Origin: Acidimicrobiia bacterium | GTDB taxonomy: Bacteria; Actinomycetota; Acidimicrobiia; IMCC26256; JAENVU01 | DNA: 64,000 nucleotides | Direction of reading: 5' to 3' | Assembly (NCBI GenBank): GCA_038250905.1 | Contig: JBBSBV010000004.1 | Location: forward strand, 66,588 to 130,587 | Part shown: positions 1 through 64,000 of the stretch, one piece after another | Layout: each line of letters starts with the position of its first letter | Position numbering within the stretch: position 1 is the first letter of the stretch | Made by a program: the position numbers and the translations under genes | The notes under the pieces: generated by a model | The model's database searches: none | Seen by the model: the letters and a program-made list of their open reading frames with translations, nothing else | Told to the model about the DNA's origin: nothing

Positions 1-883
1 CCAGGCGGAGATGTACGTGGCGTTCGCGCTGACCACGACTGCGCTCGGTACGTTGCTCCCGATCATCCGTGACGAGGGCATGCTCGACACGCCGTTCGGT
101 GTGCACATCCTGGCGATCGGGTCGGTCGGCGAGTTCCTTCCGATCATCGCCATCGCGCTCTTCCTGAGCGGTACCGAGGAGTGGAACGCAGCCCTCGCGC
201 TGGCGGGATTCGCGATCGCGTCGGTCGGCGCAGTCCTGCTCGCGCTCCGCGCCCGCCCCGGTCGGGTCCGCCAGGAGCTGGGCCGGACCCTGCGGTCGAG
301 CGGGCAGTTGTACATCCGGCTCGCGCTGGTCCTCATCGCGTTGATGACGTTCATGGCGTCGGAACTCGGCCTCGACTTCCTGCTCGGAGCGTTCGTGGCG
401 GGGATCGTCTACCGGCTCTACGTGTCGGCGGGCGCGCCCGAGGCAGAACTTGAGATGATGGAGAGCAAGCTCGAGGCCGTGTCGTTCGGGTACGTCGTCC
501 CGATCTTCTTCGTGGTGACCGGCATCAAGTTCGACCTGAACGCCCTTGCGCAGTCCACCGCGATGCTCAAGATCCCGTTGTTCGTCGTGGTATTGCTCGT
601 CGTCCGCGGTCTGCCGGTGCTGCTCTACCGGCACGACGTCGCCGGCCGCAGTACCCGGTGGGCGCTCGCGCTCTTCAGTGCCACCGGCCTGCCGCTGATC
701 GTCGCGATCTGTGAGATCGGGGTCGAGGAGGGGCAGATGCGGACGTCGACCTCCGCCGCGCTGATCGGCGCAGGGATGATCTCGGTCCTGATCTTCCCGG
801 TGCTCGCGAACCTACTGCTCAGGCGCCAGAACGCGGCCGTGCCACCGACAGCACCATCGACCCCGGCCGATCCGACGCTCTGA
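1..883 (+). CDS. Cation:proton antiporter (CPA/Kef-type Na+/H+ exchanger family), C-terminal portion; gene continues upstream of the window.
   Basis: ORF 11..883 translates to a polytopic membrane protein with a GSVGEFLPIIAIALF-type exchanger segment. The frame is open back to position 2, so the 5' end is off-window. Confidence 0.65.
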   Translation, partial: QAEMYVAFALTTTALGTLLPIIRDEGMLDTPFGVHILAIGSVGEFLPIIAIALFLSGTEEWNAALALAGFAIASVGAVLLALRARPGRVRQELGRTLRSSGQLYIRLALVLIALMTFMASELGLDFLLGAFVAGIVYRLYVSAGAPEAELEMMESKLEAVSFGYVVPIFFVVTGIKFDLNALAQSTAMLKIPLFVVVLLVVRGLPVLLYRHDVAGRSTRWALALFSATGLPLIVAICEIGVEEGQMRTSTSAALIGAGMISVLIFPVLANLLLRRQNAAVPPTAPSTPADPTL

Positions 884-2360
884 CCAGCGTGCGGGGTCCG
901 ACCCGGACCGGCACCGGCGAGTGGTACCGCGCCACGACGAACCGGCCCACGTGGTCCACGCGCCGACGCGAGAAGGAGCTTGCCAGCGGCAAGGTCGGCT
1001 CGTCGGTGAGGAAGATCATGGCGCAGGTCCGACCGAACCACCACGAGCACTGCCCGGGAACCCGACCGAGTCCGATGAACACCAGGTCCCGGGTGCGCAC
1101 CGAAGCCTGCCTCGGGAGTTCGCGGCTCGGCGGGAGGTAGCGCGTCACCGCGGAGCCGAGGATGCGGTCGGTGTTCATCACTACGACCTGGCGCGTGTGG
1201 ACCCGACGGATCACCGTGCTCACGGCGTGCCAGTCGGCGCGTTGCAGATCGCGTTGGCGGGTGACCGCGACGGTGGTCACGAGTGAAGCCGCGACCACCG
1301 CGACGACCGCGACCACACCGATGATCCGGAGCTGCGGCCGCCCGAGTCCGACGGCCACGACGAGGACCAGCGGTACGAGCGCCGCGATGACGTTGCGGTC
1401 GAGGAAGTAGTCGCTGCCGACGATGGCGGTCAGTGCGGGGAATCCGAGCGCGACCACGCCGATGATGGCGAGGGTCGTGGCGACGCGTCGCTCGCGACGG
1501 TCGGGCGCGAGCAGTCCGAGCGCCATGCCACCGAGCGCGACCGTCGCGACGATCGCCCACAGCCACCCGTTCGGTTCGGCCGGCCCGACCAGCAGATGGC
1601 GCAGCGATTCCCGCAGCCGAAAGTCGAACGCGAAGGAGCTGATCCAGTCCTGGAGGTTGCGGCTCTGTTGGTCGATCGCGAGGATCCCGAGCGGGATCGC
1701 CAGGACCACCACGGGCAGGAGTCCGACGACCATCCGTCGCCACTCGGCGCGCCTCGTCACGAGCAGTGCGGCGGTGGCCGGCACGATGAGGAAGAACGCG
1801 AAGTAATGCGTGGCGAGCGCGAGCGCGCACGCGGTGCCGAACCACAGGGCGTCCCGGCGAGTCCCGGTGCGCTGGACCCGGGCGAAGGTGAAGAGCATCA
1901 GCGCGGCGAAGAGGACGAGCAGTGAATACGCGCGGGCTTCCTGCGAGTACCACACCAGGAACGGATTCACCGCGACGAGGACGGCGGCGATGCGGGCGAT
2001 CCGACGGGACAGTCCGAACTCGCGGGCGGCGAGGTAGATCACCGGTATCGCGAGTGTGCCGACGACGGCCGAGAACGACCGCAGGGTCGCGTCGCTGTCC
2101 CCGAAGATCCGGATCCAGGCGCTCATGAACGCGAAGTAGAGCGGGGGCGTGCCTTCGCGGACCCGGATCGCGTCGAAGGTCTGCGCCAGATGCGTGGTGA
2201 TGACGATTCGCGTGGCGACCTCGTCGTACCAGAGGCTCTGGATCCCGATGCCGTCGAACCGCATCACGGCGCCGAGCGCGACGACCAACGCGAGCAGACC
2301 GTCGAACCGGCGCGGCGCGGGCGCGACGCTCGTCCCGTCCGGATCCGGGTCGTCGACCAT
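819..2360 (-). CDS. Polytopic membrane glycosyltransferase, GT39/ArnT/PMT-like mannosyltransferase family.
   Basis: The SLWYDEVAT motif and about 12 hydrophobic helices fit this family. The ORF-track start at 2465 is an R-rich extension overlapping the neighbouring gene; I trimmed it to the ATG (MVDDPD...) at 2360 by frame, 5 nt after the acyl-CoA dehydrogenase stop. Confidence 0.6.
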   Translation of the reverse strand: MVDDPDPDGTSVAPAPRRFDGLLALVVALGAVMRFDGIGIQSLWYDEVATRIVITTHLAQTFDAIRVREGTPPLYFAFMSAWIRIFGDSDATLRSFSAVVGTLAIPVIYLAAREFGLSRRIARIAAVLVAVNPFLVWYSQEARAYSLLVLFAALMLFTFARVQRTGTRRDALWFGTACALALATHYFAFFLIVPATAALLVTRRAEWRRMVVGLLPVVVLAIPLGILAIDQQSRNLQDWISSFAFDFRLRESLRHLLVGPAEPNGWLWAIVATVALGGMALGLLAPDRRERRVATTLAIIGVVALGFPALTAIVGSDYFLDRNVIAALVPLVLVVAVGLGRPQLRIIGVVAVVAVVAASLVTTVAVTRQRDLQRADWHAVSTVIRRVHTRQVVVMNTDRILGSAVTRYLPPSRELPRQASVRTRDLVFIGLGRVPGQCSWWFGRTCAMIFLTDEPTLPLASSFSRRRVDHVGRFVVARYHSPVPVRVGPRTLVRASDRPGSMVLSVARPRSGA

Positions 2361-2365
2361 GGCTG

Positions 2366-3526
2366 TCAATACGACTTCGGGAGTCCGAGCGACTGCTGGG
2401 CCACGAAGTTGAGCACCATCTCCCGGCTGACCGGCGCGATCCGGAGCAGCCGGACCATGCCCCACAGGTCGGCGAGGCCGTACTCACTCGCCAGGCCGTT
2501 GCCGCCGTGGGTCTGGATCGCGGCGTCGAGCGCGTGGAGCCCGGCCTCGGCGGCCGCGTACTTGGCCATGTTCGCGGCCTCACCGGCGGCGACCCGATCC
2601 GACGAGTGGTCGTGCATCCAGGCGGCCTTGGCCATCATGAGTCGCGCCAGTTCGAGTTCGACCTTGGCCATGGCGAGCGGGTGCGCGATGCCCTGATGGC
2701 GGCCGATCGGCGTGCCCCAGACCTCACGCTCGTTCGCGTAGGTGGCGGCCTTGTCCAACGCGTAGCGGCCGATGCCGGTGCAGATCGCGGCGCTCATGAT
2801 GCGCTCGGGGTTGAGGCCCACGAACACCTGGCGGAGCCCTTCGCCCTCGTCGCCGAGGAGTCGGTCGGCCGGGACCTCGACGTCGTCGAAGAACAGCGTG
2901 TACTGCTTCTCGGGCGCGCTGATCTCCATCGGGATCACGGTTCGGTCCAGCCCGGGCGCATCGGTGTCGACGACGAAGAGCGAGAGTCGAGCGCGGCCGG
3001 TGTCGGGATGGGTACCGGTGCGGGTGACGACGACCATCGTGTCGGCCTCGTCCACGCCCGAGATGTAGGTCTTGGAACCGTTGAGCCGGTAGACGTCGCC
3101 GTCACGGGTGGCGGTGGTTGCGATGTTGTGGCTGTTCGACCCGGCGTCGGGCTCGGTGATCGCGAAGACCATCTTGGTGCCGGTCGCCATGCCCCGCAGC
3201 CAGCGGTCCTTCTGCGCGTCGGTCCCGAAGTGCTTGATCAGCTCGCCGCAGATGGCGGGGGACACGAGGATCAACAGCAGTGGTGTGCCCAGCGCGGCGA
3301 GTTCCTCGCACACGATGACGAGTTCCGACATCCCGCCGCCACCACCGCCGTACTCCTCGGGCAGGTGGACCCCGAGGAAGCCGAGTTCGCCGATCGCATC
3401 CCAGAGCTTGTCGGTGCGGCCACCGGTGCGGGCCTGGGTCGCGAAGTATTCGTGGCCGAACTGCGATCCGACATCGCGGACGGCGTCGCGCAGCATCTGG
3501 TGTTCGGACGGTTCGGCGAAGTCCAT
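2366..3526 (-). CDS. Acyl-CoA dehydrogenase.
   Basis: Full-length ACAD fold signature: GGGGGMSELVIVCEEL near the N-terminus and the C-terminal catalytic region (AKYAAAEA...THGGNG). ATG start. Confidence 0.9.
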   Translation of the reverse strand: MDFAEPSEHQMLRDAVRDVGSQFGHEYFATQARTGGRTDKLWDAIGELGFLGVHLPEEYGGGGGGMSELVIVCEELAALGTPLLLILVSPAICGELIKHFGTDAQKDRWLRGMATGTKMVFAITEPDAGSNSHNIATTATRDGDVYRLNGSKTYISGVDEADTMVVVTRTGTHPDTGRARLSLFVVDTDAPGLDRTVIPMEISAPEKQYTLFFDDVEVPADRLLGDEGEGLRQVFVGLNPERIMSAAICTGIGRYALDKAATYANEREVWGTPIGRHQGIAHPLAMAKVELELARLMMAKAAWMHDHSSDRVAAGEAANMAKYAAAEAGLHALDAAIQTHGGNGLASEYGLADLWGMVRLLRIAPVSREMVLNFVAQQSLGLPKSY

Positions 3527-3639
3527 CGGTCATCCTGTCGGCGGCGGGGGTCAGACCGTACCGGCGCATCCAGGACGGATGTCGAGGTGGGCGGCGCCCA
3601 TGTGCAAACGTGCCGCCCTGCGGGTGAAGGGAGCGACCG

Positions 3640-4431
3640 ATGCCGGTCGACGTGAACGGACTGATCGACGACCTCGATGCCGAGACCGCGTGGCTGCTCG
3701 CGATGGTCGAGCCCCTCGATGCCGCCGGATGGGCGACGCCGACGCCGGCACCCGGCTGGCGGGTCCAGGAACAGGTGGCCCACCTCGCGTATTTCGACGA
3801 GGCGGCCACCACCGCGGCCACCGACGCCGAGGCATTCCAACGCGAGCTCGAGGCGGCGCTGCAGGACCCCGACGGCATCACCGAGCGGATCAGCCGGCGG
3901 GCCCGCGAGATGACACCGGCCGAGGTGCTCGCCTGGTTCACGACGGCCCGGGCCGCTCTGCGCTCGACGTTCCTCGACCTCGATCCGTCCACCCGGGTGC
4001 CCTGGTACGGGCCTGCGATGAGTATCCCCTCGTCGCTCACCGCCCGGATCATGGAGACCTGGGCCCACGGTCAGGACATCGCCGACGCGCTGGGCGCGGC
4101 GCACGACGCCACCGGTGCGTTGCGCCAGGTGGCGCACATCGGGGTCCGGACCTTCGGGAACTCGTTCGTCGCCCGGGGCCGGGCGGTGCCGGACGCGTCG
4201 GTGTTCGTCGCACTCGCGGCGCCCGACGGTACCGAGTGGCGCTGGGGTGATCCGGAGGCGGGTGAACGGGTCGAGGGCGACGCGGTCGACTTCGCGTTGG
4301 TGGTCACGCAACGGCGCCACCTCGACGACACCGCGCTGCGCATCACCGGTCCGGTCGCCGCCGAGTGGATGTCGATCGCGCAGGCGTTCGCCGGTCCTCC
4401 GGGCGAGGGCCGCTCGCCGCGAGGGCGGTAG
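3640..4431 (+). CDS. Maleylpyruvate isomerase N-terminal-domain / DinB-like (TIGR03084-like) metal-binding protein.
   Basis: WLLAMVEPLD...GWRVQEQVAHLAYFDE is the typical MDMPI_N/DinB motif. ATG start with a GAAGGGAG RBS. Confidence 0.6.
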   Translation: MPVDVNGLIDDLDAETAWLLAMVEPLDAAGWATPTPAPGWRVQEQVAHLAYFDEAATTAATDAEAFQRELEAALQDPDGITERISRRAREMTPAEVLAWFTTARAALRSTFLDLDPSTRVPWYGPAMSIPSSLTARIMETWAHGQDIADALGAAHDATGALRQVAHIGVRTFGNSFVARGRAVPDASVFVALAAPDGTEWRWGDPEAGERVEGDAVDFALVVTQRRHLDDTALRITGPVAAEWMSIAQAFAGPPGEGRSPRGR

Positions 4432-5211
4432 CTACTTCGGGGGCATCCGGATGCCGCCGTCGACCCGCACCACTTCGGCGTTCATGTACGGGTTGGTGAT
4501 GAGTTCCATCACCATGAAGGCGAGTTCCTCACCGGAGCCGAGCCGCTTCGGGAACAGCACCGACTGACCGAGGTGCGCCTTGAACTGCTCGGAGGCCTCG
4601 CCGGTCCCGTAGATCGGCGTGTCGATGAGGCCCGGTGCAACGGTGTTGACCCGGATCCCGACCGCGCTCAGGTCGCGGGCGATGGGGAGGGTCATCCCGA
4701 CGATCCCACCCTTCGACGCGGAGTACGCGGCCTGGCCGATCTGGCCGTCGAACGCGGCGGCCGATGCCATGTTCACGATTGCGCCGCGCTGGCCGTCGGC
4801 GGTGATCGGGTCGGTCTTGGCCATCGCCGCCGCGCAGAGGCGCAGCATGTTGAACGAACCGAGCAGGTTCACCCTGATGACGAACTCGAACTGGCTCTGG
4901 GGCATCGGGTCGTTGTTGCGGTCGACCGTGCGGCCGGCGCTGCCGAGCCCGGCAGAGTTCACGAGGACGCGTAGCGGTCCCATCTCCGACGCCGCAGCGA
5001 CCGCGGTGAGGCCGTCCTCCTCGCTCGAGACGTCGCATTTCACGAACAGCCCACCCAGTTCGGATGCCACCGCGCTGCCCTGCTCCTCGTTGAGGTCGGC
5101 GACGACGACCCGCACGCCCAACGCCGCGAGTTGGCGCGCCGATGCCTCACCGATACCCGACGCACCTCCGGTGACGACAGCGGATGCTCCGGTGAGATCG
5201 AGACGCGGCAT
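4432..5211 (-). CDS. SDR family oxidoreductase (3-hydroxyacyl-CoA dehydrogenase type-2-like).
   Basis: TGGASGIG Rossmann motif and an SxnYxxxK catalytic region (YSASKGG). Start trimmed to the ATG (MPRLDLTG) with an AAAGG RBS. Confidence 0.8.
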   Translation of the reverse strand: MPRLDLTGASAVVTGGASGIGEASARQLAALGVRVVVADLNEEQGSAVASELGGLFVKCDVSSEEDGLTAVAAASEMGPLRVLVNSAGLGSAGRTVDRNNDPMPQSQFEFVIRVNLLGSFNMLRLCAAAMAKTDPITADGQRGAIVNMASAAAFDGQIGQAAYSASKGGIVGMTLPIARDLSAVGIRVNTVAPGLIDTPIYGTGEASEQFKAHLGQSVLFPKRLGSGEELAFMVMELITNPYMNAEVVRVDGGIRMPPK

Positions 5212-5316
5212 AGGACGACCTTTCTGGGAACGGCACGCGGGCCGAACTGGCACGCGCCTGAGAAGGTAGTGAGCACGACCACCCGACGCACGATCGGCCG
5301 CGGCTGTCGTGGCGCT

Positions 5317-6012
5317 TCAGGCCGAGGCGGCGGCCGTCTCGGCGAGGCGGCCGTCGATGATGGTGACCACCCGATCGCAGTATGTGGTGACCCGGGCGTC
5401 GTGGGTGACGATGACCGCGGCCGTGCCGCGCCCCTTGACCTCGGAGCGGATGAGGTCCATGACCTGCTCACCCAGGTGCGTGTCGAGCGCGGAGGTCGGC
5501 TCGTCGAACAGCACGAGCTTCGGCTCGTTCATCAGCGCGCGCCCGACGGCGACCCGCTGGCGCTCGCCGCCGGAGAGCTGGCGCGGCAGGTTGTCGTGGC
5601 GGTGTCCGAGCCCGAGTTCGTCGAGCAGCTGGTCCGCTCGGGTGGTCGCCTGCTTGCGTCCCGCGCGGCCACCGCTCAGTTCGCCGACCACGAGCAGGTT
5701 CTCCCGGGCGGTGAGGAAGGGCACGAGGTTCACGGTCTGGAACACGAAACCGACTTGCTCACCGCGAAATCGGGTGAGCTCCTTCGCGTTGTAGCCCGTG
5801 ATGTTCTCGCCACCGACCAGCACCGAGCCCTCGGTCGGCGTGAGCAGGCCACCGGCGATCGAGATGAGGGTGGTCTTGCCGGAGCCCGACGGCCCGATGA
5901 GCCCGATCATCTCGTCGGCCGCCACCGTGAGGTTCGCGTCGTCGAGCGCCACGATGTCGTCGTCACCCGATCGGTAGACCTTCGAGACATGGTCGAGTTG
6001 CAGTGCGGTCAC
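5317..6012 (-). CDS. ABC transporter ATP-binding protein (MacB/LolD-like).
   Basis: Walker A (GPSGSGKTT), ABC signature (LSGGERQR) and Walker B (LVLFDEPTSALD). GTG start with a GAGGAG RBS. Confidence 0.9.
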   Translation of the reverse strand: MTALQLDHVSKVYRSGDDDIVALDDANLTVAADEMIGLIGPSGSGKTTLISIAGGLLTPTEGSVLVGGENITGYNAKELTRFRGEQVGFVFQTVNLVPFLTARENLLVVGELSGGRAGRKQATTRADQLLDELGLGHRHDNLPRQLSGGERQRVAVGRALMNEPKLVLFDEPTSALDTHLGEQVMDLIRSEVKGRGTAAVIVTHDARVTTYCDRVVTIIDGRLAETAAASA

Positions 6013-6022
6013 GGTGTTCTCC

Positions 6023-7123
6023 TCACGTACCGGTGCCGATGGCCGTCACGGGATCGATGCGGGCGATGCGACGGAGCGAGATCGCGCCGCCGATCGCGGC
6101 CGTCAGCAGGATCCCGCCGAAGGTGGTGATGGCGCGGGACCCGACGAGCAGGATCGGGATGCGCGCAGGGAGGAGCGACGTGAGTCCCAGCGTGATGAGG
6201 CCACCGATCAGGAAGGCGGCCGTCGCAACGATCAGCGCCTGCAACAGGACTCCCGCGAACAGGCGACGGGTGGTGGTGCCGATCGCCTTGAGGACGCCGT
6301 AGATCGGCGAGCGCTCCAGCGTCAGGAGCGCGAAGAACAGCGCGACGACCAGACCCACCACGACGAAGGTGACCCCGATGATTCCGTTGAAGGTCGACTT
6401 CTGCTGCCGGGTACCCGGCGACGCGAGGACGGCTGCGTCCTTGGTGAGCGTCGCGGTGGCGTTGCCGGTCGCGCGATCGATGCGCCGGGCGAGGACACCG
6501 GGATCGCCGGGTCCGTCGGCCACGAAGACCTGGAACTCACCGGCGGCGAACGGAGCATCCGGCCGGCTCGCGTTCTGGGCGCGACGCCAGGTGTCGGGTG
6601 CCACCCACAGCGAACCCTGCAGGAGGTAGTTGGTGTCCTCGACCCAGCCCCGGACACGGATGGGAACCTCGCGCGGACCCAACCGGAGCGTCTGGCCGAC
6701 ACGGACACCGAATGCCTCGAGCCGACGGTCGGCCCACGCATCGCCGGGCGGGGGGACGGCGGGCACCCCGGTCGGCGGCCGCTGGTATCCGATCACCGCG
6801 GCGTCCGCGAGGGTCGTCTCGCCCGGAACCTTGGCGCCGAGGAGACTGATGCCGAGGCCCCCGACCGCCGTGACGCCGGAGATCCGCTCGATCTGCGCTC
6901 GCGTCGTCGTGTCCAGGCGCGAGCGGATGATGGAGTCGTTCGCGTCGGCGGAGTACACGACGACCGCCGCCCGTTGGGCACGCAGCGCTCCGGTCGCACC
7001 GATGTAGAGGCCGTCGAGCAGACCGCCGAGGAACAGCAGGAGCACCGTCAGCAGGATCAGCGCGGCCGTGACGGGGCCGAAGCGCCCGGGACGGCGGCGC
7101 AACTCGCGCAGGGCGATCCTCAT
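6023..7123 (-). CDS. ABC transporter permease, FtsX/MacB-like.
   Basis: N-terminal TM helix, a large periplasmic domain and a C-terminal FtsX-like 3-TM bundle. ATGA overlap with the upstream permease gene. Confidence 0.8.
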   Translation of the reverse strand: MRIALRELRRRPGRFGPVTAALILLTVLLLFLGGLLDGLYIGATGALRAQRAAVVVYSADANDSIIRSRLDTTTRAQIERISGVTAVGGLGISLLGAKVPGETTLADAAVIGYQRPPTGVPAVPPPGDAWADRRLEAFGVRVGQTLRLGPREVPIRVRGWVEDTNYLLQGSLWVAPDTWRRAQNASRPDAPFAAGEFQVFVADGPGDPGVLARRIDRATGNATATLTKDAAVLASPGTRQQKSTFNGIIGVTFVVVGLVVALFFALLTLERSPIYGVLKAIGTTTRRLFAGVLLQALIVATAAFLIGGLITLGLTSLLPARIPILLVGSRAITTFGGILLTAAIGGAISLRRIARIDPVTAIGTGT

Positions 7124-8241
7124 GCGTCGAGGCTCCCGGGAACGGTCGCGCGCACCGGGTCGATGCGCAGTACCCGGCGGGCGGCACCGAGCGCGGCGAC
7201 GAGTGAGAGTCCGAGCACCAGGGCCCCGGTCTGGAGGAGGGCGCCGATCTCGACCCGGGCGCCCAGGCTGTTCCCGGCGGCATTGAGCGCGAGCCAGCCG
7301 AGGAGTCCACCGATCACCACGCCGCCGAGGACGACCACGACCACCTGGACCAGCAGGGCGCGGACGAGTGCCCCAGCCCGTACCCCGATCGCTCGCAGGA
7401 GCGTGAGCGACTGCGCTTTCTGCACGGTGAGGATGAGGAAGAAGAGGCCGGCAACGACGACGACCACGAAGAAGCAGAGGAGCACGATCGCTCCGATGGA
7501 TTCGCCGACGCTTGCGACCCCCGGCGATTCCGCGACGGCCTGGTCACGCGTGAGCGCCTCGATGCCGGGGACGGTGTGGTTGATCCGATCCCGTACCGTG
7601 GCGGGGGTCACGCCCGGGTCGGCGGTCGCGACGACGGCCGACGGCATGACCACGACCGCGGCGGGGTTCGCGTCCTTGCGGGTTTGCTGGTAGGTGGCGA
7701 ACGTGGTGAACAGCGTCGGGCTGACCGAGTAGTTGGCGTCACGTGCGATGCCGACGATGCGCATTGCCCGGGTGCTGTGCTCGATGCGAACGGTGGCGCC
7801 GAGACGGAAGCCCTTGGCCGAGTTCCCGTCGCTCGCGACCGCTTCGAAGTCGGCGCGGGGGAGGCGACCGCTGATGACGGTGGTCGGAGCACCGGGCTTG
7901 CCCAACTGGTATGCGAACAGCGCCGTGTCTCGGAGCTGCCCGCCCGCCTGAACACTGAAGGTCCCCTCGCCGAGCGGTCCCGCGGCCGCGACGCCGGGTA
8001 CCGCGGCGACCGCGCTCACCGCGTCGAGCGGGACCCGTGAGCCCTCGAGGTTCTTCCGGGCGTCCGCGCTGTAGACGAGCACGGTGCCGGACTGGTGGTC
8101 GATCGCGCCGATGAACTGGCGGATCAACGCGCCGGTCAGTGCCTGGACGAACACGATGAGGAAGACGAGCAGGCCGACCGCGCCTCCGAGGAGGAGAAAA
8201 CGCGCGCGGGATCGGGTGATCTCGCGCCAGGCCAGGAACAT
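7120..8241 (-). CDS. ABC transporter permease, FtsX/MacB-like (second copy).
   Basis: Paralogous architecture to 6023..7123; first gene of a permease-permease-ATPase operon. Confidence 0.8.
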   Translation of the reverse strand: MFLAWREITRSRARFLLLGGAVGLLVFLIVFVQALTGALIRQFIGAIDHQSGTVLVYSADARKNLEGSRVPLDAVSAVAAVPGVAAAGPLGEGTFSVQAGGQLRDTALFAYQLGKPGAPTTVISGRLPRADFEAVASDGNSAKGFRLGATVRIEHSTRAMRIVGIARDANYSVSPTLFTTFATYQQTRKDANPAAVVVMPSAVVATADPGVTPATVRDRINHTVPGIEALTRDQAVAESPGVASVGESIGAIVLLCFFVVVVVAGLFFLILTVQKAQSLTLLRAIGVRAGALVRALLVQVVVVVLGGVVIGGLLGWLALNAAGNSLGARVEIGALLQTGALVLGLSLVAALGAARRVLRIDPVRATVPGSLDA

Positions 8242-8332
8242 GCCGACGAAGCTAGGCCACGCGCCGGACCGATCCCCGAGCGGCCGGCGACCGGGGGAAC
8301 TACGACGGACGACGATGCGTCTTTCGGTCCCG

Positions 8333-9454
8333 TCAGTCGTTCGCGACGGTGACGCGGGCGACCGTGGGGAACGCGCAGTAATAGATGTCGCGGCCGAATC
8401 CCGGGGCCAGGAACACGACGGACTGCAGTGGACTGCCGGTGTCGACCCGGCCCCGCTCCGCGCCGGTTTCGATGTCGAGCACCACGAGTTGATCCATCAT
8501 GCGGTCGGCGTCGTGGTCGGCGGTCACCAACTCGCCGGTGTCGGGATACAGGATCGGATGGCAGCCGTGGTTCTGCGAGCGGGTCCAGCGCGGCTCGGCG
8601 GAACCGTCGGGAGTGAGGTCGAACGCGGCGAGCACGCCGTTGCCGCTGTCGTACCCGACCGCGATGTTCCGGCTCGGGTCGATCGCCGGTGGATTTGCGA
8701 CGATGCCGTTCGGCAGCCCGCAGATCTCGGTGAGCGTGACCGCGCCGGTCTCGAGATCCACCCGCACCAGGTGGAGTGGGGCCGGCGAGATGCCCCGGCC
8801 GCGGAACGTGCCCGCGTACTGGTCACTGCCGGCGCCGTTGTCGAGGAACCACGCGGCGTCGGGTGTCATCACCGCGTCCCACCCGTACGTCTGCCCCTCG
8901 ATCGTGCGGTACCGCGGCTGGAACGAGGTGTCGACCGAGAGATCCCGACCGTCCCACGTGGCGCGGAAGAGGTGATGGTCGCCGACGGTATACACGGTCG
9001 GGCCGACGGCGGAGAGCCGCGCGATCGACGGTTCGGGCAGCGTGGCCCTTCCCACGACCGCGAGGTCGTCGGGTTCGAGGACGAGCAGTTCGCACGTCGG
9101 GTCGTCGAGCATCGGTACGCCCGGGGGAAGGTCGCCGCCGAAGTCCTTGGTGACGAGATGACCGTCGGGCAGGATCACGAAACTGTTGTACGGACGGTCG
9201 CGCGGCAGCGTCACGGTGGCGACGACGTCCAGGGTCGGGCTCAGGCGGTGCGCGTGCCGGCCGAACACGACGTAGAGGGATCCGTTGGCGTGGGCGGCAA
9301 GTCCGCCCGGCCAGGTCTTCCCGCCGGGCAGGTCGGGCGAGCGCCGGACCGCTTCGAGCGACACCGGGTCGATCTGTTCGACCCACGAGATCGCGTCGGC
9401 ACCGCCGGTGTGACGGAGCAGGTAGACCTCGCCCGGATCGCGCAACACGACCAT
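8333..9454 (-). CDS. Hypothetical beta-propeller-like protein (SMP-30/lactonase/YncE-like repeats); function unknown.
   Basis: The ORF 8333..10681 has a 409-aa R/G-rich N-terminal extension in a different frame from the real gene at 9733..10308. Codon bias is good only from MVVLRDPGEVY onward, so the start was set by frame to 9454. Repeated beta-strand-rich blocks. Confidence 0.5.
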   Translation of the reverse strand: MVVLRDPGEVYLLRHTGGADAISWVEQIDPVSLEAVRRSPDLPGGKTWPGGLAAHANGSLYVVFGRHAHRLSPTLDVVATVTLPRDRPYNSFVILPDGHLVTKDFGGDLPPGVPMLDDPTCELLVLEPDDLAVVGRATLPEPSIARLSAVGPTVYTVGDHHLFRATWDGRDLSVDTSFQPRYRTIEGQTYGWDAVMTPDAAWFLDNGAGSDQYAGTFRGRGISPAPLHLVRVDLETGAVTLTEICGLPNGIVANPPAIDPSRNIAVGYDSGNGVLAAFDLTPDGSAEPRWTRSQNHGCHPILYPDTGELVTADHDADRMMDQLVVLDIETGAERGRVDTGSPLQSVVFLAPGFGRDIYYCAFPTVARVTVAND

Positions 9455-9732
9455 GGTGGCCACGATGGCCTCCCGGTTCGTGCACTCCAGGTGCTCGCCC
9501 GCGCCGAGCCCGAGTCCGGCGCCCGAGCGCGGTACCTCGGTCCGACGTGGACCGCCGTCCTCGCCCGGCCACCGGCTCGGCCAGTAGCCCGCGTCGGGGT
9601 CGTTGAGGGTGGTCGCGGCGTCGTGGTCGGTCACGTGGTGATCCTCGCAGACGCGCCGGCCCGACTCGGTGGTCGCGTGCTGGTGCACGGCCACCGGTCG
9701 GTTCGGCGACCCTCGTCGCGTGCGGTTCGTGT

Positions 9733-10308
9733 TCAGCTCTTCGTGGTGAGGGGGCGCGGGTCCGCTTCCTGGATGCCGCGGATCAGGTCGTCGCCGATGG
9801 GCAACGGCGCGCACCCGTGGTCCTTCTCGCACACCATGTCGAACTTGCCCTTGGCGAGTTCGTGGCAGCTGGCGCAGTTCCCGCCGAACCGGTTGACCAC
9901 CTTGCTCGCGCCGCGGTGGACGATCGTGGTGCCGACGGCGTTGGTGTCGAGGAAGAAGAACTCCCAGTCGCTCGTCTTCGCGTTGTAGCCGTGGTGCCGC
10001 TTGACCATCGCTTCCTGCGGGACGAGCTGGAGGATGGTGCCCACCGGGTAGACGCCACCCTTGTTCGCGGTGGCGATCGCCACGGCCTGCTCGAGGTGGC
10101 CGAGCTTGTTGTCCACGAAGAAGCCGCGCACCTTCGTCATGTCGTGCAGGTTCTTGAAGTCGGCGGCTTGCATCACGAAGTCCTCGGCCGGCTTCGGCTT
10201 CGACGGGGGAGCGACCTTGCCGGTGGCGGAACCGCAGCCACCGATGGCGACGAAGATCGCCAGGCTGACCGCGGGCACCGAGAACCACGGGGAACGAATG
10301 GATCGCAT
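9733..10308 (-). CDS. Lipoprotein with a C-terminal CXXCH haem-c motif; cytochrome P460 / cytochrome c'-beta-like.
   Basis: Signal peptide with lipobox (AIGGC), a single NCASCH motif near the C-terminus and about 190 aa, as in the P460 family. GGAG RBS 8 nt upstream of the ATG at 10308. The ORF-track N-terminus is an extension. Confidence 0.55.
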   Translation of the reverse strand: MRSIRSPWFSVPAVSLAIFVAIGGCGSATGKVAPPSKPKPAEDFVMQAADFKNLHDMTKVRGFFVDNKLGHLEQAVAIATANKGGVYPVGTILQLVPQEAMVKRHHGYNAKTSDWEFFFLDTNAVGTTIVHRGASKVVNRFGGNCASCHELAKGKFDMVCEKDHGCAPLPIGDDLIRGIQEADPRPLTTKS

Positions 10309-10477
10309 GCGGAGACTCCGGTTCGGTCCGCGCCGACACGCGGATCGCGGCGGAGCGTAGCGGCGGGGTTGCGTGCCGGTGCCCGAGATCGCCGGGTCCC
10401 ATGACCAAAGTCCCAGGCCGATGAGGCTCGATCCGAACGCGGCGCACGCCCGGACCGACGGTCCTACGCTGGTCGGC

Positions 10478-10783
10478 ATGTGCCGGAACATCACCGAACT
10501 CCGCGGCCTCGAGCCGCCCGCCACCCGTGACGAGATCGAGGCCGCGGCGCGGCAGTTCGTCCGCAAGATCAGCGGTGTCGCGAAACCCAAGGGCGACGTC
10601 GCCGCCGCGATGGAGGCGGCCGCGTTGCAGATTGCGCACATCAGTGAGCATCTGCTCGCGGATCTGCCGGCCCGGCGTCAACCGCCGAAATCGGATCCAC
10701 CGTTGCGCCGCCCCGAGGTGCGCGCCCGGCTCGGGCTTCCGCCCTTCGAAGCCGCCCCCGGGCCCGCCCTCCGCGCGCAGTAA
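10478..10783 (+). CDS. DUF2277 domain-containing protein.
   Basis: Starts MCRNITELRGLEPPAT, the characteristic DUF2277 N-terminus; 101 aa. The ORF-track start is an upstream extension. Confidence 0.6.
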   Translation: MCRNITELRGLEPPATRDEIEAAARQFVRKISGVAKPKGDVAAAMEAAALQIAHISEHLLADLPARRQPPKSDPPLRRPEVRARLGLPPFEAAPGPALRAQ

Positions 10784-10880
10784 CCGCCGACCCTCCGAGG
10801 TTCGTTTCGGTCGGAGTGCGTGCGAACGAGCAATCAGGGCGGAGCGAGCCTCGCGTCAGGCGTGACCGCCAGGAGTGCGT
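10784..10880. repeat. GAGCG-rich REP-like element, copy C; contains an internal direct repeat GGAGTGCGTGCGAACGAGC x2. Convergent gap between DUF2277 and MMPL.
   Basis: Shares GGAGCGAGCCTC(A/G)CG and GCG(T/C)G(C/A)GAACGAGC words with the copies at 27938 and 30031. Confidence 0.45.
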
Positions 10881-13039
10881 GCGAACGAGCCATCGAGCGC
10901 CGCGAGTTCGGCGTCGAGGTCGGGCTGACCCTCGATGTTCATGCGGGGCAGGATGCGGTCGAGCCACGCGGGGAGCCACCAGTTGCGGTCGCCGAGGAGT
11001 TCCATCGTCGCCGGGACGAGGATGAGCCGGACGATGGTGGCGTCGACGAACACCGCGACCGACATGCCGAGGCCGAAGACCTTCAGTGACCGGTCGGGTC
11101 CGAGCACGAACGCACCGAACACGCAGACCATGATCGCAGCCGCCGCGGTGATCACGCGTGCCGTCGCCGCGAGCCCGCTGGCGACCGCCTCCGCGTTGTC
11201 GCCGGTGCGGTCGTAATCCTCCTTGATGCGCGAGAGCAGGAATACCTCGTAGTCCATCGAGAGACCGAACACGACCGCGAAGAGCATGAGCGGGGCCCAC
11301 GACTCGATCGGGCCCTCCTTCCCGACGCCGATCAGGCTCGCGCCCCAGCCCCACTGGAAGACCGCGACCATCACCCCGTACGCGGCTCCCACCGACAGCA
11401 GGTTCATGATCACCGCCTTCAGCGGGACGAGCAGGCTCCGGAACACGATCATGAGCAGGACGAAGGAGAGCAGCAGCACGAACCCGACGACGACGGGGAG
11501 CATCCGCGCGGTGTAAGCCGCGAAGTCGTCGGCGGCGGCCGGGAACCCACCGACCGCGACCCGCGCGGTGGTGCCCGCGGTGGCCTCCGGGACGATGTGG
11601 TCACGCAGGCGGTTCACGAGGTCGTCGGTGGCGGCGTCCTGGGGTGACGTGGTGGGGAACACCTGCAGAATGGCCGCGGTGCCGGCCGGGTTCGGCCGGG
11701 GCGGCGTGGCGAACGCGACACCGCGCGTCTGGTTGAGGGTGGCCGACAGCCGATCCAGTACCGCGACGTCGCGGCCCCCTTCCGGTGTCTCGGCCGCGAG
11801 GAGGAGGGGTCCGTTGAAGCCGGGACCGAAGCCCTTCGCGAGCAGGTCGTACGCGCGTCGGGTGGTGCTCGAGGTGGGTGAGTTCCCCGCATCGCCGAAC
11901 CCGAGCCGCAGCGACCCGATCGGCAGCGCGATCACGATCAGCACCAGCAATGCGCCGATGAACGCCGGCCACGGCCGGCGCTGCACGAACTTGGCCCAGC
12001 GGCTCCAGAACGCGGGCCGGTCGGTCTCCCGGCTCCGGTGGGGGAGTCCGAAGCGGTCGATGTTCTTGCCCACGAACCCGAGGAGTGCCGGGAGGAGCGT
12101 GACCGAGCCGAGCATGGTGAACACCACGCCGATCGTCATGCCGACCGCGACCCCACGGAACGTCTCGGTGTTGAGGATGAGCAACCCGAGGAGGGAGATG
12201 ACGACGGTCGAGCCCGCGAACAGCACGGCCCGGCCCGCGGTGTCGAGCGCGACGACCACCGACGTCTCGGGACCATGACCCTTGGCCAGCGTCTCGCGGT
12301 AGCGCGTGACGATGAACAGCGCGTAGTCGATGCCGACGCCGATCGAGACCATCAAGGTGGCCTGGGTCGTGAAGTTCGGCATGTTCATGAAGTTGGCGAC
12401 GAGCGCGACGAGCGCGGTGCCACACCCGATGCCGAACAGTGCCGTCGCGATCGGCAGGCCCATCGCGAGGAGCGAGCCGAACGCGATGAGGAGGATGAGC
12501 ATGGCGAGGAAGAGCCCGACGGCCTCACTGCCGAACTGCTGGTCGTTGAAGATCTCGTTGCCGAGTTCGATCTGCAGTCCGTCGCGTTGCGCACCGTCCC
12601 GGAGTCCCTTGATCTTGGTGGCGGCGTCCTCGTACTGCTTGGACGACCGGTCGCGGAAGTTCAGCTCGGCGTACGCGATCTTCCCGTCGGGCGAGATCTG
12701 GCGCTCGTTACCTTGTTGGTAGGGACTGACCACCTGCGTGCCGCCGACCTGCTGCTCGATGTCGGCGAACAACTGCTTCATCGCGGTCTCGACCGGCGCG
12801 GTGCGCACACCCCGCGGGTCGGTGAACGCGATCTGCGCCGACCGTCCGGCGCGCTCGACGAAGCCCCGGTTCTTCAAGGTGTCGAACGCGCGCTGGCTCT
12901 CGGATCCGGGCAGTCCCTGTTGGACCTGGAACACGCCGCCGGCCGAACTCGACGCGATCGAGAGACCCACGAGGACGAGGATCCAGGCCGCGAGCACAGA
13001 GCGGCGGCGGCGGAAACAGGCGCGAGCGAGGGACTGCAT
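10856..13039 (-). CDS. MMPL family RND-type membrane transporter.
   Basis: Twelve TM helices with two large extracytoplasmic loops and duplicated MMPL blocks, 727 aa. Confidence 0.9.
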   Translation of the reverse strand: MQSLARACFRRRRSVLAAWILVLVGLSIASSSAGGVFQVQQGLPGSESQRAFDTLKNRGFVERAGRSAQIAFTDPRGVRTAPVETAMKQLFADIEQQVGGTQVVSPYQQGNERQISPDGKIAYAELNFRDRSSKQYEDAATKIKGLRDGAQRDGLQIELGNEIFNDQQFGSEAVGLFLAMLILLIAFGSLLAMGLPIATALFGIGCGTALVALVANFMNMPNFTTQATLMVSIGVGIDYALFIVTRYRETLAKGHGPETSVVVALDTAGRAVLFAGSTVVISLLGLLILNTETFRGVAVGMTIGVVFTMLGSVTLLPALLGFVGKNIDRFGLPHRSRETDRPAFWSRWAKFVQRRPWPAFIGALLVLIVIALPIGSLRLGFGDAGNSPTSSTTRRAYDLLAKGFGPGFNGPLLLAAETPEGGRDVAVLDRLSATLNQTRGVAFATPPRPNPAGTAAILQVFPTTSPQDAATDDLVNRLRDHIVPEATAGTTARVAVGGFPAAADDFAAYTARMLPVVVGFVLLLSFVLLMIVFRSLLVPLKAVIMNLLSVGAAYGVMVAVFQWGWGASLIGVGKEGPIESWAPLMLFAVVFGLSMDYEVFLLSRIKEDYDRTGDNAEAVASGLAATARVITAAAAIMVCVFGAFVLGPDRSLKVFGLGMSVAVFVDATIVRLILVPATMELLGDRNWWLPAWLDRILPRMNIEGQPDLDAELAALDGSFARTPGGHA

Positions 13040-13113
13040 CGAGCGACTCCAGGAAAATGCGGCGGGGCGTCGAGGGTACGACGCGCGCGCCGCGGTTCAC
13101 ACTGTGGCAGGGG

Positions 13114-14280
13114 TCACGTGACGAGTTGACGTTCGAGTGGCGTGCGGAACCGTGGGGTCACGAGCGTGCCGTCGAGGCGGGCGGTGAGGTCACGCGCGGC
13201 GCGTTGGACCGCGGTGTCGACTCGTGTCGGCACCGATTCGAGGAACCCGACCACCACGTTCCCGTCGGGGTGCTGGGCCCAGCCGCCGACGACCCGACCG
13301 TCCGACCACACGGTCGGCCCCGCGTTGCCGTTGCGATCGAACAGTTCCGTGCCGTGCGCACCGAGATACCACTCCCGGTCCTTCCAGCCCATGACCGTCG
13401 GGTCGAGGCCGGGAAGGAGCGCGACCCACGGGCGGGGTGCCCGCACCGTGGCGGTGTCGTCCGGGAGGAGGTAGCCGGTGCCGCCGTCGGACAGGGTGAC
13501 CTCGATCGCCTCGACCTGCGCCAACGCGGTCTTCGCGTCGCGTTGGGTCCATCCCGTCCACCAGGTGATGTCCCGCAGGGTGCCGGGTCCGAACGCGTAC
13601 AGCCACCGGCGGAGCAGCGCGACCCGGGCTGCGGCGGGGTCCAGTTCCGGGAGGGGACCGATCCACGTTGCCGTCGGCGCCCAACGGTACTGGCTGGAGA
13701 TCCAGGTCCCGAGCGGCCGCGCTCGCACGATGCGGCCCTCGGTGGCGAGCATGAACAGGACCCGGGTGGACATGCCGACGTCGGCACCCCACTTCTTTCC
13801 CTCACCCATCTTGAGTTTCAACTGCAACTCGGGCACGAGCGGGGTCAACTGCGTCGCGGTGCCCTCACCCAGCTCGACGAGGGCGGCCAGCGTGCGTTCT
13901 TCGACTTCCCGCAGCCAGGCCGCGCCGTCCGCCGCGAGGCCCTGGCGCTCGATCAGCCCGGTGAGCCGCCGGCGTTCACCCGGTGCCAGGGCCTGGGTGC
14001 ACGCCGCGTCCATCACAGCCGCGGTGTCGCGATCGACGACGAACATGGTCCGCCGCATCCCCAACATACGGACGAGCGAACGTCGCTCGTACAGCGCGTC
14101 TTCGAGTTGGCCGTTGGTGAAGCCCGCCACCCGGGCGGTTGCGGCGAGATAGACCGAGGCGGGATCGCTCGAGTGCAGACCGATGACGCCCGCGGTCGCG
14201 GTCTCCACATCGGGTGCGGCGGTGGCGAGATGGTGACGGCGCGCGAGTCGGGCGCGCCGTTGGGCGTCGGTGATCAGCAC
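13114..14280 (-). CDS. Winged-helix DNA-binding protein, DUF1006 / YcaQ-like (crosslink-repair glycosylase family).
   Basis: WYxxGP and LLPxxDP-type motifs. The ORF-track N-terminus is R-rich junk overlapping the upstream gene, trimmed to the GTG (VLITDAQRRARL) at 14280. Confidence 0.65.
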   Translation of the reverse strand: MLITDAQRRARLARRHHLATAAPDVETATAGVIGLHSSDPASVYLAATARVAGFTNGQLEDALYERRSLVRMLGMRRTMFVVDRDTAAVMDAACTQALAPGERRRLTGLIERQGLAADGAAWLREVEERTLAALVELGEGTATQLTPLVPELQLKLKMGEGKKWGADVGMSTRVLFMLATEGRIVRARPLGTWISSQYRWAPTATWIGPLPELDPAAARVALLRRWLYAFGPGTLRDITWWTGWTQRDAKTALAQVEAIEVTLSDGGTGYLLPDDTATVRAPRPWVALLPGLDPTVMGWKDREWYLGAHGTELFDRNGNAGPTVWSDGRVVGGWAQHPDGNVVVGFLESVPTRVDTAVQRAARDLTARLDGTLVTPRFRTPLERQLVT

Positions 14281-14284
14281 CGGT

Positions 14285-15712
14285 TCAGGATCGCGCGTCC
14301 CGCAACGCCAGGCGCGCGGCGTGGAGCCCGCACATCCCGTGGACACCACCGCCCGGCGGCGTGGACGCCGAGCAGAGGTAGACCCCCGGACGCGAGGTCG
14401 CCCACGGATGCAGGGAGCGGAGTGGACGGGTGAAGACCTGGCGCAGATCGCCTGCACCACCGTTGATGTCACCGCCTACGTAGTTCGCGTCGTGCGCCTC
14501 GAACGCGGCGGTGTTCATCGTGGCGCGCGCCCGGATCGCGTCGCGGAATCCGGGGGCGTGGCGCTCGACCTGGGCTTCGATCGCCGCGGTCCGGTCGACG
14601 GTCGAGCCGTTCGGGACGTGGCAGTACGCCCACGCGACCGCGGCGCCCGCCGGCGCGCGGCTCGGATCCGCGACCGTCGGCTGGACGAGGATCGTGTACG
14701 GACGTTCGGGGTGCACCCCCGCCACGACCTGCGCCTCGGTCGCGGCGATCTCCTCCAACCGACCGCCGAGGTGGACCGTGCCCGCGCGCCCGACCTCCGG
14801 ATCGGTCCAGGGACTCGGTGCGTGCAGTGCCCAGTCGACCTTGAACACGCCCGGGCCGTACCGGTACCGCTCGAGCGCATGGCGGTACCGGCCGGTGAGG
14901 TCGCCGCCGCCGATGCGGAGCAGCTGACGGGGCGTGACGTCGAGCAGGACGGTCGGAGCGGGGGGAAGGGCGCGCAGATCCCGGACCTCGTGGTCGGTCA
15001 CGATCTCGCCACCGTGCTCGCGCAGGATGGCGGCGAGCGCCGCCGCGATCTGCCCACTTCCGCCGCGAGCGACGGGCCAGCCGTGCGCGTGGGCGAGGAG
15101 ACCGAGGAACAGCCCGTACCCCGCGGTCGCCGGCGCGCCGAGTGGGAGCATCGAATGCGCGGCCAGACCCGCAAGGAGGGCGCGGGGACCGTCGCCGTCG
15201 AAGCGACCCCGCGTGAGTCCGTCGGCACTGCGGATCGCATGACGACCGAACCGCGCCGCGGCAATCGGTGACGGTGGGATGCGCAACGGCGAGAGCACCG
15301 CGTCGGCGATGGTGTCGGCGTGCGCGACGAGTGGTCCGACCAGCCGCCGGTACCGGCGCGCGTCGGCCGCGCCGAATCCCGTGGCGGTCGCGACGACGTC
15401 GCGTCGCAGGAGCGCGGCCGGTCGGCTGTCGAGTGGGTGAGCGAGTGGGATCGACGGATGACACCACTCGACGCCATGGCCCGCGAGGTCGAGGTCCGCG
15501 AACGCCGGCGAGGCCTGTCCGATCGCGTGGACGGTGGAGCAGATGTCGTGGACGAATCCCGACTCCGTCAACTCCGCCGATCGGAGTCCGCCACCAATCG
15601 TCGGGCCGGCCTCGAGGAGGAGCACCTTCCGACCGGCTCGGGCCAGCGTGATCGCCCCGACGAGTCCGTTCGGTCCCGCGCCGACGACGACCGCGTCGTA
15701 TTCGCCGGCCAT
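14285..15712 (-). CDS. NAD(P)/FAD-dependent oxidoreductase, phytoene desaturase (CrtI) family.
   Basis: DAVVVGAGPNGL dinucleotide-binding motif at the N-terminus, 475 aa. Confidence 0.85.
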   Translation of the reverse strand: MAGEYDAVVVGAGPNGLVGAITLARAGRKVLLLEAGPTIGGGLRSAELTESGFVHDICSTVHAIGQASPAFADLDLAGHGVEWCHPSIPLAHPLDSRPAALLRRDVVATATGFGAADARRYRRLVGPLVAHADTIADAVLSPLRIPPSPIAAARFGRHAIRSADGLTRGRFDGDGPRALLAGLAAHSMLPLGAPATAGYGLFLGLLAHAHGWPVARGGSGQIAAALAAILREHGGEIVTDHEVRDLRALPPAPTVLLDVTPRQLLRIGGGDLTGRYRHALERYRYGPGVFKVDWALHAPSPWTDPEVGRAGTVHLGGRLEEIAATEAQVVAGVHPERPYTILVQPTVADPSRAPAGAAVAWAYCHVPNGSTVDRTAAIEAQVERHAPGFRDAIRARATMNTAAFEAHDANYVGGDINGGAGDLRQVFTRPLRSLHPWATSRPGVYLCSASTPPGGGVHGMCGLHAARLALRDARS

Positions 15713-15780
15713 TTGGATCAGCGGTCCATTTGGATCAGCGGGCCATCGGGTTCAGTGGGCCCGCGGGATCAGCGGGCTCG
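15713..15780. repeat. Four tandem copies of a 17-nt unit (consensus ATTTGGATCAGCGGGCC) spanning the Crp stop / oxidoreductase start junction.
   Basis: Read directly from the sequence lines. On the coding (minus) strand each unit carries TGA and ATG, giving two 3-codon mini-ORFs (MAR*, MDR*) between the genes. Confidence 0.7.
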
Positions 15781-16425
15781 CCGGGCCAGGAGGGCGGCGT
15801 CGAGGACCTCGACGCGTCCACGCGTGAGGGCGAGGATGCCGGCGTCGGCCGCTCCCTTCAACACCCGGTTCGCGGTGGGGCGGGTCGTCCCCGCCATCGA
15901 GGCGATGTCGTCCTGGGTGACCGGGATGCTCGCCGGCCCGCCCCCGCCGAAGAGCGTGGCGAGGTCGAGGACCCGGCGCAGGACGCGGGTCTCCGCCGGC
16001 ACGTAGAGCGCCTCGGTGAGCCGGTCGGAGAGGCGCCGGACCTGGGCCGCGAGCAGGTCGATGAGGACGAGCGCGACCTCGGGATGGTCGTGCACGAGGT
16101 CGGAGAACTCGGCGCGTCGCACGGCGCGGGTCTCGGTCGGGTCGAGGGCGACGGCACTCGCGGTCCTGCGGGCGTCCGCGGTGAGGAGCGCCTGTTCTCC
16201 GAATGCATCGCCCGGGCCGAGGACGGTGTGGGTGGACACGTCGCCGAGCGCGGTACCGACACGGATCGCGACGTGGCCCTTTTCGATCAGGTGCAGGCTG
16301 TCGCCCGCGTCGCCCTCGTGGAACAGCACTTCACCTTTCGCGTATTTGCGTCGCACTGCGTTGGCGAGGACGCGTCGCCGCTCGTCTTCGGTCAGTGAGG
16401 ACAGCAGTCCCTGCTCGTCAGCCAT
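15769..16425 (-). CDS. Crp/Fnr family transcriptional regulator.
   Basis: cNMP-binding domain (GDAFGEQALL) plus a C-terminal HTH (QDDIASMAGTTRPTANRVLK). Start trimmed to the ATG (MADEQGLL). Confidence 0.85.
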   Translation of the reverse strand: MADEQGLLSSLTEDERRRVLANAVRRKYAKGEVLFHEGDAGDSLHLIEKGHVAIRVGTALGDVSTHTVLGPGDAFGEQALLTADARRTASAVALDPTETRAVRRAEFSDLVHDHPEVALVLIDLLAAQVRRLSDRLTEALYVPAETRVLRRVLDLATLFGGGGPASIPVTQDDIASMAGTTRPTANRVLKGAADAGILALTRGRVEVLDAALLARRAR

Positions 16426-16462
16426 GGTGCTGATGCTACGGGTCCGGGTCCCCGCCCCTGTG

Positions 16463-16480
16463 TGTGCAGGCGCGCACACG
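16463..16480. promoter_or_regulatory. Crp-like box GTGTGC-N6-GCACAC about 40-55 nt upstream of the Crp gene start.
   Basis: Matches TGTGA-N6-TCACA at 4 of 5 positions in each half with the correct spacing. Confidence 0.35.
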
Positions 16481-16569
16481 GCCGAGGTCGGCGCCGTGAC
16501 AGTGATCGTCCGGCCGAACCCGCATGCTGGACGGGCCGGAGCGATCCGGTCGGTGCGCCGGACAGGGGC

Positions 16570-16593
16570 GGGCCGGGGTGATTCCCCCGGCCC
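16570..16593 (-). terminator. GC-rich hairpin GGGCCGGGG-TGATTC-CCCCGGCCC (9-bp stem) 28 nt downstream of the S8 peptidase stop; candidate I-shaped terminator for the GAF-S8 operon.
   Basis: Perfect 9-bp stem; no U-tract, which is common in high-GC actinobacteria. Confidence 0.3.
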
Positions 16594-16620
16594 GTGGCGC
16601 GTTGGCGCCGGTGGGGTCGG

Positions 16621-17442
16621 TCAGGCGCGATTCGCCGCGAGTTCGGCGAGGACCGTCTTGACCTGCCAGCACGTCAGGCCGGGGTGGGCACCGAGAATGC
16701 GGGCGATCAGACCCGCGATGACCGGCGCCGCGAAGGAGTTGCCGGTAGCCGTGACGGTCGCGCCGTCGAGCCAGGGCACGTCGACCTCGACGCCGATCGC
16801 GCCCCACTCGGCCGGCGGCGCGGGGTTGGCCAAGAAGCGTTCGGGATCGTTCCCCTCGATCGCCGCCACCGAGAACACCGACGCGAACTCCGACGGGATG
16901 CTGACCTTCGGTTCGTTGGCCAACGCACTGACGAGCATCACCCGACGGTGCAGCGCCTGATCGGCGAGGTCGTGGAACGAGGCGAACCAGTCCTCGTTGG
17001 TCGTCGACAGGCTGAGGTTGATGACCTGCATCCCCGACTCGATCGCCCAGTCGATCGCGCCGGCGAAGCATCGGGCGCGACCGGTCAGGCGCTCGCCGAG
17101 TACCCGAGCGGAGTGCAGTTCGATGCCCGGCGCGAGCGACCGGATGATCCCGGCACAGGCCGTCCCGTGCCCGTAGAGATCGGCGTGGTCCTCGACCCGC
17201 ACGCGGTAACCGTCGTCCGCGCTCGCGTCCGGCTCCACGATGACGCCGCGGTCGACCCGGCCCACCGCGGGATGGTCGGCGTCGATGCCCGAGTCGATGA
17301 CGGCGACCTTCACGCCGGCGCCCAGCCCGTCGCCGTACGCCCACTCCGGAGTGATCACTCCCGGCAGGTCGAGGCCGGGCGCGGTGCCGAGGCGGTCGGG
17401 GTTGAACGCGTCGGACCAGGCCGGGAGTCCGGTGTTCGTCAC
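16621..17442 (-). CDS. S8 family (subtilisin-like) serine peptidase, no signal peptide.
   Basis: Catalytic Asp (VAVIDSGID), His (HGTACAG) and Ser (GNSFAAP) motifs in order. Confidence 0.85.
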   Translation of the reverse strand: MTNTGLPAWSDAFNPDRLGTAPGLDLPGVITPEWAYGDGLGAGVKVAVIDSGIDADHPAVGRVDRGVIVEPDASADDGYRVRVEDHADLYGHGTACAGIIRSLAPGIELHSARVLGERLTGRARCFAGAIDWAIESGMQVINLSLSTTNEDWFASFHDLADQALHRRVMLVSALANEPKVSIPSEFASVFSVAAIEGNDPERFLANPAPPAEWGAIGVEVDVPWLDGATVTATGNSFAAPVIAGLIARILGAHPGLTCWQVKTVLAELAANRA

Positions 17443-18185
17443 CGGCGGCCGCGCCGCGCCGAGGCGTACTCGAGGAAGTCCTCCAGCAGCTTCGCGGCTG
17501 CGCCGCGCTCCGCCGAGCCCAGCCGGCGGGCCGCGGCCAGCGCGGCCGTGATGCGGAGGGTCTCGGCATCGAGGTCGTGGTCCTCGGCGGCGATGGTGGC
17601 GAGGGTGCGGGCCACGTCCGGTCGGTCCGCTTCGGTGGCGGCCGCGGCGGCGCGGAGCACGGCGGTGCCGAGGTCGCTCGTCGCGCGGCCGAGGGCGAGG
17701 GCGCCGGCGGCGGCTCGGGCGAACCGGGCCGCGAGGTCGAGGGCGGCGGTGCCCGCGGGGCGGGTGCGGTCGAGCACGGAGAAGACTCCGACCACGTCGT
17801 CACCGAGCAGGACCGGTGCCACGAGCACCGACGTCGGGACGTAGCCGGTCCGCTCGGCGACGTCGGCCGCGAACCGGGCGTCGCGGGCGACGTCGTCGAC
17901 GGCGAGGGTCTCGCCGGTGGCCGCGGCGTACCCGGCGAGGCCCCGGCCCAGTGGCAGCCGCATGCCGACGACTTCGGCCGCACCCTCGCCCGAGGACGCG
18001 AGGTACTCGAGCTCCCCGGCGGTGTCGTCGACCCTCGCCATCGAACACGCGGCGGCGCCGAACGCCACCCGGGCGGGGTCCACGATCGCCTCGAGCAGCG
18101 CGCGCACTTCGGGGAGTTCCAGCGCCGTGCCGGTGGCGGCGGCGACCGCAGCTGCCTCGCGCAGTGGCGCACGCCGGGTGCTCAC
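17439..18185 (-). CDS. GAF domain-containing protein.
   Basis: GAF fold signature (LPLGRGLAGYAAATGETLAVDDV...). The ORF-track 815-aa entry is a 5' over-extension across the MFS gene; trimmed to the GTG at 18185. Stop overlaps the S8 start (ATGA). Confidence 0.6.
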   Translation of the reverse strand: MSTRRAPLREAAAVAAATGTALELPEVRALLEAIVDPARVAFGAAACSMARVDDTAGELEYLASSGEGAAEVVGMRLPLGRGLAGYAAATGETLAVDDVARDARFAADVAERTGYVPTSVLVAPVLLGDDVVGVFSVLDRTRPAGTAALDLAARFARAAAGALALGRATSDLGTAVLRAAAAATEADRPDVARTLATIAAEDHDLDAETLRITAALAAARRLGSAERGAAAKLLEDFLEYASARRGRR

Positions 18186-18232
18186 CGGCCGCAGCCGTCG
18201 ATCGAACAATGTCCCGTGATCACCCGCGGATG

Positions 18233-19993
18233 CTACCGACGGTATTGCGGGGTGCGGGCCAACCGGGTGGCGACCGTGGTGACCATGGCCCCGGGCATGG
18301 GCGCGGGGCCCGCCAGCGCGTCGAGGAAGACCGCGCCGGAGATGCGCCAGACCACGGCCTCGGTCGTCGCGACGACCGAGGCCGTCCGCGGGATCTGCTC
18401 GATGAGCCCGATCTCGCCGAACACGTCGCCCGGCTCCATCTGGTTGATCAACGTGCTGCCGGCGGCGGTCACCGCACTCAGCACGTCGAACGTCCCCGCC
18501 CGGATCACGAAGAGGTCGTCCGCCGCGTCGCCCTCGTGGATGACGGTCGCGCCGGCGGCCACGTGCTCCTCCACGCGCACTGCGGCGAGGCGTTCGAGTG
18601 CAGCTCGGGACGCGCCGACGAACATCGGGATCGTGGCCAGGACGTCGACGATCGGTGCGAGGACTTCGGCGCGGCCGGCGGCGGCGGCATCGAGAGGTCG
18701 CAGCGCCGGGAGCGCGAACGCGGCACCCACCGCGAGCACGAGTCCGAGACCGGCCAGGGTGCTGTCCAACCCGACCAGGGCGACGAGCGGGGGGACGATC
18801 GCGCCGCCGACCAGCGTGGCCGCCGCATTGACCGAGTCCGTCAGTCCGTAGACGCGACCGAGCACGTCGGGATCCACCGACCGCTGGATGAGGGTGATGG
18901 CAGACACCTCGAAGAGGATCAGCGCGATGCCTTCGACGAACGCGACCGCGAGGGCCGGCACGAGTGACCGGGGGAGTGCGAGGAGCGCCACCGACGCGCC
19001 GGTCAGGATCACGCTGCCACCGAAGAGGTTGGCGAGGTGGGCCCGGCCGACGAGGCGCGCGGTGAACGGCGCGACGATCAGACCACCGAGCCCCATCGCG
19101 GCGCCGAGGAGACCGACCCCTTGTGGCCCGGTGCCCAGGTTGTGGGCCGCGACGAGCACTTTGAGCACCTCCTCCGCGCCGTAGGCGAGGAGGGATCCGG
19201 CCAGCACCGCCGAGTAGACGGTGAGCCCGGGGGTGTTGCGGAGCGCCCGCCAGCCCACTGCGAGTTCGTCTCGCAACCCGGCGCGCCCGCGGCCTTCGTC
19301 GGCGCCGATGTCCTGCTCGGGAATGTCCTGCTCGGGGGTGTCGTGCTCCGGGTCGTCGATCCCGGTCGGGGCCGACGCCGTCCGGCCACCGCCAGCCGAA
19401 CGCACGCCGGCCACGAGGAGGCCCGACGCGAGGAAGGTGATGGCGTTGAACCCGAACGCGGCCTGGACCGAGGTGGTCTCCAGGAGGAGCGTGGCCAGCG
19501 CCGGACCGAGGAACACCGTGAGTTGGTTGACGACGGTCTCGAGCGCGTTGGCCGCGGCCAGATCGTCCTCGCCCACCACGCGCGGTGTCGACGCGACGAC
19601 GGCCGGGCGGTACACCGCGCTCATCACGTTGGCCAGGAAGGCGATCGCGGCACCGGCCAGCACCGGGCCGTCGACCGCCACGACGATGATGAGCGGGATC
19701 ATCATCACCGCGCGGCCGACGTCGAGTGCGACCATGAGCCGTCGGCGGTCGACCCGGTCGGCCACCACTCCGCCGACGGCACCGAAGAGCACGTAGGGCA
19801 CCACGCGGAGTACGAACACCGCGGCGACCCAGGTGCTCGAGCCCGTGCGCTGGAGCACCCACACGGTCAACGCGATGGAGTAACACCAGTCACCCGTCCA
19901 CGAAACGGCGTAGCTGCCGAGCAGGCGCCGGAACTCGCGATGACGCAACGCGTCACGAAAGCCGGCGTGTTGTCGCTCGTTGGTGTCGGTCAT
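18233..19993 (-). CDS. MFS transporter fused to a C-terminal cyclic-nucleotide-binding domain.
   Basis: Twelve-TM MFS core followed by a cNMP-binding domain (FGEIGLI...RTASVVA). Confidence 0.85.
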   Translation of the reverse strand: MTDTNERQHAGFRDALRHREFRRLLGSYAVSWTGDWCYSIALTVWVLQRTGSSTWVAAVFVLRVVPYVLFGAVGGVVADRVDRRRLMVALDVGRAVMMIPLIIVVAVDGPVLAGAAIAFLANVMSAVYRPAVVASTPRVVGEDDLAAANALETVVNQLTVFLGPALATLLLETTSVQAAFGFNAITFLASGLLVAGVRSAGGGRTASAPTGIDDPEHDTPEQDIPEQDIGADEGRGRAGLRDELAVGWRALRNTPGLTVYSAVLAGSLLAYGAEEVLKVLVAAHNLGTGPQGVGLLGAAMGLGGLIVAPFTARLVGRAHLANLFGGSVILTGASVALLALPRSLVPALAVAFVEGIALILFEVSAITLIQRSVDPDVLGRVYGLTDSVNAAATLVGGAIVPPLVALVGLDSTLAGLGLVLAVGAAFALPALRPLDAAAAGRAEVLAPIVDVLATIPMFVGASRAALERLAAVRVEEHVAAGATVIHEGDAADDLFVIRAGTFDVLSAVTAAGSTLINQMEPGDVFGEIGLIEQIPRTASVVATTEAVVWRISGAVFLDALAGPAPMPGAMVTTVATRLARTPQYRR

Positions 19994-20091
19994 GCCCTGC
20001 GCCCCCCGGCGGGGGATCGTAGGGCGGCCGCGACCCCACTCCGTCCGCCCTGCCTGGTCAGCCCCTGTCTCGTCAGCGACGCCGCGAGCCG

Positions 20092-20973
20092 GTGGTGGTG
20101 ACCCAGGTCGACGCGCGCCAGACTTCCGCGGTGGAGAACCTCCCCGCGCTCGACGATCGGTTCACGATCGCGGCCGAGTCCCTCGAGGGGTTCCGTCGTG
20201 ACGGTCACGTGCGCATCGACGGACTCGCGAGCGAGGCCGAAGTGGCACGGTTCCGTCCGGCCATCGAGACCACCGCCGAACGGGTCCGGTGGGACCGGCG
20301 ACCGATCGAGGAGCGCGACACCTACGGGAAGGCGTTCGTCCAGGCGGCGAACCTCTGGCAGCACGATCCGGTCGTGGCGCAGTTCACGCTGGCGCCACGG
20401 TTCGGCGCGGTGGCGGCGGCACTGCTGGGCGTCGACCGCGTTCGGATCTACCACGATCAGGCGCTCCTCAAGGAGCCTGGTGGCGGCCACACTCCCTGGC
20501 ACCAGGACCAGTACTACTGGCCGCTCGACACGCTCGACACCGTCACGATGTGGATGCCGCTCGTCGCGGTGGTCGATCCGGTCGAGGGTATGACCTTCGG
20601 GAACGGCACCCACGGGCAGGGCGATCTCGGCGGTGGCGTGATCTCGGACGATTCGGATCGACGCTTCGAGGCGCTCGTCGCGGCCCGGGCGATCGGGTTG
20701 CACACGTACCGCGGATTCCGTCCCGGCGACACGACGTTCCACCGGGGCTGGACGCTGCACCGGGCCTCCGCGAATCCGACCGAACGCGTGCGATCGGTGA
20801 TGACGGTGATCTACGTCGCCGACGGCGCCCGGGTGGCGGTGCCCGCCGGCCCGGCCCAGGAGTTCGATCGCCGACTCTGGCTCGGCGGGCAGGATCCCGG
20901 TACACCGGTGGGCGGGGACGGGAACCCGCTCATCGCTCGCACCCGGGGTGCAAACCGTCCGGATCGGACATAG
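20092..20973 (+). CDS. Phytanoyl-CoA dioxygenase (PhyH) family Fe(II)/2-oxoglutarate oxygenase.
   Basis: PhyH-type HxD...H facial triad region (WHQDQYYWPLD...). Confidence 0.8.
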   Translation: MVVTQVDARQTSAVENLPALDDRFTIAAESLEGFRRDGHVRIDGLASEAEVARFRPAIETTAERVRWDRRPIEERDTYGKAFVQAANLWQHDPVVAQFTLAPRFGAVAAALLGVDRVRIYHDQALLKEPGGGHTPWHQDQYYWPLDTLDTVTMWMPLVAVVDPVEGMTFGNGTHGQGDLGGGVISDDSDRRFEALVAARAIGLHTYRGFRPGDTTFHRGWTLHRASANPTERVRSVMTVIYVADGARVAVPAGPAQEFDRRLWLGGQDPGTPVGGDGNPLIARTRGANRPDRT

Positions 20974-21088
20974 CGGAGTCCCCAAACATGGGGATATTGC
21001 CCGCAGTGGGTTGTACGGCCCAGGACAACACAAACAGTGCAAAGTTAGTATTGCTCCTTCTTCGGGCTATCTATTTGGGAGGCGGACC

Positions 21089-24000
21089 GTGGTTTCCAGG
21101 TCCAGTCGCGTTCTCGCGCTTGTTGTGTCGATCGCGCTTGCGGCGAGCACGTTGTTGGCGATCGTGGTCGCCGGGGCGGCGCCGAACGCCGGGATACCGG
21201 CGCTGTCGCTCAACCGCGCGTACACCACCGCGCCGTTCGCCGGCACCGCCACCACGGCCAACAGCCAGGAAGGCTCGGCCTACGTGCCGGCCGACAACGC
21301 GCTGTGGCTGGTCGACACCACCCACGCGTACGAGGTGGACGCCTCGACCGACGCGTTGCGCCGCACGGTGCCGACCGCGGACTTCACCAACGCCCTGCCC
21401 GTGGGTGGCGTCGGCGCGCTGGCGGGCACGACCCGTTCCGACTCGTTCGCCGCCGTGTCCTACGACCCGACCACCGACGTGCTGTACGTGTTCTCGCGTA
21501 ACTGCTGTACCGCGACCGGCCTCGACCCGACCGCGTTCCGCATGACCCGCGATGCCGGCGGCCACTTCCAGGTCGAGTCGTACCAGTCGCTCGCAGCCGG
21601 CACCGACCCGAAGGGCGCCGGCTATCGCGCCGGAGTCGGGAACTACATCGGCAAGGGCAAGGTGATCACCCCGTACAACTACGACACCAACACCCTCGGC
21701 GCCCCGATCACGATCTCCGGTATCGATGCCGCGATCGGCGGTATGACGTTCTCGCCCGACGGCAGTGAGCTCTACGTCGTGACCTTCGTGGCCGCGGTCG
21801 ACCCCACCCCCGCGAGCGTCAAGCTCTACAAGGTCGACACCGCGACGTGGAAGCCCGTCCCCAACTGGAGTCTGGACCTCGCGCCATTCGGTGTGCTCGA
21901 CCCGCGCGCCGTCGAGTTGGTCGGCGACCAGATCTACATCTCCGACGGCGGTACCCGCGCCGCGGGTGACCCGCTCCGTCGGGCCGTGTTCGTGTTCGAC
22001 GTGCTCGACCTGAGCGTGCAGCCGACGGCATCGTTCACCGCGACGCCCGTGAGCGGTTCCGCGCCGCTCCCGGTGCAGTTCACCGACACGAGCCAGGGTG
22101 GCCCGACGAGTTGGGCCTGGGACTTCGGCGACGGCGCCACGTCCACGCTCACGAACCCGGCCCACACGTATGCGAACCCGGGCACCTACACGGTGAAGGT
22201 GACCGTGGCGAACACGAAGGGCAACGACACGTCGACCCAGACGGATCTCGTCACGGTCGCCGACCAGGCGCCGATCGCCGGGTTCACCGCTGCGAACACC
22301 ACGGGCCAGAACCCGCTCTCGGTCGACTTCACCGACACGAGCACCAACCACCCGACCTCGTGGGCCTGGGACTTCGGTGACGGTGTGACCTCGCCGGCGC
22401 AGAACCCTTCGCACACGTACGCCTCGGCCGGCAACTTCGCCGTCTCGCTCACCGTGACGAACACCGGTGGTACGAACACCCGCGTGCGTTCCGACCTCGT
22501 CCACGTGAGCAACGCTCCGGTCACCGTCACGGCCGCGGCCGACACCTACGTCCGGTCCGACGCCAGCAACTCGAACTTCGGCACCCAGACCACCATCCAG
22601 GGCCGGAGGCAGGGCAACACCACGTACCAGCCCTACGTGCGGTTCACCGTCCCCGCGCTCCCGGCCACGCCGTCGAGTACCAAGCTCCGTCTGTTCGTCA
22701 CCGACGCGAGCACCGCGACAGGGACGCTCTTCGCCACCGCGAACGCGACGTGGTCGGAGACGACCACGAACTGGAACAACCGGCCTGCCACCACGGGCGC
22801 TCAGCTCGGGGCCTCCAAAGCGGCGACGCTCGGCCAGTGGGTGGAGTTCGACGTCTCGTCGCTCGTCACCGGTGCCGGAAGCTACGGCTTCACCCTCACC
22901 AACGGGGTCAACGACACGGTGGCGTTCTCGAGCCGCGAGGGTGCCAACCCGCCCCAGCTCGTGTTCAGCTTCCCCAGCAACTCGTCGACCTCGACGCTGC
23001 CGAACCCGCCGCACGTCGGCCTGCGTTTGAACCACCAGTTCTCCACGTCGCCGTTCCCGGGCACCGCCACCGCGTCCGGCGGTCAGGGTGGATCGGCCTA
23101 CGTGGCTGCGGACAACGCGCTCTGGCTCGTGGACGGCACCAAGGTCTACGAGACCGACGCCACCACCAACGCCCTCCGGCGGGTCGTCCCCACCGCCGAC
23201 TTCACCAACGCACTGCCCGTCGGCGGTGCTGGGGCTCCGGCCGGGACCTCGCGCAGCGACTCGCTCGCCGCGCTGGCCTACGACCCCACCGGCGACGTGA
23301 TGTACGCGTTCTCCCGGAACTGCTGCACCGCGACGGGGCTCGACCCGAGCGTCTTCCGCCTCGTGCGTGACGGCTCCGGCAAGTTCCAGGTCGAGTCGTA
23401 CCAGTCCCTCCCGGCCGGCACCGACCCGGTTGCGGCGGGCGTACGGCCCGGCGTCGGGCTGTTCTTCGGGAAGGGCCAGACGATCCTCCCGTACGACTAC
23501 GCCAACAACACGATCGGTACCGGCATCGTCATCCCGGGCGTCGACACCGCGATCAGCGGTATGGCGTTCACCCCTGACGGCAAGGACCTGCTCGTCACGA
23601 GTCACCTCAACGTGCTGTACCGCGTGAGCACCGCCACGTGGACCGTGGTCCCCGGCTGGTCGTTCGACCTCACGCCGTACGGATTCGTCGATCCCCGAGG
23701 AGTCGCACTGGTCGGGGACCAGATCGTCGTCTCGGACGGTGGTCTCCGCCCCGTCGGCGACCCACTGCGCTACGCGGTCTTCGTCTTCGATCTCGTCGAC
23801 GGCACCGGGGCACCGGTCGCCTCCTTCACCGCATCGCCGGTGGCTGGGGTCGCACCGCTCCTGACCACGTTCATCGACCGCAGCTCCGGTGTCCCGACCT
23901 CCTGGGTCTGGAACTTCGGCGACGGGTCGACCTCCACCGAGGCCCGCCCGACGCACACCTACAGCTTCGCCGGCCTCTACGACGTGACGCTCACGGTGAC

Positions 24001-26350
24001 GAACGCGCAGGGCACCGCGACGACGACCCAAGCGGGCCTGATCAACGTCGCCGTGAACCCGCCGCTCCTCAACGCCAAGTTCACGAGTACCGCAACCAGC
24101 GGCGCATCGCCGCTGCCGGTCCAGTTCACCGACGCGAGTGTCGGTGGGGTCACCGGTTGGGCGTGGGACTTCGGCGACGGAACGACGTCGACCGACCAGA
24201 ACCCGCTGCACGTCTACACCGCCAACGGCAAATACACGGTGAAGCTCACCGTGACCAGCCCCAGTGGCACGAACACCCGCATCCGTACCGACGATGTGAC
24301 GGTATCGACCCAGCCGACCACGGTCACCCCCGTGGCCGACAGCTACGTGCGGTCGAACGCAGCAACCTCCAACTTCGGCACTGCGACGACGATCGAGGGC
24401 TCCAGCACCGGGAACGGCCGTAGAGCCGTCAACTTCCAGCCGTACCTGCGGTTCTCGGTCGGCGCGCTGCCCGCGACGCCGACCAGCGCCAAGCTGCGGC
24501 TCTTCGTCACCGATGCGAGTGCGACGAGCGGGAACCTGTTCCGCACGTCGACCACGTGGACCGAGACCGGTCTGACGTGGAACAACAAGCCGGCGACGAC
24601 CGGAGCGTCGATCGGTGCCAGTCGCGCCGCAACGCTCGGGCAGTGGGTCGAGTTCGACGTGTCGTCGACGGTGACCGGCGCCGGTCAGTACGGATTCACG
24701 CTCACCAACCTGGCTGCCGACGCCGTCGCCTACTCGAGTCGAGAGGGAACCAACCCGCCGGAACTGGTGCTGTCCTACGGATCGGCGCCGACCGGCGCGT
24801 TGCCGATGCCGGCTTCACCCGGCCTCGCGCTGAGCCGTTCGTTCACGACCGTTCCGTTCTCCGGTACCAGTCCGGCAGTCCGCGCCTTCGACCTCGAGGG
24901 TTCGGCCTACGTCGCCAAGGACGACGCCCTCTGGCTGTCCGACGACAACGGTGACCGGGTGTTCGAGGTGGACGCCACCACGAGCACGCTGCGCCGTGCA
25001 CTCCAGCGGTCGGAGTTCTCCAACGCGCTGCCGCCCGGCGGGGTCGGGAACCCTGCGGGGCCGTCACGCTCGGACGACTTCGAGTCGGTTGCCTACGACG
25101 CCACCAACGACACCCTGTACCAGTTCTCGGGCAACTGCTGCTCGAGCACCCCGGGGACCACCCAGCCGCCGTACGACCCGACGATCTACCGCCTGAAGCG
25201 TGACGCGGCAGGACGGTTCCAGGTCGAGTCGTACCAGGCCCTGCCTGAAGGGACCGACCCGACCGGCTCCGGTTGGCGTCCCGGCGTGGGCCTCTTCTTC
25301 GCCCACGGCGGCATCATCACCAGCTACAACTACGACACCAACACCCTCGGCACGCCGGTCACGGTCGCCGGAACGGTCCCGGGTGGCATCACAGGTATGA
25401 CGTACTCGCCCGACGGCAAGTACATCATCGGCGTCACCACGACCCAGCGCCTGATCCTCGTGGATGCGGCGACGTTCACGATGGTGCCCGGGTGGAACAT
25501 CGACCTCCGCCCGTTCGGGATCCTTGATTCCCGTGCGGTCGAGTACATCGACGGTCAGCTCTTCGTCTCGGACGGTTACGACTTCCGGGCGGCCGGCGAT
25601 CCGCTCATGTACGCGGTCTTCGTCTTCGACATCGTCAACGGTCCGCCGCAGGCGACGTTCACCGCAACGCCGGCGTCGGGTCCGGCGCCGCTCGCGGTGC
25701 AGTTCGCCGACACCACGTTCGGCCCGGTCACCAGTCGGGTCTGGAACTTCGGTGACGGCAGCCCGACGTCGACGGTCGCCAACCCGTCGCACACGTACGC
25801 CGCCCTCGGCCAGTACACGGCCTCGCTGACGGTCACGAACGCGAACGGCAGCAACACCGCGACCCAGCTCGTCAAGGTGGTCACTGCGCCGGTGACGGTG
25901 ACCGCGGTCGCCGACACCTACGCCCGTTCGAACCAGCCGAACAACAACTTCGGGAGCGCACCGACGATCCAGGGCTGGAGTTCGTTCGGGACCGTGTACC
26001 AACCGTTCGTCCGGTTCTCGGTCGGCTCGTTGCCAGCGACGCCGGTATCGGCGAAGCTGCGGCTCTTCGCCACCGACGCGGGCGCCACGACCGGCGGTGT
26101 GTACGCCACCGCCAACGCGACGTGGTCGGAGTCGACCCTGACGTGGAACAACCGGCCGGCCACGAGCGGTGCCCAGATCGCCCCCTCCGGGAGTGCACCG
26201 CTCAACGCGTGGGTCGAGTTCGACGTCTCACCGGTGGTCACCGGTCCGGGTCAGTACAGCTTCACGCTGACCGGCGCGGGGGCCGACCTCGTCCAGTTCT
26301 CGAGTCGCCAGGGTGCCAACCCGCCGCAACTCGTCATCAACTTCGGCTGA
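21089..26350 (+). CDS. Giant secreted modular protein (about 1750 aa): three tandem modules of a propeller-like domain, PKD domains (5 total) and a DNRLRE-type putative carbohydrate-binding domain.
   Basis: GTG start with a GGGAGG RBS, then a signal peptide (VVSRSSRVLALVVSIALAASTLLA). Five WxFGDG...HTY PKD repeats. Three YVRS...KLRLF(V/A)TDA...TWxExxxTWNNRPA blocks typical of the DNRLRE domain. Three N-terminal domains with SRNCCTATGLDP and FQVESYQ(S/A)L motifs. Confidence 0.8.
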   Translation: MVSRSSRVLALVVSIALAASTLLAIVVAGAAPNAGIPALSLNRAYTTAPFAGTATTANSQEGSAYVPADNALWLVDTTHAYEVDASTDALRRTVPTADFTNALPVGGVGALAGTTRSDSFAAVSYDPTTDVLYVFSRNCCTATGLDPTAFRMTRDAGGHFQVESYQSLAAGTDPKGAGYRAGVGNYIGKGKVITPYNYDTNTLGAPITISGIDAAIGGMTFSPDGSELYVVTFVAAVDPTPASVKLYKVDTATWKPVPNWSLDLAPFGVLDPRAVELVGDQIYISDGGTRAAGDPLRRAVFVFDVLDLSVQPTASFTATPVSGSAPLPVQFTDTSQGGPTSWAWDFGDGATSTLTNPAHTYANPGTYTVKVTVANTKGNDTSTQTDLVTVADQAPIAGFTAANTTGQNPLSVDFTDTSTNHPTSWAWDFGDGVTSPAQNPSHTYASAGNFAVSLTVTNTGGTNTRVRSDLVHVSNAPVTVTAAADTYVRSDASNSNFGTQTTIQGRRQGNTTYQPYVRFTVPALPATPSSTKLRLFVTDASTATGTLFATANATWSETTTNWNNRPATTGAQLGASKAATLGQWVEFDVSSLVTGAGSYGFTLTNGVNDTVAFSSREGANPPQLVFSFPSNSSTSTLPNPPHVGLRLNHQFSTSPFPGTATASGGQGGSAYVAADNALWLVDGTKVYETDATTNALRRVVPTADFTNALPVGGAGAPAGTSRSDSLAALAYDPTGDVMYAFSRNCCTATGLDPSVFRLVRDGSGKFQVESYQSLPAGTDPVAAGVRPGVGLFFGKGQTILPYDYANNTIGTGIVIPGVDTAISGMAFTPDGKDLLVTSHLNVLYRVSTATWTVVPGWSFDLTPYGFVDPRGVALVGDQIVVSDGGLRPVGDPLRYAVFVFDLVDGTGAPVASFTASPVAGVAPLLTTFIDRSSGVPTSWVWNFGDGSTSTEARPTHTYSFAGLYDVTLTVTNAQGTATTTQAGLINVAVNPPLLNAKFTSTATSGASPLPVQFTDASVGGVTGWAWDFGDGTTSTDQNPLHVYTANGKYTVKLTVTSPSGTNTRIRTDDVTVSTQPTTVTPVADSYVRSNAATSNFGTATTIEGSSTGNGRRAVNFQPYLRFSVGALPATPTSAKLRLFVTDASATSGNLFRTSTTWTETGLTWNNKPATTGASIGASRAATLGQWVEFDVSSTVTGAGQYGFTLTNLAADAVAYSSREGTNPPELVLSYGSAPTGALPMPASPGLALSRSFTTVPFSGTSPAVRAFDLEGSAYVAKDDALWLSDDNGDRVFEVDATTSTLRRALQRSEFSNALPPGGVGNPAGPSRSDDFESVAYDATNDTLYQFSGNCCSSTPGTTQPPYDPTIYRLKRDAAGRFQVESYQALPEGTDPTGSGWRPGVGLFFAHGGIITSYNYDTNTLGTPVTVAGTVPGGITGMTYSPDGKYIIGVTTTQRLILVDAATFTMVPGWNIDLRPFGILDSRAVEYIDGQLFVSDGYDFRAAGDPLMYAVFVFDIVNGPPQATFTATPASGPAPLAVQFADTTFGPVTSRVWNFGDGSPTSTVANPSHTYAALGQYTASLTVTNANGSNTATQLVKVVTAPVTVTAVADTYARSNQPNNNFGSAPTIQGWSSFGTVYQPFVRFSVGSLPATPVSAKLRLFATDAGATTGGVYATANATWSESTLTWNNRPATSGAQIAPSGSAPLNAWVEFDVSPVVTGPGQYSFTLTGAGADLVQFSSRQGANPPQLVINFG

Positions 26351-26375
26351 CCGCACCGCGTGATCCGATGAGGGT

Positions 26376-26391
26376 CCGGCCGCGAGGCCGG
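26376..26391 (+). terminator. Small hairpin CCGGCC-GCGA-GGCCGG (GNRA loop) 26 nt after the giant gene stop; weak terminator candidate.
   Basis: Only a 6-bp stem and no U-tract. Confidence 0.2.
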
Positions 26392-26431
26392 GCCTTCATC
26401 GCGTCCGGCCGCGGGCGCGTACGATGCGCGC

Positions 26432-27010
26432 ATGGCGAGTCCAACGTTCCCGATCACCGGCGACGCCGAGGCCGATCAGCTGCTCGTCGACGAGCCGCTC
26501 GCGCTGGTACTCGGAATGCTGCTCGACCAGCAGGTGCCGATGGAGTGGGCGTTCAAGGGCCCCGCCACGCTGAAGCGGCGGCTCGGGGCGCTCGACGCCG
26601 CGGCGATGGCCGAGATGACCCCGGACGCGATCGACGAGGTCTTCCGCGAGAAGCCGGCGGTCCACCGCTTCCCGTCGGCGATGGCCAAGCGTGCCCACGC
26701 ACTGTGTCAGCACCTGGTGGACGAGTACGACGGCGACGCGGCGAACATCTGGCGCGGGGTGACCGATCCCTCCGAGCTCTTCGACCGCATCCGGGCCCTC
26801 CCCGGCTACGGCGACGAGAAGGCCAAGATCTTCCTCGCGATCCTCGGGAAGCGACTCGGTGTGGCACCGGTCGGGTGGGAGCAGTACGCCGGACCCTTCG
26901 GTGACCCCACCCCGCGATCGGTGGCCGATATCGACTCCCGCGAGGCCTTCGCCCGGGTCCGGGCGTGGAAGAAGCAACAGAAGGCCCTGGGCAAGAAGAA
27001 GTCCGAATAG
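26432..27010 (+). CDS. HhH-GPD family base-excision DNA repair protein.
   Basis: Helix-hairpin-helix with a Gly/Pro-rich loop (LPGYGDEKAKIFL) and a conserved catalytic Asp region, 192 aa. Confidence 0.65.
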   Translation: MASPTFPITGDAEADQLLVDEPLALVLGMLLDQQVPMEWAFKGPATLKRRLGALDAAAMAEMTPDAIDEVFREKPAVHRFPSAMAKRAHALCQHLVDEYDGDAANIWRGVTDPSELFDRIRALPGYGDEKAKIFLAILGKRLGVAPVGWEQYAGPFGDPTPRSVADIDSREAFARVRAWKKQQKALGKKKSE

Positions 27011-27013
27011 CCG

Positions 27014-27033
27014 ACTGCACACAGCGTGCAACT
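27014..27033. promoter_or_regulatory. TGCAC-ACAGC-GTGCAA palindrome about 45 nt upstream of the lipoprotein gene at 27074 (site 3 of the TTGCAC-N5-GTGCAA motif).
   Basis: Same half-sites and 5-nt spacer as sites 1 and 2. Confidence 0.4.
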
Positions 27034-27073
27034 TTCGGTAGGGTGACGGGACTTGCCGAGTTGGGGGTTCCCT

Positions 27074-27937
27074 GTGCGTGTGTCTCGTTCGTTGTCGTCC
27101 GCAGTCGTCGGACTGGCGGTCGTCGTGGGCCTTGCCGCCTGCGGCAGCAGCAGTTCCAAGGGTGCGGCATCGACCAGCCCCTCCACGTCCGGCGGCATGT
27201 CCGCGCAGGAGATGCTGTGTATGTCCCAGCACTACCGCCAGGACAACCCGAGCAAGTGCAAGACCAGCGCGGCGGACACCGGGCCGGCCTACACGCTCGC
27301 CAACCCGCTGAAGACCGAGCCCGACGGCACCGTCGACCCGACGTCGGTGAACCTCTCCGGAGTCAAGGGCGTGACGCCGGAGCAGCAGAAGCTCGCGACC
27401 AACCTGCTCGTCTCCACCATCAAGACGCTCCCGAAGTGGGACGACATCAACCAGGCGAAGGCCGACGGCTTCCAGTCGATCGGTGACGGCCTCACCGGTG
27501 AGGAGCACCTCCTGCACTGGGACTGGATCAACGACAACACGATCTTCGATCCGAACCACCCGGAGTCGCTCGTCTACAAGGTCGACCGCGCCACCGGGAC
27601 CAAGACGCTCGAAGCCGCGATGTACATCCTCCCGAAGCAGTACACGTTCGACAACCCGCCGCCGATCAACAGCCCACTCGTGCAGTTCCACTACCACGAC
27701 AACCTGTGCTTCACGGCGGCGACGGCCACCGACGGCCCGATGGTGCGTGGGCTCACGGATGCGCAAGGCAACTGCCCGCCCGGGCTCACGAAGTTCGACC
27801 CGAACATCCAGGTGCACGTGTGGATCCGGCCGAACGACTGCGGTCCGTTCGCGGCGCTTCTCGGTGTGGGTGCCGGGCAGATCAAGGACGGCGCGACGCG
27901 CTCCTGCGTCCACAGCCACACCCGCCTCGGGTTGTAA
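27074..27937 (+). CDS. Hypothetical lipoprotein (secreted, Cys-rich).
   Basis: GTG start with a GGGGG RBS and a lipobox (LAAC). Mature protein carries several Cys pairs; no recognisable family. Confidence 0.55.
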   Translation: MRVSRSLSSAVVGLAVVVGLAACGSSSSKGAASTSPSTSGGMSAQEMLCMSQHYRQDNPSKCKTSAADTGPAYTLANPLKTEPDGTVDPTSVNLSGVKGVTPEQQKLATNLLVSTIKTLPKWDDINQAKADGFQSIGDGLTGEEHLLHWDWINDNTIFDPNHPESLVYKVDRATGTKTLEAAMYILPKQYTFDNPPPINSPLVQFHYHDNLCFTAATATDGPMVRGLTDAQGNCPPGLTKFDPNIQVHVWIRPNDCGPFAALLGVGAGQIKDGATRSCVHSHTRLGL

Positions 27938-28036
27938 CCGCGTCGGCCTGCTCCCGAGCGGAGCCTGCGAAGCGAGCAGTCCGGGAGCGAGCCTCACGGA
28001 GCGCATGATGCTCAGGAGCGCGAGCGGACGGACAAA
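27938..28036. repeat. GAGCG-rich REP-like element, copy A; convergent gap between the lipoprotein gene and the SDR gene.
   Basis: About 85% identical over roughly 90 nt to copy B (CTGCTCCCGAGCGGAGCCTGCG.AGCGAGC....AGCGAGCCTCACGGA..GCATGA....AGGAGCGCGAGCG.ACG). Confidence 0.55.
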
Positions 28037-28810
28037 TTACGGCGTGGTGAGGCCGCCGTCGATGACGAGGCACTGGCCGGTCATGAAGCTGGCCGCGTCG
28101 CTCGCGAGGAACAGGGCGCCGTTCGCGATCTCCTCGGGCTGGGCCATGCGCTTGATCAGGCCGGCGTTGGCCATCGCGAACTGAGCCGCTTCGTCGTTGT
28201 TGCGGACCATGTCGGTGTCGGTGGTCCCGGGGGCGAGTGCGTTGGCGCGGATGCCGTGCGGCGCGAACTCGGCGGCCATGGCCCGGGTCAGCTGCAGGAC
28301 CGCAGCCTTCGCGGAGCAGTACATCGACAGGTACGTTCCGTGGGTGAACGCGCCCGCGCTGATGACATTGACGATGCTCGCGTGATCGCTGGCGACGAGA
28401 TGGGGCAGCGCGTGCTGGACGAGGAACAAGGGACCGCGGAGGTTGGTGCCGTAGGACGATTCCCACGCTTCGGGTGTGATCGAACCGATCGGCAGGCCGA
28501 GCGCGTTGGCGGCGTTGTTGACCACGATGTCGATGCCGCCGAGCCGATCGACCGTCGTCGCCACCAGCGCGGCGAGTTCGTCGATGCGCCCGGCGTGGGC
28601 CGGCACCGAGATCGCGCGGCCACCGGCTTCGGTGATCGCCCTCGCCGCGGTGTCGCATGCCTCGGGCTTGCGGCTCGCGATCACCACCTGCGCGCCGCAC
28701 GCGGCGAAGGTCTCGGCGACGGCGCGACCGATGCCGCGGCTCCCACCGGTGACGATCGCGACGCGGTCGGTGAGGTCGAACTGGTGGTCGATGTCGGCTC
28801 GGGTTCGCAT
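28037..28810 (-). CDS. SDR family oxidoreductase.
   Basis: TGGSRGIG motif and a YCSAK catalytic motif. Start trimmed to the ATG (MRTRADIDH). Confidence 0.85.
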   Translation of the reverse strand: MRTRADIDHQFDLTDRVAIVTGGSRGIGRAVAETFAACGAQVVIASRKPEACDTAARAITEAGGRAISVPAHAGRIDELAALVATTVDRLGGIDIVVNNAANALGLPIGSITPEAWESSYGTNLRGPLFLVQHALPHLVASDHASIVNVISAGAFTHGTYLSMYCSAKAAVLQLTRAMAAEFAPHGIRANALAPGTTDTDMVRNNDEAAQFAMANAGLIKRMAQPEEIANGALFLASDAASFMTGQCLVIDGGLTTP

Positions 28811-28839
28811 GGCGGCAGTCTCTCCCACGGTGCCCGGAG

Positions 28840-30030
28840 GTGCGCGTGATCGAGTTGTCCGCGGCGCAGGCGCGCCGGATGGCACTCGCCGCGCAGGGCT
28901 TCGCCGAGAAGCGCCCCGCGGGCCGCGTCGACCGCCGTCACGTGCGCAAGGTCTTCGATCGCATCGGGGTCATCCAGATCGATTCGGTGAACGTGTTGGT
29001 GCGGTCCCAGGAGCTCCCACTGTTCGCAAGGCTGGGCCCTCACCCGCGCGACGTGTTGCCGAAGATGGTCGCGGACGGCGAACTGTTCGAGTACTGGGCG
29101 CACGAGGCGTCACTGCTGCCGATGGAGATGCATCCGCTGTTCCGGTGGAAGATGACGTCACGCGAGGGGATGTGGAACGGCCTTGCCCGCCTTGCCGAGG
29201 AGCAGCCGGAGCTGCTTGCCACGCTGCTCGCCGAGGTCGAGGCCCGGGGTCCGTTGGCGGCGAGCGACATCGAGGGCCGGGCCGGCAAGGCGGGGCCGTG
29301 GTGGGGTTGGGACCACACGAAGCAGGCGCTCGAGGTGTTGTTCTTCATGGGCCAGGTCTCGGCCCGGCGCCGGTCGAACTTCGAACGCGAGTACGACCTC
29401 GTCGAGCGCATGGTCGGAGCCGACCTCCTCGGCCCGGTACCACCGACCGAGGCCGACGCGTGGAAGGAGCTGCTCGTCCGTGCCGCGCAGGCCCACGGAG
29501 TCGGCACGGCGAAGGATCTCGCCGACTACTACCGGCTCAACACCGTCCGCGCCCGCCCGCTGCTCGAGGAACTGGTGGCCGAAGGTCGGCTGGTACCCGC
29601 GACCGTCGAGGGCTGGAAGGGCCCGGTGTACGCGCACCCGCACGCGACGGTGCCGCGCTGGATCCGCGCCCGCGCGCTGTTGTCGCCGTTCGATTCGTTG
29701 ATCTGGGAACGGGCGCGTACCGAGCGACTCTTCGGGTTCCGCTACCGGCTCGAGATCTACGTGCCGGCGGAGAAGCGGGTCCACGGCTACTACGTGTTGC
29801 CGTTCCTGCTCGGCGACCGGCTGGTGGCACGCGTCGATCTGAAGGCCGATCGGACCGGGCGCGTGCTCCGGGTGCGGGGTGCCTTCGGGGAGGACCCGAT
29901 CCCATCTCCCGAGGTGGCCGCCGAACTCGCCGCCGAGTTGCAACTGCTGGCCGCCTGGCTGGGCCTCGACGCCGTCTCCGTCACCCCCCACGGCGACCTC
30001 GCCCCCGCCCTTGCCGAAGCACTGGGCTGA
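28840..30030 (+). CDS. Winged-helix DNA-binding protein, DUF1006 / YcaQ-like (second paralogue).
   Basis: Collinear with YcaQ-family proteins (FEYWAHEASLLP, WYLLPFL... blocks), 396 aa. Confidence 0.7.
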   Translation: MRVIELSAAQARRMALAAQGFAEKRPAGRVDRRHVRKVFDRIGVIQIDSVNVLVRSQELPLFARLGPHPRDVLPKMVADGELFEYWAHEASLLPMEMHPLFRWKMTSREGMWNGLARLAEEQPELLATLLAEVEARGPLAASDIEGRAGKAGPWWGWDHTKQALEVLFFMGQVSARRRSNFEREYDLVERMVGADLLGPVPPTEADAWKELLVRAAQAHGVGTAKDLADYYRLNTVRARPLLEELVAEGRLVPATVEGWKGPVYAHPHATVPRWIRARALLSPFDSLIWERARTERLFGFRYRLEIYVPAEKRVHGYYVLPFLLGDRLVARVDLKADRTGRVLRVRGAFGEDPIPSPEVAAELAAELQLLAAWLGLDAVSVTPHGDLAPALAEALG

Positions 30031-30153
30031 GCAGGCACGCAACCTGCTCCCCGAGCGGAGCCTGCGGAGCGAGCCGCGAGGCAGCGAGCCTCACGGAAGG
30101 CATGACGCGTAGGAGCGCGAGCGAACGAGCCGACAGGGCGTACGGACCGGAAT
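30031..30153. repeat. GAGCG-rich REP-like element, copy B; convergent gap between the YcaQ-like-2 gene and VIT1.
   Basis: See copy A; the alignment was made by eye. Confidence 0.55.
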
Positions 30154-30903
30154 TCAGACGACGGTCCCGAGCAGCTTTCCGATCACGGCGGCGATCAGCA
30201 TGGCGACGCCACCGATGAGCGTGACGCGCAGGGCCGCGCGTACGACGGGTGCGGCACCGAGGCGAGCCCCGACCGCGCCGATCACCGCGAGGAGCACGAG
30301 CGCCGCGACCGCGATGACGGCGATGCGTGCCGAGGCCGGTACGGCCGCGGCAATCAACACCGACGGAGTGGCGCCCAGCAGGAACCCGGCCGACGAGACG
30401 CCGGCAGCCTGAATCGGACGCGCGGTGCCTTCGATGTCGAGGCCCAACTCGTCGCGCACGTGGGTTCCGAGCGCATCGGTCTTCGTCAGCTGGATGGCGA
30501 CCTGACGGGCGATCGGGCGGTCGAGTCCACGTTGCTCGTAGATCTGGGTGAGCTCCTCGAGTTCCGTCTCCGGGAACTCCTGGAGCTCGACGGTTTCCCG
30601 GGCGATGTCGGCGTGCTCGGTGTCGCGCTGCGAGGAGACCGACGTGTACTCACCGGCGGCCATCGACAGCGCGCCGGCCACGACCGACGCGACCCCCGCG
30701 ATGATGAGTGCATTCCGATCGCTGCTCGCGGCGGCCACTCCGATCAGCAGGCTCGACGTCGAACCGACGCCGTCCTGCGCGCCGAGCACCGCGGCTCGGA
30801 GCCAACCGATTCGATCGGACCGATGCGATTCGGCGTGAAGTCTTCTGGGCACGGCACCAGCATGCCCGCGAAACGCGCCGGATGCGGGAACGAACGAGCC
30901 CAT
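30154..30903 (-). CDS. VIT1/CCC1 family (vacuolar iron transporter-like) membrane protein.
   Basis: VLGAQDGVGSTSSLLIGVA N-terminal motif and a C-terminal 3-TM cluster. Confidence 0.7.
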   Translation of the reverse strand: MGSFVPASGAFRGHAGAVPRRLHAESHRSDRIGWLRAAVLGAQDGVGSTSSLLIGVAAASSDRNALIIAGVASVVAGALSMAAGEYTSVSSQRDTEHADIARETVELQEFPETELEELTQIYEQRGLDRPIARQVAIQLTKTDALGTHVRDELGLDIEGTARPIQAAGVSSAGFLLGATPSVLIAAAVPASARIAVIAVAALVLLAVIGAVGARLGAAPVVRAALRVTLIGGVAMLIAAVIGKLLGTVV

Positions 30904-30959
30904 CGATCGGTTTCGGGTGATACGAAGGGTCGGTACAACTCTCGAACGGGGTAGGGGCC

Positions 30960-33041
30960 ATGGTGTACGTCATCGTGTTGATCGTGGTGTTCTTCATCGC
31001 GGTCTTGTTGTTCAAGTCGGTACACCTGATCGGCCCGGCGCAGGTCGGCCTGGTCAACAAGCGCCTCGCGATCCGCAAGCTGCCCGAGGACAACCCGATT
31101 GCGTTCCGGGGCGAGGCCGGCTACCAGGCCGAGCTGCTCACGCCGGGTCTGCGCATCAAGTTGTGGCCGATCTTCGCGGTGCAGAAGTACCCGTGGGTCC
31201 AGGTCCCGGCGGGTGAGATCGGTGTGGTCATCGCCCAGGTGGGCCAACCGTTGCCGATCGGCGCGAAGAGCGGCGTGTACCGCAGCGAGTTCGCCAACTT
31301 CTCGAACCTGGCGACGTTCGTGAACGGTGGTGGCCAGAAGGGCGTGCAGCGCCCGGTGCTCCCGCCGGGAACCTTGGTGCCGATCCACCCCGTGGCCTTC
31401 CTCGTGCTGACCCCGGGTCAGGTCTACGGAGTACCGGTCTCGCCCGACATCGCGGCCCAGACGCGCGGCAGCGCGGGGATGCTGTCGCCGGCGTCGTTCG
31501 GCCTCGCCGCCGAGGCGTTGCGCGTCGTGGTGATCTCGCCGGAAGGTCCGGTCGACATGATCGGCATCGTCACCGTGCTCGAGGGTGAACCGCTGCCGAG
31601 TGGCGACATCGCGAGCCGGCTCGCCGGGTACGAGGACGTCACCTCGATGGAACAGGAAGCCGTCGAGCGGGGCGCGTCGACGAGCGAAACCGACGCCCGC
31701 ATCATCGAGGTCCTGCTCGGCAACAAGAACGTCCAACACAACAACTACCAGGACATCCAGGCGTTCCTGGAGGCCGGCGGCAAGATCGGCCTGCAGCACG
31801 ACCCGCTGCTGTACGGCGCGTACCTGTTGAATCCGTTCCTGGTGCGCGTCGAGATGGTCCCGATGCTCGTGGTGAACCAGGGCGAGGTCGCCGTCATCAA
31901 GGCGTTCGTCGGTCTGCCCACGCTCGACACCAGCGGCAGCGAGTTCAAGTTCGGCTCGATCGTCTCGCCCGGACACCGGGGGATCTGGCGCGAGCCGCTG
32001 CGGACGGGCAAGTACCCGATCAACCCGCGGTGTTACGCGCCCGAGATCGTGCCGACGTCGATCCTCACGTTGAACTGGTCGAAGGAGATCAGCGCATCCC
32101 ACAACCTCGACGCCCATCTCGCGCCGATCGAGGGCAAGAGCCGGGAAGGGTTCGTCTTCTCGATCGAGCTCCAGGTGCAGATCCACGTGCCCGACACGCG
32201 CGCCCCGAAGGTGATCTCGATGGTCGGCACGATGCTCAACCTCGTCAACGAGGTCCTCCAATCCGCGGTGGGGAACCACTTCCGGAACACGCTCCAGGAC
32301 CAGGCCGCGGTCACGTTCATCGAGACCCGGATGCAGGTGCAGCAGGCCGCCCTGGTGCACGTCACCGAATACCTGCAGCTGTACGAGGTGGAGACCAAGG
32401 GCGTCTACATCCAGAACGTGCACTTCCCGGAGGAGCTGGTCAAGGTCCTGACCGAGCGCGAGATCGCCAACCAGGAGAAGGCGACCTTCGAGGAGATGCA
32501 GCGCGCGCAGACCACCCGCATCGAGATGGAGAAGGCGAAGGGCACCGCGAACATGCAGGCCGAACTCGCCAACGCGCAGGTGAGTGTCGAGATCCAACGC
32601 AACCGGGCCGACGCCCGCCAGGCCGAAGCCACTGGTGAGGCGGCCTACGTCGAGCTCACCGGGCGGGCCGAGGCGACCAAGATCGAGGCGATCGGCCTGG
32701 CGGAAGCCAAGGCCACCGAGGCCCTCGGCGTGGCCCGCGCCACCGGATTCGAGGCCCAGAAGGAGGCCCTCGGCGGCACCGCGACCGCGCTGGTCGCGGT
32801 GGCGAACGCGGTCGCCGACGGGCACATCACGGTGGTGCCCGAGGTGCTGGTGACCGGCGGCGGTGGTGGCAGTCTCGACGGACTCGCGGCGTCGCTCATC
32901 CGGTATCTGGGCCAGAACCGCGCGGCGCCGACACCTGCGGTGGCGATCGATCCGGTGGAGTCGTTGCGCGAGGAGCTAGTGGGCGGCGCGGGCGACGGCG
33001 AGGATCGTCCGATGGGCGACGGTGGTGGCGTTCGGACCTAA
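30960..33041 (+). CDS. Flotillin / SPFH (band-7) domain membrane protein.
   Basis: N-terminal TM helix, an SPFH domain, and a long Ala/Glu-rich coiled-coil flotillin tail (EAQKEALGG...). Confidence 0.85.
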   Translation: MVYVIVLIVVFFIAVLLFKSVHLIGPAQVGLVNKRLAIRKLPEDNPIAFRGEAGYQAELLTPGLRIKLWPIFAVQKYPWVQVPAGEIGVVIAQVGQPLPIGAKSGVYRSEFANFSNLATFVNGGGQKGVQRPVLPPGTLVPIHPVAFLVLTPGQVYGVPVSPDIAAQTRGSAGMLSPASFGLAAEALRVVVISPEGPVDMIGIVTVLEGEPLPSGDIASRLAGYEDVTSMEQEAVERGASTSETDARIIEVLLGNKNVQHNNYQDIQAFLEAGGKIGLQHDPLLYGAYLLNPFLVRVEMVPMLVVNQGEVAVIKAFVGLPTLDTSGSEFKFGSIVSPGHRGIWREPLRTGKYPINPRCYAPEIVPTSILTLNWSKEISASHNLDAHLAPIEGKSREGFVFSIELQVQIHVPDTRAPKVISMVGTMLNLVNEVLQSAVGNHFRNTLQDQAAVTFIETRMQVQQAALVHVTEYLQLYEVETKGVYIQNVHFPEELVKVLTEREIANQEKATFEEMQRAQTTRIEMEKAKGTANMQAELANAQVSVEIQRNRADARQAEATGEAAYVELTGRAEATKIEAIGLAEAKATEALGVARATGFEAQKEALGGTATALVAVANAVADGHITVVPEVLVTGGGGGSLDGLAASLIRYLGQNRAAPTPAVAIDPVESLREELVGGAGDGEDRPMGDGGGVRT

Positions 33042-33206
33042 CCGCCGGACCTCCACGACCTGACCGTTGGCCAGGGCGAGGAGGAGTCGAGTTCCCCGCC
33101 AGCTGCGCCGGTTGGCCACCCGTTCGACCTCGACGATGGGGATCATCCGCTCGCCGTCGTCGGTCGTGATCTCGATGCGATCGTCGAACACGAAGAGCGA
33201 TCCCAT
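32976..33206 (-). CDS. Small hypothetical protein (76 aa), possibly bacterial PH-like; convergent 3' overlap with the flotillin gene.
   Basis: Good GC3 codon bias for its first roughly 40 codons and an ATG start. It sits in an otherwise empty gap but overlaps the flotillin 3' end by 66 nt, which lowers confidence. Confidence 0.3.
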   Translation of the reverse strand: MGSLFVFDDRIEITTDDGERMIPIVEVERVANRRSWRGTRLLLALANGQVVEVRRLGPNATTVAHRTILAVARAAH

Positions 33207-33296
33207 GGTCCGGCCGATCCGTACGTTGGTCAACGCCAGGCGCGCCTCGTCTCCCACGCCGTCGACGGTATCCGGGTCGTCGCCGCGGAGGCACAC

Positions 33297-34574
33297 TTGG
33301 CGGGCGCGCCATACGCTGCGCCGATGCGCGCCCTCCTCTTCGGTACCGAACCCGAGTCCGTCCCCGAACCCGCGACCGACAACCGCAATCTCAAGATGTT
33401 GGCGGCCGCGCCGATGCGGGTCGTCGACCTCGACGAACCCCGCTTGTTCGGGCCTGACTGGGTCATGACCAAACCCCGATTGGTCGGGATCTGCGGTTCG
33501 GAGTCGAAGCAGGCGTTCTTCGACTACGCGAGTTTCACGTCGCCCGAGCGTTCGGGATCGTTCCGGGACAACCCGATGAAGAACTTCGTGTCCTTCCCGC
33601 ACGTGATGGGGCACGAGGTGGTGGCCGACGTGGTCGAGATCGGACCTGAGACCGAGGGGCTGGCCGTCGGCGACCGGGTGGTGCTGAATCCCTGGCTCAC
33701 CTGCGGGCCGCGTGGCGTGGCCGAGTTCTGCCCGGCGTGCCAGGCCGGTGACCTGAGTCAGTGCTGGTCGTTCGGAGTCGGTCCCATTGCACCCGGAATC
33801 CATACCGGGATGTGCAAGGACGTCCCGGGCGGGTTCGGCGAGTTGATGGCGGCCCACGACTCGATGCTCTTCAAGGTGCCCGACTCGATCACCGACGAGC
33901 AGGCGGTGTTCGCCGATCCCTTCGCGGTGTCGATGCACGGGATCACGCGGCACCCGCCACGGGAGGGTTCGAAGGTCGTCGTGTACGGCGCCGGCGCGCT
34001 GGGGACGAGCGCCATCGCGATTCTGCGCGCGTTCTATCCGAGCGTCGAGGTGATGGCGGTGGCGCGGTTCGATACGCAGATCGCACTGGCGCAGTCGCTC
34101 GGAGCCCTGACGGTTGCACCCGAGCCGCGGGAGGCACTGATCGAGGCGGTGGCCGCGTGGTCAGGCGGCGTGTTGCAACCGGCCGACGGGCTCCCGATGG
34201 CGTTCCCGGGTGGAATCGACGTGGTCTACGACACCATCGGTGCGGCCGAGACACTCGAGGTGGGGGCGCGGGTGCTCCGGGCGCGCGGCACGCTCGTGAA
34301 GCTCGGGATGCACGGTCCGGCTCGTTGGGAGGACACGCCCGTCTACTTCAAGGAGATCACGTTCACCGGTTCGAACGCGTTCGGGTTCGAGGAGGTGGAC
34401 GGCGTGCGCAAACACGGGATCCAGCACTACCTCGATCTCGTCGAGGCCGGAAGAATCGACCTCACGGGCATGCTCACCCACACGTTCCGGCTCGAGCAGT
34501 GGCGCGACGCGTTCGCGGCGCTTGCGGACCAAGAAGCGTCCGGCGCGATCAAGGTCGCGATCGACTACCGCTGA
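33297..34574 (+). CDS. Zinc-binding alcohol dehydrogenase (MDR superfamily).
   Basis: GHEVVADVVEIG zinc-ligand region, structural-Zn Cys cluster (CGPRGVAEFCPAC) and VVYGAGALG Rossmann motif. The true start may be the MRALLF codon at 33324. Confidence 0.85.
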   Translation: MAGAPYAAPMRALLFGTEPESVPEPATDNRNLKMLAAAPMRVVDLDEPRLFGPDWVMTKPRLVGICGSESKQAFFDYASFTSPERSGSFRDNPMKNFVSFPHVMGHEVVADVVEIGPETEGLAVGDRVVLNPWLTCGPRGVAEFCPACQAGDLSQCWSFGVGPIAPGIHTGMCKDVPGGFGELMAAHDSMLFKVPDSITDEQAVFADPFAVSMHGITRHPPREGSKVVVYGAGALGTSAIAILRAFYPSVEVMAVARFDTQIALAQSLGALTVAPEPREALIEAVAAWSGGVLQPADGLPMAFPGGIDVVYDTIGAAETLEVGARVLRARGTLVKLGMHGPARWEDTPVYFKEITFTGSNAFGFEEVDGVRKHGIQHYLDLVEAGRIDLTGMLTHTFRLEQWRDAFAALADQEASGAIKVAIDYR

Positions 34575-34884
34575 TCACCGGGGACCGCTGCCGGCGCAGC
34601 CGGTCCACCACGATGACGCCCGCGACGATGAGGCCCAGGATCACGAGTGACTGTGCGAGATCGTCGGCACGCGTGATGTCGAAGCCACCGTCCCGCCGGC
34701 CGTCGCGGCCGTCGAGGTTGGCGGTGACCGGTGCCCCCGGGGGTGGGACGAGATTTCGGCTGTCGAAACCGTGGCCGCGATCGGAGACGAGGGACGCGGC
34801 CGGGCTGTGCTTCATGGCGAACCCCAACGCCATGATCACGGCGACGACGCCGATGACGACGAGGATCTGACGGGCGAGCTTCAT
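34549..34884 (-). CDS. Small membrane protein (111 aa, two TM helices), hypothetical.
   Basis: ATG with a GGGGA RBS, coupled by an ATGA overlap to the upstream DUF4405-like gene. N- and C-terminal hydrophobic helices. The ORF-track 343-aa entry is an over-extension. Confidence 0.45.
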   Translation of the reverse strand: MKLARQILVVIGVVAVIMALGFAMKHSPAASLVSDRGHGFDSRNLVPPPGAPVTANLDGRDGRRDGGFDITRADDLAQSLVILGLIVAGVIVVDRLRRQRSPVISGSRSRP

Positions 34885-35390
34885 CGTGATCCCCGTGCGA
34901 CGCGCGACGGGGCGAGGAGTCGACGGCCGACCGCGACGATCCAGCGCCAACTCAGTGCGATGTGCAGGCCCACGAGGGCGATGCACACGTCGGCGGTCGT
35001 GGTGTGCAGCCCGGTCCAGAACGGATCGCGGACCGTCGAGATGCCGATCGCCGGGAGCGCGGACCGCGAGATGAGCACCCCCGAGCCGATGCACAGCGTC
35101 ATGGCACCGATCAACCCGAGATCGAGCACCCAGCGCAGCTTCTCGCGCCCGGCGTACGAACCCAGGAGCCGCCGAGCGGTGCGGAGAACCCAGTCCCAGT
35201 GCAGCGCGACGTGCACGACGAGCGGGATGCCCAGGCCGATGCCGATCCACTCGTGGGCGGAGAGGCCGGTGAACCGGAAGCTGTAGTCGAGCGCGAAGGC
35301 CACGAAGAGCACGGCGTCGAGCCAGAAGTCGATCTTGGTGCGTCCCGGTACTCGCCGGCGGGGAGCGCGCACTTCGGTCGTCGTCGCCAT
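34881..35390 (-). CDS. DUF4405-like cytochrome-b-type membrane protein.
   Basis: Four TM helices with conserved His (HEWIG, HVALHWDW). Start trimmed to the ATG (MATTTEV). Confidence 0.5.
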   Translation of the reverse strand: MATTTEVRAPRRRVPGRTKIDFWLDAVLFVAFALDYSFRFTGLSAHEWIGIGLGIPLVVHVALHWDWVLRTARRLLGSYAGREKLRWVLDLGLIGAMTLCIGSGVLISRSALPAIGISTVRDPFWTGLHTTTADVCIALVGLHIALSWRWIVAVGRRLLAPSRVARGSR

Positions 35391-35465
35391 ACTCACGGAC
35401 CGAGTATGGCGTCCGTACGCGAGGGGTCCGGACGGCAACCTGAGAACGTCCTCGGGTCGAGGAAG

Positions 35466-37010
35466 TCAGTTCACGAGCTTGTCGCGGCCCTCCCAGAACG
35501 GCGCGCGGAGCTTGAACTTCTGCAGCTTGCCGGTGGCCGTGCGGGCCAACTCGTCCCGGAACTCGATCGAGGTCGGGCACTTGTAGTGCGCGATGTGTTC
35601 GCGGCAGTGGGCGATGAGCACCGCTTCATCGACGTCGTCGCGGCCCGGCCGCAGGACCACGAGCGCCTTCACCGTCTCGCCCCATTTGTCGTCGGGGACA
35701 CCGATGGCGGCCACCTCGACCACTGCGGGGTGCTGGAACAGGCAGTCCTCGACCTCGATCGAGCTGACGTTCTCGCCACCCGAGATAATCACGTCCTTCT
35801 TGCGGTCCGAGATCACCACGTAGGCGTCGTCGAGTTCGCCACCGTCACCGGTGTGGAACCAGCCGTCCACGATCGCGTCGGCCGTCGCCTCCGGCTGATC
35901 CCAGTAGCCCTCGAACACGTGATTCGACCGGGCCAGCACCTCGCCCTGGTCGTCGATCCGGACCCGGACCCCGACCGCGGGTGTTCCCGCGCGGGAGAGC
36001 CGCCGCGCCCGGTCGGCGGGGGAGAGGTCGTCGTACTCCGCGATCCGCCGGTTGACGGTGAGGAGCGGCGACGTCTCCGTGAGCCCGTAGATCTGCATGA
36101 ACTCCCAGCCGAGGTCGGTCTCGACCCGCTCGATCAACTTCGACGGTGGTGGCGCCCCGGCCACCACCATGCGCACCTGGTCGCGACCGGGCACCGCTTC
36201 GCCGCGCTCGCGTCGGGCCGCCGCCGCATCGAGGGCGGCCGCCACCACCGCCGGCGCGCCGGCCAGGAACGTCACACCGTGTCGGTCGATCCGGCTCAGG
36301 ATGTCCTCACCGTCGATCTTGCGGATCACCACCTGCCGGGCGCCCATCGCGGCGACGGCGAAGGGCAGGCCCCAACCGTTGCAGTGGAACGTGGGCAGCG
36401 TGTGCAGATAGGTGTCGCGGTCGTCGACGCCCATGTGCCAACCGAAGGTGACCGCGTTGAGCCACAGGTTGCGGTGGGTCATCTGCACGCCCTTGGGTCG
36501 CGCGGTCGTGCCCGAGGTGTAGTTGATCGTGGCAGTCGCGGTCTCGTCGTCCGCCGTGTAGCGCGGCTCGCCGATGCGCCCGAAGAGCTCCGCGTCGGTC
36601 TCGGCGCCGAGCACGAAACGGTGGCGCACCGCGAGGTCCTTCGTGAGTTCGTCGTACTCCGGGTCGACGAGCAGGGCCTCGGCCCCCGAGTGTTCGACGA
36701 TGTAGGCGATCTCGTCGCGGTTGAGCCGGAAGTTGATCGGCACCAGGACCCGACCGTGCGCGGGGATTCCGAAGAGGGCGCTGAGGAACCGCCCGGCGTT
36801 CGGCGACAGGATCGCGATGCGCGCACCCGGGTCGAGGTCCAGCTCGTCGCACGCGACCGCGACCGACCGGGCCTGGCGACCGAGGGTCGCGTAGTCGATC
36901 GTCCCGATGCCGCCGCCCGGTGGATTCGGCTCGTCGATCACCGCGGCGCGGTGACCGAAGACCGTCTCGGCTCGGTGCAGAAAGTCGAGCGTGGTCAACG
37001 GAACGTGCAT
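35466..37010 (-). CDS. AMP-dependent acyl-CoA synthetase (fatty-acid--CoA ligase).
   Basis: AMP-binding motif (YTSGTTARPKGV), the YGLTE motif and a C-terminal GWFHTGDGG...DRKKDVIISGGEN block. Start trimmed to the ATG (MHVPLTTLD). Confidence 0.9.
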   Translation of the reverse strand: MHVPLTTLDFLHRAETVFGHRAAVIDEPNPPGGGIGTIDYATLGRQARSVAVACDELDLDPGARIAILSPNAGRFLSALFGIPAHGRVLVPINFRLNRDEIAYIVEHSGAEALLVDPEYDELTKDLAVRHRFVLGAETDAELFGRIGEPRYTADDETATATINYTSGTTARPKGVQMTHRNLWLNAVTFGWHMGVDDRDTYLHTLPTFHCNGWGLPFAVAAMGARQVVIRKIDGEDILSRIDRHGVTFLAGAPAVVAAALDAAAARRERGEAVPGRDQVRMVVAGAPPPSKLIERVETDLGWEFMQIYGLTETSPLLTVNRRIAEYDDLSPADRARRLSRAGTPAVGVRVRIDDQGEVLARSNHVFEGYWDQPEATADAIVDGWFHTGDGGELDDAYVVISDRKKDVIISGGENVSSIEVEDCLFQHPAVVEVAAIGVPDDKWGETVKALVVLRPGRDDVDEAVLIAHCREHIAHYKCPTSIEFRDELARTATGKLQKFKLRAPFWEGRDKLVN

Positions 37011-37081
37011 GGTGCTCCCCCTGGCAGTGAGGTCCGCATCGTAGGTGGCTGCCTCCGGGACGGCCTCGCGAGGACGGCGGG

Positions 37082-37369
37082 TCAGGAGTGGCGGCGGGCG
37101 TGGTCGACCTCGCCGTCGACTCGGATCCGCTTCGTCCGACTGTGCGCGCCGGTGAGGAGGGTCACGTTCCGGGGTGGGACGCCGAGGTGGTCCGCCAACC
37201 ACCGGAGGAGTTCGGCGTTGGCCTTGCCGCCGTCGGCCGGTGCGGTGACGCGCACCTTGAGTGCCTCGCCGAGCTCACCGACGACGCCGGCGCGTCGGGC
37301 GCCCGGTTGGACGCGCAGGGTCAGCTCCCATCCGTCGCCGACGCGTCGCGCCCAGCTGCCCGCGGCCAC
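37082..37369 (-). CDS. DUF167 (YggU/UPF0235) family protein.
   Basis: L(R/K)V...APADGGKAN...L(L/V) motif block characteristic of DUF167, 95 aa. Confidence 0.6.
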   Translation of the reverse strand: MAAGSWARRVGDGWELTLRVQPGARRAGVVGELGEALKVRVTAPADGGKANAELLRWLADHLGVPPRNVTLLTGAHSRTKRIRVDGEVDHARRHS

Positions 37370-37375
37370 GACTCG

Positions 37376-38620
37376 TCAGACCGAGATCGCGCGCGGGGTG
37401 GCGGCGACGCGATGGTGGAGCCCACGAAGCGCGAGCCCACCCGCGACGATGGCGGTCACGCCGCCGACGACGAGGCCGGAGCGGGGCCCGAAGACCTGCG
37501 ACACCGCACCGATGATCGGCGCGCCGATCGGCGTGGAGCCGAGGAACGCCACCGCGAACAGGGCCGCGACCCGACCGCGGTACGCGGGCTCGGCGCGGCT
37601 CTGGGCGAGGGCACCGGCCGCGGACAGGAATCCGATCGAGGAGGCGCCCATCGGGACGAGCACGATCGCGAACACCACGATCGACGGCGTCGCCGCCGCG
37701 GTCATCATGCACACGCCCAGGATGAGGGCGGCGACGATCACGAATCGGGTGGTGACCCGCTCGCGGTGCGCGACGTACAAGGAGGCGACGACTGCACCGA
37801 CGCTCATGAGGGCGAGGAGGCTTGCGAACGTGCTCGCACCGCCGTGGAACGCCTTGCGGGCCATCAGCGAGACCGTCACCTGGAAGTTGAACGACAGGGT
37901 GCCGATGATCGCGGTCAGCAACAGCGTGGTCCGCAACGCCTGGTGGCCCCATACGTACCGCAGGCCGTCGACGAGTTGGCCCCGCTGGCGGGGGACCGGT
38001 GTCACCTGGTTGACGGTGAGCAGGTCCATCGTCATGAGTGCGGCGATCACCGCAACGAACGACAACGCGTTGGCGACGAAGCACCAACCGATGCCGGCGG
38101 TGGCGATCAGGACCGCGGCGATGGTCGGCCCGATGACCCGCGCCGCCGTGAAGACCGAACTGTTCAGGCTCACGGCGTTGGCGGCGTGGTGGTCGGGGAC
38201 GAGTTCGGTGACGAAGGAGCGGCGGGCCGGACTGTCGAGCGCGGTGGCGATGCCGAAGCTCGCCGCGAGGGCGTAGACCATCCAGAGCTGGATGGATCCG
38301 GTCAGCACCAGCGCGCCCATGATGGCGGCACAGACAGCGGCGCCGGCCGACGTGGCGATCAGGAGCCGGCGCTTGTCGACGCGGTCGGCGAGCACCCCCG
38401 CCCACGCCCCGCCCAACATCACGGGAAAGAATTGCAGCGCGACGACCGTCCCGACGGCCAGACCGTTGCCGTGGGTCATGAGTACGACCAGCCACGTGAG
38501 CGCGGTCTGCTGGACCCAGGTGCCACTTGCGGAGACGAGTTGCCCGACGAGGTACTTGCGGTAGTTCGGTGTCTCGAGCGATCGGAAGGTCTGGCGTCCG
38601 GCGCGACGGATCCGGTTCAT
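37376..38620 (-). CDS. MFS transporter.
   Basis: Twelve TM helices with MFS motif A-like loops, 414 aa. Confidence 0.85.
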   Translation of the reverse strand: MNRIRRAGRQTFRSLETPNYRKYLVGQLVSASGTWVQQTALTWLVVLMTHGNGLAVGTVVALQFFPVMLGGAWAGVLADRVDKRRLLIATSAGAAVCAAIMGALVLTGSIQLWMVYALAASFGIATALDSPARRSFVTELVPDHHAANAVSLNSSVFTAARVIGPTIAAVLIATAGIGWCFVANALSFVAVIAALMTMDLLTVNQVTPVPRQRGQLVDGLRYVWGHQALRTTLLLTAIIGTLSFNFQVTVSLMARKAFHGGASTFASLLALMSVGAVVASLYVAHRERVTTRFVIVAALILGVCMMTAAATPSIVVFAIVLVPMGASSIGFLSAAGALAQSRAEPAYRGRVAALFAVAFLGSTPIGAPIIGAVSQVFGPRSGLVVGGVTAIVAGGLALRGLHHRVAATPRAISV

Positions 38621-39099
38621 GCCCGACCTTCGCGGCGGGTTCCCGGCTCGTGCTGGGCGAGGCGCTCCATGATCGCCGCGGCGCGGGCGAGCACCGTGCG
38701 GTCGGCGTCGCTGAGTTCCCGGAGCCGACGGTCGAGGAACGCGTTCTTGCGGCTCCGGTGCTGGGCCAGGAGCTTGGCGCCGACCGGCGTCACCGCCACC
38801 CGGTGGATCCGGCGGTCTTCGGGATCGATGGTGCGGGTGACGAGTCCGGCGGCCTCGAGCTTGGCGGTGAGCGCGGTCACGGTCGGAGGTTGGATCTGCT
38901 CCACGCGCGCGAGCGCGCCGAGTGTCATCGGCCCGTCCTGTTCGATCGTCGCGAGGGTCGAGAGCTGCGAGATGGTCAGGCCCGAGTCGGCGCTCTGCCG
39001 CAGTCGGCGGTGCAGGCGCGCCACGGCGAGCCGGAGACGGCTGGCCAGTTCCTGGTCGTGGGCGCGGGCCGGGGTGGGAGAAGTGGATTTGGTCGGCAT
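38617..39099 (-). CDS. MarR family transcriptional regulator.
   Basis: Winged HTH (LTISQLSTLATIEQDGPMTLGALA...). ATGA overlap with the downstream MFS gene. Confidence 0.85.
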   Translation of the reverse strand: MPTKSTSPTPARAHDQELASRLRLAVARLHRRLRQSADSGLTISQLSTLATIEQDGPMTLGALARVEQIQPPTVTALTAKLEAAGLVTRTIDPEDRRIHRVAVTPVGAKLLAQHRSRKNAFLDRRLRELSDADRTVLARAAAIMERLAQHEPGTRREGRA

Positions 39100-39132
39100 A
39101 GTTCGTCCAACAAATTAGCCTGACGAACTATT
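39097..39132. promoter_or_regulatory. Perfect 10-bp inverted repeat ATAGTTCGTC-N14-GACGAACTAT, overlapping the MarR start codon and 5' region; candidate MarR autoregulatory operator.
   Basis: Read from the sequence; AT-rich spacer, no U-tract, so it looks more like an operator than a terminator. Confidence 0.4.
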
Positions 39133-39173
39133 TCCGCGCCAGTGAGTTTTCCGGTCACGTGCAACGGGAGGTG

Positions 39174-40085
39174 TCAGCGCGGGGTGAACATGGGGTGGGC
39201 CGGTCCGGTGCCGAGATAGTCCTCGAGCCGACCGATCTTGTACCCCTGGGCCCGGGCCCGGGCGAAGACCAGCTGCAGGTTCTCCAGCAGGTCCGTGCGG
39301 AAGTGCATGAGCAGGATGTCGCCCGGGTGGAAGTCGGGACCGCCGATGAGGTCGAGTCGGCCGTCGTTGGTGGCACCCCGCCAGAGGATGAGGGCGCGCA
39401 GGCCGCAGCTGTGCACCGCCGAGCGCGTGGTCTCGTTCCATTCCCCGTACGGTGGGCGGAAGAGTGTGGGTCGGGATCCGTACCACGACTGCAGGTCGCC
39501 CAGGTCACCGCAGATCTCGTGGGCCTGGTCGCTCCAACCCAGCGTCTTCAGCTGCGGGTGGTGGATCGTGTGCGCCTGGATCGTCGCCCCCGCTTGCTGC
39601 AGTGCGCGGAAGTACTCCTGGCCGTCGAGGGCGGGTTGGCGCACGAGGAAGAGCGTGACCGGCACCCGTTCCTGGCGGAGCAACGCCAGCACGCCGGGAT
39701 CGCGGACGAGGCCGTCGTCGATGCCGAGGAAGATCACCTTGTCGGTCGTGGGCACCCGGTCGATCTCGGGCGTGGTCTCCGAGAAGGTCACCGGCGTCGC
39801 GGGCGAGGGTTGCGCGAGCGGCCCGGGTCGGAGGGTGGCCGGACCGGGCGCAGTGGTGGTGGTGGTCGTCGTCGTGGTCGTCGTCGTCGTGGACGGGGTG
39901 GTCGTCGACGGGAGGGTGGAGATCGACACCTGGTGGGCCACCGGCGACACGAGTCGGGCGCCCAGGACCTCGGTGTCGTTGTGGGAACCGGCTTGCGCGT
40001 CGGTCGGGATCGCGCTGGCGATGCCGACCGAGCCGACGATGAGCGCGATCGCGGCGAACAGGGTGATCCAGAGGCGAGAAGGCAT
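39174..40085 (-). CDS. Secreted polysaccharide deacetylase (NodB homology domain) with a poly-Thr linker.
   Basis: Signal peptide, a run of about 17 Thr, and NodB motifs (FLGIDDG, HTIHHP). Confidence 0.85.
   Translation of the reverse strand: MPSRLWITLFAAIALIVGSVGIASAIPTDAQAGSHNDTEVLGARLVSPVAHQVSISTLPSTTTPSTTTTTTTTTTTTTAPGPATLRPGPLAQPSPATPVTFSETTPEIDRVPTTDKVIFLGIDDGLVRDPGVLALLRQERVPVTLFLVRQPALDGQEYFRALQQAGATIQAHTIHHPQLKTLGWSDQAHEICGDLGDLQSWYGSRPTLFRPPYGEWNETTRSAVHSCGLRALILWRGATNDGRLDLIGGPDFHPGDILLMHFRTDLLENLQLVFARARAQGYKIGRLEDYLGTGPAHPMFTPR
39850..39900 (-). repeat. Low-complexity ACC/ACG codon run encoding the poly-Thr linker of the polysaccharide deacetylase.
   Basis: Plus strand shows (GTC/GTG)n triplets; the protein has a T17 run. 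Confidence 0.6.
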
Positions 40086-40171
40086 ACGGGGAGGGTGCCG
40101 GTGGCGGCCTACGAAGTGTACGAAGCGGACGGACCCGTGCGACAGTCGGGTGGCCGAGGAATGGCCGAAGC

Positions 40172-40975
40172 GTGACAGCCGCCCACGGGGCGTGGCACGC
40201 TCGCCGCATGGCCGAACCCGTCCCCGACATGCGCGAGTGGGGCCTGCCCGGAGCCGGGGAGTTCGACCGCGTGGTGATCGTCTCGCCCCATCTCGACGAC
40301 GCGGTGCTCGGCTGTGGCCGGTTCATGGCGCTCCATCCGGGGGTCACGGTCGTGACGCTCTACGCCGGTCGTCCCGCCGCCTACCCGGAACCCATGACCC
40401 ACTGGGACACGGTCAGCGGCTTTTCGACCGGCGACGACGTACTGGCCGTCCGTCGGGGGGAGGACGCGGCCGCGCTCGCCGTGGTCGGGGCCCGTCCCGT
40501 GTGGCTCGACGTCGTGGAGCACCAGTACCTGGACCGGGCCCACTGGGTGGGGCCCGACCGGACCGCCCAGCCGTTGGAGGCGGCCCTCCGGGCGCTCGAT
40601 CCGACGGCGGTGTTCCTACCGTTCGGGCTCGCCAATCCCGACCACGGCGCGACCCATGACGCGGGGATGGCAGTGCGCGACCGGTATCCCGACCCGGTGT
40701 GGTTCTGTTACGAGGACTCGGGCTACAAGCACATCCCGGGCCTGCTCGCCTGGCGGGTCAGCGCGCTGTTCCGCCGCAACGTGTGGCCGACCCCGGTCGC
40801 GATCGACACCGAGGGCGGTGACGGCGCGAAGCGCCGCGCGCTCGCCTGCTATCGCTCGCAGATGCGCGCGCTCGAAGCGGACTGGCAGATCGGACCCAAA
40901 CTGGGCGCGCCGGAGCAGCTGTGGCGCCTCGCACCGCCGCCCGAGGGGTGGGAAGGGCTCTCCGCGACGACGTGA
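40172..40975 (+). CDS. PIG-L / LmbE family N-acetylglucosaminyl deacetylase.
   Basis: SPHLDDAVLGCG motif is diagnostic for PIG-L. The true start may be MAEPVPD at 40208. Confidence 0.85.
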   Translation: MTAAHGAWHARRMAEPVPDMREWGLPGAGEFDRVVIVSPHLDDAVLGCGRFMALHPGVTVVTLYAGRPAAYPEPMTHWDTVSGFSTGDDVLAVRRGEDAAALAVVGARPVWLDVVEHQYLDRAHWVGPDRTAQPLEAALRALDPTAVFLPFGLANPDHGATHDAGMAVRDRYPDPVWFCYEDSGYKHIPGLLAWRVSALFRRNVWPTPVAIDTEGGDGAKRRALACYRSQMRALEADWQIGPKLGAPEQLWRLAPPPEGWEGLSATT

Positions 40976-40995
40976 CAACGGGCGCGTTCGCGCCT

Positions 40996-41018
40996 AGATT
41001 GCACAGGTCGTGCAATCT
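40996..41018. promoter_or_regulatory. Perfect 9-5-9 palindrome AGATTGCAC-AGGTC-GTGCAATCT about 20 nt upstream of the secreted-protein gene start; candidate operator (site 1).
   Basis: Read from the sequence; shares the 15-mer TTGCACAGGTCGTGC with the site at 51254. Confidence 0.5.
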
Positions 41019-41036
41019 TTCTTGGGGGGAAACACC

Positions 41037-41984
41037 ATGGCGTCTCGGCCTACTCGTCAACGCTGGATGCGTGCGCTCGCGGGCGTCGCCATCGCCTCGG
41101 TCGTGGCGCTCGCCGCCGTGCCGGCCTTCGCGCACGACAGCAGTTCGAAGAGCAAGAAGTCGTCGAAGTGCCAGGAGATGTCCGGCATGGACATGTGCGG
41201 CAACGGCGTGTACCACGGCAAGGCCTCGAACACCCTGAAGCCGGGCACGATGCACACGATCGACGGTGCGCTCACCGGCGACTCGCCGTGTGAGAAGTCG
41301 GGTCCGCCGGCGTCGGTGGGTCAGGTCAAGAAGGACGCGGAGGGTCACGACCACCGCGGCCCGCTCTACCAGTACCCGGTCTCCAAGGCCGACCGCGAGA
41401 CCTTGATCCAGCAGCAGACCCAGGCGCGGGCCGTGGCGGACAAGTACCCGACCGTCGCGTCGGCCGAGGCCGCGGGCTACCGCAAGTCGACGGTGTACGT
41501 GCCGTGTATCGGCGCCCACTACACGAACACCAGCCTGGTCGGGAAGTTCGACCCGTCGGCCCCGTCCGAGTTGCTGTTCGACGGTGACACGCCCGACGCC
41601 AAGATCGTGGGCCTGAGCTTCCTGCTCCTGCACCCGGGCGGCCCACCCGAGGGCTTCGCCGGACCGAACGACATGTGGCACCAGCACAACGCCAACGGCG
41701 GACTCTGCCTCAACGCGTCCGGCGTGGTCATCGGCGCGGAGTCGACCAGCACGAAGGACTGCACCGCTCGCGGTGGCAAGAAGGCCGCTCTGGCCGACAT
41801 CTGGATGGTGCACGACTGGGTCGTGCCGGGCTGGGAATGCAGCTGGGGCGTCTTCGCCGGCGAGTGCCCGGAACTCGGTGGTCGGATCGGCGGCACCGCG
41901 TTCGACAAGCCGGACCCGAAGGCGACCAAGCAGGCGCTCGCCGGCAAGGCCAAGAGCACCAAGTCCAAGGCCAAGTCGAGCTGA
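41037..41984 (+). CDS. Secreted hypothetical protein (His/Cys-containing, Lys-rich tail).
   Basis: GGGGGG RBS, ATG, and a signal peptide (MRALAGVAIASVVALAAVPAFA). No recognised family. Confidence 0.55.
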   Translation: MASRPTRQRWMRALAGVAIASVVALAAVPAFAHDSSSKSKKSSKCQEMSGMDMCGNGVYHGKASNTLKPGTMHTIDGALTGDSPCEKSGPPASVGQVKKDAEGHDHRGPLYQYPVSKADRETLIQQQTQARAVADKYPTVASAEAAGYRKSTVYVPCIGAHYTNTSLVGKFDPSAPSELLFDGDTPDAKIVGLSFLLLHPGGPPEGFAGPNDMWHQHNANGGLCLNASGVVIGAESTSTKDCTARGGKKAALADIWMVHDWVVPGWECSWGVFAGECPELGGRIGGTAFDKPDPKATKQALAGKAKSTKSKAKSS

Positions 41985-42053
41985 CGCACCGCCGGAGTTC
42001 CTCCGGCCCGCATTCGCGGAGGGCGCCTTCGCCGCGTCAGGATCGCGGTCGGG
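41985..42053. repeat. Degenerate relative of the REP-like family plus a terminator-like hairpin; convergent gap between the secreted-protein gene and the alpha/beta hydrolase.
   Basis: GCGGAGGGCGCCTTCGCCGCGTCAGG resembles copy C's GCGGAGCGAGCCTCGCGTCAGG. The hairpin GCCGGAG-TTC-CTCCGGC is at 41991-42007. Confidence 0.3.
41991..42007. terminator. Hairpin GCCGGAG-TTC-CTCCGGC between convergent genes; candidate bidirectional terminator.
   Basis: A 7-bp perfect stem 7 nt after the + strand stop and about 46 nt after the minus-strand stop. Confidence 0.3.
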
Positions 42054-42782
42054 TCAGGCCCACAACCGGACGAGGGCGGCGGCCGACTCGGTCGCGTGCT
42101 CACGCGGCCACCAGTGGCCGCAGCCGGGGTAGGTGATCAGGTCCGCGCCGAGCCGGGCGGCCATACGTTCGGCGATGGCGACGGGAACGTAGGGGTCGTC
42201 GCCACCGTGGAAGGCGAGCGTGCGCAGGGTCGGCATCGCATCGACGGCCGGCTGCCACTCGGCGCCGACGGTCACCGCCGATCGGTACAGGGCCAGGATG
42301 CAGTCGGTCATCCGTTCGTCGAGGTGCGCGGCCTGGTCGGCGGCGAGGTCCGGTGGCGCGCCGCCACCCACGAATCCGGCGATGCGATCCTCGACTGGCA
42401 GCGCGAGGAGTCCGGCCATCACCTGTTCGCCGACGGCGGGCGTCTGCCAGAGCTGCGCCATCGGGTGCCACTCGTAGGTCGCGTCGAGCGGACCACCCCC
42501 GCACGCGAGCGTCCGGACCAGGTCGGGGCGGGTGGACGCCACCCGCTGGGCGAGGATGGCACCCCAGTCGTGAGCGACGAGGTCGACCGGTCGGCCGAGC
42601 GCCTCGATCTCGGACCCGAGCCAGGCCGCGTACGCCTCCTTGGTGGCGTCCCAGCCGTCCGGCGTCGGCGTGGCGAATCCGGGAAGCCCGACCGCCACCA
42701 CGTCGGTCCGGCCGAGCGCGGCGATCAACGGATCCCACATCGTCGCGGTGTCGGGGACACCGTGGACGAAGACCGCCGGCAT
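42054..42782 (-). CDS. Alpha/beta hydrolase.
   Basis: HDWG nucleophile-elbow variant and a C-terminal His (GCGHWWP), 242 aa. Confidence 0.8.
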   Translation of the reverse strand: MPAVFVHGVPDTATMWDPLIAALGRTDVVAVGLPGFATPTPDGWDATKEAYAAWLGSEIEALGRPVDLVAHDWGAILAQRVASTRPDLVRTLACGGGPLDATYEWHPMAQLWQTPAVGEQVMAGLLALPVEDRIAGFVGGGAPPDLAADQAAHLDERMTDCILALYRSAVTVGAEWQPAVDAMPTLRTLAFHGGDDPYVPVAIAERMAARLGADLITYPGCGHWWPREHATESAAALVRLWA

Positions 42783-42822
42783 CAGAAGACCCGCATCAGA
42801 AGACCCGCATCAGAAGAGCGGC
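42781..42822. repeat. Three tandem copies of a 14-nt unit (CATCAGAAGACCCG) at the junction between the 42810 and 42054 minus-strand genes.
   Basis: The minus strand reads TTCTGATGCGGGTC three times: a stop, then two MRVF* mini-ORFs, then the real ATG. Confidence 0.7.
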
Positions 42823-43523
42823 GACCAGGCGACGGTCCGGAGCATGCGGCTCTCCCAGTCGTCGCGCACCCGCAGCGCGTCGTGCATCCAGGTACCCGGG
42901 GCGCGGTGTTCCTCGGGTACCTCGGAGGTGAGCAGTCCGAGGAGGCCGGAGGGCCGCGTGACCTTCTGCCACAGGATCACCTCTCGGTGCTTCGCGGCGG
43001 CACCCCACGCGGGAGTGAACACCGATTGGAGCTCGAGCAGTGACCGGCCACCGTGTCGGCCCTCGGCGAGGCTCGGCGCGTAGTTGTCACGCGCCGCCTC
43101 CAGATACTCGTCGAGCATGCCGGCGTGGGGCCAGGCGGTGTCCTCCATGAACAGCGTGAGGTCGTGGTCGCCGCCGTCGGTCGGGACGTGCGCGAAGTCG
43201 ACCGTCTGGAGCGGTGACCATTCGGCGGGGACGAGGACCTTGCTGGTGACGTCCCATCGCGTCTGGTCGAACTCGCGGGCGAGCGGACGGAGGTCGCCGC
43301 GTTGGAGCCGCCAGACGAGGTTCTCCCATGCCTGCCCGTCCTCGACCGCGGTCAGCGTCACGAAGTTGTACGCCCGCCCGGTGCCGTGGGCGAGGCGCAG
43401 GAAGTAGAGGAGACGAGCCTCGTCGGTGGCGGCGAGCGTGGGCATCCACTCGTCGCGGAAGCGCGCCTCGAACTCGTCCTCGTGTGCGCCCATGACGCGG
43501 TGGACCTCATGGATGAACAGCAT
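42810..43523 (-). CDS. Hypothetical protein, NIPSNAP/Dabb-like duplicated fold (tentative).
   Basis: Good codon bias, 237 aa, two similar halves. The family assignment is tentative. Confidence 0.5.
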   Translation of the reverse strand: MLFIHEVHRVMGAHEDEFEARFRDEWMPTLAATDEARLLYFLRLAHGTGRAYNFVTLTAVEDGQAWENLVWRLQRGDLRPLAREFDQTRWDVTSKVLVPAEWSPLQTVDFAHVPTDGGDHDLTLFMEDTAWPHAGMLDEYLEAARDNYAPSLAEGRHGGRSLLELQSVFTPAWGAAAKHREVILWQKVTRPSGLLGLLTSEVPEEHRAPGTWMHDALRVRDDWESRMLRTVAWSPLF

Positions 43524-43532
43524 GGGCGGACG

Positions 43533-44060
43533 CTACCGCTCGTCGGCCCGTGCCGTGATCGCGACGACGATCGCGTCGAACGCGGCGTCGGCGAGGTCAC
43601 GCAGTTCGTCGTCGCTTCGGTCCTGGATGGGGTGCGGGACGAACAACGCGGCCGGATCGGCGCCCAACGCGCGGGACTGCGCAGCCGCGGCGTCGACGAA
43701 CTCGGTCGACGCGAGGAACACCCCGGGCGTTCCCGCGGCTTCGAGGTTCACGATGTCGTGCACACTGCACGACGTGCACGACCCTCAATCGGCGAGGGCC
43801 TCGATCACCACATCACACGTGGTCGAGATCTCGTGCCGCAGGTCGATCGGAGCGGGCTTGGTGAACGTGGGTTTGGCGAACCGCGCGACGGTGTGGCCGC
43901 GTGCAACGAGGCGCTCCGCGATCCGGTCGAGGAACACGTCACCGCGGGCCTTGCTGATGTCGAGGAGGCCGATGGTGAGTCCGTCCAACGACGCGGGTCG
44001 GCGCGCCCGCTCCCGGGTCCCCGGCGCTTGTTCACTGGTGGGATCGAGCAACGTGGTCAT
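43533..44060 (-). CDS. Candidate UGSC-type selenoprotein: one 175-codon frame with a single in-frame TGA (plus 43785-43787) inside a U-G-S-C motif.
   Basis: ORF-track entries 43785..44060 and 43533..43763 are in the same frame and separated only by TGA. Reading through gives ...EALAD-U-GSC-TSCS-VHDIV..., and codon bias continues across the junction. Confidence 0.55.
43753..43784 (-). other. SECIS-like hairpin starting 4 nt downstream of the in-frame UGA.
   Basis: The mRNA reads UGA GGG UCGUGCAC GUCGUGCAGU GUGCACGA: an 8-bp perfect stem with a 10-nt loop. Confidence 0.35.
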
Positions 44061-45487
44061 GTGCCTACCTCGTGGGTGATCGGTTCCGAACCCATCTTCC
44101 CACTCGCCCAGCCGCCGATGACGGCGGAGAACAACCCGGCGCCGCCGCCGGCGTGCGCGATGAGCAGTCCGCCGTCGCGGAACTTGGGCAGGGTGGTGTC
44201 CGCGAGGCTGGTGGGCACGCCTTCGGCGATACCGCCCGCGCCGCGGATCAGTTCCGCACCGTCGATCTGGAGGAGTGCGTCGAGTTCCTCGCGGAACCGG
44301 GCCTTCGACCAGCCGGCCTCCTCGTAGACCCGGAGATGGTCGGGCGTGATGATCAACATCGCGTCGAACGCGATCGGCAACTTCGGGTGGGTCGTGGCGC
44401 GCAGGCAGACCGCGAGGCTCCGGGTCAGCGACTCGGGAGTCCGCGAGAGTTGATCGGCGATCCCGCGTACCCCCTCACCCGCGAACAAGGTGACGGTGTT
44501 CGTGTCCGCGCGGTAGCCGCGCTCCACGTGCATCGGTTCCCAGTACGCGTCCTCGTGCTCGGCGAAACAGCACGTGAACTTGCCGGGCTGGCCGAGGGTC
44601 GCCCGGTCGACCTCACCGGGCCGTCCACCTCCGACGTTGCGAATCACCAGTTGCAACGCTCGTCCGATGGTGGCGTTGGCCCGGTTGCCCGGGCCGAGCG
44701 CGTTGATCCCGCTGTTCATCCCGATGGCGCGGGTGATCGGACCGTTGACGACGATCACCGGTCCGCTGAACCAGGTGGTCGCCAGCAGCCCGTGCATGTT
44801 GAACGCATCGGTGCACGCGGCTTCGACCGCGGCGATGACCACCGGCAGGTATTCCGGCCGACAGCCCGCCATCACCGCGTTGATCGCGATCTTCTCGACG
44901 GTGCACTCGACGAGATCGGGCGGGATCACGGCGACGACGTCGTCGGGGCGGCGCGTCGTGCCGGTCAGCATCCGCACGACACGCGCCGCGGTCGGCGGCA
45001 CCAGGGGCAGTCCATCGGACCAGCCCCGGTCGTACATTGCTTCCGCGTCGTCCTCCTCGGCGCCGAGCGTCACCCGCCGGGCGCGGAGATGCTGCTCGCC
45101 CTCGCGGGTCGCGCGCGCGGCCGCCACTGCCGGGTCCTGCGTTCGTGAGCCACATCCGGGGCGGTGGGGTGGCAGGTCGGCCCCGAGGGGTTCGAGCCCG
45201 GTGAGTTCGGCCCACCGGTCCCGACTCCAGCCCACGGTCCGCGCCACCTCGACGCCGTCGACGATGCGCAGGAGCGTGGGGACGGTGTCGAGATCGAGGG
45301 TGAAGCTCACGTCGAGATCACGGTCGTCGATCGCGCCGCCGATCGCCTCGGGGAACGTGGGGTCGTCCTGCGAGTAGACGGTCAGTGGCTCGGTGCCGCG
45401 AGTCCGCAGTTCGGCGAGGACCGGCGCGACCAGTGCACAGGTGGGGCAGTCACGTTTGACGACTGCGATCAGTCCGTCGGGAAGCAC
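44057..45487 (-). CDS. Uncharacterised 476-aa protein with an N-terminal thioredoxin-like CxxC (DCPTC) region, coupled to the UGSC gene.
   Basis: Its stop overlaps the UGSC start (ATGA). GTG start. Strong codon bias, no TM helices. Confidence 0.6.
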   Translation of the reverse strand: MLPDGLIAVVKRDCPTCALVAPVLAELRTRGTEPLTVYSQDDPTFPEAIGGAIDDRDLDVSFTLDLDTVPTLLRIVDGVEVARTVGWSRDRWAELTGLEPLGADLPPHRPGCGSRTQDPAVAAARATREGEQHLRARRVTLGAEEDDAEAMYDRGWSDGLPLVPPTAARVVRMLTGTTRRPDDVVAVIPPDLVECTVEKIAINAVMAGCRPEYLPVVIAAVEAACTDAFNMHGLLATTWFSGPVIVVNGPITRAIGMNSGINALGPGNRANATIGRALQLVIRNVGGGRPGEVDRATLGQPGKFTCCFAEHEDAYWEPMHVERGYRADTNTVTLFAGEGVRGIADQLSRTPESLTRSLAVCLRATTHPKLPIAFDAMLIITPDHLRVYEEAGWSKARFREELDALLQIDGAELIRGAGGIAEGVPTSLADTTLPKFRDGGLLIAHAGGGAGLFSAVIGGWASGKMGSEPITHEVGT

Positions 45488-45508
45488 TGGCGCAGCATCA
45501 CGGGTGCC

Positions 45509-45533
45509 CGACCCGGCGTCAACCCGGCGTCAA
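45509..45533. repeat. Two tandem copies of a 12-nt unit (CCCGGCGTCAAC), between the SerC stop and the start of the large CxxC gene.
   Basis: The minus strand reads TTGACGCCGGG twice, i.e. duplicated -35-like TTGACG hexamers about 25 nt upstream of the GTG start. Confidence 0.55.
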
Positions 45534-45556
45534 CCTGGTGTGGTCGCGCGTACCGG

Positions 45557-46717
<1,161 letters not shown>

Positions 46718-47374
46718 TTACGCGTCGACCGGGCTGGGGGTCGGGGTAGTAGCCGTGTGTTCCTCGGCATACCAGGCCGGTCGGTGGTGCTTCGCCCAGG
46801 ATGTCGAGACCGTGCCGACGGTCATGCCCCGCAGGGACTCGAGGTCGCGGAAGGCGAGCACGATGTGGCCGAAGACGGTGATCCAGATCAGCACGCCGAA
46901 CCACTGGTGGACGAAGTCGGCGCCGGTGCGGATGTCGGTCGAGAACGACTGGTTCCAGTACATGATCGAACCAGTCGCGGCGAGGACGAGGGCGGCGGCG
47001 GGGACGAAGGCCGCGTTCAGCTTCTGGCCCGGGTTGAACTTCCCGAGCCGCACCGTGCGGTCCTTGGCGAACGATTTCATCCAACGGACGTCGTCGCGCG
47101 ACCACCGGTTGATCCGCCGCGCGTCGGCGCGCAGCGAGCGGCCCCACCGGGGGATCACCGCGATCGCGAACGCGACCACGATGCCGAGGCCCGAGTACAC
47201 GTGCACCGCGCGGACCGCCTCGCGATCGGGGATCAGCGATTGCCCCCAGCCGAAGTAGAACATCGCGCCGGTGCTCATCGTGATGGTGAAGAGCGTGGCG
47301 TTCACCCAGTGGGCGATGCGTTCGACCCGGGTGAAGCGCGGCACCCGCGTGGCCGGCTCAGGTCTGCTGATCAT
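46718..47374 (-). CDS. Cytochrome-b-type haem-binding membrane subunit, MsrQ/YedZ-like.
   Basis: Ferric-reductase-like TM domain with conserved His in TM helices; partner of the adjacent Mo-enzyme gene. Confidence 0.7.
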   Translation of the reverse strand: MISRPEPATRVPRFTRVERIAHWVNATLFTITMSTGAMFYFGWGQSLIPDREAVRAVHVYSGLGIVVAFAIAVIPRWGRSLRADARRINRWSRDDVRWMKSFAKDRTVRLGKFNPGQKLNAAFVPAAALVLAATGSIMYWNQSFSTDIRTGADFVHQWFGVLIWITVFGHIVLAFRDLESLRGMTVGTVSTSWAKHHRPAWYAEEHTATTPTPSPVDA

Positions 47375-48086
47375 TACGTCCGTTCGACTCGCCGACCCAC
47401 GCGTCGATGTCGTAGCCGCGGTCCTCCCAGTAGCCGGGGATCACCGAGTCGACGACCTCGATGCCATCGAGCCATTTCACGGACTTGTAGCCGTACATCG
47501 GCGCCACGTAGAGGCGGACCGGTCCGCCGTGGTCGCTCGACACCGGTTTGCCGTCGAGTTCGTACGCGACGATGACGTCGTCGCGCCGGGCCTGTTCCAT
47601 CGTGAGGCTCTCCGTGTACGTGCCGTCGAAGCTGGTGAGCCGGAGCGCCTTGCCCTCCGGTTTCACGCCGGCGCGGTCGAGCAGGTCGGCAACCCGGACG
47701 CCGCGCCACTTCACCCCGAGCACCCGCCAGCCGGTCACACACTGGAAGTCGCGATCGAGCTTCGTCGGCGGCATGGCCTTCAGCGCTTCGTAGGTGAGGG
47801 TGAAGGGCTGGTCCACGAGGCCGCCCACGCGGAGGCGGTACTCGGCGGTGGATCGGCTCGGGTAGCCGTCGGTGACGGTGTAGTAGCGCCACCCGCCACC
47901 ACCCGGGAGGATGCCGAGCAGTCCGGTTTTGTCGTCCTTGGCGATGCGCTGGAGCCAGTTCGAGACGGTCGAACCGGTGAAGATGCCGACGGTGCCGATG
48001 CCCAGGAGACCGATGAAGACCCGCCGCCCGACCGGGGTGCCGCGCTCGGCCGGCTCCGGTTCGCTCGTCACTTCGTCTTCGGCCAC
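47358..48086 (-). CDS. Molybdopterin-dependent oxidoreductase, sulfite-oxidase family (MsrP/YedY-like).
   Basis: Tat-like N-terminus (RRVFIGLLGIG) and Moco-binding Cys region (CVTGW). Confidence 0.8.
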   Translation of the reverse strand: MAEDEVTSEPEPAERGTPVGRRVFIGLLGIGTVGIFTGSTVSNWLQRIAKDDKTGLLGILPGGGGWRYYTVTDGYPSRSTAEYRLRVGGLVDQPFTLTYEALKAMPPTKLDRDFQCVTGWRVLGVKWRGVRVADLLDRAGVKPEGKALRLTSFDGTYTESLTMEQARRDDVIVAYELDGKPVSSDHGGPVRLYVAPMYGYKSVKWLDGIEVVDSVIPGYWEDRGYDIDAWVGESNGRNDQQT

Positions 48087-48158
48087 GGTTCCAGGGTAGA
48101 GGCCGGTTCGCCGGGACTTGTCGCGGTGCTCCTTACGATCCGGGGAACTTCAACGGGG

Positions 48159-49565
48159 TTACTCGACCCCGATCGCGACGACCTCGGCGAACGACTGCTC
48201 GAGACAGCTCATGAACAGCGTCCGGTCGGGAACCGCGACCGAGTCGAGGTTCACGCCGATGCAGCACGTCCCACAGTGGGACAGCAACGTGATGTTGATG
48301 GCGGCACCCGACAGCGGGCCGAACGCGTACATGCGCGCGAGCTCGGCCCCGCCGGCGAAGATGGGGAACGGCGCACCCGGCACGTTCGACGTCACGAAGT
48401 CGGCGCCCTTGAGCATCGAGCCGAAGATCGCGGTGGTGACGGTGGTGGGCAACTGGTTCAACACCCCGGCCAGGGCATCGGTCAGGGTCACCGCGGGTTC
48501 GTCGCGCACGATCCGGGCGAGGCGTCCGATCTCGACGATCCGCTCGGCCGGGTCCTTGATCATCATGGGCACGAGGAAGCGCGCCGGGGTGAAGTGGTTG
48601 CCGCCGAGATGCGCCGACGATTCCCGGAGGTTGATCGGCATGACCATCCGCAGGTCGTCGACGTGCTCGCCGTGGAACTCGTGGTACTTCGCGAGACCAC
48701 CGATGACCGCGGCGACGAACGCGTCGTTCAGCGAGCCGCCGGCGGCCTTCCCCGCGCGCTTGAGGTCGTCGAGGGGAACGTCGAGCACGCCGAGGCTGCG
48801 CGCCAACGTGCGGGCCCGCATCAACGGGGAGTGGGGCGTGGTGGCCGGCGCCAGGTAGCGCGCGACGGAACTGCCGACCTCGAGGGCCTGCGCGGTGGTC
48901 TCCCGCGGGTGTCGGGCCATCGCGTTGGAGGCCTGCCACACATCGATCACCGATCGGCGCGCCATGCCGAAGATCCGACGCCGCCGGTGGCTGAGCGACT
49001 TGATGACGAGGTCGGTGGGACCGAAGGTCGGGATGGCCTCGACCTCGTCGAGCGGGCCCTGGTCGGCCGGTTCCCGCTCGAAGTCGAAGAGCATGAGCAG
49101 GAGCTTCATCCCGCCGACACCGTCGGTCATCGAGTGGTGCACCTTCATGACGAACGCGCAGCGGCCGCCCTCGAGTCCCTCGACGAGCGTGTACTCCCAG
49201 AGCGGGCGGGCGCGGTCGAAACCGGCCATGGTGGCGTTGCGCGCGATGTCGAAGACCGCCGCGTCGGTCGGCTCGCACACCCGTACCCGGCGCAGGTGGT
49301 ACGCGAGGTCGAAGTGGTCGTCGCCCGACCAGTGCGGCGGTCCCATCCGCAGCAGGGGAGTGGCGACCCGCTGCCGCATCCGCGGGATGAGCCACGAGCC
49401 CCGCTCGATCCGGGCCACGAGCGTGTTCCAGTCCGGTGCCCGATCGAAGAAGAGCACGGTGACGATCGTCGAGCGGAGCAGCGGGTCCTTCTCGATGTTC
49501 CACATCAGCGCGTCGGAGTCGCTCATGTGCGCTTCGAAGCGCTCGGCGTCCTGGAGTCGGGGCAT
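48159..49565 (-). CDS. Wax ester synthase / diacylglycerol acyltransferase (WS/DGAT).
   Basis: HHxxxDG active-site motif (HHSMTDGVGG), 468 aa. Confidence 0.9.
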   Translation of the reverse strand: MPRLQDAERFEAHMSDSDALMWNIEKDPLLRSTIVTVLFFDRAPDWNTLVARIERGSWLIPRMRQRVATPLLRMGPPHWSGDDHFDLAYHLRRVRVCEPTDAAVFDIARNATMAGFDRARPLWEYTLVEGLEGGRCAFVMKVHHSMTDGVGGMKLLLMLFDFEREPADQGPLDEVEAIPTFGPTDLVIKSLSHRRRRIFGMARRSVIDVWQASNAMARHPRETTAQALEVGSSVARYLAPATTPHSPLMRARTLARSLGVLDVPLDDLKRAGKAAGGSLNDAFVAAVIGGLAKYHEFHGEHVDDLRMVMPINLRESSAHLGGNHFTPARFLVPMMIKDPAERIVEIGRLARIVRDEPAVTLTDALAGVLNQLPTTVTTAIFGSMLKGADFVTSNVPGAPFPIFAGGAELARMYAFGPLSGAAINITLLSHCGTCCIGVNLDSVAVPDRTLFMSCLEQSFAEVVAIGVE

Positions 49566-49657
49566 TGCGCTCTCCCTACGCGGCGAAACCCCGATGCTAC
49601 GGGATCACCCGCTCATCGGGTATCCGGGCAGTCGCCGCGTCGGCCCCGCGATCTTGG

Positions 49658-50431
49658 TCAGTCGGTCTGGTCGCGGCCCCGACCGATGACCGAACCGCGT
49701 CGGCGCCCGATCTCCTCGGGGTCGAGGCGCCAGGCCCGGAAGTAGGACTGCTCGTTGTCGATGCTCTCGGCGACCGTCACCTTCTCGTTGAGGTCGTACA
49801 GCTGCTTCAGGTTCCGGACCGCGGCCTGGTCGTTGCCGGCGATGTCGACGGCGAGTTGCTGGGCCGTCGGCAGCAGGTCGGTGTGCGGGACCACGTGGTT
49901 CACCAAGCCGGCGGCGAGGGCGTCGGTCGCGCTGAGGAAGTTGCCGGTGAGACTCATCTCCCGGGCCCGTCGGAAGCCGACGGCGGCGGGCAGGAACACG
50001 CTCATCCCACCCGCGGGCATGACCCCCACCCGGGCGTGGGTGTCGCCGAAGAACGCCTGCTCCGACGCGACGAGGAAGTCGCACGCGAGGGCGAGCTCGA
50101 ACCCACCGGTGACGCACGCGCCGTTGATCGCCCCGATCACCGGTTTGGTCGCGTGCCACAGCGCGGCGAACGGACTCACCCGTGCGTCGTCGGCGCCCCC
50201 CACGAGGTTCTTGCCACCGTCGGCCAGTTCCCGGAGGTCGAGCCCGGCACAGAAGGCGGGATCGGCGCCGGTGAGGACGACCACGTCGACGTCGGTGTCG
50301 GCCTCCGCGTCGAGGAGCGCCGCGCCGAGTTCGACCTGCAGCGCGACGTTCAGCGCGTTGCGGGATTCGGGTCGGTTCAGGGTGATCGTGCGGACCCGGT
50401 CGACGGTGGCGACGATGGTGAGTTCGGTCAT
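49658..50431 (-). CDS. Enoyl-CoA hydratase/isomerase family protein.
   Basis: Crotonase fold motifs (AFCAGLDL, GACVTGGFELALACD). Confidence 0.9.
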   Translation of the reverse strand: MTELTIVATVDRVRTITLNRPESRNALNVALQVELGAALLDAEADTDVDVVVLTGADPAFCAGLDLRELADGGKNLVGGADDARVSPFAALWHATKPVIGAINGACVTGGFELALACDFLVASEQAFFGDTHARVGVMPAGGMSVFLPAAVGFRRAREMSLTGNFLSATDALAAGLVNHVVPHTDLLPTAQQLAVDIAGNDQAAVRNLKQLYDLNEKVTVAESIDNEQSYFRAWRLDPEEIGRRRGSVIGRGRDQTD

Positions 50432-50456
50432 CCGGGCAGGGTAGAGCGCAACGGGC

Positions 50457-51182
50457 TCACGCGATCTCGTAGACGACCTTCACGTGGATCTGCATGTCCT
50501 GGGTCCCCGCCGAAACGGGAATCCCGGCCGACGCGTTGCGGGCCAGATCGGCCTGCGCGAACGAAACGCCCGTCGGAACCGGGTCTCGCTCCTCGACGAT
50601 CGTGCGCACCGCGCCGAGATGCACGTGCGCGGCGGACGCGAGTTGCGCGGCCTGGTCGTGGGCGGCGACGACCGCTCGCGTGCGGGCCTGGCGGACGACG
50701 GGTCCGGTGTCCTCGATCGACAACTCGATCGAATCGACGCGGAGGTCGTCGCCCCCGAGCTTGGCCGCGGCGTCGATCACCTTGCCGGCGTTGGGCACGT
50801 CGTGGGTCTTGGCGGTCATGCGGGTGGAGACGGTGTAACCGGTGATGTGGCCGTGGTTGTCGAACGTGGGATACATCGAGATGTTGGACGTCTGGATGTC
50901 CCGCTCGGGTACGCCGACGAACTTCAGCGCGTTGGTCACGCCGTCGACGCGCTGCGCGTTGTTGGCCAACGCCTCGGTGGCGGAGGCACCCCGCGAGTCG
51001 GCGCCGAGCCGGATGACGGCGGTGTCCGGGACACCCGCCGCGGTGCCGGTGGAGCTGCCGGTGATCGTGCGGACCGGGCGATCGGATGCCGCATCGGCAG
51101 TGGCGGGGGAGCAGGCGGTGATCGCGAGCAACGCGGCGATCGATCCGAGGATGGGCAGGACACAGGTCGATCGCGGGTGCAT
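50457..51182 (-). CDS. SIMPL (DUF541, BP26/Omp28-like) domain lipoprotein.
   Basis: Lipobox (ITAC) then a SIMPL domain. Start trimmed to the ATG (MHPRST) at 51182. Confidence 0.7.
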   Translation of the reverse strand: MHPRSTCVLPILGSIAALLAITACSPATADAASDRPVRTITGSSTGTAAGVPDTAVIRLGADSRGASATEALANNAQRVDGVTNALKFVGVPERDIQTSNISMYPTFDNHGHITGYTVSTRMTAKTHDVPNAGKVIDAAAKLGGDDLRVDSIELSIEDTGPVVRQARTRAVVAAHDQAAQLASAAHVHLGAVRTIVEERDPVPTGVSFAQADLARNASAGIPVSAGTQDMQIHVKVVYEIA

Positions 51183-51250
51183 GGCACACCTTCCGGGCAG
51201 CGTTCGGGACGCCGCTATGACGGTTGGCCGCCGCGCCCGGTTCCCGGAAG

Positions 51251-51275
51251 TTGTTGCACAGGTCGTGCTGATTGC
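51251..51275. promoter_or_regulatory. Second copy of the TTGCACAGGTCGTGC 15-mer, in the divergent promoter region between the SIMPL lipoprotein and the PH-domain membrane protein (site 2).
   Basis: Exact 15-nt match to site 1; a further TTGCA half-site lies 4 nt downstream. Confidence 0.45.
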
Positions 51276-51322
51276 AGGCCCGGGTTGTGCTGACGGGCCA
51301 TACCACCCACAATGGTTCCACG

Positions 51323-51859
51323 ATGCCTGAGCTGAGTGCCGATTCCACAGTCGCACCCGCTCCGGTTGTCGCCCCTGACAACCGGCCGGCGAGTGGCCCG
51401 ACGCTGACGCTCCGGCCGCGCCTGGTGTTCCGGTTGGCCGGACCCCTGTTGATCGTGCTCGGGGTGGCCGGTGTGGCCGCCGGATACCTCGCGGCCACCG
51501 CGATCGCGGTGATCGGCGTGTTCGGCCTGGTCGCCTGGCTCCAGCGAGTCTCGATCGACGAGCACCAGGTCGTCATCCGGGGTGTGCGCTCCTCGACCAC
51601 CCTGCCCATCGACGCGATCGACGAGGTCCGGCTCCGGCGGGTCCCGTTCGGCCCCAAGCACGGGCTGCGCAAGAGCTATCGGTTCGGCCCGTTCTCGTCG
51701 ACGCCCATCCGACTCCGGCTGATCCGCGCCGACGTCACCCTCGTGCAACTCACCGCCGTCTACTGGGAGGGCTGGGCCGGTCTGGTCCGCTACCTCCTCG
51801 CCGTTCCCGCGATCGATTCCGACAGCCGCACCCGCGGCCGCCTGGAGCGGTACGGCTGA
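51323..51859 (+). CDS. Membrane protein with two TM helices followed by a bacterial PH-like domain.
   Basis: Two adjacent TM helices then a beta-rich block (VVIRGVRSSTTLPIDAIDEVRLRR). Confidence 0.5.
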   Translation: MPELSADSTVAPAPVVAPDNRPASGPTLTLRPRLVFRLAGPLLIVLGVAGVAAGYLAATAIAVIGVFGLVAWLQRVSIDEHQVVIRGVRSSTTLPIDAIDEVRLRRVPFGPKHGLRKSYRFGPFSSTPIRLRLIRADVTLVQLTAVYWEGWAGLVRYLLAVPAIDSDSRTRGRLERYG

Positions 51860-51991
51860 CCTGTCGGGCCGTACGCTCACGCTCCTCCTCGTCATGCGTG
51901 ACGGGAGGTTCGTTCCCGGCCTGCTTGCCTCCGCAAGCTCCGGCTCGGGGGTCCCGAACGATGACGCTCGATTCTTTGCGTTCCTGACCGC

Positions 51992-52020
51992 TTGCAATCT
52001 TCAACTCGGATATTTAGTAT
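51992..52020 (+). promoter_or_regulatory. Sigma-A-like promoter TTGCAA-N17-TAGTAT positioned to give a leaderless transcript for the Rrf2-epimerase-membrane operon.
   Basis: The -10 hexamer ends 8 nt before the Rrf2 GTG start at 52029. The region is locally AT-rich. Confidence 0.4.
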
Positions 52021-52028
52021 CCGGGTTT

Positions 52029-52517
52029 GTGAAACTCTCTGATGGGATCGAGTGGGGCGTCCACGTGGCGACGTTGCTCGCGGTGCTCCCTCCGGACGCG
52101 GCCTTGCCGGCCGCTCGTCTGGCCGAGTTCCACGGGGTGCCCGCGGCGTACCTGGCCAAGCACCTGCAGGCGCTGAGCCGGGCCGGGATCCTCGAATCGG
52201 TCCAGGGCGCACGCGGGGGATACCGGCTGGCGCGCCCGGCCGCGCAGATCACGGTGCTCGACGTCGTGGAGGCCATCGACGGCACCGAGCCCGCGTTTCG
52301 CTGCCACGAGATCCGTCGGCGCGGGCCCGCGGCCCAACCTGCGAGCGCGTACCCGCTGCCGTGCGCGATCCAACGCGTGATGAGCAGCGCCGACACGGTG
52401 TGGCGCGCGTCGCTCCGCAGCGTCACCGTCGCCGACCTGGTGGCCACGGTCGCCCAGGACGCACCCCCGGCCGGCCTCGTCGCCGGCGCGCACTGGCTCC
52501 AGGAGGTACTGCCATGA
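52029..52517 (+). CDS. Rrf2 family transcriptional regulator.
   Basis: Starts VKLSDGIEWGVHVATLLA (the typical Rrf2 MKLS... start) with a winged HTH. GTG start, apparently leaderless. Confidence 0.7.
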   Translation: MKLSDGIEWGVHVATLLAVLPPDAALPAARLAEFHGVPAAYLAKHLQALSRAGILESVQGARGGYRLARPAAQITVLDVVEAIDGTEPAFRCHEIRRRGPAAQPASAYPLPCAIQRVMSSADTVWRASLRSVTVADLVATVAQDAPPAGLVAGAHWLQEVLP

Positions 52518-53443
52518 AGACGTTCCTCACCGGCGGCACCGGCGTGGTCGGCCGGTCGCTCGTTCCCCGGCTGGTCGCGGCCGGTCACGACGTGCGCGCG
52601 GTCTGCCGGCGCGATGACGCCGCAAGGTGGTTGCGGACCTTCGGCGCGGAACCGATCAGGGTCGATCTCTTCGATGCCGACGCGGTGCGCCTCGCCGTGG
52701 AGGGCACCGACGCGGTGCTGCATCTCGCGACCAACGTGCCGAACCTCACCAAGGCCGGACGGCCGAAGGGTTGGGACACCCACAACCGGCTACGGGTGGA
52801 GGCAACCACGAACCTGGTGGCGGCGGCCCGCGCGGCCGGAGTCGGTCGGTTCGTGAAGGAATCGATCACCTTCATCTACCGCGACGCGGGTGACGCCTGG
52901 ATCGATGAGGACGCGCCCGTCCTCGACGGCGGTGGAGCCCTGCAGCCGACCGTCGACGGGGAACGGATCGCGCTCGAGTTCGCGGCGGACGGCATCGCGA
53001 CGGTGCTGCGCTTCGGGTTGTTCTACGGCGGGACCGACAACCGGGGGACCGACGAGGCGTTGAAGTTGGCCAAGCTCGGCCGCTCCTCCATCGCGGGATC
53101 CAAGACTGCCTTCATGTCGTCGATCCACTGCGACGACGTCGCCACCGCGGTGATCGCCGCGTTGACCGTCGGGCCGGGGATCTACAACGTCACCGACGAC
53201 ACGCCCGTGACGCGCGGCGAATACCTCGCGGCGTTCGCGACGGCGTTCGGCATTCGGACACCGAAGCCCACGCCGGCCGTCGTGGTGAAGCTCGCGGGCG
53301 GATCCGGCGCGGCCGGTCTGGTGGCGTCGCAGCGCGTGTCCAACGCGAAGTTCCGCTCGGCGACCGGATGGTCGCCGACGTATCCCGACGTTCGGGTGGG
53401 GTGGGCGGCCGAAGCCGCGGCCCGGAAGAAAGGTCAGCGATGA
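52514..53443 (+). CDS. NAD-dependent epimerase/dehydratase (atypical SDR/NmrA-like).
   Basis: AGGAGG RBS, ATG, and a TGGTGVVG Rossmann motif. ATGA overlap with the Rrf2 stop. Confidence 0.85.
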   Translation: MKTFLTGGTGVVGRSLVPRLVAAGHDVRAVCRRDDAARWLRTFGAEPIRVDLFDADAVRLAVEGTDAVLHLATNVPNLTKAGRPKGWDTHNRLRVEATTNLVAAARAAGVGRFVKESITFIYRDAGDAWIDEDAPVLDGGGALQPTVDGERIALEFAADGIATVLRFGLFYGGTDNRGTDEALKLAKLGRSSIAGSKTAFMSSIHCDDVATAVIAALTVGPGIYNVTDDTPVTRGEYLAAFATAFGIRTPKPTPAVVVKLAGGSGAAGLVASQRVSNAKFRSATGWSPTYPDVRVGWAAEAAARKKGQR

Positions 53444-53862
53444 GGGAACGGATCCTGCGGATCGGATTGCTCTACGAAGCCGGCGCGTTCGCGTTGGTGG
53501 GCTTCTGGGCGGCGTTCGCGCCCCGGTCCTTCTATACCGACTTCCCGGTGGCGGGCCGGCACTGGATCTCGCCGGACGGGCCGTACAACCAGCACCTCAT
53601 CCGCGACGTCGGCGAACTCAGCCTCGCCCTGCTCGTGGTGATGGTGGCCGCACTCGTGACGTTGTCGATCCCGCTGGTCCGTACCGCACTGGTGGCGGTG
53701 ATCGTGAACGGCGTTCTCCACGTCGTGTACCACACGCGGCATCTCGACCACTTTTCTTCGAGTGACGGCGTCGCGGTGATCGGGAGCCTGGTGCTCGCGC
53801 CGATCGTGGCGGTGGGACTGCTCGTGCTCACCCGCTCGCCGGCGCGGACCGCGCCGGCGTAG
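53440..53862 (+). CDS. Hypothetical 4-TM membrane protein, third gene of the Rrf2 operon.
   Basis: ATGA overlap with the epimerase stop; four hydrophobic helices. Confidence 0.55.
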   Translation: MRERILRIGLLYEAGAFALVGFWAAFAPRSFYTDFPVAGRHWISPDGPYNQHLIRDVGELSLALLVVMVAALVTLSIPLVRTALVAVIVNGVLHVVYHTRHLDHFSSSDGVAVIGSLVLAPIVAVGLLVLTRSPARTAPA

Positions 53863-53870
53863 GGGATCGC

Positions 53871-53957
53871 TTAGCGGCGACCCACGTTGGGACGCTTGCC
53901 GTGATTGGCCTTGTTGCGGCGGGCCCGCAGCTTGCGCTTCTTGGTCTTCTTGCTCAC
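53871..53957 (-). CDS. 28-aa highly basic micro-protein, actinobacterial ribosomal-protein bL37-like.
   Basis: GTG preceded by a GGAGG RBS at -8. Translates VSKKTKKRKLRARRNKANHGKRPNVGRR*. The KANHGKRPN motif resembles mycobacterial bL37. Confidence 0.45.
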   Translation of the reverse strand: MSKKTKKRKLRARRNKANHGKRPNVGRR

Positions 53958-54078
53958 AGCAGTTCCTCCGAGGCGAAGCGGGCAGGGTAGTCGACGGGGA
54001 GGACGAGAAGCCTGCCGGAGGCCGAACGGGGCCGCCGCGCCCCCGAAGTGCTCCAGCCCGCGGCGGTCGGGGCGTTGA

Positions 54079-54867
54079 TTACCAGGTCATGCCGATGGTG
54101 GCGCGCATCGCGGCCTCGAACGCCGCGTCGTCGAGTTTGGCGCGCGTCGCGAGCACCATCTCGGAGTCGGAGCCGACCGGGACCCGCAGCGGCGTGGTGT
54201 CGTCCTCGATCGCGTTCGCGATGGCGTGGGCCACCAACTCGGGACCCGGTCGACCGTCGGGCCCGGTCAACTTGGAGTCGGTTCCGGTCCACTGGGCCCA
54301 GAGTTCGTCGTAGTCGGCGTGCCCGCGATGGTCGTCGCTGTGCTTCATGCCCGGTGCGATGTAGCCGGGTTCCACGATCACGATGCGGACACCGAAGTGG
54401 CCGAGTTCGTAGTGGAGGGTCTCCGAGAGCGCTTCGAGTGCGTACTTCGACGCCGCGTACGGGCCTTCGAGTGGCGTCGCCACCCGACCCTGCACACTCG
54501 AGACGTTCACGATCACTCCGGTGCCGCGTGCCCGCCACCCGGGTGCGACAGCCTGCACCATACGGAGGGGGCCGACGGCGTTGGTGTCGAGCACCCGTTG
54601 CATCTGGTCGAGCGGGTAGTCGTCGAGCGGACCGGTGCCGACGATCGCCGCGTTGTTGACGATGGCATCGAGTTCACCCACCGCGGCGATGCACTCCGCG
54701 ACGGATGCGTCGCTCGTGACGTCGAGCGCGTGGACCCGGACTCCCTCGAGATCGCCGAGCAGCTCGGGGTTGCGTGCTGTGGCGACGACGTCGTGGCCCC
54801 GTGCGGCCAACTCGACGACCGTGGCCCGACCGATGGCGCGTCCCGCGCCCGTCACCAAGATCCGCAT
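54079..54867 (-). CDS. SDR family oxidoreductase.
   Basis: TGAGRAIG motif and a YAASK catalytic motif. Confidence 0.85.
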   Translation of the reverse strand: MRILVTGAGRAIGRATVVELAARGHDVVATARNPELLGDLEGVRVHALDVTSDASVAECIAAVGELDAIVNNAAIVGTGPLDDYPLDQMQRVLDTNAVGPLRMVQAVAPGWRARGTGVIVNVSSVQGRVATPLEGPYAASKYALEALSETLHYELGHFGVRIVIVEPGYIAPGMKHSDDHRGHADYDELWAQWTGTDSKLTGPDGRPGPELVAHAIANAIEDDTTPLRVPVGSDSEMVLATRAKLDDAAFEAAMRATIGMTW

Positions 54868-54961
54868 CGGCGGATGGTAGGCGGGGCCGAAGTCCGAGGG
54901 CTCACAGAACCATCACACGGGCATCGCGGTTTCGGCATTGACGGCATGGGAGCATCACGGG

Positions 54962-55639
54962 ATGGAGAAAGGCACCGTGCTCGTCGTCGAGGACGAACCC
55001 AACATCGCCGACCTGGTCGACCTGTACCTCAGCCGCGAGGGGTTCCGCGTGGTGAAGCAGGCCACCGGCGAGGACGGGCTGGCCGCGGTGCGGGACCAGC
55101 GGCCGCGGCTGGTGGTGCTCGACGTCGGGCTCCCCGACATCGACGGCCTCGAGGTGTGTCGCCGTATCCGGGCGACGAACGCGGTTCCGATCATCTTCCT
55201 CACCGCCCGGGCCGACGAGATCGACCGGATCCTCGGCCTGGAACTCGGTGGCGACGACTACCTCACCAAGCCGTTCGCGCCCGCCGAACTCGTCGCGCGC
55301 GTCAAGGCGGTGTTGCGTCGCACCGACGGACCCCCGTCGGCGGAGATCCTCCAAGCCGGCTCGGCGGTGGTCGACGTCGGCCGGCGCGAGATCCGGGTGG
55401 ACGACACGCCCGTCGACTTCACGACCAAGGAGTTCGAACTCCTCCGCTTCCTGGCCGACCGGCCCGGGCTCGCGATGAGCCGTCAGCAGATCCTCGACAA
55501 CGTGTGGGGTCACGACTGGTACGGCGACGAGCGGACGGTGGATGTGCACATCGCGCAGGTCCGCAAGAAGCTGGGTACCTCGTGCACCATCTCGACCGTG
55601 CGCGGCATCGGATACCGGTTGGAGCCGACACCGCGGTGA
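54962..55639 (+). CDS. OmpR-family response regulator.
   Basis: Receiver domain (VLVVEDE...DVGLPDIDG) plus a winged-helix trans_reg_C domain. Start trimmed to MEKGTV. Confidence 0.9.
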   Translation: MEKGTVLVVEDEPNIADLVDLYLSREGFRVVKQATGEDGLAAVRDQRPRLVVLDVGLPDIDGLEVCRRIRATNAVPIIFLTARADEIDRILGLELGGDDYLTKPFAPAELVARVKAVLRRTDGPPSAEILQAGSAVVDVGRREIRVDDTPVDFTTKEFELLRFLADRPGLAMSRQQILDNVWGHDWYGDERTVDVHIAQVRKKLGTSCTISTVRGIGYRLEPTPR

Positions 55640-57222
55640 CCACATCCCGACGCAGCCTGCGCTCCCGGCTGCTCATCGCCATGGCCGCGATCGCGGTCGG
55701 GGTGCTGGTGGTCACGGGTGTGACCACGGTCGCGCTCGCGCGCCGCGGTGCCGAGCAGACCGCGATCAACCATCTCGAGGACCAGGCGCCCCAGGTGGCG
55801 CAGCAGCTACGCGCGCTGGCGCGTGCGATCCGAGGTCGCGATTTCAACGGTCGCCCGACTGCCCCCATCTCCCGGCTCGTCACCTCGGTGCTCCGGGTGA
55901 CGAACGGGACGGTGGTGACCGTGAGCGCCGACGGCTCGATGACGGTGGGGGCGAACGCCCTCGTCGGCTCCGGCTCCGCACCGGGTGACCCGGTATCGAC
56001 GAACGGGGGATCGCTCCCGTCGCAACGCCGGGCTCGCCTCCGCCAGCGGTTGGCCTCGACCACCACGACCGCTCCGGGCGGCCCCGCCTCCGAGGTTCCG
56101 GCCACCGACCTGCCCGCCGGCCTCACCTTGGCCGACCTCGACGCACCGACGTTGCTCGCCGGCAGTCGCCAGTCGGGGTACGTCGACGGGCTGGCGTTCG
56201 TGGCCGAACCGATCGTGGCCACCGGCGACGGCACCGCGGTGCTGGTGCTCACCGAGCAGATCGACTCGGGCGCGGTCAGCCGGGCGCGGGGCTTCTTCCT
56301 GATCGGCGGCGCGCTCGCCCTCGTTGCGGCGTTCGTCGTCTCCTACTTCCTCGCCCGTCGCCTCACCCGCCCGCTCGCCGCCATGGGCGTGACCGCGAGT
56401 GCGATCGCCGGCGGCGACCTCGGGGCGCGGGTCGATCTCGGCCAGCGCACCGACGTCGAGTTGGCCGATCTCGCCCGGACCTTGAACGGGATGGCCGGTC
56501 AACTCGAGGAGGCGCGCCACGCGGAGCGCGCGTTCCTCCTGTCGGTGTCACACGATCTCCGCACCCCGCTCACCTCGATCCGCGGCTTCGCCGAGGCGCT
56601 CACCGACGGCACGATTCCCGCCACGGAGGAGCAGCAACGCGCGGGCGCGGTCATCGCCGCCGAGGCGAACCGGCTGGAACGCCTGGTGGCCGACCTCCTC
56701 GACCTGGCCCGGCTCGACGCGCACCAGTTCTCGCTGTCACTGCGGCAGTTCGACCTCGCGGCCACGGTGCGGACGGCCGTCGACGCGTTCGATCCGGCTG
56801 CCGCCGACCTCGGGATCGCGCTCACGGTCGCGGTCCCCGAGCACCTGGAGGCGACGGGGGATCCCGAGCGGGTGGCCCAGGTGGTGGCGAATCTCGTCGA
56901 GAACGCGCTGAAGTACGCGCGGGTGGGCATCGCAGTCGAGGTCGCGACACCGGATGACGCGACGGTCGTGCTCGAGGTGCGCGACGACGGCCCGGGTATC
57001 GACCCGGTGGAGCAGCACCGTGTCTTCGAACGGCTCTACGTGTCGCGCACCACGCCCGGCCGCAGCGTCGGCACCGGCCTCGGGCTCGCGATCGTCGGTG
57101 AGTTGGCCCATGCCATGGGTGGCGAGGCGACCGCGGAGCCCGCCGCGACCCCGGGTGCGACGTTCCGCGTCCGGCTCCCGCTCGCGGGGCCGCCGCCACC
57201 CCGGCGGGCCGACGCGGTCTAA
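55636..57222 (+). CDS. Sensor histidine kinase (HAMP, HisKA, HATPase_c).
   Basis: GTGA overlap with the response-regulator stop. Two TM helices, H-box (SVSHDLRTPLTSI) and G-boxes. The ORF-track N-terminus is an extension. Confidence 0.85.
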   Translation: MTTSRRSLRSRLLIAMAAIAVGVLVVTGVTTVALARRGAEQTAINHLEDQAPQVAQQLRALARAIRGRDFNGRPTAPISRLVTSVLRVTNGTVVTVSADGSMTVGANALVGSGSAPGDPVSTNGGSLPSQRRARLRQRLASTTTTAPGGPASEVPATDLPAGLTLADLDAPTLLAGSRQSGYVDGLAFVAEPIVATGDGTAVLVLTEQIDSGAVSRARGFFLIGGALALVAAFVVSYFLARRLTRPLAAMGVTASAIAGGDLGARVDLGQRTDVELADLARTLNGMAGQLEEARHAERAFLLSVSHDLRTPLTSIRGFAEALTDGTIPATEEQQRAGAVIAAEANRLERLVADLLDLARLDAHQFSLSLRQFDLAATVRTAVDAFDPAAADLGIALTVAVPEHLEATGDPERVAQVVANLVENALKYARVGIAVEVATPDDATVVLEVRDDGPGIDPVEQHRVFERLYVSRTTPGRSVGTGLGLAIVGELAHAMGGEATAEPAATPGATFRVRLPLAGPPPPRRADAV

Positions 57223-59150
57223 GCGCCGCAGGTGGCTGGGGTGTGCCAGCACCGCAGCACTGCGTCGCTGAGCTTGCGCCCGACATACTGCGAGCCCTCG
57301 GCTCCGAAGTGCGAGCCGTCCGGCCGGAGTTCGATGCCCGCGACCTTGGCGGTGCAGTGGCCGCCCGGACACACGATCGACTCCAGGTCGAACACCGAGA
57401 CGCGCCCGCCGCGCGTCGGCCCGGCCCGCCGGTAGAGGTCGTTGAGCTTCGCGATGCGGGATGCCTCGTCGAGGCCCGGGAGGACCGCCGGGGTGCCCGG
57501 AACCGGCGCGGGCACAGTGAGGATGACCAGCCGGGCGCCGTGCCGGGTGAGCAGGTTTGCGGCCTGCCGCACTTCGCGGCCCAGGACGATGCGACCGGCG
57601 CGGGTACCGATCTTCACCCGCCGACCACCGAGGTCCCGGTCCACCGCGTCCCACGTCGAGAGCCAGATGACGAGATCGGGCGTAGGAGACGTGGCGACCA
57701 CGGTGCGGAGCGCGGGCTGCATTGCGGACGCGCAGGCGTGGGACCAGGGATACGGAGTGCCGTCGCTGCGAACCGTGACCCCGCGCAGGACCGAACACCC
57801 GGGCTGGGCCGCAGTCGCGAACGGCACGCCGCGCGCGGTCATGGCGTCGTCGAGACCAGGCCCGAGGGACGCGGCGAGTGAGTCGCCGATGAGCACCGCG
57901 CGCGTGGGGTTCCCGGGTTCGGGCGGTCCGAGGGTGGTACTCGACGTCGGCGTGGGGCTACCGCCGAAGTACGTGGGCGCCGCCGTGGCGCCGGTGGTGG
58001 CGAACACGATGCACGCCACGCCGACCGCGACCCCGGCCGGGGCGGCGATCCAGGTGGCCCGGCCGGCGAGCCCGTGGCGGATCGGCCGTTCGACGAGCAG
58101 GTAGGACGCCACCGAGATCGCGAGCGTGATGCCGACCCGGATCAGGTCGAGTCCGAGGCCAGAGACGCCGACTCGCGCCTCCGTCGCGTAGACGACGACC
58201 GGCCAGTGCCACAGGTAGATGCCGTAGGAGATGACGCCGATCATCACCAGGGGACGGAGCGCGAGCAGCCGTGCCGCGATGCCGTGCGGCGCGCGCATGA
58301 TCGACACGATGAGTCCCGCGACGGCGAGCGCGAAGAGCAGGGATCCCCCGCGGTAGAGGCGCGGACTCGCCGAATGCGCGAACGCGAAGGCGGCCAGGAT
58401 CACCGCGAACGCCACCACACCCAGCGCGTTCAGCCACCGCCGGAATCGGGCGCCGGCGGCCGGCAGGTCGACGAGGACGATCGCGAGCAGCGCGCCGATG
58501 AGGATCGGATGCGCGTGGGCGTCGGTGCCGTAGTACGCACGCGACGGGTCGTCGCCGTTGTAGAGCAACGCCATCGCGACCGTCGACGCGATTGTGCCCA
58601 CGGCCGCGGTGACCGCGAGCCACCGCAATCGTCCGCGCCCGAGGGCCAGACAGGCCGCGGTCACGAGCGGCCACACCAGGTAGAACTGTTCCTCGATCGC
58701 CAGGGACCAGAGGTGACGGAACGGCGAGGCCGCGCTGAAGAGTTCGAAGTACGACTGGTGGGAGAAGACGAAGCGCCAGTTGGCGACGTAGAACAACCCC
58801 GCGATGCCGTCCCAGCGCAGGCGGTGGAACTCGGTACTGGGCACGTCGATGCGAGCGAAGATCGCCACCGCCACCATGAGCAGGACGAGGGCCGGGAGCA
58901 GGCGGCGGGCCCGGCGGGCCCAGAACGAGACGACGCCGATGCGGTCGTGGCGGCGCCACTCGAGGACGAGCAGCGTGGTGATGAGGTACCCGCTCAGGAC
59001 GAAGAACGTGTCGACGCCGAGGAACCCACCGGTCAGGCCGGTCTCACGGAGGTGGAACACCACGACCGCCACCACCGCCACGGCCCGCAGACCGTCGAGG
59101 CTCGGCTGGTAGGTGAGGTGATTCGGGGCGTCGGCGTCGGTCGACGTCAC
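57219..59150 (-). CDS. Acyltransferase family 3 (OatA-like) membrane protein with a C-terminal SGNH hydrolase domain.
   Basis: Ten-TM acyltransferase-3 core, then a GDS-like block (LIGDSLA). Confidence 0.85.
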   Translation of the reverse strand: MTSTDADAPNHLTYQPSLDGLRAVAVVAVVVFHLRETGLTGGFLGVDTFFVLSGYLITTLLVLEWRRHDRIGVVSFWARRARRLLPALVLLMVAVAIFARIDVPSTEFHRLRWDGIAGLFYVANWRFVFSHQSYFELFSAASPFRHLWSLAIEEQFYLVWPLVTAACLALGRGRLRWLAVTAAVGTIASTVAMALLYNGDDPSRAYYGTDAHAHPILIGALLAIVLVDLPAAGARFRRWLNALGVVAFAVILAAFAFAHSASPRLYRGGSLLFALAVAGLIVSIMRAPHGIAARLLALRPLVMIGVISYGIYLWHWPVVVYATEARVGVSGLGLDLIRVGITLAISVASYLLVERPIRHGLAGRATWIAAPAGVAVGVACIVFATTGATAAPTYFGGSPTPTSSTTLGPPEPGNPTRAVLIGDSLAASLGPGLDDAMTARGVPFATAAQPGCSVLRGVTVRSDGTPYPWSHACASAMQPALRTVVATSPTPDLVIWLSTWDAVDRDLGGRRVKIGTRAGRIVLGREVRQAANLLTRHGARLVILTVPAPVPGTPAVLPGLDEASRIAKLNDLYRRAGPTRGGRVSVFDLESIVCPGGHCTAKVAGIELRPDGSHFGAEGSQYVGRKLSDAVLRCWHTPATCGA

Positions 59151-59285
59151 ACCGACGATGGTACCGGGGCCGCGGCGGATGCCCGCGTCGCCCCATCACC
59201 GGGTCCGGACGCGGCGTGGCGGGGCGCGGGCCGGTGAGGGCGGAGCGGTACCGTCGCCGGATGATCTCGGACCAGGCCGGACGCG

Positions 59286-59612
59286 ATGTGGCTCGTCTGT
59301 GACGGACAGGTCCTCGCCGCAGCCGAGGAACCCTCGGGGGCGCGTGGTCGAGCGCGTGGGCTCCTCGGTCGCGATGGCATCGACGGCGTGCTGGTGCTCC
59401 GGCCGTGTCGCAACGTGCACACGTTCCGAATGCGCTTCCCGATCGATGTGGCGTTCTGCGACGGCGACGGCGTGGTGATCCGCGCGGTCACGTTGCCACC
59501 GCACCGCATCTCGCCGATGGTGTGGCGCGCGCGGTGTGCACTGGAGGCGGAGGCCGGCGCGCTCGAACGCTGGGGTGTGCACGTGGGTGACCGGCTGGAA
59601 CTCCGTGCGTGA
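59286..59612 (+). CDS. DUF192 domain-containing protein.
   Basis: HTFRMRFPIDVAFCDGDGVV matches the DUF192 core. Confidence 0.6.
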   Translation: MWLVCDGQVLAAAEEPSGARGRARGLLGRDGIDGVLVLRPCRNVHTFRMRFPIDVAFCDGDGVVIRAVTLPPHRISPMVWRARCALEAEAGALERWGVHVGDRLELRA

Positions 59613-60468
59613 TCCGAACGACGACCTTCCCGGGGCGCTCGTGGTCGTCGGTACTCCGATCGGGAACCTCGGCGACCTGAGCCCGCGGGTGATCGAAGTA
59701 CTCCGCGACGCCGACGTGCTCGCGTGCGAGGACACCCGTCGGACGCGCACGCTGCTGTCCCACGCCGGACTCGCGGCCGGTGGCCGGCTGCGCTCGGTGC
59801 CGGCCCACGGCGAATCCGACAACGTGGGTTGGGTGGTCGACGCGGTCGCCGCCGGCCGTCGGGTGGCGGTGATCACCGACGCCGGCATGCCGGGGATCAG
59901 CGACCCCGGGTCCAAGCTGGTGCGGGCGTGCCTCGATGCCGGGCTCGCGGTCGAGGTGGTTCCCGGGCCCTCCGCGGTCACGACCGCGCTGGTCCTCTCC
60001 GGCCTGCCGACCGATCGGTTCGTCTTCGAGGGCTTCCTGCCCCGGAAGGGCACGACCCGGGTCGAGCGGTTGGAGGCGTTGCGCACCGAGGTGCGCACGA
60101 CGGTGCTCTTCGAATCGCCGCGCCGGGTGGCGGCCACCCTCGCCGAACTGGTCGGGTACTGCGGCGCGGACCGGCCGGCAGTGATCGCGCGGGAGCTCAC
60201 CAAGCTCCACGAAGAGGTGCGGCGGGGGACCCTGGCGGAGTTGGCGGCGGGCGCAGAGGCCGACGAACCGCGCGGGGAGTGCGTGATCGTGCTCGGCGGT
60301 GCCACTGGCGCTCCGGTCGCGGCCTCCGATGCCGAGGTCGACACTGCACTCGCGGTCGAACTCGCGGCCGGAATCTCGACGCGCGACGCCGCCGCGATCG
60401 TCAGCGCGCGCCTCGGTATGCCGCGCCGGGAGGTCTACGCGCGGGCGGTCACCCTGAAGTCGCGGTGA
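59605..60468 (+). CDS. rsmI: 16S rRNA (cytidine1402-2'-O)-methyltransferase RsmI.
   Basis: VVGTPIGNLGDLSPR and DAGMPGISDPG motifs. Start GTG at 59605; an alternative is at 59638. Confidence 0.85.
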   Translation: MRDPNDDLPGALVVVGTPIGNLGDLSPRVIEVLRDADVLACEDTRRTRTLLSHAGLAAGGRLRSVPAHGESDNVGWVVDAVAAGRRVAVITDAGMPGISDPGSKLVRACLDAGLAVEVVPGPSAVTTALVLSGLPTDRFVFEGFLPRKGTTRVERLEALRTEVRTTVLFESPRRVAATLAELVGYCGADRPAVIARELTKLHEEVRRGTLAELAAGAEADEPRGECVIVLGGATGAPVAASDAEVDTALAVELAAGISTRDAAAIVSARLGMPRREVYARAVTLKSR

Positions 60469-60694
60469 GCTTCTCCACGCACGCCGCGCACACGACTTTG
60501 CGGCTGAAGTCGCGGAGCTGGTCGCTCGAGCCGCAGAAGACGCAGCGCTGCTCCACCTTCTCCAAGGTGATGCGATCGACCTCGGCCGTCATCATCACCA
60601 GGTCGCCGACATCGATGCGGAGGGCCTTGCGCATCTCGACCGGGATCACCACGCGGCCGAGCTGATCGATCTTGCGCGCCACGCCACTCGCCAT
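60449..60694 (-). CDS. AbrB/MazE/SpoVT-type DNA-binding domain protein with a C-terminal CxxC...CxxC zinc ribbon.
   Basis: N-terminal swapped-hairpin motif (KIDQLGRVVIPVEMRK) and a C-terminal CVFCGS...CAAC motif. Confidence 0.7.
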   Translation of the reverse strand: MASGVARKIDQLGRVVIPVEMRKALRIDVGDLVMMTAEVDRITLEKVEQRCVFCGSSDQLRDFSRKVVCAACVEKLTATSG

Positions 60695-60753
60695 CTGTGT
60701 GACCCCCGCGTAAGAGACTCGGAACCGCCCGGACCGTCGGTACTGTAGGGCGC

Positions 60754-62274
60754 GTGCCTGATTCCTTCTACGTGACGACGCCGATCTACTACGTCAACGA
60801 CGCGCCACACATCGGTCACGCGTACACCACGGTCCACGCCGACGTGCTCGCCCGGTGGCGCCGTCTCCACGGCGACGACGTCCTCTTCCTCACCGGAACC
60901 GACGAACACGGGCTCAAGATCCAGCGGGCGGCCGAGGCGCGCGGCGTGAGTCCGCTGGAGTGGGCCGACACCACGAGTGCCCGGTTCCGGGATGCCTGGG
61001 CGCTGCTCGACATCAGCAACGACGACTTCATCCGCACCACCGAGCCTCGTCACCACGCCGCGGTCCAGGCCTTCCTGTCCCAGGTCTACGACAACGGCTT
61101 CATCGAGCTGGCCACGTACGAGGGGCTGTACTGCGTCGCCTGCGAGGCCTATTACACCGAAGATGATCTCGTCGACGGTTTGTGTCCGATCCATCATCGG
61201 CCGGTGGAGACGGTCACCGAGGAGAACTACTTCTTCCAGCTCTCGAAGTTCGAGCAGCCGCTGATCGAGTACTACGAGGCCAACCCGCTCGCGGTGCAGC
61301 CCGAGAGCAAGCGCAACGAGGTGCTCGGTTTCCTCCGGCAGGGATTGCGCGACTTCTCGATGAGCCGGACCTCCATCTCGTGGGGCATCCCGCTGCCGTG
61401 GGACCCCGAGCACGTCACCTACGTCTGGTACGACGCGCTCATCAACTACGCCAGCGCGGTCGGGTTCGGATCCGACCCGAGCCAGTTCGCCTACCGGTGG
61501 CCGGTCCAGTACCACCTGCTGGCGAAGGACATCCTCCGGTTCCATGCCGTCTACTGGCCGGCGATGCTGATGGCGGCGGGGCTCCCGTTGCCCGAGCACG
61601 TCTTCGCCCATGGCTACCTCTTGGTCGGGGGCGAGAAGATGAGCAAGACGAGTCTCAACAACATTGCCCCCGCCGACCTGGTTCCGGAGTTCGGCAGTGA
61701 CGGGTTCCGCTACCACTTCCTCACCGACCTCCACTTCGGGCAGGACGGCGACTTCAGTTACGAGGGCATGGTCGCCCGCTACAACGCCGACCTCGCCAAC
61801 AACTTCGGGAACCTCGCGAGTCGCGTACTCAACATGGCGGTCACCTACTGCGACGGTGTCGTGCCCGCGACGCGCGCCGACGGTCCACTCGCCGCGCAGG
61901 CCGCGCTCGCGCTCGAGGCCTACGAGGCCGCGCTCGGTGAGCTGAGGTTCGACGAAGGGTTCGGCGCGGTCTGGCAACTCATCCGCGACACCAACGCCTT
62001 CATCGAGGAGTCCGAGCCGTGGAAGACGCACAAGGCGGGCGACGCGGACGCGACCGCGGCCGTCCTCGGTGACTGCCTCGAGGTGCTGCGGATCGTTGCG
62101 TTGCTGGCATCGCCCGTGATCCCGCGGGCCGCAGCGGAGCTGTGGCGTCGGCTCGGGCTCGCGGGGACGCCGGAGGCGCAGGTGCTCCCGGCCGCCGCCG
62201 GTTGGGGTACGACCCCGACCGCCGGGAACGCACTCACCAAGGGGCCCTCGCTCTTCCCCCGCATCGACGCGTGA
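60754..62274 (+). CDS. metG: Methionine--tRNA ligase.
   Basis: HIGH motif (PHIGHAYT), KMSKS motif (KMSKT) and an anticodon-binding domain. Confidence 0.95.
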   Translation: MPDSFYVTTPIYYVNDAPHIGHAYTTVHADVLARWRRLHGDDVLFLTGTDEHGLKIQRAAEARGVSPLEWADTTSARFRDAWALLDISNDDFIRTTEPRHHAAVQAFLSQVYDNGFIELATYEGLYCVACEAYYTEDDLVDGLCPIHHRPVETVTEENYFFQLSKFEQPLIEYYEANPLAVQPESKRNEVLGFLRQGLRDFSMSRTSISWGIPLPWDPEHVTYVWYDALINYASAVGFGSDPSQFAYRWPVQYHLLAKDILRFHAVYWPAMLMAAGLPLPEHVFAHGYLLVGGEKMSKTSLNNIAPADLVPEFGSDGFRYHFLTDLHFGQDGDFSYEGMVARYNADLANNFGNLASRVLNMAVTYCDGVVPATRADGPLAAQAALALEAYEAALGELRFDEGFGAVWQLIRDTNAFIEESEPWKTHKAGDADATAAVLGDCLEVLRIVALLASPVIPRAAAELWRRLGLAGTPEAQVLPAAAGWGTTPTAGNALTKGPSLFPRIDA

Positions 62275-63050
62275 GTTCCGACCCACCGGTTCGGGGCTGG
62301 GTCGACAGTCACTGTCACCTCCCCGCCGACCTCGCCGAGGCCGACGCCGTCGTGGCGCGCGCCCGGGCCGCCGGGGTCGACTGGATGGTGTGTGTCGGTA
62401 CCGACCTCGTCACGTCCGAGGCGGCCGTCGCGCTCGCGGGGCACCGGAACGACGTGCGGGCCACCGTCGGACTCCACCCGCACGACGCCGTGCACCTCGC
62501 CGACCAGTGGCCCGGGCTGGTGCGCCTGGCGCTTGATCCGGCGGTGGTCGCGATCGGCGAGGCCGGGCTCGACCACCACTACGAGCATTCGCCGGGACCT
62601 GACCAGGCCGCCGCGTTCCAGGCCCAGATCCGTCTGGCCCACGAACTCGACCGCGCGTTGGTCATCCACACCCGCGAGGCCTGGGACGAGACCTTCGCGA
62701 TCCTCGACGACGAGGGCATGCCGCGCCGCACGGTCTTCCACTGTTTCACCGGTGGACCCGACGAGGCGACGGCGTGCGTCGATCGAGGCGCTTACGTCTC
62801 GTTCAGTGGGATCGTCACGTTCAAGAACGCCGTCGACGTCCGCGCCGCGGCTGCGATCGTTCCCGTGGATCGCATGCTCGTGGAGACCGACAGTCCGTAC
62901 CTCGCGCCGGTCCCGCACCGGGGCCAGGTGAATGAGCCCGCATGGGTCGTCGAGGTCGGCGCGGGGCTGGCTGCCGCGACTGTTCACAGAGTGGAAACGG
63001 TGGCGGCGAGGACGGCACAGGCTGCTGACCAGGTCTTTCGCACTGCCTGA
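62271..63050 (+). CDS. tatD: TatD family metal-dependent hydrolase.
   Basis: HCHL motif at the N-terminus, then HTREA and H...D metal-ligand motifs. GTGA overlap with the metG stop. Confidence 0.9.
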   Translation: MSSDPPVRGWVDSHCHLPADLAEADAVVARARAAGVDWMVCVGTDLVTSEAAVALAGHRNDVRATVGLHPHDAVHLADQWPGLVRLALDPAVVAIGEAGLDHHYEHSPGPDQAAAFQAQIRLAHELDRALVIHTREAWDETFAILDDEGMPRRTVFHCFTGGPDEATACVDRGAYVSFSGIVTFKNAVDVRAAAAIVPVDRMLVETDSPYLAPVPHRGQVNEPAWVVEVGAGLAAATVHRVETVAARTAQAADQVFRTA

Positions 63051-63132
63051 CCCCGGATTTGCCTCCCTGGAACTGGAAGATCCTGGTACTGAGATTGACC
63101 CTGCTGGGGGCCATCGTTAGGTTCGCCACGTC

Positions 63133-64000
63133 GTGAACGGCCGCCGCGGAGTGCGGCCGACACCCCCGGAGGCGGACCCATCAGCGAGCATCTGACTCGT
63201 CGTACCGTGCGGCCCGTGAGCGGCGACGCTCGCGCCCGGCGCTACGCGCTGCGTGCTGTGCGGCAGTCGCCGGCCCGGCTCGCGGCGCCGGAGCCCCACG
63301 TGTGGTTGCCGATCCTGGACCTCACCGCCGACCTCGACGCGCTCGACCTCAGTGCGGAACTCGAGACCCTGGATCTCGACGACGAACTCGAGACCCTCGA
63401 CCCGGCCGACGATGCCTTGACCGACGATGGGGGTACCGACGCCCTCGGCATCACCGAGGAGCTCGAGCTGCTCCTCTTCACCGAGGGTCAGGACGACCTG
63501 GCACGCGAACTCGAAGCCATCGAGACGGGCTTCTGGCGCGCGGCGGAGACCGACCATCCCTTCCTCACCGGCGAGCTGCCCGTGATCCGGACGGACACGC
63601 CGGCGGTCGCGACCCCGGCTCCGGACCCCGACCTGGCGCTCGCCGCCGTCCCGGCCTCACCTGGAGTCGAGGAACCGGCCGCCGTCGTTCCGCAGGCGCT
63701 CGCAGCACCGGTCGTCCCCGCGCCGGCTCCGGTGGCGACGGTCGTCGAGTCGACCACGGAACTCCTCGGCCCCATGATCCCCGCGGCCTACGCGAGCGTG
63801 CGGCCGAACCGGCCCGCGATCGTGCACCGCAAACGGGCGCTGCGGATGCGGCGGCGCATCATCGTCACCGTGCTCGTGACCGCGGTGGCCGCGGCGTGCG
63901 CCGGCGTGACCGCCCGCGTGCTCGGCGGGACCCGCCCGCAGCGCGACGTCACCGTCTCGATCGACGGTCGTGCGAACACGGTGGTCACCCGCGCCGGCAC
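63133..64000 (+). CDS. RpfB-like resuscitation-promoting-factor gene, 5' portion, with an acidic repeat-rich N-terminal extension; 3' end off-window.
   Basis: One open frame with high GC3 from 63121 to the window end. It ends with KRALRMRRRIIVTVLVTAVAAAC (basic stretch, TM helix, lipobox) then VTVSIDGRANTVVT, as at the start of mycobacterial RpfB. Position after metG-tatD matches actinobacterial synteny. Start uncertain: GTG at 63133/63151 or ATG at about 63766. Confidence 0.5.
63355..63410 (+). repeat. In-frame 27-nt tandem repeats (GAACTCGAGACCCTGGATCTCGACGAC / GAACTCGAGACCCTCGACCCGGCCGAC) encoding ELETLDLDD / ELETLDPAD in the acidic extension of the RpfB-like gene.
   Basis: Read from the sequence. 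Confidence 0.6.

Follow-up and report, generated by a model that had tools for sequence, protein, structure and literature searches.

A previously undescribed family of short, structured interspersed repeats that reshape gene ends in some Acidimicrobiia

The stretch of DNA analysed here (the window, 64 kb, 70% GC) contains four copies of a short repeat with a GC content of 62-74%. Copy A, a full element on the plus strand (27947..28038; nhmmer E 1.4e-17, 88.7 bits with covariance model R1), lies between the stop codons of a plus-strand gene (27053..27937) and of an SDR gene on the minus strand (28037..28885), and copy B, likewise full and on the plus strand (30049..30143; E 1.7e-17, 83.6 bits), sits between convergent genes for an AlkZ/YcaQ-like protein and VIT1. 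Copy C (10813..10895, plus strand; E 5e-8, 39.9 bits) is a partial mosaic in the gap between the DUF2277 and MmpL genes: a solo block 3 with tail (10813-10839) is followed by one hairpin module (5' arm 10837-10854, loop 10855-10871, 3' arm 10872-10890), and block 1 is absent. Copy E, a full element on the minus strand (about 51862..51949; E 3e-14, 92.6 bits), begins 2-3 nt past the stop codon of the plus-strand gene 51272..51859, about 80 nt upstream of an Rrf2-family gene (start around 52029; Pfam Rrf2 domain from residue 48), and is antisense to both of these flanking genes. The nearest named homologues of the window's MmpL and AlkZ/YcaQ-like proteins are proteins from Acidimicrobiia or Acidimicrobiales MAGs.

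A sequence-only reading of the window had proposed a family of four copies, and three of these hold up, A and B as full elements and C as a partial one. Its alignment of A and B at roughly 85% identity is borne out (85% over 78 ungapped nt; nhmmer E about 1e-17; covariance-model scores of 84-89 bits), and so are the AGCGAGCCTC and GGAGTGCGTGCGAACGAGC blocks and the 19-nt internal direct repeat of copy C, the halves of which lie at 10813-10831 and 10872-10890. Copy C, which reaches into the final 11 codons of the MmpL gene, ends near 10895 instead of 10880. The fourth proposed member, a degenerate relative at 41985..42053, does not belong to the family: it aligns poorly, gives no profile-HMM or covariance-model match, and differs in the orthologous gap. 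Its fold and the comparison with that gap mark it as an unrelated, lineage-specific multi-hairpin spacer between convergent genes (41010..41984, plus strand; 42054..42782, minus strand). Copy E, which the profile HMM places at 51860-51948, had been missed. The covariance model matched nothing in the window besides A, B, C and E; the block-3 motif occurs five times, against 0.66 expected.

Ten full copies can be aligned, and they define a unit of about 95 nt that consists of a conserved 5' block (block 1, CCCGAGCCGGAGCCTGCGGAGGCGAGC, 27 nt), an imperfect hairpin of about 55 nt and a tail (AATCAGGG). Between block 1 and the tail, a 19-nt 5' arm ending in AGCGAGCCTCAC is followed by a variable segment of 15-27 nt and a 19-nt 3' arm (GGAGYGCGAGCGAACGAGC). 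On the purine-rich strand, RNAalifold brings both arms together in one long imperfect hairpin, in which the AGCGAGCCTC block pairs with the GGAGCGCGAGCGAACGAGC block and the variable segment forms the apical loop. At its base the hairpin has a 5-bp lower stem in which pairing is maintained though the sequence is free; above it come a G-N-A/G-N-A internal loop and GC/GC pairs, then a tandem G·A/A·G step that is invariant (GCGAGC opposite a second GCGAGC), a GCCUC/GGAG helix and, at the tip, the 15-27-nt loop. The arrangement of GCGAGC opposite GCGAGC is the self-complementary tandem-G·A context of model duplexes such as r(GGCGAGCC)2. No part of the unit is better conserved than block 1, divergent copies included; the region upstream of it is not conserved, and the sequence 5' of the hairpin foot reads ...GGAGGCGAGC(A/C) in all copies.

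Copy A has a leader (CCTGCTCC), block 1, a hairpin at 27979..28033 (loop 27998-28014; RNAfold and pair table) and a short tail. Its lower stem, GTCCG/CGGAC, is entirely Watson-Crick, and above it follow the G-N-A/G-N-A internal loop, GC/GC, the tandem G·A and GCCUC(A)C/GGAG(C)GC; the minimum-free-energy structure given by RNAfold is identical to the consensus fold (-26 kcal/mol, z -2.66). Copy B consists of block 1, a hairpin at 30076-30130 and the tail CGACAGGG, and copy E has its hairpin at 51867-51921 with a GGCCG/CGGCC lower stem (RNAfold z -3.55). The consensus hairpin is the single-sequence optimum in A, E, L004, L011 and L139, at modest z-scores of -0.9 to -3.6, and B-type copies have a competing alternative hairpin, GAGGC-AGCGA-GCCUC.

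Conservation of the hairpin is evident from the way in which its pairs change. Across ten sequences, the 11 Watson-Crick pairs are Watson-Crick or wobble in 97.3% of cells, compared with 88% in shuffles (0/500), and 10 cells are doubly substituted where 2.6 are expected in shuffles (0/500); registers slid by 1-3 nt pair just 24-54% of cells, and the outcome is unchanged on 16 sequences, so that the covariation is based on 10-16 related sequences in all. The lower stem exists in at least five versions (GCGAG/CGAGC, GTCCG/CGGAC in A, GGCCG/CGGCC in E, GGCAC/GTGCC and GACCC/GGGGC), and the tandem G·A/A·G of the commonest one is exchanged for C-G/C-G or C-G/A-T in other copies. In the 3x3 loop, where G-N-A faces G-N-A, and in the upper tandem step, the G·A and A·G positions do not vary in 14-16 of the 16 sequences. 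No single observation argues more strongly for conservation of shape over sequence than the divergent copy L139, in which block 1, the GNA loops and a lower stem (GCCCG/CGGGC) are retained alongside a completely different, perfectly paired upper helix (GGGCGCC/GGCGCCC). The sequence-only reading had called for folding and covariance analysis and had pointed to short GCTCC-cgagc-GGAGC stems; a conserved covarying hairpin did emerge, but it is longer than those stems. The GCTCC/GGAGC 5' stem exists in A and B, but it is kept in only about half of the members and is not the conserved structure.

The fold is also specific to one strand. The opposite strand was considered as the folding strand and rejected, as its consensus fold is weaker and essentially without covariation. 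With DNA parameters the topology is the same and both strands fold about equally; the strand assignment therefore rests on the conserved G·A pairs.

These observations bear on the idea that the copies are arrays of duplex DNA sites for a regulator or a nucleoid-associated protein, which would read the (G)CGAGC motifs and to which the hairpin would be incidental. Each unit does carry 4-5 GCGAGC-like motifs, and REP/BIMEs of E. coli are known to bind IHF, gyrase and Pol I (PMC2817692). However, the compensatory changes in the lower stem and the replaced upper helix of L139 preserve pairing and not sequence, the length of the apical part varies so that the spacing of the motifs is not fixed, and the copies are found mostly at gene 3' ends and not at promoters. 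We consider this explanation very improbable.

The repeat is a genuine family that spans several genomes and is restricted to a subset of Acidimicrobiia. The sequence-only reading had predicted further copies for a true repeat, and they were found in other genomes. A profile HMM (nhmmer) built from A, B and six copies of other genomes gives members E-values of 1e-14 to 1e-21 (5e-8 for copy C), and 16 matches at 35-99 bits were obtained in the window, in contigs of two MAGs and in a further assembly (JBBQXR01, JBDUBS01 and the L139-141 group); in all, relatives of the repeat are present in at least four other Acidimicrobiia assemblies. A scan of 185,579 species genomes (one genome per species, the source genome not among them) with a strict two-block pattern found true members in only two Acidimicrobiia MAGs, at 3-4 loci each: L001 (as L001a and L001b), L004, L007 and L010 in JBBQXR01, and L002, L011 and L012 in JBDUBS01. 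Judged by these 3-4 strict-pattern loci per MAG, the family may be small. More divergent members lie in syntenic contigs of relatives (L139-141 and L015). No match was found in viral contigs scanned with block 3 and block 1 or, using BLAST with copy B, in a plasmid collection, and a metagenome scan with GCGAGCCTC-N(10-25)-AGGAGYGCGWGCG returned at least 120 loci; those listed are all due to chance or to coding sequence, and neither the HMM nor the covariance model accepted any of them. A search of the literature for REP-like or structured interspersed repeats turned up no description from Acidimicrobiia, nor from the Actinobacteria as a whole. Repeats of this general kind are well studied in Proteobacteria and Firmicutes.

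Could the similarity be due to chance in GC-rich intergenic DNA, or could the blocks be conserved C-terminal coding extensions, as the sequence-only reading had itself allowed? The genome has a GC content of 70%, and the strict pattern does fall into coding sequence by chance, in 6 of its 14 genome matches and in every listed one of the metagenome loci. But the E-values of members are as low as those given above, and true members score at least 35 bits where background and chance matches reach at most 30. With regard to coding, homologues of the flanking genes stop before the blocks, and a six-frame peptide query for open reading frames translated across the repeat yielded no protein at E<=10. 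The consensus is open in all three forward frames, and no open reading frame is conserved, the frames carrying stops in several copies. The scores, together with the empty orthologous sites described below, already refute this explanation.

Site B provides the clearest view of how a copy was gained. In relatives with AlkZ proteins 81-85% identical to that of the window, the stop codons of the convergent AlkZ and VIT1 genes overlap by 4 nt (CTAG), and this empty state is found in L138, L139-141, L146 and L147; L145 and L143 have spacers of 21-29 nt, and L142 has an unrelated 80-nt hairpin insert. Only the window has a 127-nt insert (30029..30155, plus strand), delimited by alignment with L138, L139 and L141 and, for the overlap, also with L146 and L147, and placed between the T and the A of CTAG. 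It holds copy B together with a perfect hairpin on the 5' side (GAGCAGG-cacgcaa-CCTGCTC) and an additional GCGTACGGACCGGAATTC on the 3' side. The insert created new stops for both genes: the AlkZ stop (TGA, 30028-30030) takes its GA from it, and the VIT1 stop (TCA, 30154-30156) its TC. A check for target-site duplication (TSD) at this one clean site, made against relatives that are 81-85% identical, found no duplicated bases (GGCT|insert|AGACGAC). This speaks against the proposal that the copies are MITEs (as defined in PMC3049150), as do the absence of terminal inverted repeats (TIRs) and the base composition: beyond CCC/GGG there is no match between the 5' end (CCCGAGCC) and the 3' end (AATCAGGG), RNAalifold predicts no closing helix, and copies with 62-74% GC in a genome of 70% are not AT-rich.

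The ends of the element are fuzzy, and sites A and C have undergone replacement and not clean insertion, so that the changes there could also stem from recombination. Site C holds no copy in the relatives, where the orthologous DUF2277/MmpL gap is 10 nt long in L137 (88% identity), 29 nt in L015 and an unrelated 102 nt in L016. In the window, the MmpL stop codon (10856-10858, minus strand) falls within the loop of copy C, block 3 in reverse complement supplies the last 11 codons, and the conserved MmpL tail (...LT.ESSPT..) is exchanged for DGSFARTPGGHA; by this comparison, the tail of the window's MmpL protein is derived from the repeat. Site A holds the element on the plus strand in the window and a divergent member on the opposite strand in L139-141; in L138, L142 and L143 it holds only a short hairpin spacer with a 3' arm, CCGGACGAGCAAT, that resembles the 3' end of the element.

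Copies have been gained within a gene as well. In the acyl-CoA dehydrogenase gene of L015, a tandem pair of divergent units adds 162 nt in frame (+54 residues) to the part for the C-terminal domain, in a region that connects helices, and Pfam splits the acyl-CoA dehydrogenase domain into two stretches around it; the orthologue in the window (2366..3526, minus strand) has no insertion. Other copies are amplified locally into tandem or mosaic arrays. L002 is a mosaic array of shuffled modules that exceeds 350 nt and runs off the contig end, L012 consists of two tandem 65-nt hairpin units, and C, L002, L010, L011 and L012 contain variable numbers of hairpin or block-3 modules with no fixed pair of terminal modules. 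Partial copies without block 1 (C and L012) persist and duplicate. Thus, copies were gained repeatedly, at gene ends and at least once inside a gene, in either orientation and with effects on neighbouring coding sequences, and they are able to rewrite the stop codons and C-terminal tails of adjacent genes.

The flanking genes of 13 loci, checked by GC3 and Pfam, define the context in which the copies are found. Six of the loci are convergent gaps (A, B, C, L001a, L007 and L139), with L002 probably a seventh; five are tandem gaps, in which E, L001b, L004 and L012 run antisense to the genes and L011 runs in the sense direction; and L010 occupies a divergent gap, with pfk directly downstream of it. 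In most copies, no more than about 20 nt separate the start from a stop codon. The sequence-only reading had placed its four loci in gaps between convergent genes, which is true of all four but not a rule, copy E lying between two plus-strand genes. By our own calculation, at least 6 of 12 convergent gaps under a 1:2:1 expectation has p of about 0.05, and a preference for such gaps is weakly supported. A rule linking orientation to replication was considered and is unsupported, as the sign of the GC skew is the same for the plus-strand copies and the minus-strand copy.

Taken with the distance to the stop codon and the 6 or 7 convergent gaps among the 13 loci, the strand-specific fold with G·U and G·A pairs typical of RNA and the conservation of sequence between genomes would be in keeping with a cis-acting 3'-UTR module, that is, a hairpin in the mRNA of the upstream gene that protects the 3' end from exonucleases or aids termination where genes are closely packed, and that spreads because it is useful. 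Yet the purine-rich strand is antisense to both neighbours in four of the five tandem-gap copies, L010 lies in the divergent promoter gap directly upstream of pfk, one tandem pair is found within coding sequence, and the overlapping stops at the ancestral site B indicate that no spacer was needed there. Nor are the copies intrinsic terminators, which also speaks against the bidirectional terminator modules that had been suggested: the U-tract is absent, the tail being AATCAGGG, the loop measures 15-27 nt, and a terminator scan of 27000-31000 was empty at A and B. We regard a 3'-UTR module as unlikely.

Small RNAs had also been put forward, and a conserved unpaired 5' block followed by a covarying hairpin is indeed reminiscent of many trans-acting small RNAs; block 1, which even divergent copies conserve best, would be the single-stranded seed and the hairpin a stabilising 3' structure, in independent genes or in products processed from 3' UTRs. 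The element bears no mark of an independent small-RNA gene, however. No sigma-70-like promoter was seen at A or B, and no promoter-like site lies within or before the element; conservation ends upstream of block 1, and the terminator tail is absent. Rfam, which the sequence-only reading had named as a check, gives no match at gathering thresholds over the window and none even at E<=10 over 27900-30200. The persistence and duplication of copies without block 1 and the mixed orientation to neighbouring genes add to the case against, and we find this explanation quite improbable. The readings as 3'-UTR module, small RNA and duplex array are all disfavoured because copies are antisense in most tandem gaps, because promoter and terminator features are lacking and because pairing is kept over sequence.

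The relationships among copies cut across genomes. L002 and L010, from different MAGs, are 96% identical outside the loop, and copy B is 86-87% identical to these two and 74% identical to copy E in the same window; E is closest to L001b, with which it shares a G-C to A-T compensatory change. That subfamilies are common to different genomes argues for a constraint on sequence, for example through recognition by a partner, as opposed to free decay.

The explanation that best accommodates these findings, and to which we assign a probability of roughly 0.6, is that the copies are non-coding, non-autonomous insertional repeats of about 95 nt, confined to a subset of Acidimicrobiia. In the mechanism that we propose, the unit would be recognised as a folded single strand, by the shape of its hairpin together with the conserved 5' block, and a trans-acting enzyme would copy or move it and leave no target duplication, much as the HUH/Y1 enzymes do in REP/REPIN and IS200/IS605 systems; any effects on transcripts, for instance through a 3' hairpin, would come second. 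The absence of TIRs and TSDs, combined with a hairpin and a conserved 5' flank, suggests a partner of the HUH/Y1 type or one of similar function. By analogy, mobilisation by an HUH/Y1-like trans-acting enzyme through single-strand recognition is possible but tentative, at odds clearly short of even.

A further and more doubtful possibility is that the G·A hairpin and the 27-nt block form the recognition module of a different single-strand system, which might be a mobiliser unrelated to RAYT or IS200, or an RNA-binding or processing factor that would turn the copies into a dispersed family of regulatory RNAs. The functional core would then be block 1, the lower stem and the GNA/GNA loop at the base, and the apical part would be exchangeable cargo.

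Among the known families tested, none matches the repeat, which resembles REP or BOX elements in its lifestyle. The sequence-only reading had likened the copies to REP/BIME elements, and the likeness extends to several properties. Like the REP/BIME/REPIN elements of Proteobacteria, which are associated with RAYT transposases, the copies are short, interspersed, mostly extragenic and concentrated at gene 3' ends; they have a strand-asymmetric imperfect hairpin with a conserved 5' flank, lack TIRs and TSDs, form mosaic clusters, show sequence constraint across genomes and are plausible objects of single-strand recognition. The comparison fails at the level of structure. REPs have GTAG or GTGG 0-2 nt 5' of a hairpin whose basal stem is fully paired over 7-20 nt and ends in a 2-5-nt loop or, beyond a bulge of 1-3 nt, in a second stem (PMC6006769). 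In our alignments there is no GT[AG]G tag 5' of the hairpin and the conserved 5' block is 27 nt long, and the hairpin of about 55 nt has a basal stem of 5 bp, then the 3x3 loop and tandem G·A, and an apical loop of 15-27 nt. Units occur singly or as direct tandems (C, L002, L012 and L015), never as inverted doublets. RAYT is a single-copy gene flanked by its own REPs; the genes that border the 13 loci include no RAYT. REPs often exceed 100 copies per genome; the window has four copies in 64 kb, and the strict pattern matched 3-4 loci in each of two fragmented MAGs. In the searchable text of REP surveys, PMC6006769 included, Actinobacteria are not mentioned, and the host class of the present repeat belongs to the Actinomycetota.

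The ends of IS200/IS605 elements and PATEs likewise combine a subterminal imperfect hairpin with adjacent conserved sequence on one strand and have no TIRs or TSDs. Each Acidimicrobiia unit has a single hairpin in place of distinct left and right ends, however, no conserved target tetranucleotide can be defined, and neither tnpA nor tnpB lies nearby; no transposase of any kind is found among the genes flanking the 13 loci. By inspection, the aligned ends also lack GTTRRRY and RYYYAAC, the R''/R' core sites that bound the imperfect palindrome of an integron attC site.

MIRUs come from the same phylum, Actinomycetota, and are likewise GC-rich intergenic units of 50-100 nt that can form tandem arrays. 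They are rich in GAGCG/GAGGAG, lie inside operons co-oriented with the genes and have small open reading frames that overlap the stop and start of their neighbours. The Acidimicrobiia repeat is set apart from this description by its mixed orientation, by the dominance of convergent gaps, by the four of five tandem-gap copies that are antisense, and by the absence of a conserved open reading frame.

The repeat is built of modules, as are the BOX composites of Streptococcus pneumoniae (boxA-boxB(n)-boxC): a module may be missing or present in several tandem copies, here in C, L002 and L012. BOX elements are predicted to form a stem-loop if transcribed, and their insertions can alter neighbouring coding sequences and form open frames (PMC3049150); a predicted stem-loop and insertions that alter neighbouring coding sequences are found here too. 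BOX, unlike the present repeat, has TIRs and makes TSDs (PMC3049150), its host and base composition are unrelated, and the module repeated here is the hairpin itself. The in-frame 162-nt pair of L015 and the open consensus frames are also reminiscent of the RPE of Rickettsia and of enterobacterial RU/ERIC inside genes; this intragenic case is a single one, though, and the four copies in the window are extragenic or clip only a C-terminus. We know of no sequence relation between RPE and the Acidimicrobiia repeat.

The repeat thus constitutes a new family of short structured interspersed bacterial repeats, previously undescribed, and it is a clean example of gene ends being reshaped by inserted repeats, with new stops, a rewritten C-terminal tail and an in-frame insertion of 54 residues in an enzyme. 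Conserved non-canonical G·A pairs beside covarying pairs point to shape-specific recognition of a single strand, and if a partner enzyme were found, host-element relationships of the REPIN/RAYT type would be extended to a new phylum. The covariance model can be used to mask or annotate the elements in MAGs, where they probably cause assemblies to break, as the array that runs off its contig end illustrates.

Finally, a palindromic repeat of an alphaproteobacterium (L005) is identical to block 3 at 21 of 26 positions. It was selected by the search pattern and folds as a plain palindrome, for which reason we did not accept it as a relative, and its likeness to block 3 is probably due to convergence.

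An acyl-CoA dehydrogenase gene from another genome (locus L015; GCA_038223775.1, contig JBBRGT010000001.1) carries a pair of the interspersed repeats within its coding sequence (19730-19900), where two divergent units in tandem make up a 162-nt in-frame insertion that adds 54 aa (HTTNTEPHRSGGEQ...RRNKES) in the C-terminal domain, whereas the orthologue in the window (2366-3526, - strand) lacks the insertion and is 85-98% identical to the L015 gene on both flanks. At copy C, the final 11 codons and the stop of an MmpL-family gene (10856-10891, - strand) come from the repeat, and the resulting tail, DGSFARTPGGHA, stands in place of the conserved ...T.ESSPT.. tail of the homologues.

The convergent AlkZ/VIT1 junction, which holds copy B (30031-30153), is an evolutionary hot spot: depending on the relative, at the orthologous junction (L138:6094-6097; L139:3585-3588; L142:5066-5145; L143:4292-4320) and its counterpart in the window, the two stops either overlap or are set apart by a spacer of 29 nt, by a hairpin insert of 80 nt that is unrelated, or by the 127-nt family element. 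At the site of copy A, three relatives have short terminator-like hairpin spacers (L138:4029-4092; L142:3009-3059; L143:2234-2285) with a 3' arm, CCGGACGAGCAAT, similar to the 3' end of the repeat, GCGAACGAGCAATC; these could be old repeat remnants or, alternatively, microhomology that serves insertion. The sequence-only reading had also counted 41985-42053 as a degenerate relative, but this convergent gap contains a spacer of three hairpins, closed by GCTGACGC/GCGTCAG, that is unrelated to the repeat and lacks conservation in L143, a syntenic relative.

For copies with a GCGAG lower stem, the hairpin GAGGC-AGCGA-GCCUC (window 30076-30094; L002:288-306) is predicted to rival the consensus long hairpin, and such copies could adopt a two-state fold. 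A REP-like, classic perfect palindrome in the alphaproteobacterial MAG CAWFDN01 (L005:3229-3308) has a left arm, GAGGAGTGCGAGCGACGAAGCAATCC, that matches block 3, the 3' arm region of the Acidimicrobiia hairpin, at 21/26 positions; since it was recovered solely through selection by the search pattern, the likeness is probably convergence.

Repetition of another kind marks an 1800-aa ORF (20948-26350, + strand), the source of a local negative GC-skew excursion in the window, which comprises three internal tandem repeats of ~1.8 kb each, with three CBM96 and five PKD domains, and has a syntenic homologue of 1757 aa in L145.

Follow-up and report, generated by a model that had tools for sequence, protein, structure and literature searches.

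[quoted passage not shown] Judged by sequence, this box is the closest published motif to the palindrome described here, TTGCAC-N5-GTGCAA. Both are 17-bp palindromes of 6-5-6 architecture from Actinomycetota, with a free 5-nt spacer and a position that overlaps the promoter, and both act in repression (predicted in the present case). The two consensus sequences agree at 10 of 12 bases, i.e. at 5 of 6 in each half-site (TTGCA/TGCAA). They differ at the innermost base, which is A or T in the Nur box but consistently C or G here, and in their lineage, Streptomyces as opposed to Acidimicrobiia. The targets of Nur are sodF and the nik transporters, whereas the genes preceded by the present motif encode exported proteins without a Pfam, NCBIfam or PDB fold match; no nickel uptake or superoxide dismutase gene that would place them in a Nur regulon is found among them.

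A second operator from Streptomyces, the BldD box (TNAC-N5-GTNA; canonical form TCAC-GCTGC-GTGA), is bound by the c-di-GMP-linked BldD dimer (PMC4151990). It resembles the present motif in being a pseudo-palindrome with a 5-nt spacer, in its inner CAC-N5-GTG and in being a promoter-overlapping repressor site, as is predicted here. The outer T/A of the BldD box is, however, G/C in 22 of the 23 sites aligned in this study, and a match to the BldD-regulon operator was rejected on the G at the outer T position. The present motif is also two bases longer (TT/AA), and the BldD regulon governs development, whereas the targets here are exported metalloprotein-like genes. No BldD-like gene was seen.

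The Thermococcales glycolytic motif (TGM), TATCAC-N5-GTGATA, is bound by TrmBL1/Tgr, a factor for which repression depends on the position of the site relative to the promoter (PMC4158304). TGM is likewise a 6-5-6 inverted repeat with an inner CAC-N5-GTG, but it is archaeal, belongs to a sugar-metabolism regulon and differs from the present motif in its outer bases; the annotated part of the window (the window being the whole 64-kb stretch of DNA that was analysed) contained no TrmB-family protein. In mycobacteria, the RicR/CsoR-type copper regulons have a 5-5-5 palindrome, TACCC-N5-GGGTA, before lpqS, mymT and mmcO. These regulons are similar to the present system in their small size and in the placement of a short, N5-spaced palindrome before lipoprotein or exported metal-related genes, the connection with metal being conjectural here. 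The half-site sequence is unrelated to that of the present motif, and no CsoR-family gene was seen. The full-text literature yielded no described operator matching TTGCAC/GTGCAA, but only architectural analogues such as these.

Occurrence of the motif in the window

The window has a G+C content of 70 %, and the named relatives of its proteins are all from Acidimicrobiia or Acidimicrobiales MAGs. A first-pass annotation had proposed that palindromes of the form TTGCAC-N5-GTGCAA, present upstream of three genes for exported proteins, define a candidate regulon. The motif is a 17-bp 6-5-6 palindrome with half-site centres 11 bp apart, so that the half-sites face the same side of the helix. The window was scanned for this sequence with up to two mismatches allowed, and four sites, designated S1 to S4, were obtained.

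S1 (core 40999-41015) has no mismatches. It is the centre of a perfect 9-5-9 palindrome, AGATTGCAC-AGGTC-GTGCAATCT, which occupies 40996-41018 and ends 18 nt before the ATG at 41037, as the first-pass annotation had recognized. The gap that contains the site measures 61 nt; it is preceded by a PIG-L deacetylase gene (40172-40975) and followed by the gene for a protein with a signal peptide (41037-41984). S3 (27015-27031; CTGCAC-ACAGC-GTGCAA), with one mismatch to the consensus, is situated in a 63-nt gap that follows a HhH-GPD glycosylase gene (26432-27010) and precedes a lipoprotein gene (27074-27937), of which it is the predicted operator; the TGCAC-ACAGC-GTGCAA reported earlier is present at 27016-27031, 42 nt before the GTG at 27074. 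S2 (51254-51270; TTGCAC-AGGTC-GTGCTG) has two mismatches, both in the right half. It is flanked by a SIMPL lipoprotein gene (50457-51182, minus strand) and by a plus-strand operon (51272 or 51323 to 52517) that consists of a small membrane-protein gene followed by genes for an Rrf2 protein and an epimerase. S4 (20937-20953; TCGCAC-CCGGG-GTGCAA), a fourth site that had been missed, has one mismatch and falls within the 3′-terminal part of a PhyH-family gene; the GTG (21090) that begins the gene for a 1750-aa secreted PKD/CBM96 protein follows 137 nt downstream. The labels given earlier to the neighbouring genes were confirmed for the SIMPL lipoprotein (Pfam PF04402; lipobox ITAC), the lipoprotein encoded at 27074 (lipobox LAAC) and the secreted protein encoded at 41037 (signal peptide); the PH-domain label of the gene at 51323 was not confirmed, this gene having no Pfam or NCBIfam match.

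With up to one mismatch, three matches were found in the window where 0.02 were expected, and none of 100 shuffled sequences contained three. With up to two mismatches there were four matches, compared with 1.0 expected, and four of 100 shuffles reached that number. When spacings from 0 to 11 were compared, matches with zero or one mismatch were found at a spacing of 5 only. The motif is real and non-random in the window. One of the three sites proposed earlier, that at 51254, is only half palindromic, with GTGCTG on its right side. A 15-mer said to be shared by S1 and S2, TTGCACAGGTCGTGC, does occur at 51254-51268; its other copy is at 40999-41013, not at 41001-41015, a slip of 2 nt. The AGGTC spacer that is identical in S1 and S2 is not conserved in the orthologs of either site, and the identity is therefore no evidence of function.

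The sites in the window were also scored with a matrix built solely from sites of other genomes. The scores were 33.1 bits for S1, 22.7 bits for S3, 14.0 bits for S2, 9.1 bits for a site with three mismatches at 21026, and 3.1 bits for S4. Random 64-kb sequences are expected to contain about 0.11 matches of at least 14 bits, the score of S2, and contained none of at least 22 bits. In 0.61 Mb of related loci, all 17 matches with up to one mismatch were directly upstream of members of the exported-protein family, and spacings other than 5 yielded between 0 and 3 matches. Every matrix match of 18 bits or more in 2.09 Mb was a site before a gene of that family. It is apparent from an alignment of 23 sites that columns T4, C6, A7, G14, G16 and C17 are invariant and that the innermost C/G of the half-sites is nearly so.

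Conservation of S1 and its promoter

A promoter was predicted on the plus strand at 40972-41000, with a −35 element GTGACA (40972-40977), a 17-nt spacer and a −10 element TAGATT (40995-41000). It was called by a consensus scanner with 9 of 12 matches, a call that was obtained in none of 50 shuffles, and it is predicted to be of the sigma-70 type. The final two bases of the −10 element are the first two bases of the palindrome core. S1 thus begins inside the −10 element and spans the predicted transcription start, which falls in its spacer. This location, relative to a transcription start that is itself predicted, is the one typical of repressor operators.

Orthologs of the 41037 protein were taken from NCBI and ENA contigs and from JGI metagenomes. 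Footprinting was carried out with 14 loci (L081-L090, L092, L095, L157 and L175), the proteins of which are 55-84 % identical. All 14 have the layout cGTGACA-N17-TAGA-TTGCA(C/G)-N5-GTGCAAT-...-GGGGGG-...-ATG. The bases that are invariant or nearly so are GAC of the −35 element, T, A, A, T and T of the −10 element and, in the palindrome, C-A in the left half-site and GTGCAAT in the right one. Divergence is seen in the 17-nt spacer of the promoter and in the distal flanks, and nine different sequences are found in the 5-nt spacer of the palindrome. The −35 element is kept also in loci in which it is clear of the upstream stop codon (L082 and L086-L088), so coding constraint does not explain its conservation. 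Four longer, membrane-anchored homologs (L099, L100, L106 and L126) have the same arrangement of −35, −10 and palindrome, in the form TTGCAC-N5-GCGCAA; the motif is absent from most other long forms and from most homologs at 51-61 % identity. Some of the conservation at S1 may be due to the promoter or to the 5′ end of the mRNA, because the left half shares two bases with the −10 element and the right half is in the initially transcribed region.

A separate attempt at footprinting, via an aminotransferase-like gene (45557-46708) in species-representative genomes, gave 80 loci with 62-73 % identity, poor synteny and no motif enrichment, and was set aside.

The leader between S1 and the start codon (41016-41036) has a feature of its own. 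A pyrimidine stretch, CTTTC here and CTTCC in most orthologs, is present just upstream of the GGGGGGAA ribosome-binding site, to which it is complementary (GAAA/GGAAG). The two appear to co-vary (TTTC/GAAA versus CTTCC/GGAAG), and the stretch could fold into a small hairpin that would mask the ribosome-binding site.

Conservation of S3 and its promoter

Actinobacterial −10 elements have the form TANNNT. A sequence of this form, TAGGGT, is the predicted −10 element of the lipoprotein promoter (27039-27044, plus strand). With a 17-nt spacer, the −35 element would be TGCACA (27016-27021), which is the left half-site of S3. S3 would therefore cover the −35 hexamer and the promoter spacer, with its centre approximately 28 nt before the predicted start. 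The consensus promoter scanner made no call for the lipoprotein promoter.

The S3 footprint comprised seven loci with four distinct sequences (L163; L164/L165; L166-L168; L169). The orthologs are 62-90 % identical and are found in the conserved gene order PKD, HhH-GPD, lipoprotein. All of them keep cGA-CTGCAC-N5-GTGCAA, in which CGACTGCAC and GTGCAA are invariant, while the spacer differs in each of the four distinct sequences. In all of the orthologs TAGGGT, TAAGGT or TACCAT is present 7-8 nt 3′ of the palindrome. Conservation in orthologous promoters, which had been named earlier as one test of the three sites, is found for S1 in 14 loci and for S3 in seven, and is patchy for S2.

The proteins encoded downstream of S1 and S3

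The gene downstream of S1 (41037-41984, plus strand) encodes a 315-aa exported protein with a signal peptide that ends in AFA and with invariant Cys and His residues. Its ATG and a GGGGGG ribosome-binding site (41024-41029) are conserved, and it is monocistronic, since the next gene is convergent. The gene downstream of S3 (27074-27937, plus strand) encodes a 287-aa lipoprotein with the lipobox LAAC and is monocistronic within the window.

A BLASTP comparison of the two proteins was marginal (E value 0.046). Alignment of the two family alignments, A1 and A2, with hhalign gave a probability of 94.8 % and an E value of 5e-8 over 125 columns, with approximately 25 % identity over the aligned core. 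By this profile comparison the two genes are remote paralogs, which strengthens the case for their co-regulation. Four His residues (H161/H145, H215/H206, H217/H208 and H259/H248, numbered in the proteins encoded at 41037 and 27074, respectively) and three Cys residues (C224/C212, C242/C234 and C268/C256) are invariant in both families. No match to the target family was found in Pfam, NCBIfam or the PDB folds.

Public annotation begins both genes late. The first is started at 41067, 10 codons downstream (P0001; 305 aa rather than 315), and the second at 27221, without the signal peptide (P0121; 238 aa rather than 287). The upstream starts are backed by a conserved ribosome-binding site and ATG and by full-length orthologs that include the lipobox.

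The weaker sites S2 and S4

Of the three sites proposed as a regulon, S1 and S3 are borne out by footprints on promoters and S2 is the weakest. S2 is kept, with a different spacer, in L171 and L172 only, i.e. in one of three related lineages. In L170, which is the closest relative at this locus, it is degraded to four mismatches, and it is absent from L173 and L174. It lies approximately 57 nt upstream of predicted promoters on both sides, and is regarded as a weak candidate site only. The mismatch in S4 falls on a T that is invariant in all validated sites, which accounts for its low score. No counterpart of S4 was found upstream of the PKD gene in L166 or L169, and S4 is probably not part of the system. 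S4 and the three-mismatch site at 21026 were both treated as unsupported.

Two further features of the S2 region were observed. The SIMPL gene has an ECF-sigma-type promoter sequence, GGGAAC-N17-CGTC, at 51219-51245 on the minus strand, with S2 just upstream; this sequence is kept in L170, L171 and L173 despite divergence of the remainder of the intergenic region. On the other side of S2, the start of the membrane-protein gene is ambiguous, with in-frame TTG (51272), GTG (51287) and ATG (51323) codons. The upstream codons are conserved as protein between the window, L170 and L171 (V-x-x-T...HNG..MP), and the gene may start at TTG 51272 or GTG 51287 and not at ATG 51323. With a start at an upstream codon, S2 would directly abut the start codon.

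Proposed regulation and alternative explanations

TTGCAC-N5-GTGCAA is probably the operator of a homodimeric transcription factor of the helix-turn-helix type, likely a repressor, that controls at least two paralogous genes for exported proteins. Protein binding, repression and the positions of the transcription starts are what we infer from the DNA sequences compared here. At the gene at 41037 the operator would cover the end of the −10 element and the predicted start (centre about +1), and at the gene at 27074 it would cover the −35 hexamer and the promoter spacer (centre about −28). The position of the operator differs between the two promoters, and both positions are compatible with repression. 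In either position a bound dimer would exclude RNA polymerase from a sigma-70-type promoter that is otherwise good, until a signal releases the repressor. The leading guess for that signal is a metal, on the grounds of the four invariant His residues and several Cys residues in the targets and of the likeness to the nickel-responsive Nur box. The same half-sites in two promoter contexts, before homologous genes, are better explained by a single trans-acting factor common to both than by promoter sequence alone.

Such a mechanism, a palindromic operator on a sigma-70-type promoter, is conventional; what is new is the motif sequence, the lineage and the family of targets. Acidimicrobiia occur abundantly in soil and freshwater; most of them are uncultured, and regulons defined by experiment are essentially lacking in this class. 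The consensus (A)TTGCAC-N5-GTGCAAT provides a handle for finding the regulator, and it may help to assign a role to an exported family with invariant His and Cys residues that is widespread in this class. A more specific version is tentative and rather unlikely: the regulator would be a repressor that senses a metal, perhaps a diverged Fur protein of the Nur-like type with its gene elsewhere, and the exported family under its control would form a new, Acidimicrobiia-specific extracytoplasmic metal-handling system. If that were true, this family, with its secreted, lipid-anchored and membrane-anchored members, would be previously undescribed and without known fold relatives.

An inverted repeat in a short gap behind a co-directional gene, as is found at both S1 and S3, could also act as RNA, either as an intrinsic terminator of the upstream gene (PIG-L or HhH-GPD) or as a 5′-UTR stem-loop affecting translation or mRNA stability. 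A 9-bp stem is indeed possible for S1 (minimum free energy −16.1 kcal/mol for 40990-41040), and TTTCTT follows the site. The S3 stem would be of 5 bp only, however, the folding energies are unexceptional (z = −1.8 for S1 and −0.2 for S3), and no terminator-like site was called; moreover, the predicted start is inside the spacer of S1, so that the right arm alone would be transcribed. Covariation over the eight palindrome pairs of the 23 sites was 0.061, compared with 0.083 in shuffles, 462 of 500 of which were at least as high. The deviations are of five kinds, all of which break pairing (e.g. TTGCAG/GTGCAA, TTTCAC/GTGCAA, CTGCAC/GTGCAA and TTGCAC/GCGCAA), and there were no compensatory changes in any of the 23 sequences. 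Deviations that are never compensated argue for a protein-binding site and against a hairpin. The RNA reading, rejected for its lack of covariation, the missing terminator call and the ordinary folding energies, is extremely improbable. It is also very doubtful that the requirements of the core promoter and the initial transcript alone, with no dedicated transcription factor, explain the conservation, and that S1 and S3 are alike through the shared ancestry of paralogous promoters. The left half of S1 does overlap the −10 element and the right half the predicted start region, and the two targets are paralogs. At S3, however, the half-sites are upstream of the −10 element and not downstream, and so cannot have the core-promoter role that they would have at S1. 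Dyad symmetry with an exact but free 5-nt spacer is not a property of promoters, and neutral retention of a 12-base non-coding match is implausible between families that are only approximately 25 % identical. Common descent of the promoter regions nevertheless keeps some small share of the probability, there being only two robust targets, both of them paralogs; the flanks are otherwise dissimilar.

If a dedicated factor is accepted, it might activate transcription or act in a dual manner instead of repressing; examples would be a MerR-like factor that remodels the S3 promoter or a factor at about −57 of S2. MerR-type operators are located between the −35 and −10 elements, as S3 is, in promoters with spacers of 19-20 nt, and the distance of S2 from the predicted promoters on either side is typical of activators. 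The promoter spacer at S3, however, is 17-18 nt, S1 is centred on the predicted start, where activators are not normally active, and S2 is weak and patchily conserved; activation is accordingly unlikely. It is a little less likely still that the factor is one of the window's own regulators, Rrf2 (52035-52517) or MarR (38617-39099; in several genomes its gene is found some 2 kb before S1). The Rrf2 gene is part of the operon downstream of S2, but it has been lost from that operon in the L173/L175 genome, in which S1 is perfect, it is present in L170 although S2 is degraded there, and in L089 the Rrf2 gene is not preceded by the motif. The MarR gene is syntenic with the S1 gene in five genomes (the window, L081, L085, L089 and L175). 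Its own promoter, however, has a different palindrome, ATAGTTCGTC-N14-GACGAACTAT, in common with L081, while L082 keeps S1 without a nearby MarR gene, and the family gene of L146 that has a divergent MarR gene beside it is without the TTGCAC palindrome. A homodimeric repressor remains the preferred reading.

Search for the regulator

Apart from MarR and Rrf2, the transcription factors of the window are a Crp/Fnr protein (15769-16479), an OmpR-type response regulator (54938-55639) and an AbrB/MazE-like protein (60449-60793). The first-pass annotation had found none of the regulators in the window to be an obvious match, and this judgement was borne out, as none could be assigned to the motif: MarR and Rrf2 are unsupported, and Crp/Fnr operators differ. 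Operators of the Crp/Fnr family are even-length palindromes, whereas the present site is a 17-mer. Rrf2-family operators are odd-length palindromes; an autoregulated Rrf2 operator was considered and rejected, since the motif is not always found before Rrf2 and S1 is intact where there is no local Rrf2 gene.

Fur-family proteins were searched for by tblastn in the window and in approximately 1.9 Mb of related loci (L001-L162), with the sequences of Escherichia coli Fur, Mycobacterium tuberculosis Zur and S. coelicolor Nur as queries, and none was found. Pfam scans of the window and the related loci likewise detected no Fur domain, the source genome being represented by 64 kb. The neighbours of the motif-bearing long-form homologs in L100, L106 and L126 include no transcription factor; they encode a cytochrome P450, WS/DGAT, hydrolases and a cupredoxin.

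Several other elements were observed in the course of this work. The inverted repeat ATAGTTCGTC-N14-GACGAACTAT (39098-39131), of 10-14-10 architecture, overlaps the start codon of the MarR gene, and a similar sequence, GGTTCG...CGAACTAT, is found in L081. This repeat is probably an autoregulatory operator for the MarR-MFS gene pair. In L146 (7185-7215), the family gene beside a divergent MarR gene carries GGGTACCCGTACCC downstream of its −10 element, a different repeat that may be an alternative operator in that genome. Genes for cyclic-nucleotide signalling are clustered beside the PKD/CBM96 gene, at 15769-20000 in the window, where they encode the Crp/Fnr regulator, an MFS transporter fused to a cNMP-binding domain and a GAF-domain protein. 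In L166 (1-4000) there are genes for a fusion of a response regulator with a guanylate/adenylate cyclase domain and for a cNMP-binding protein.
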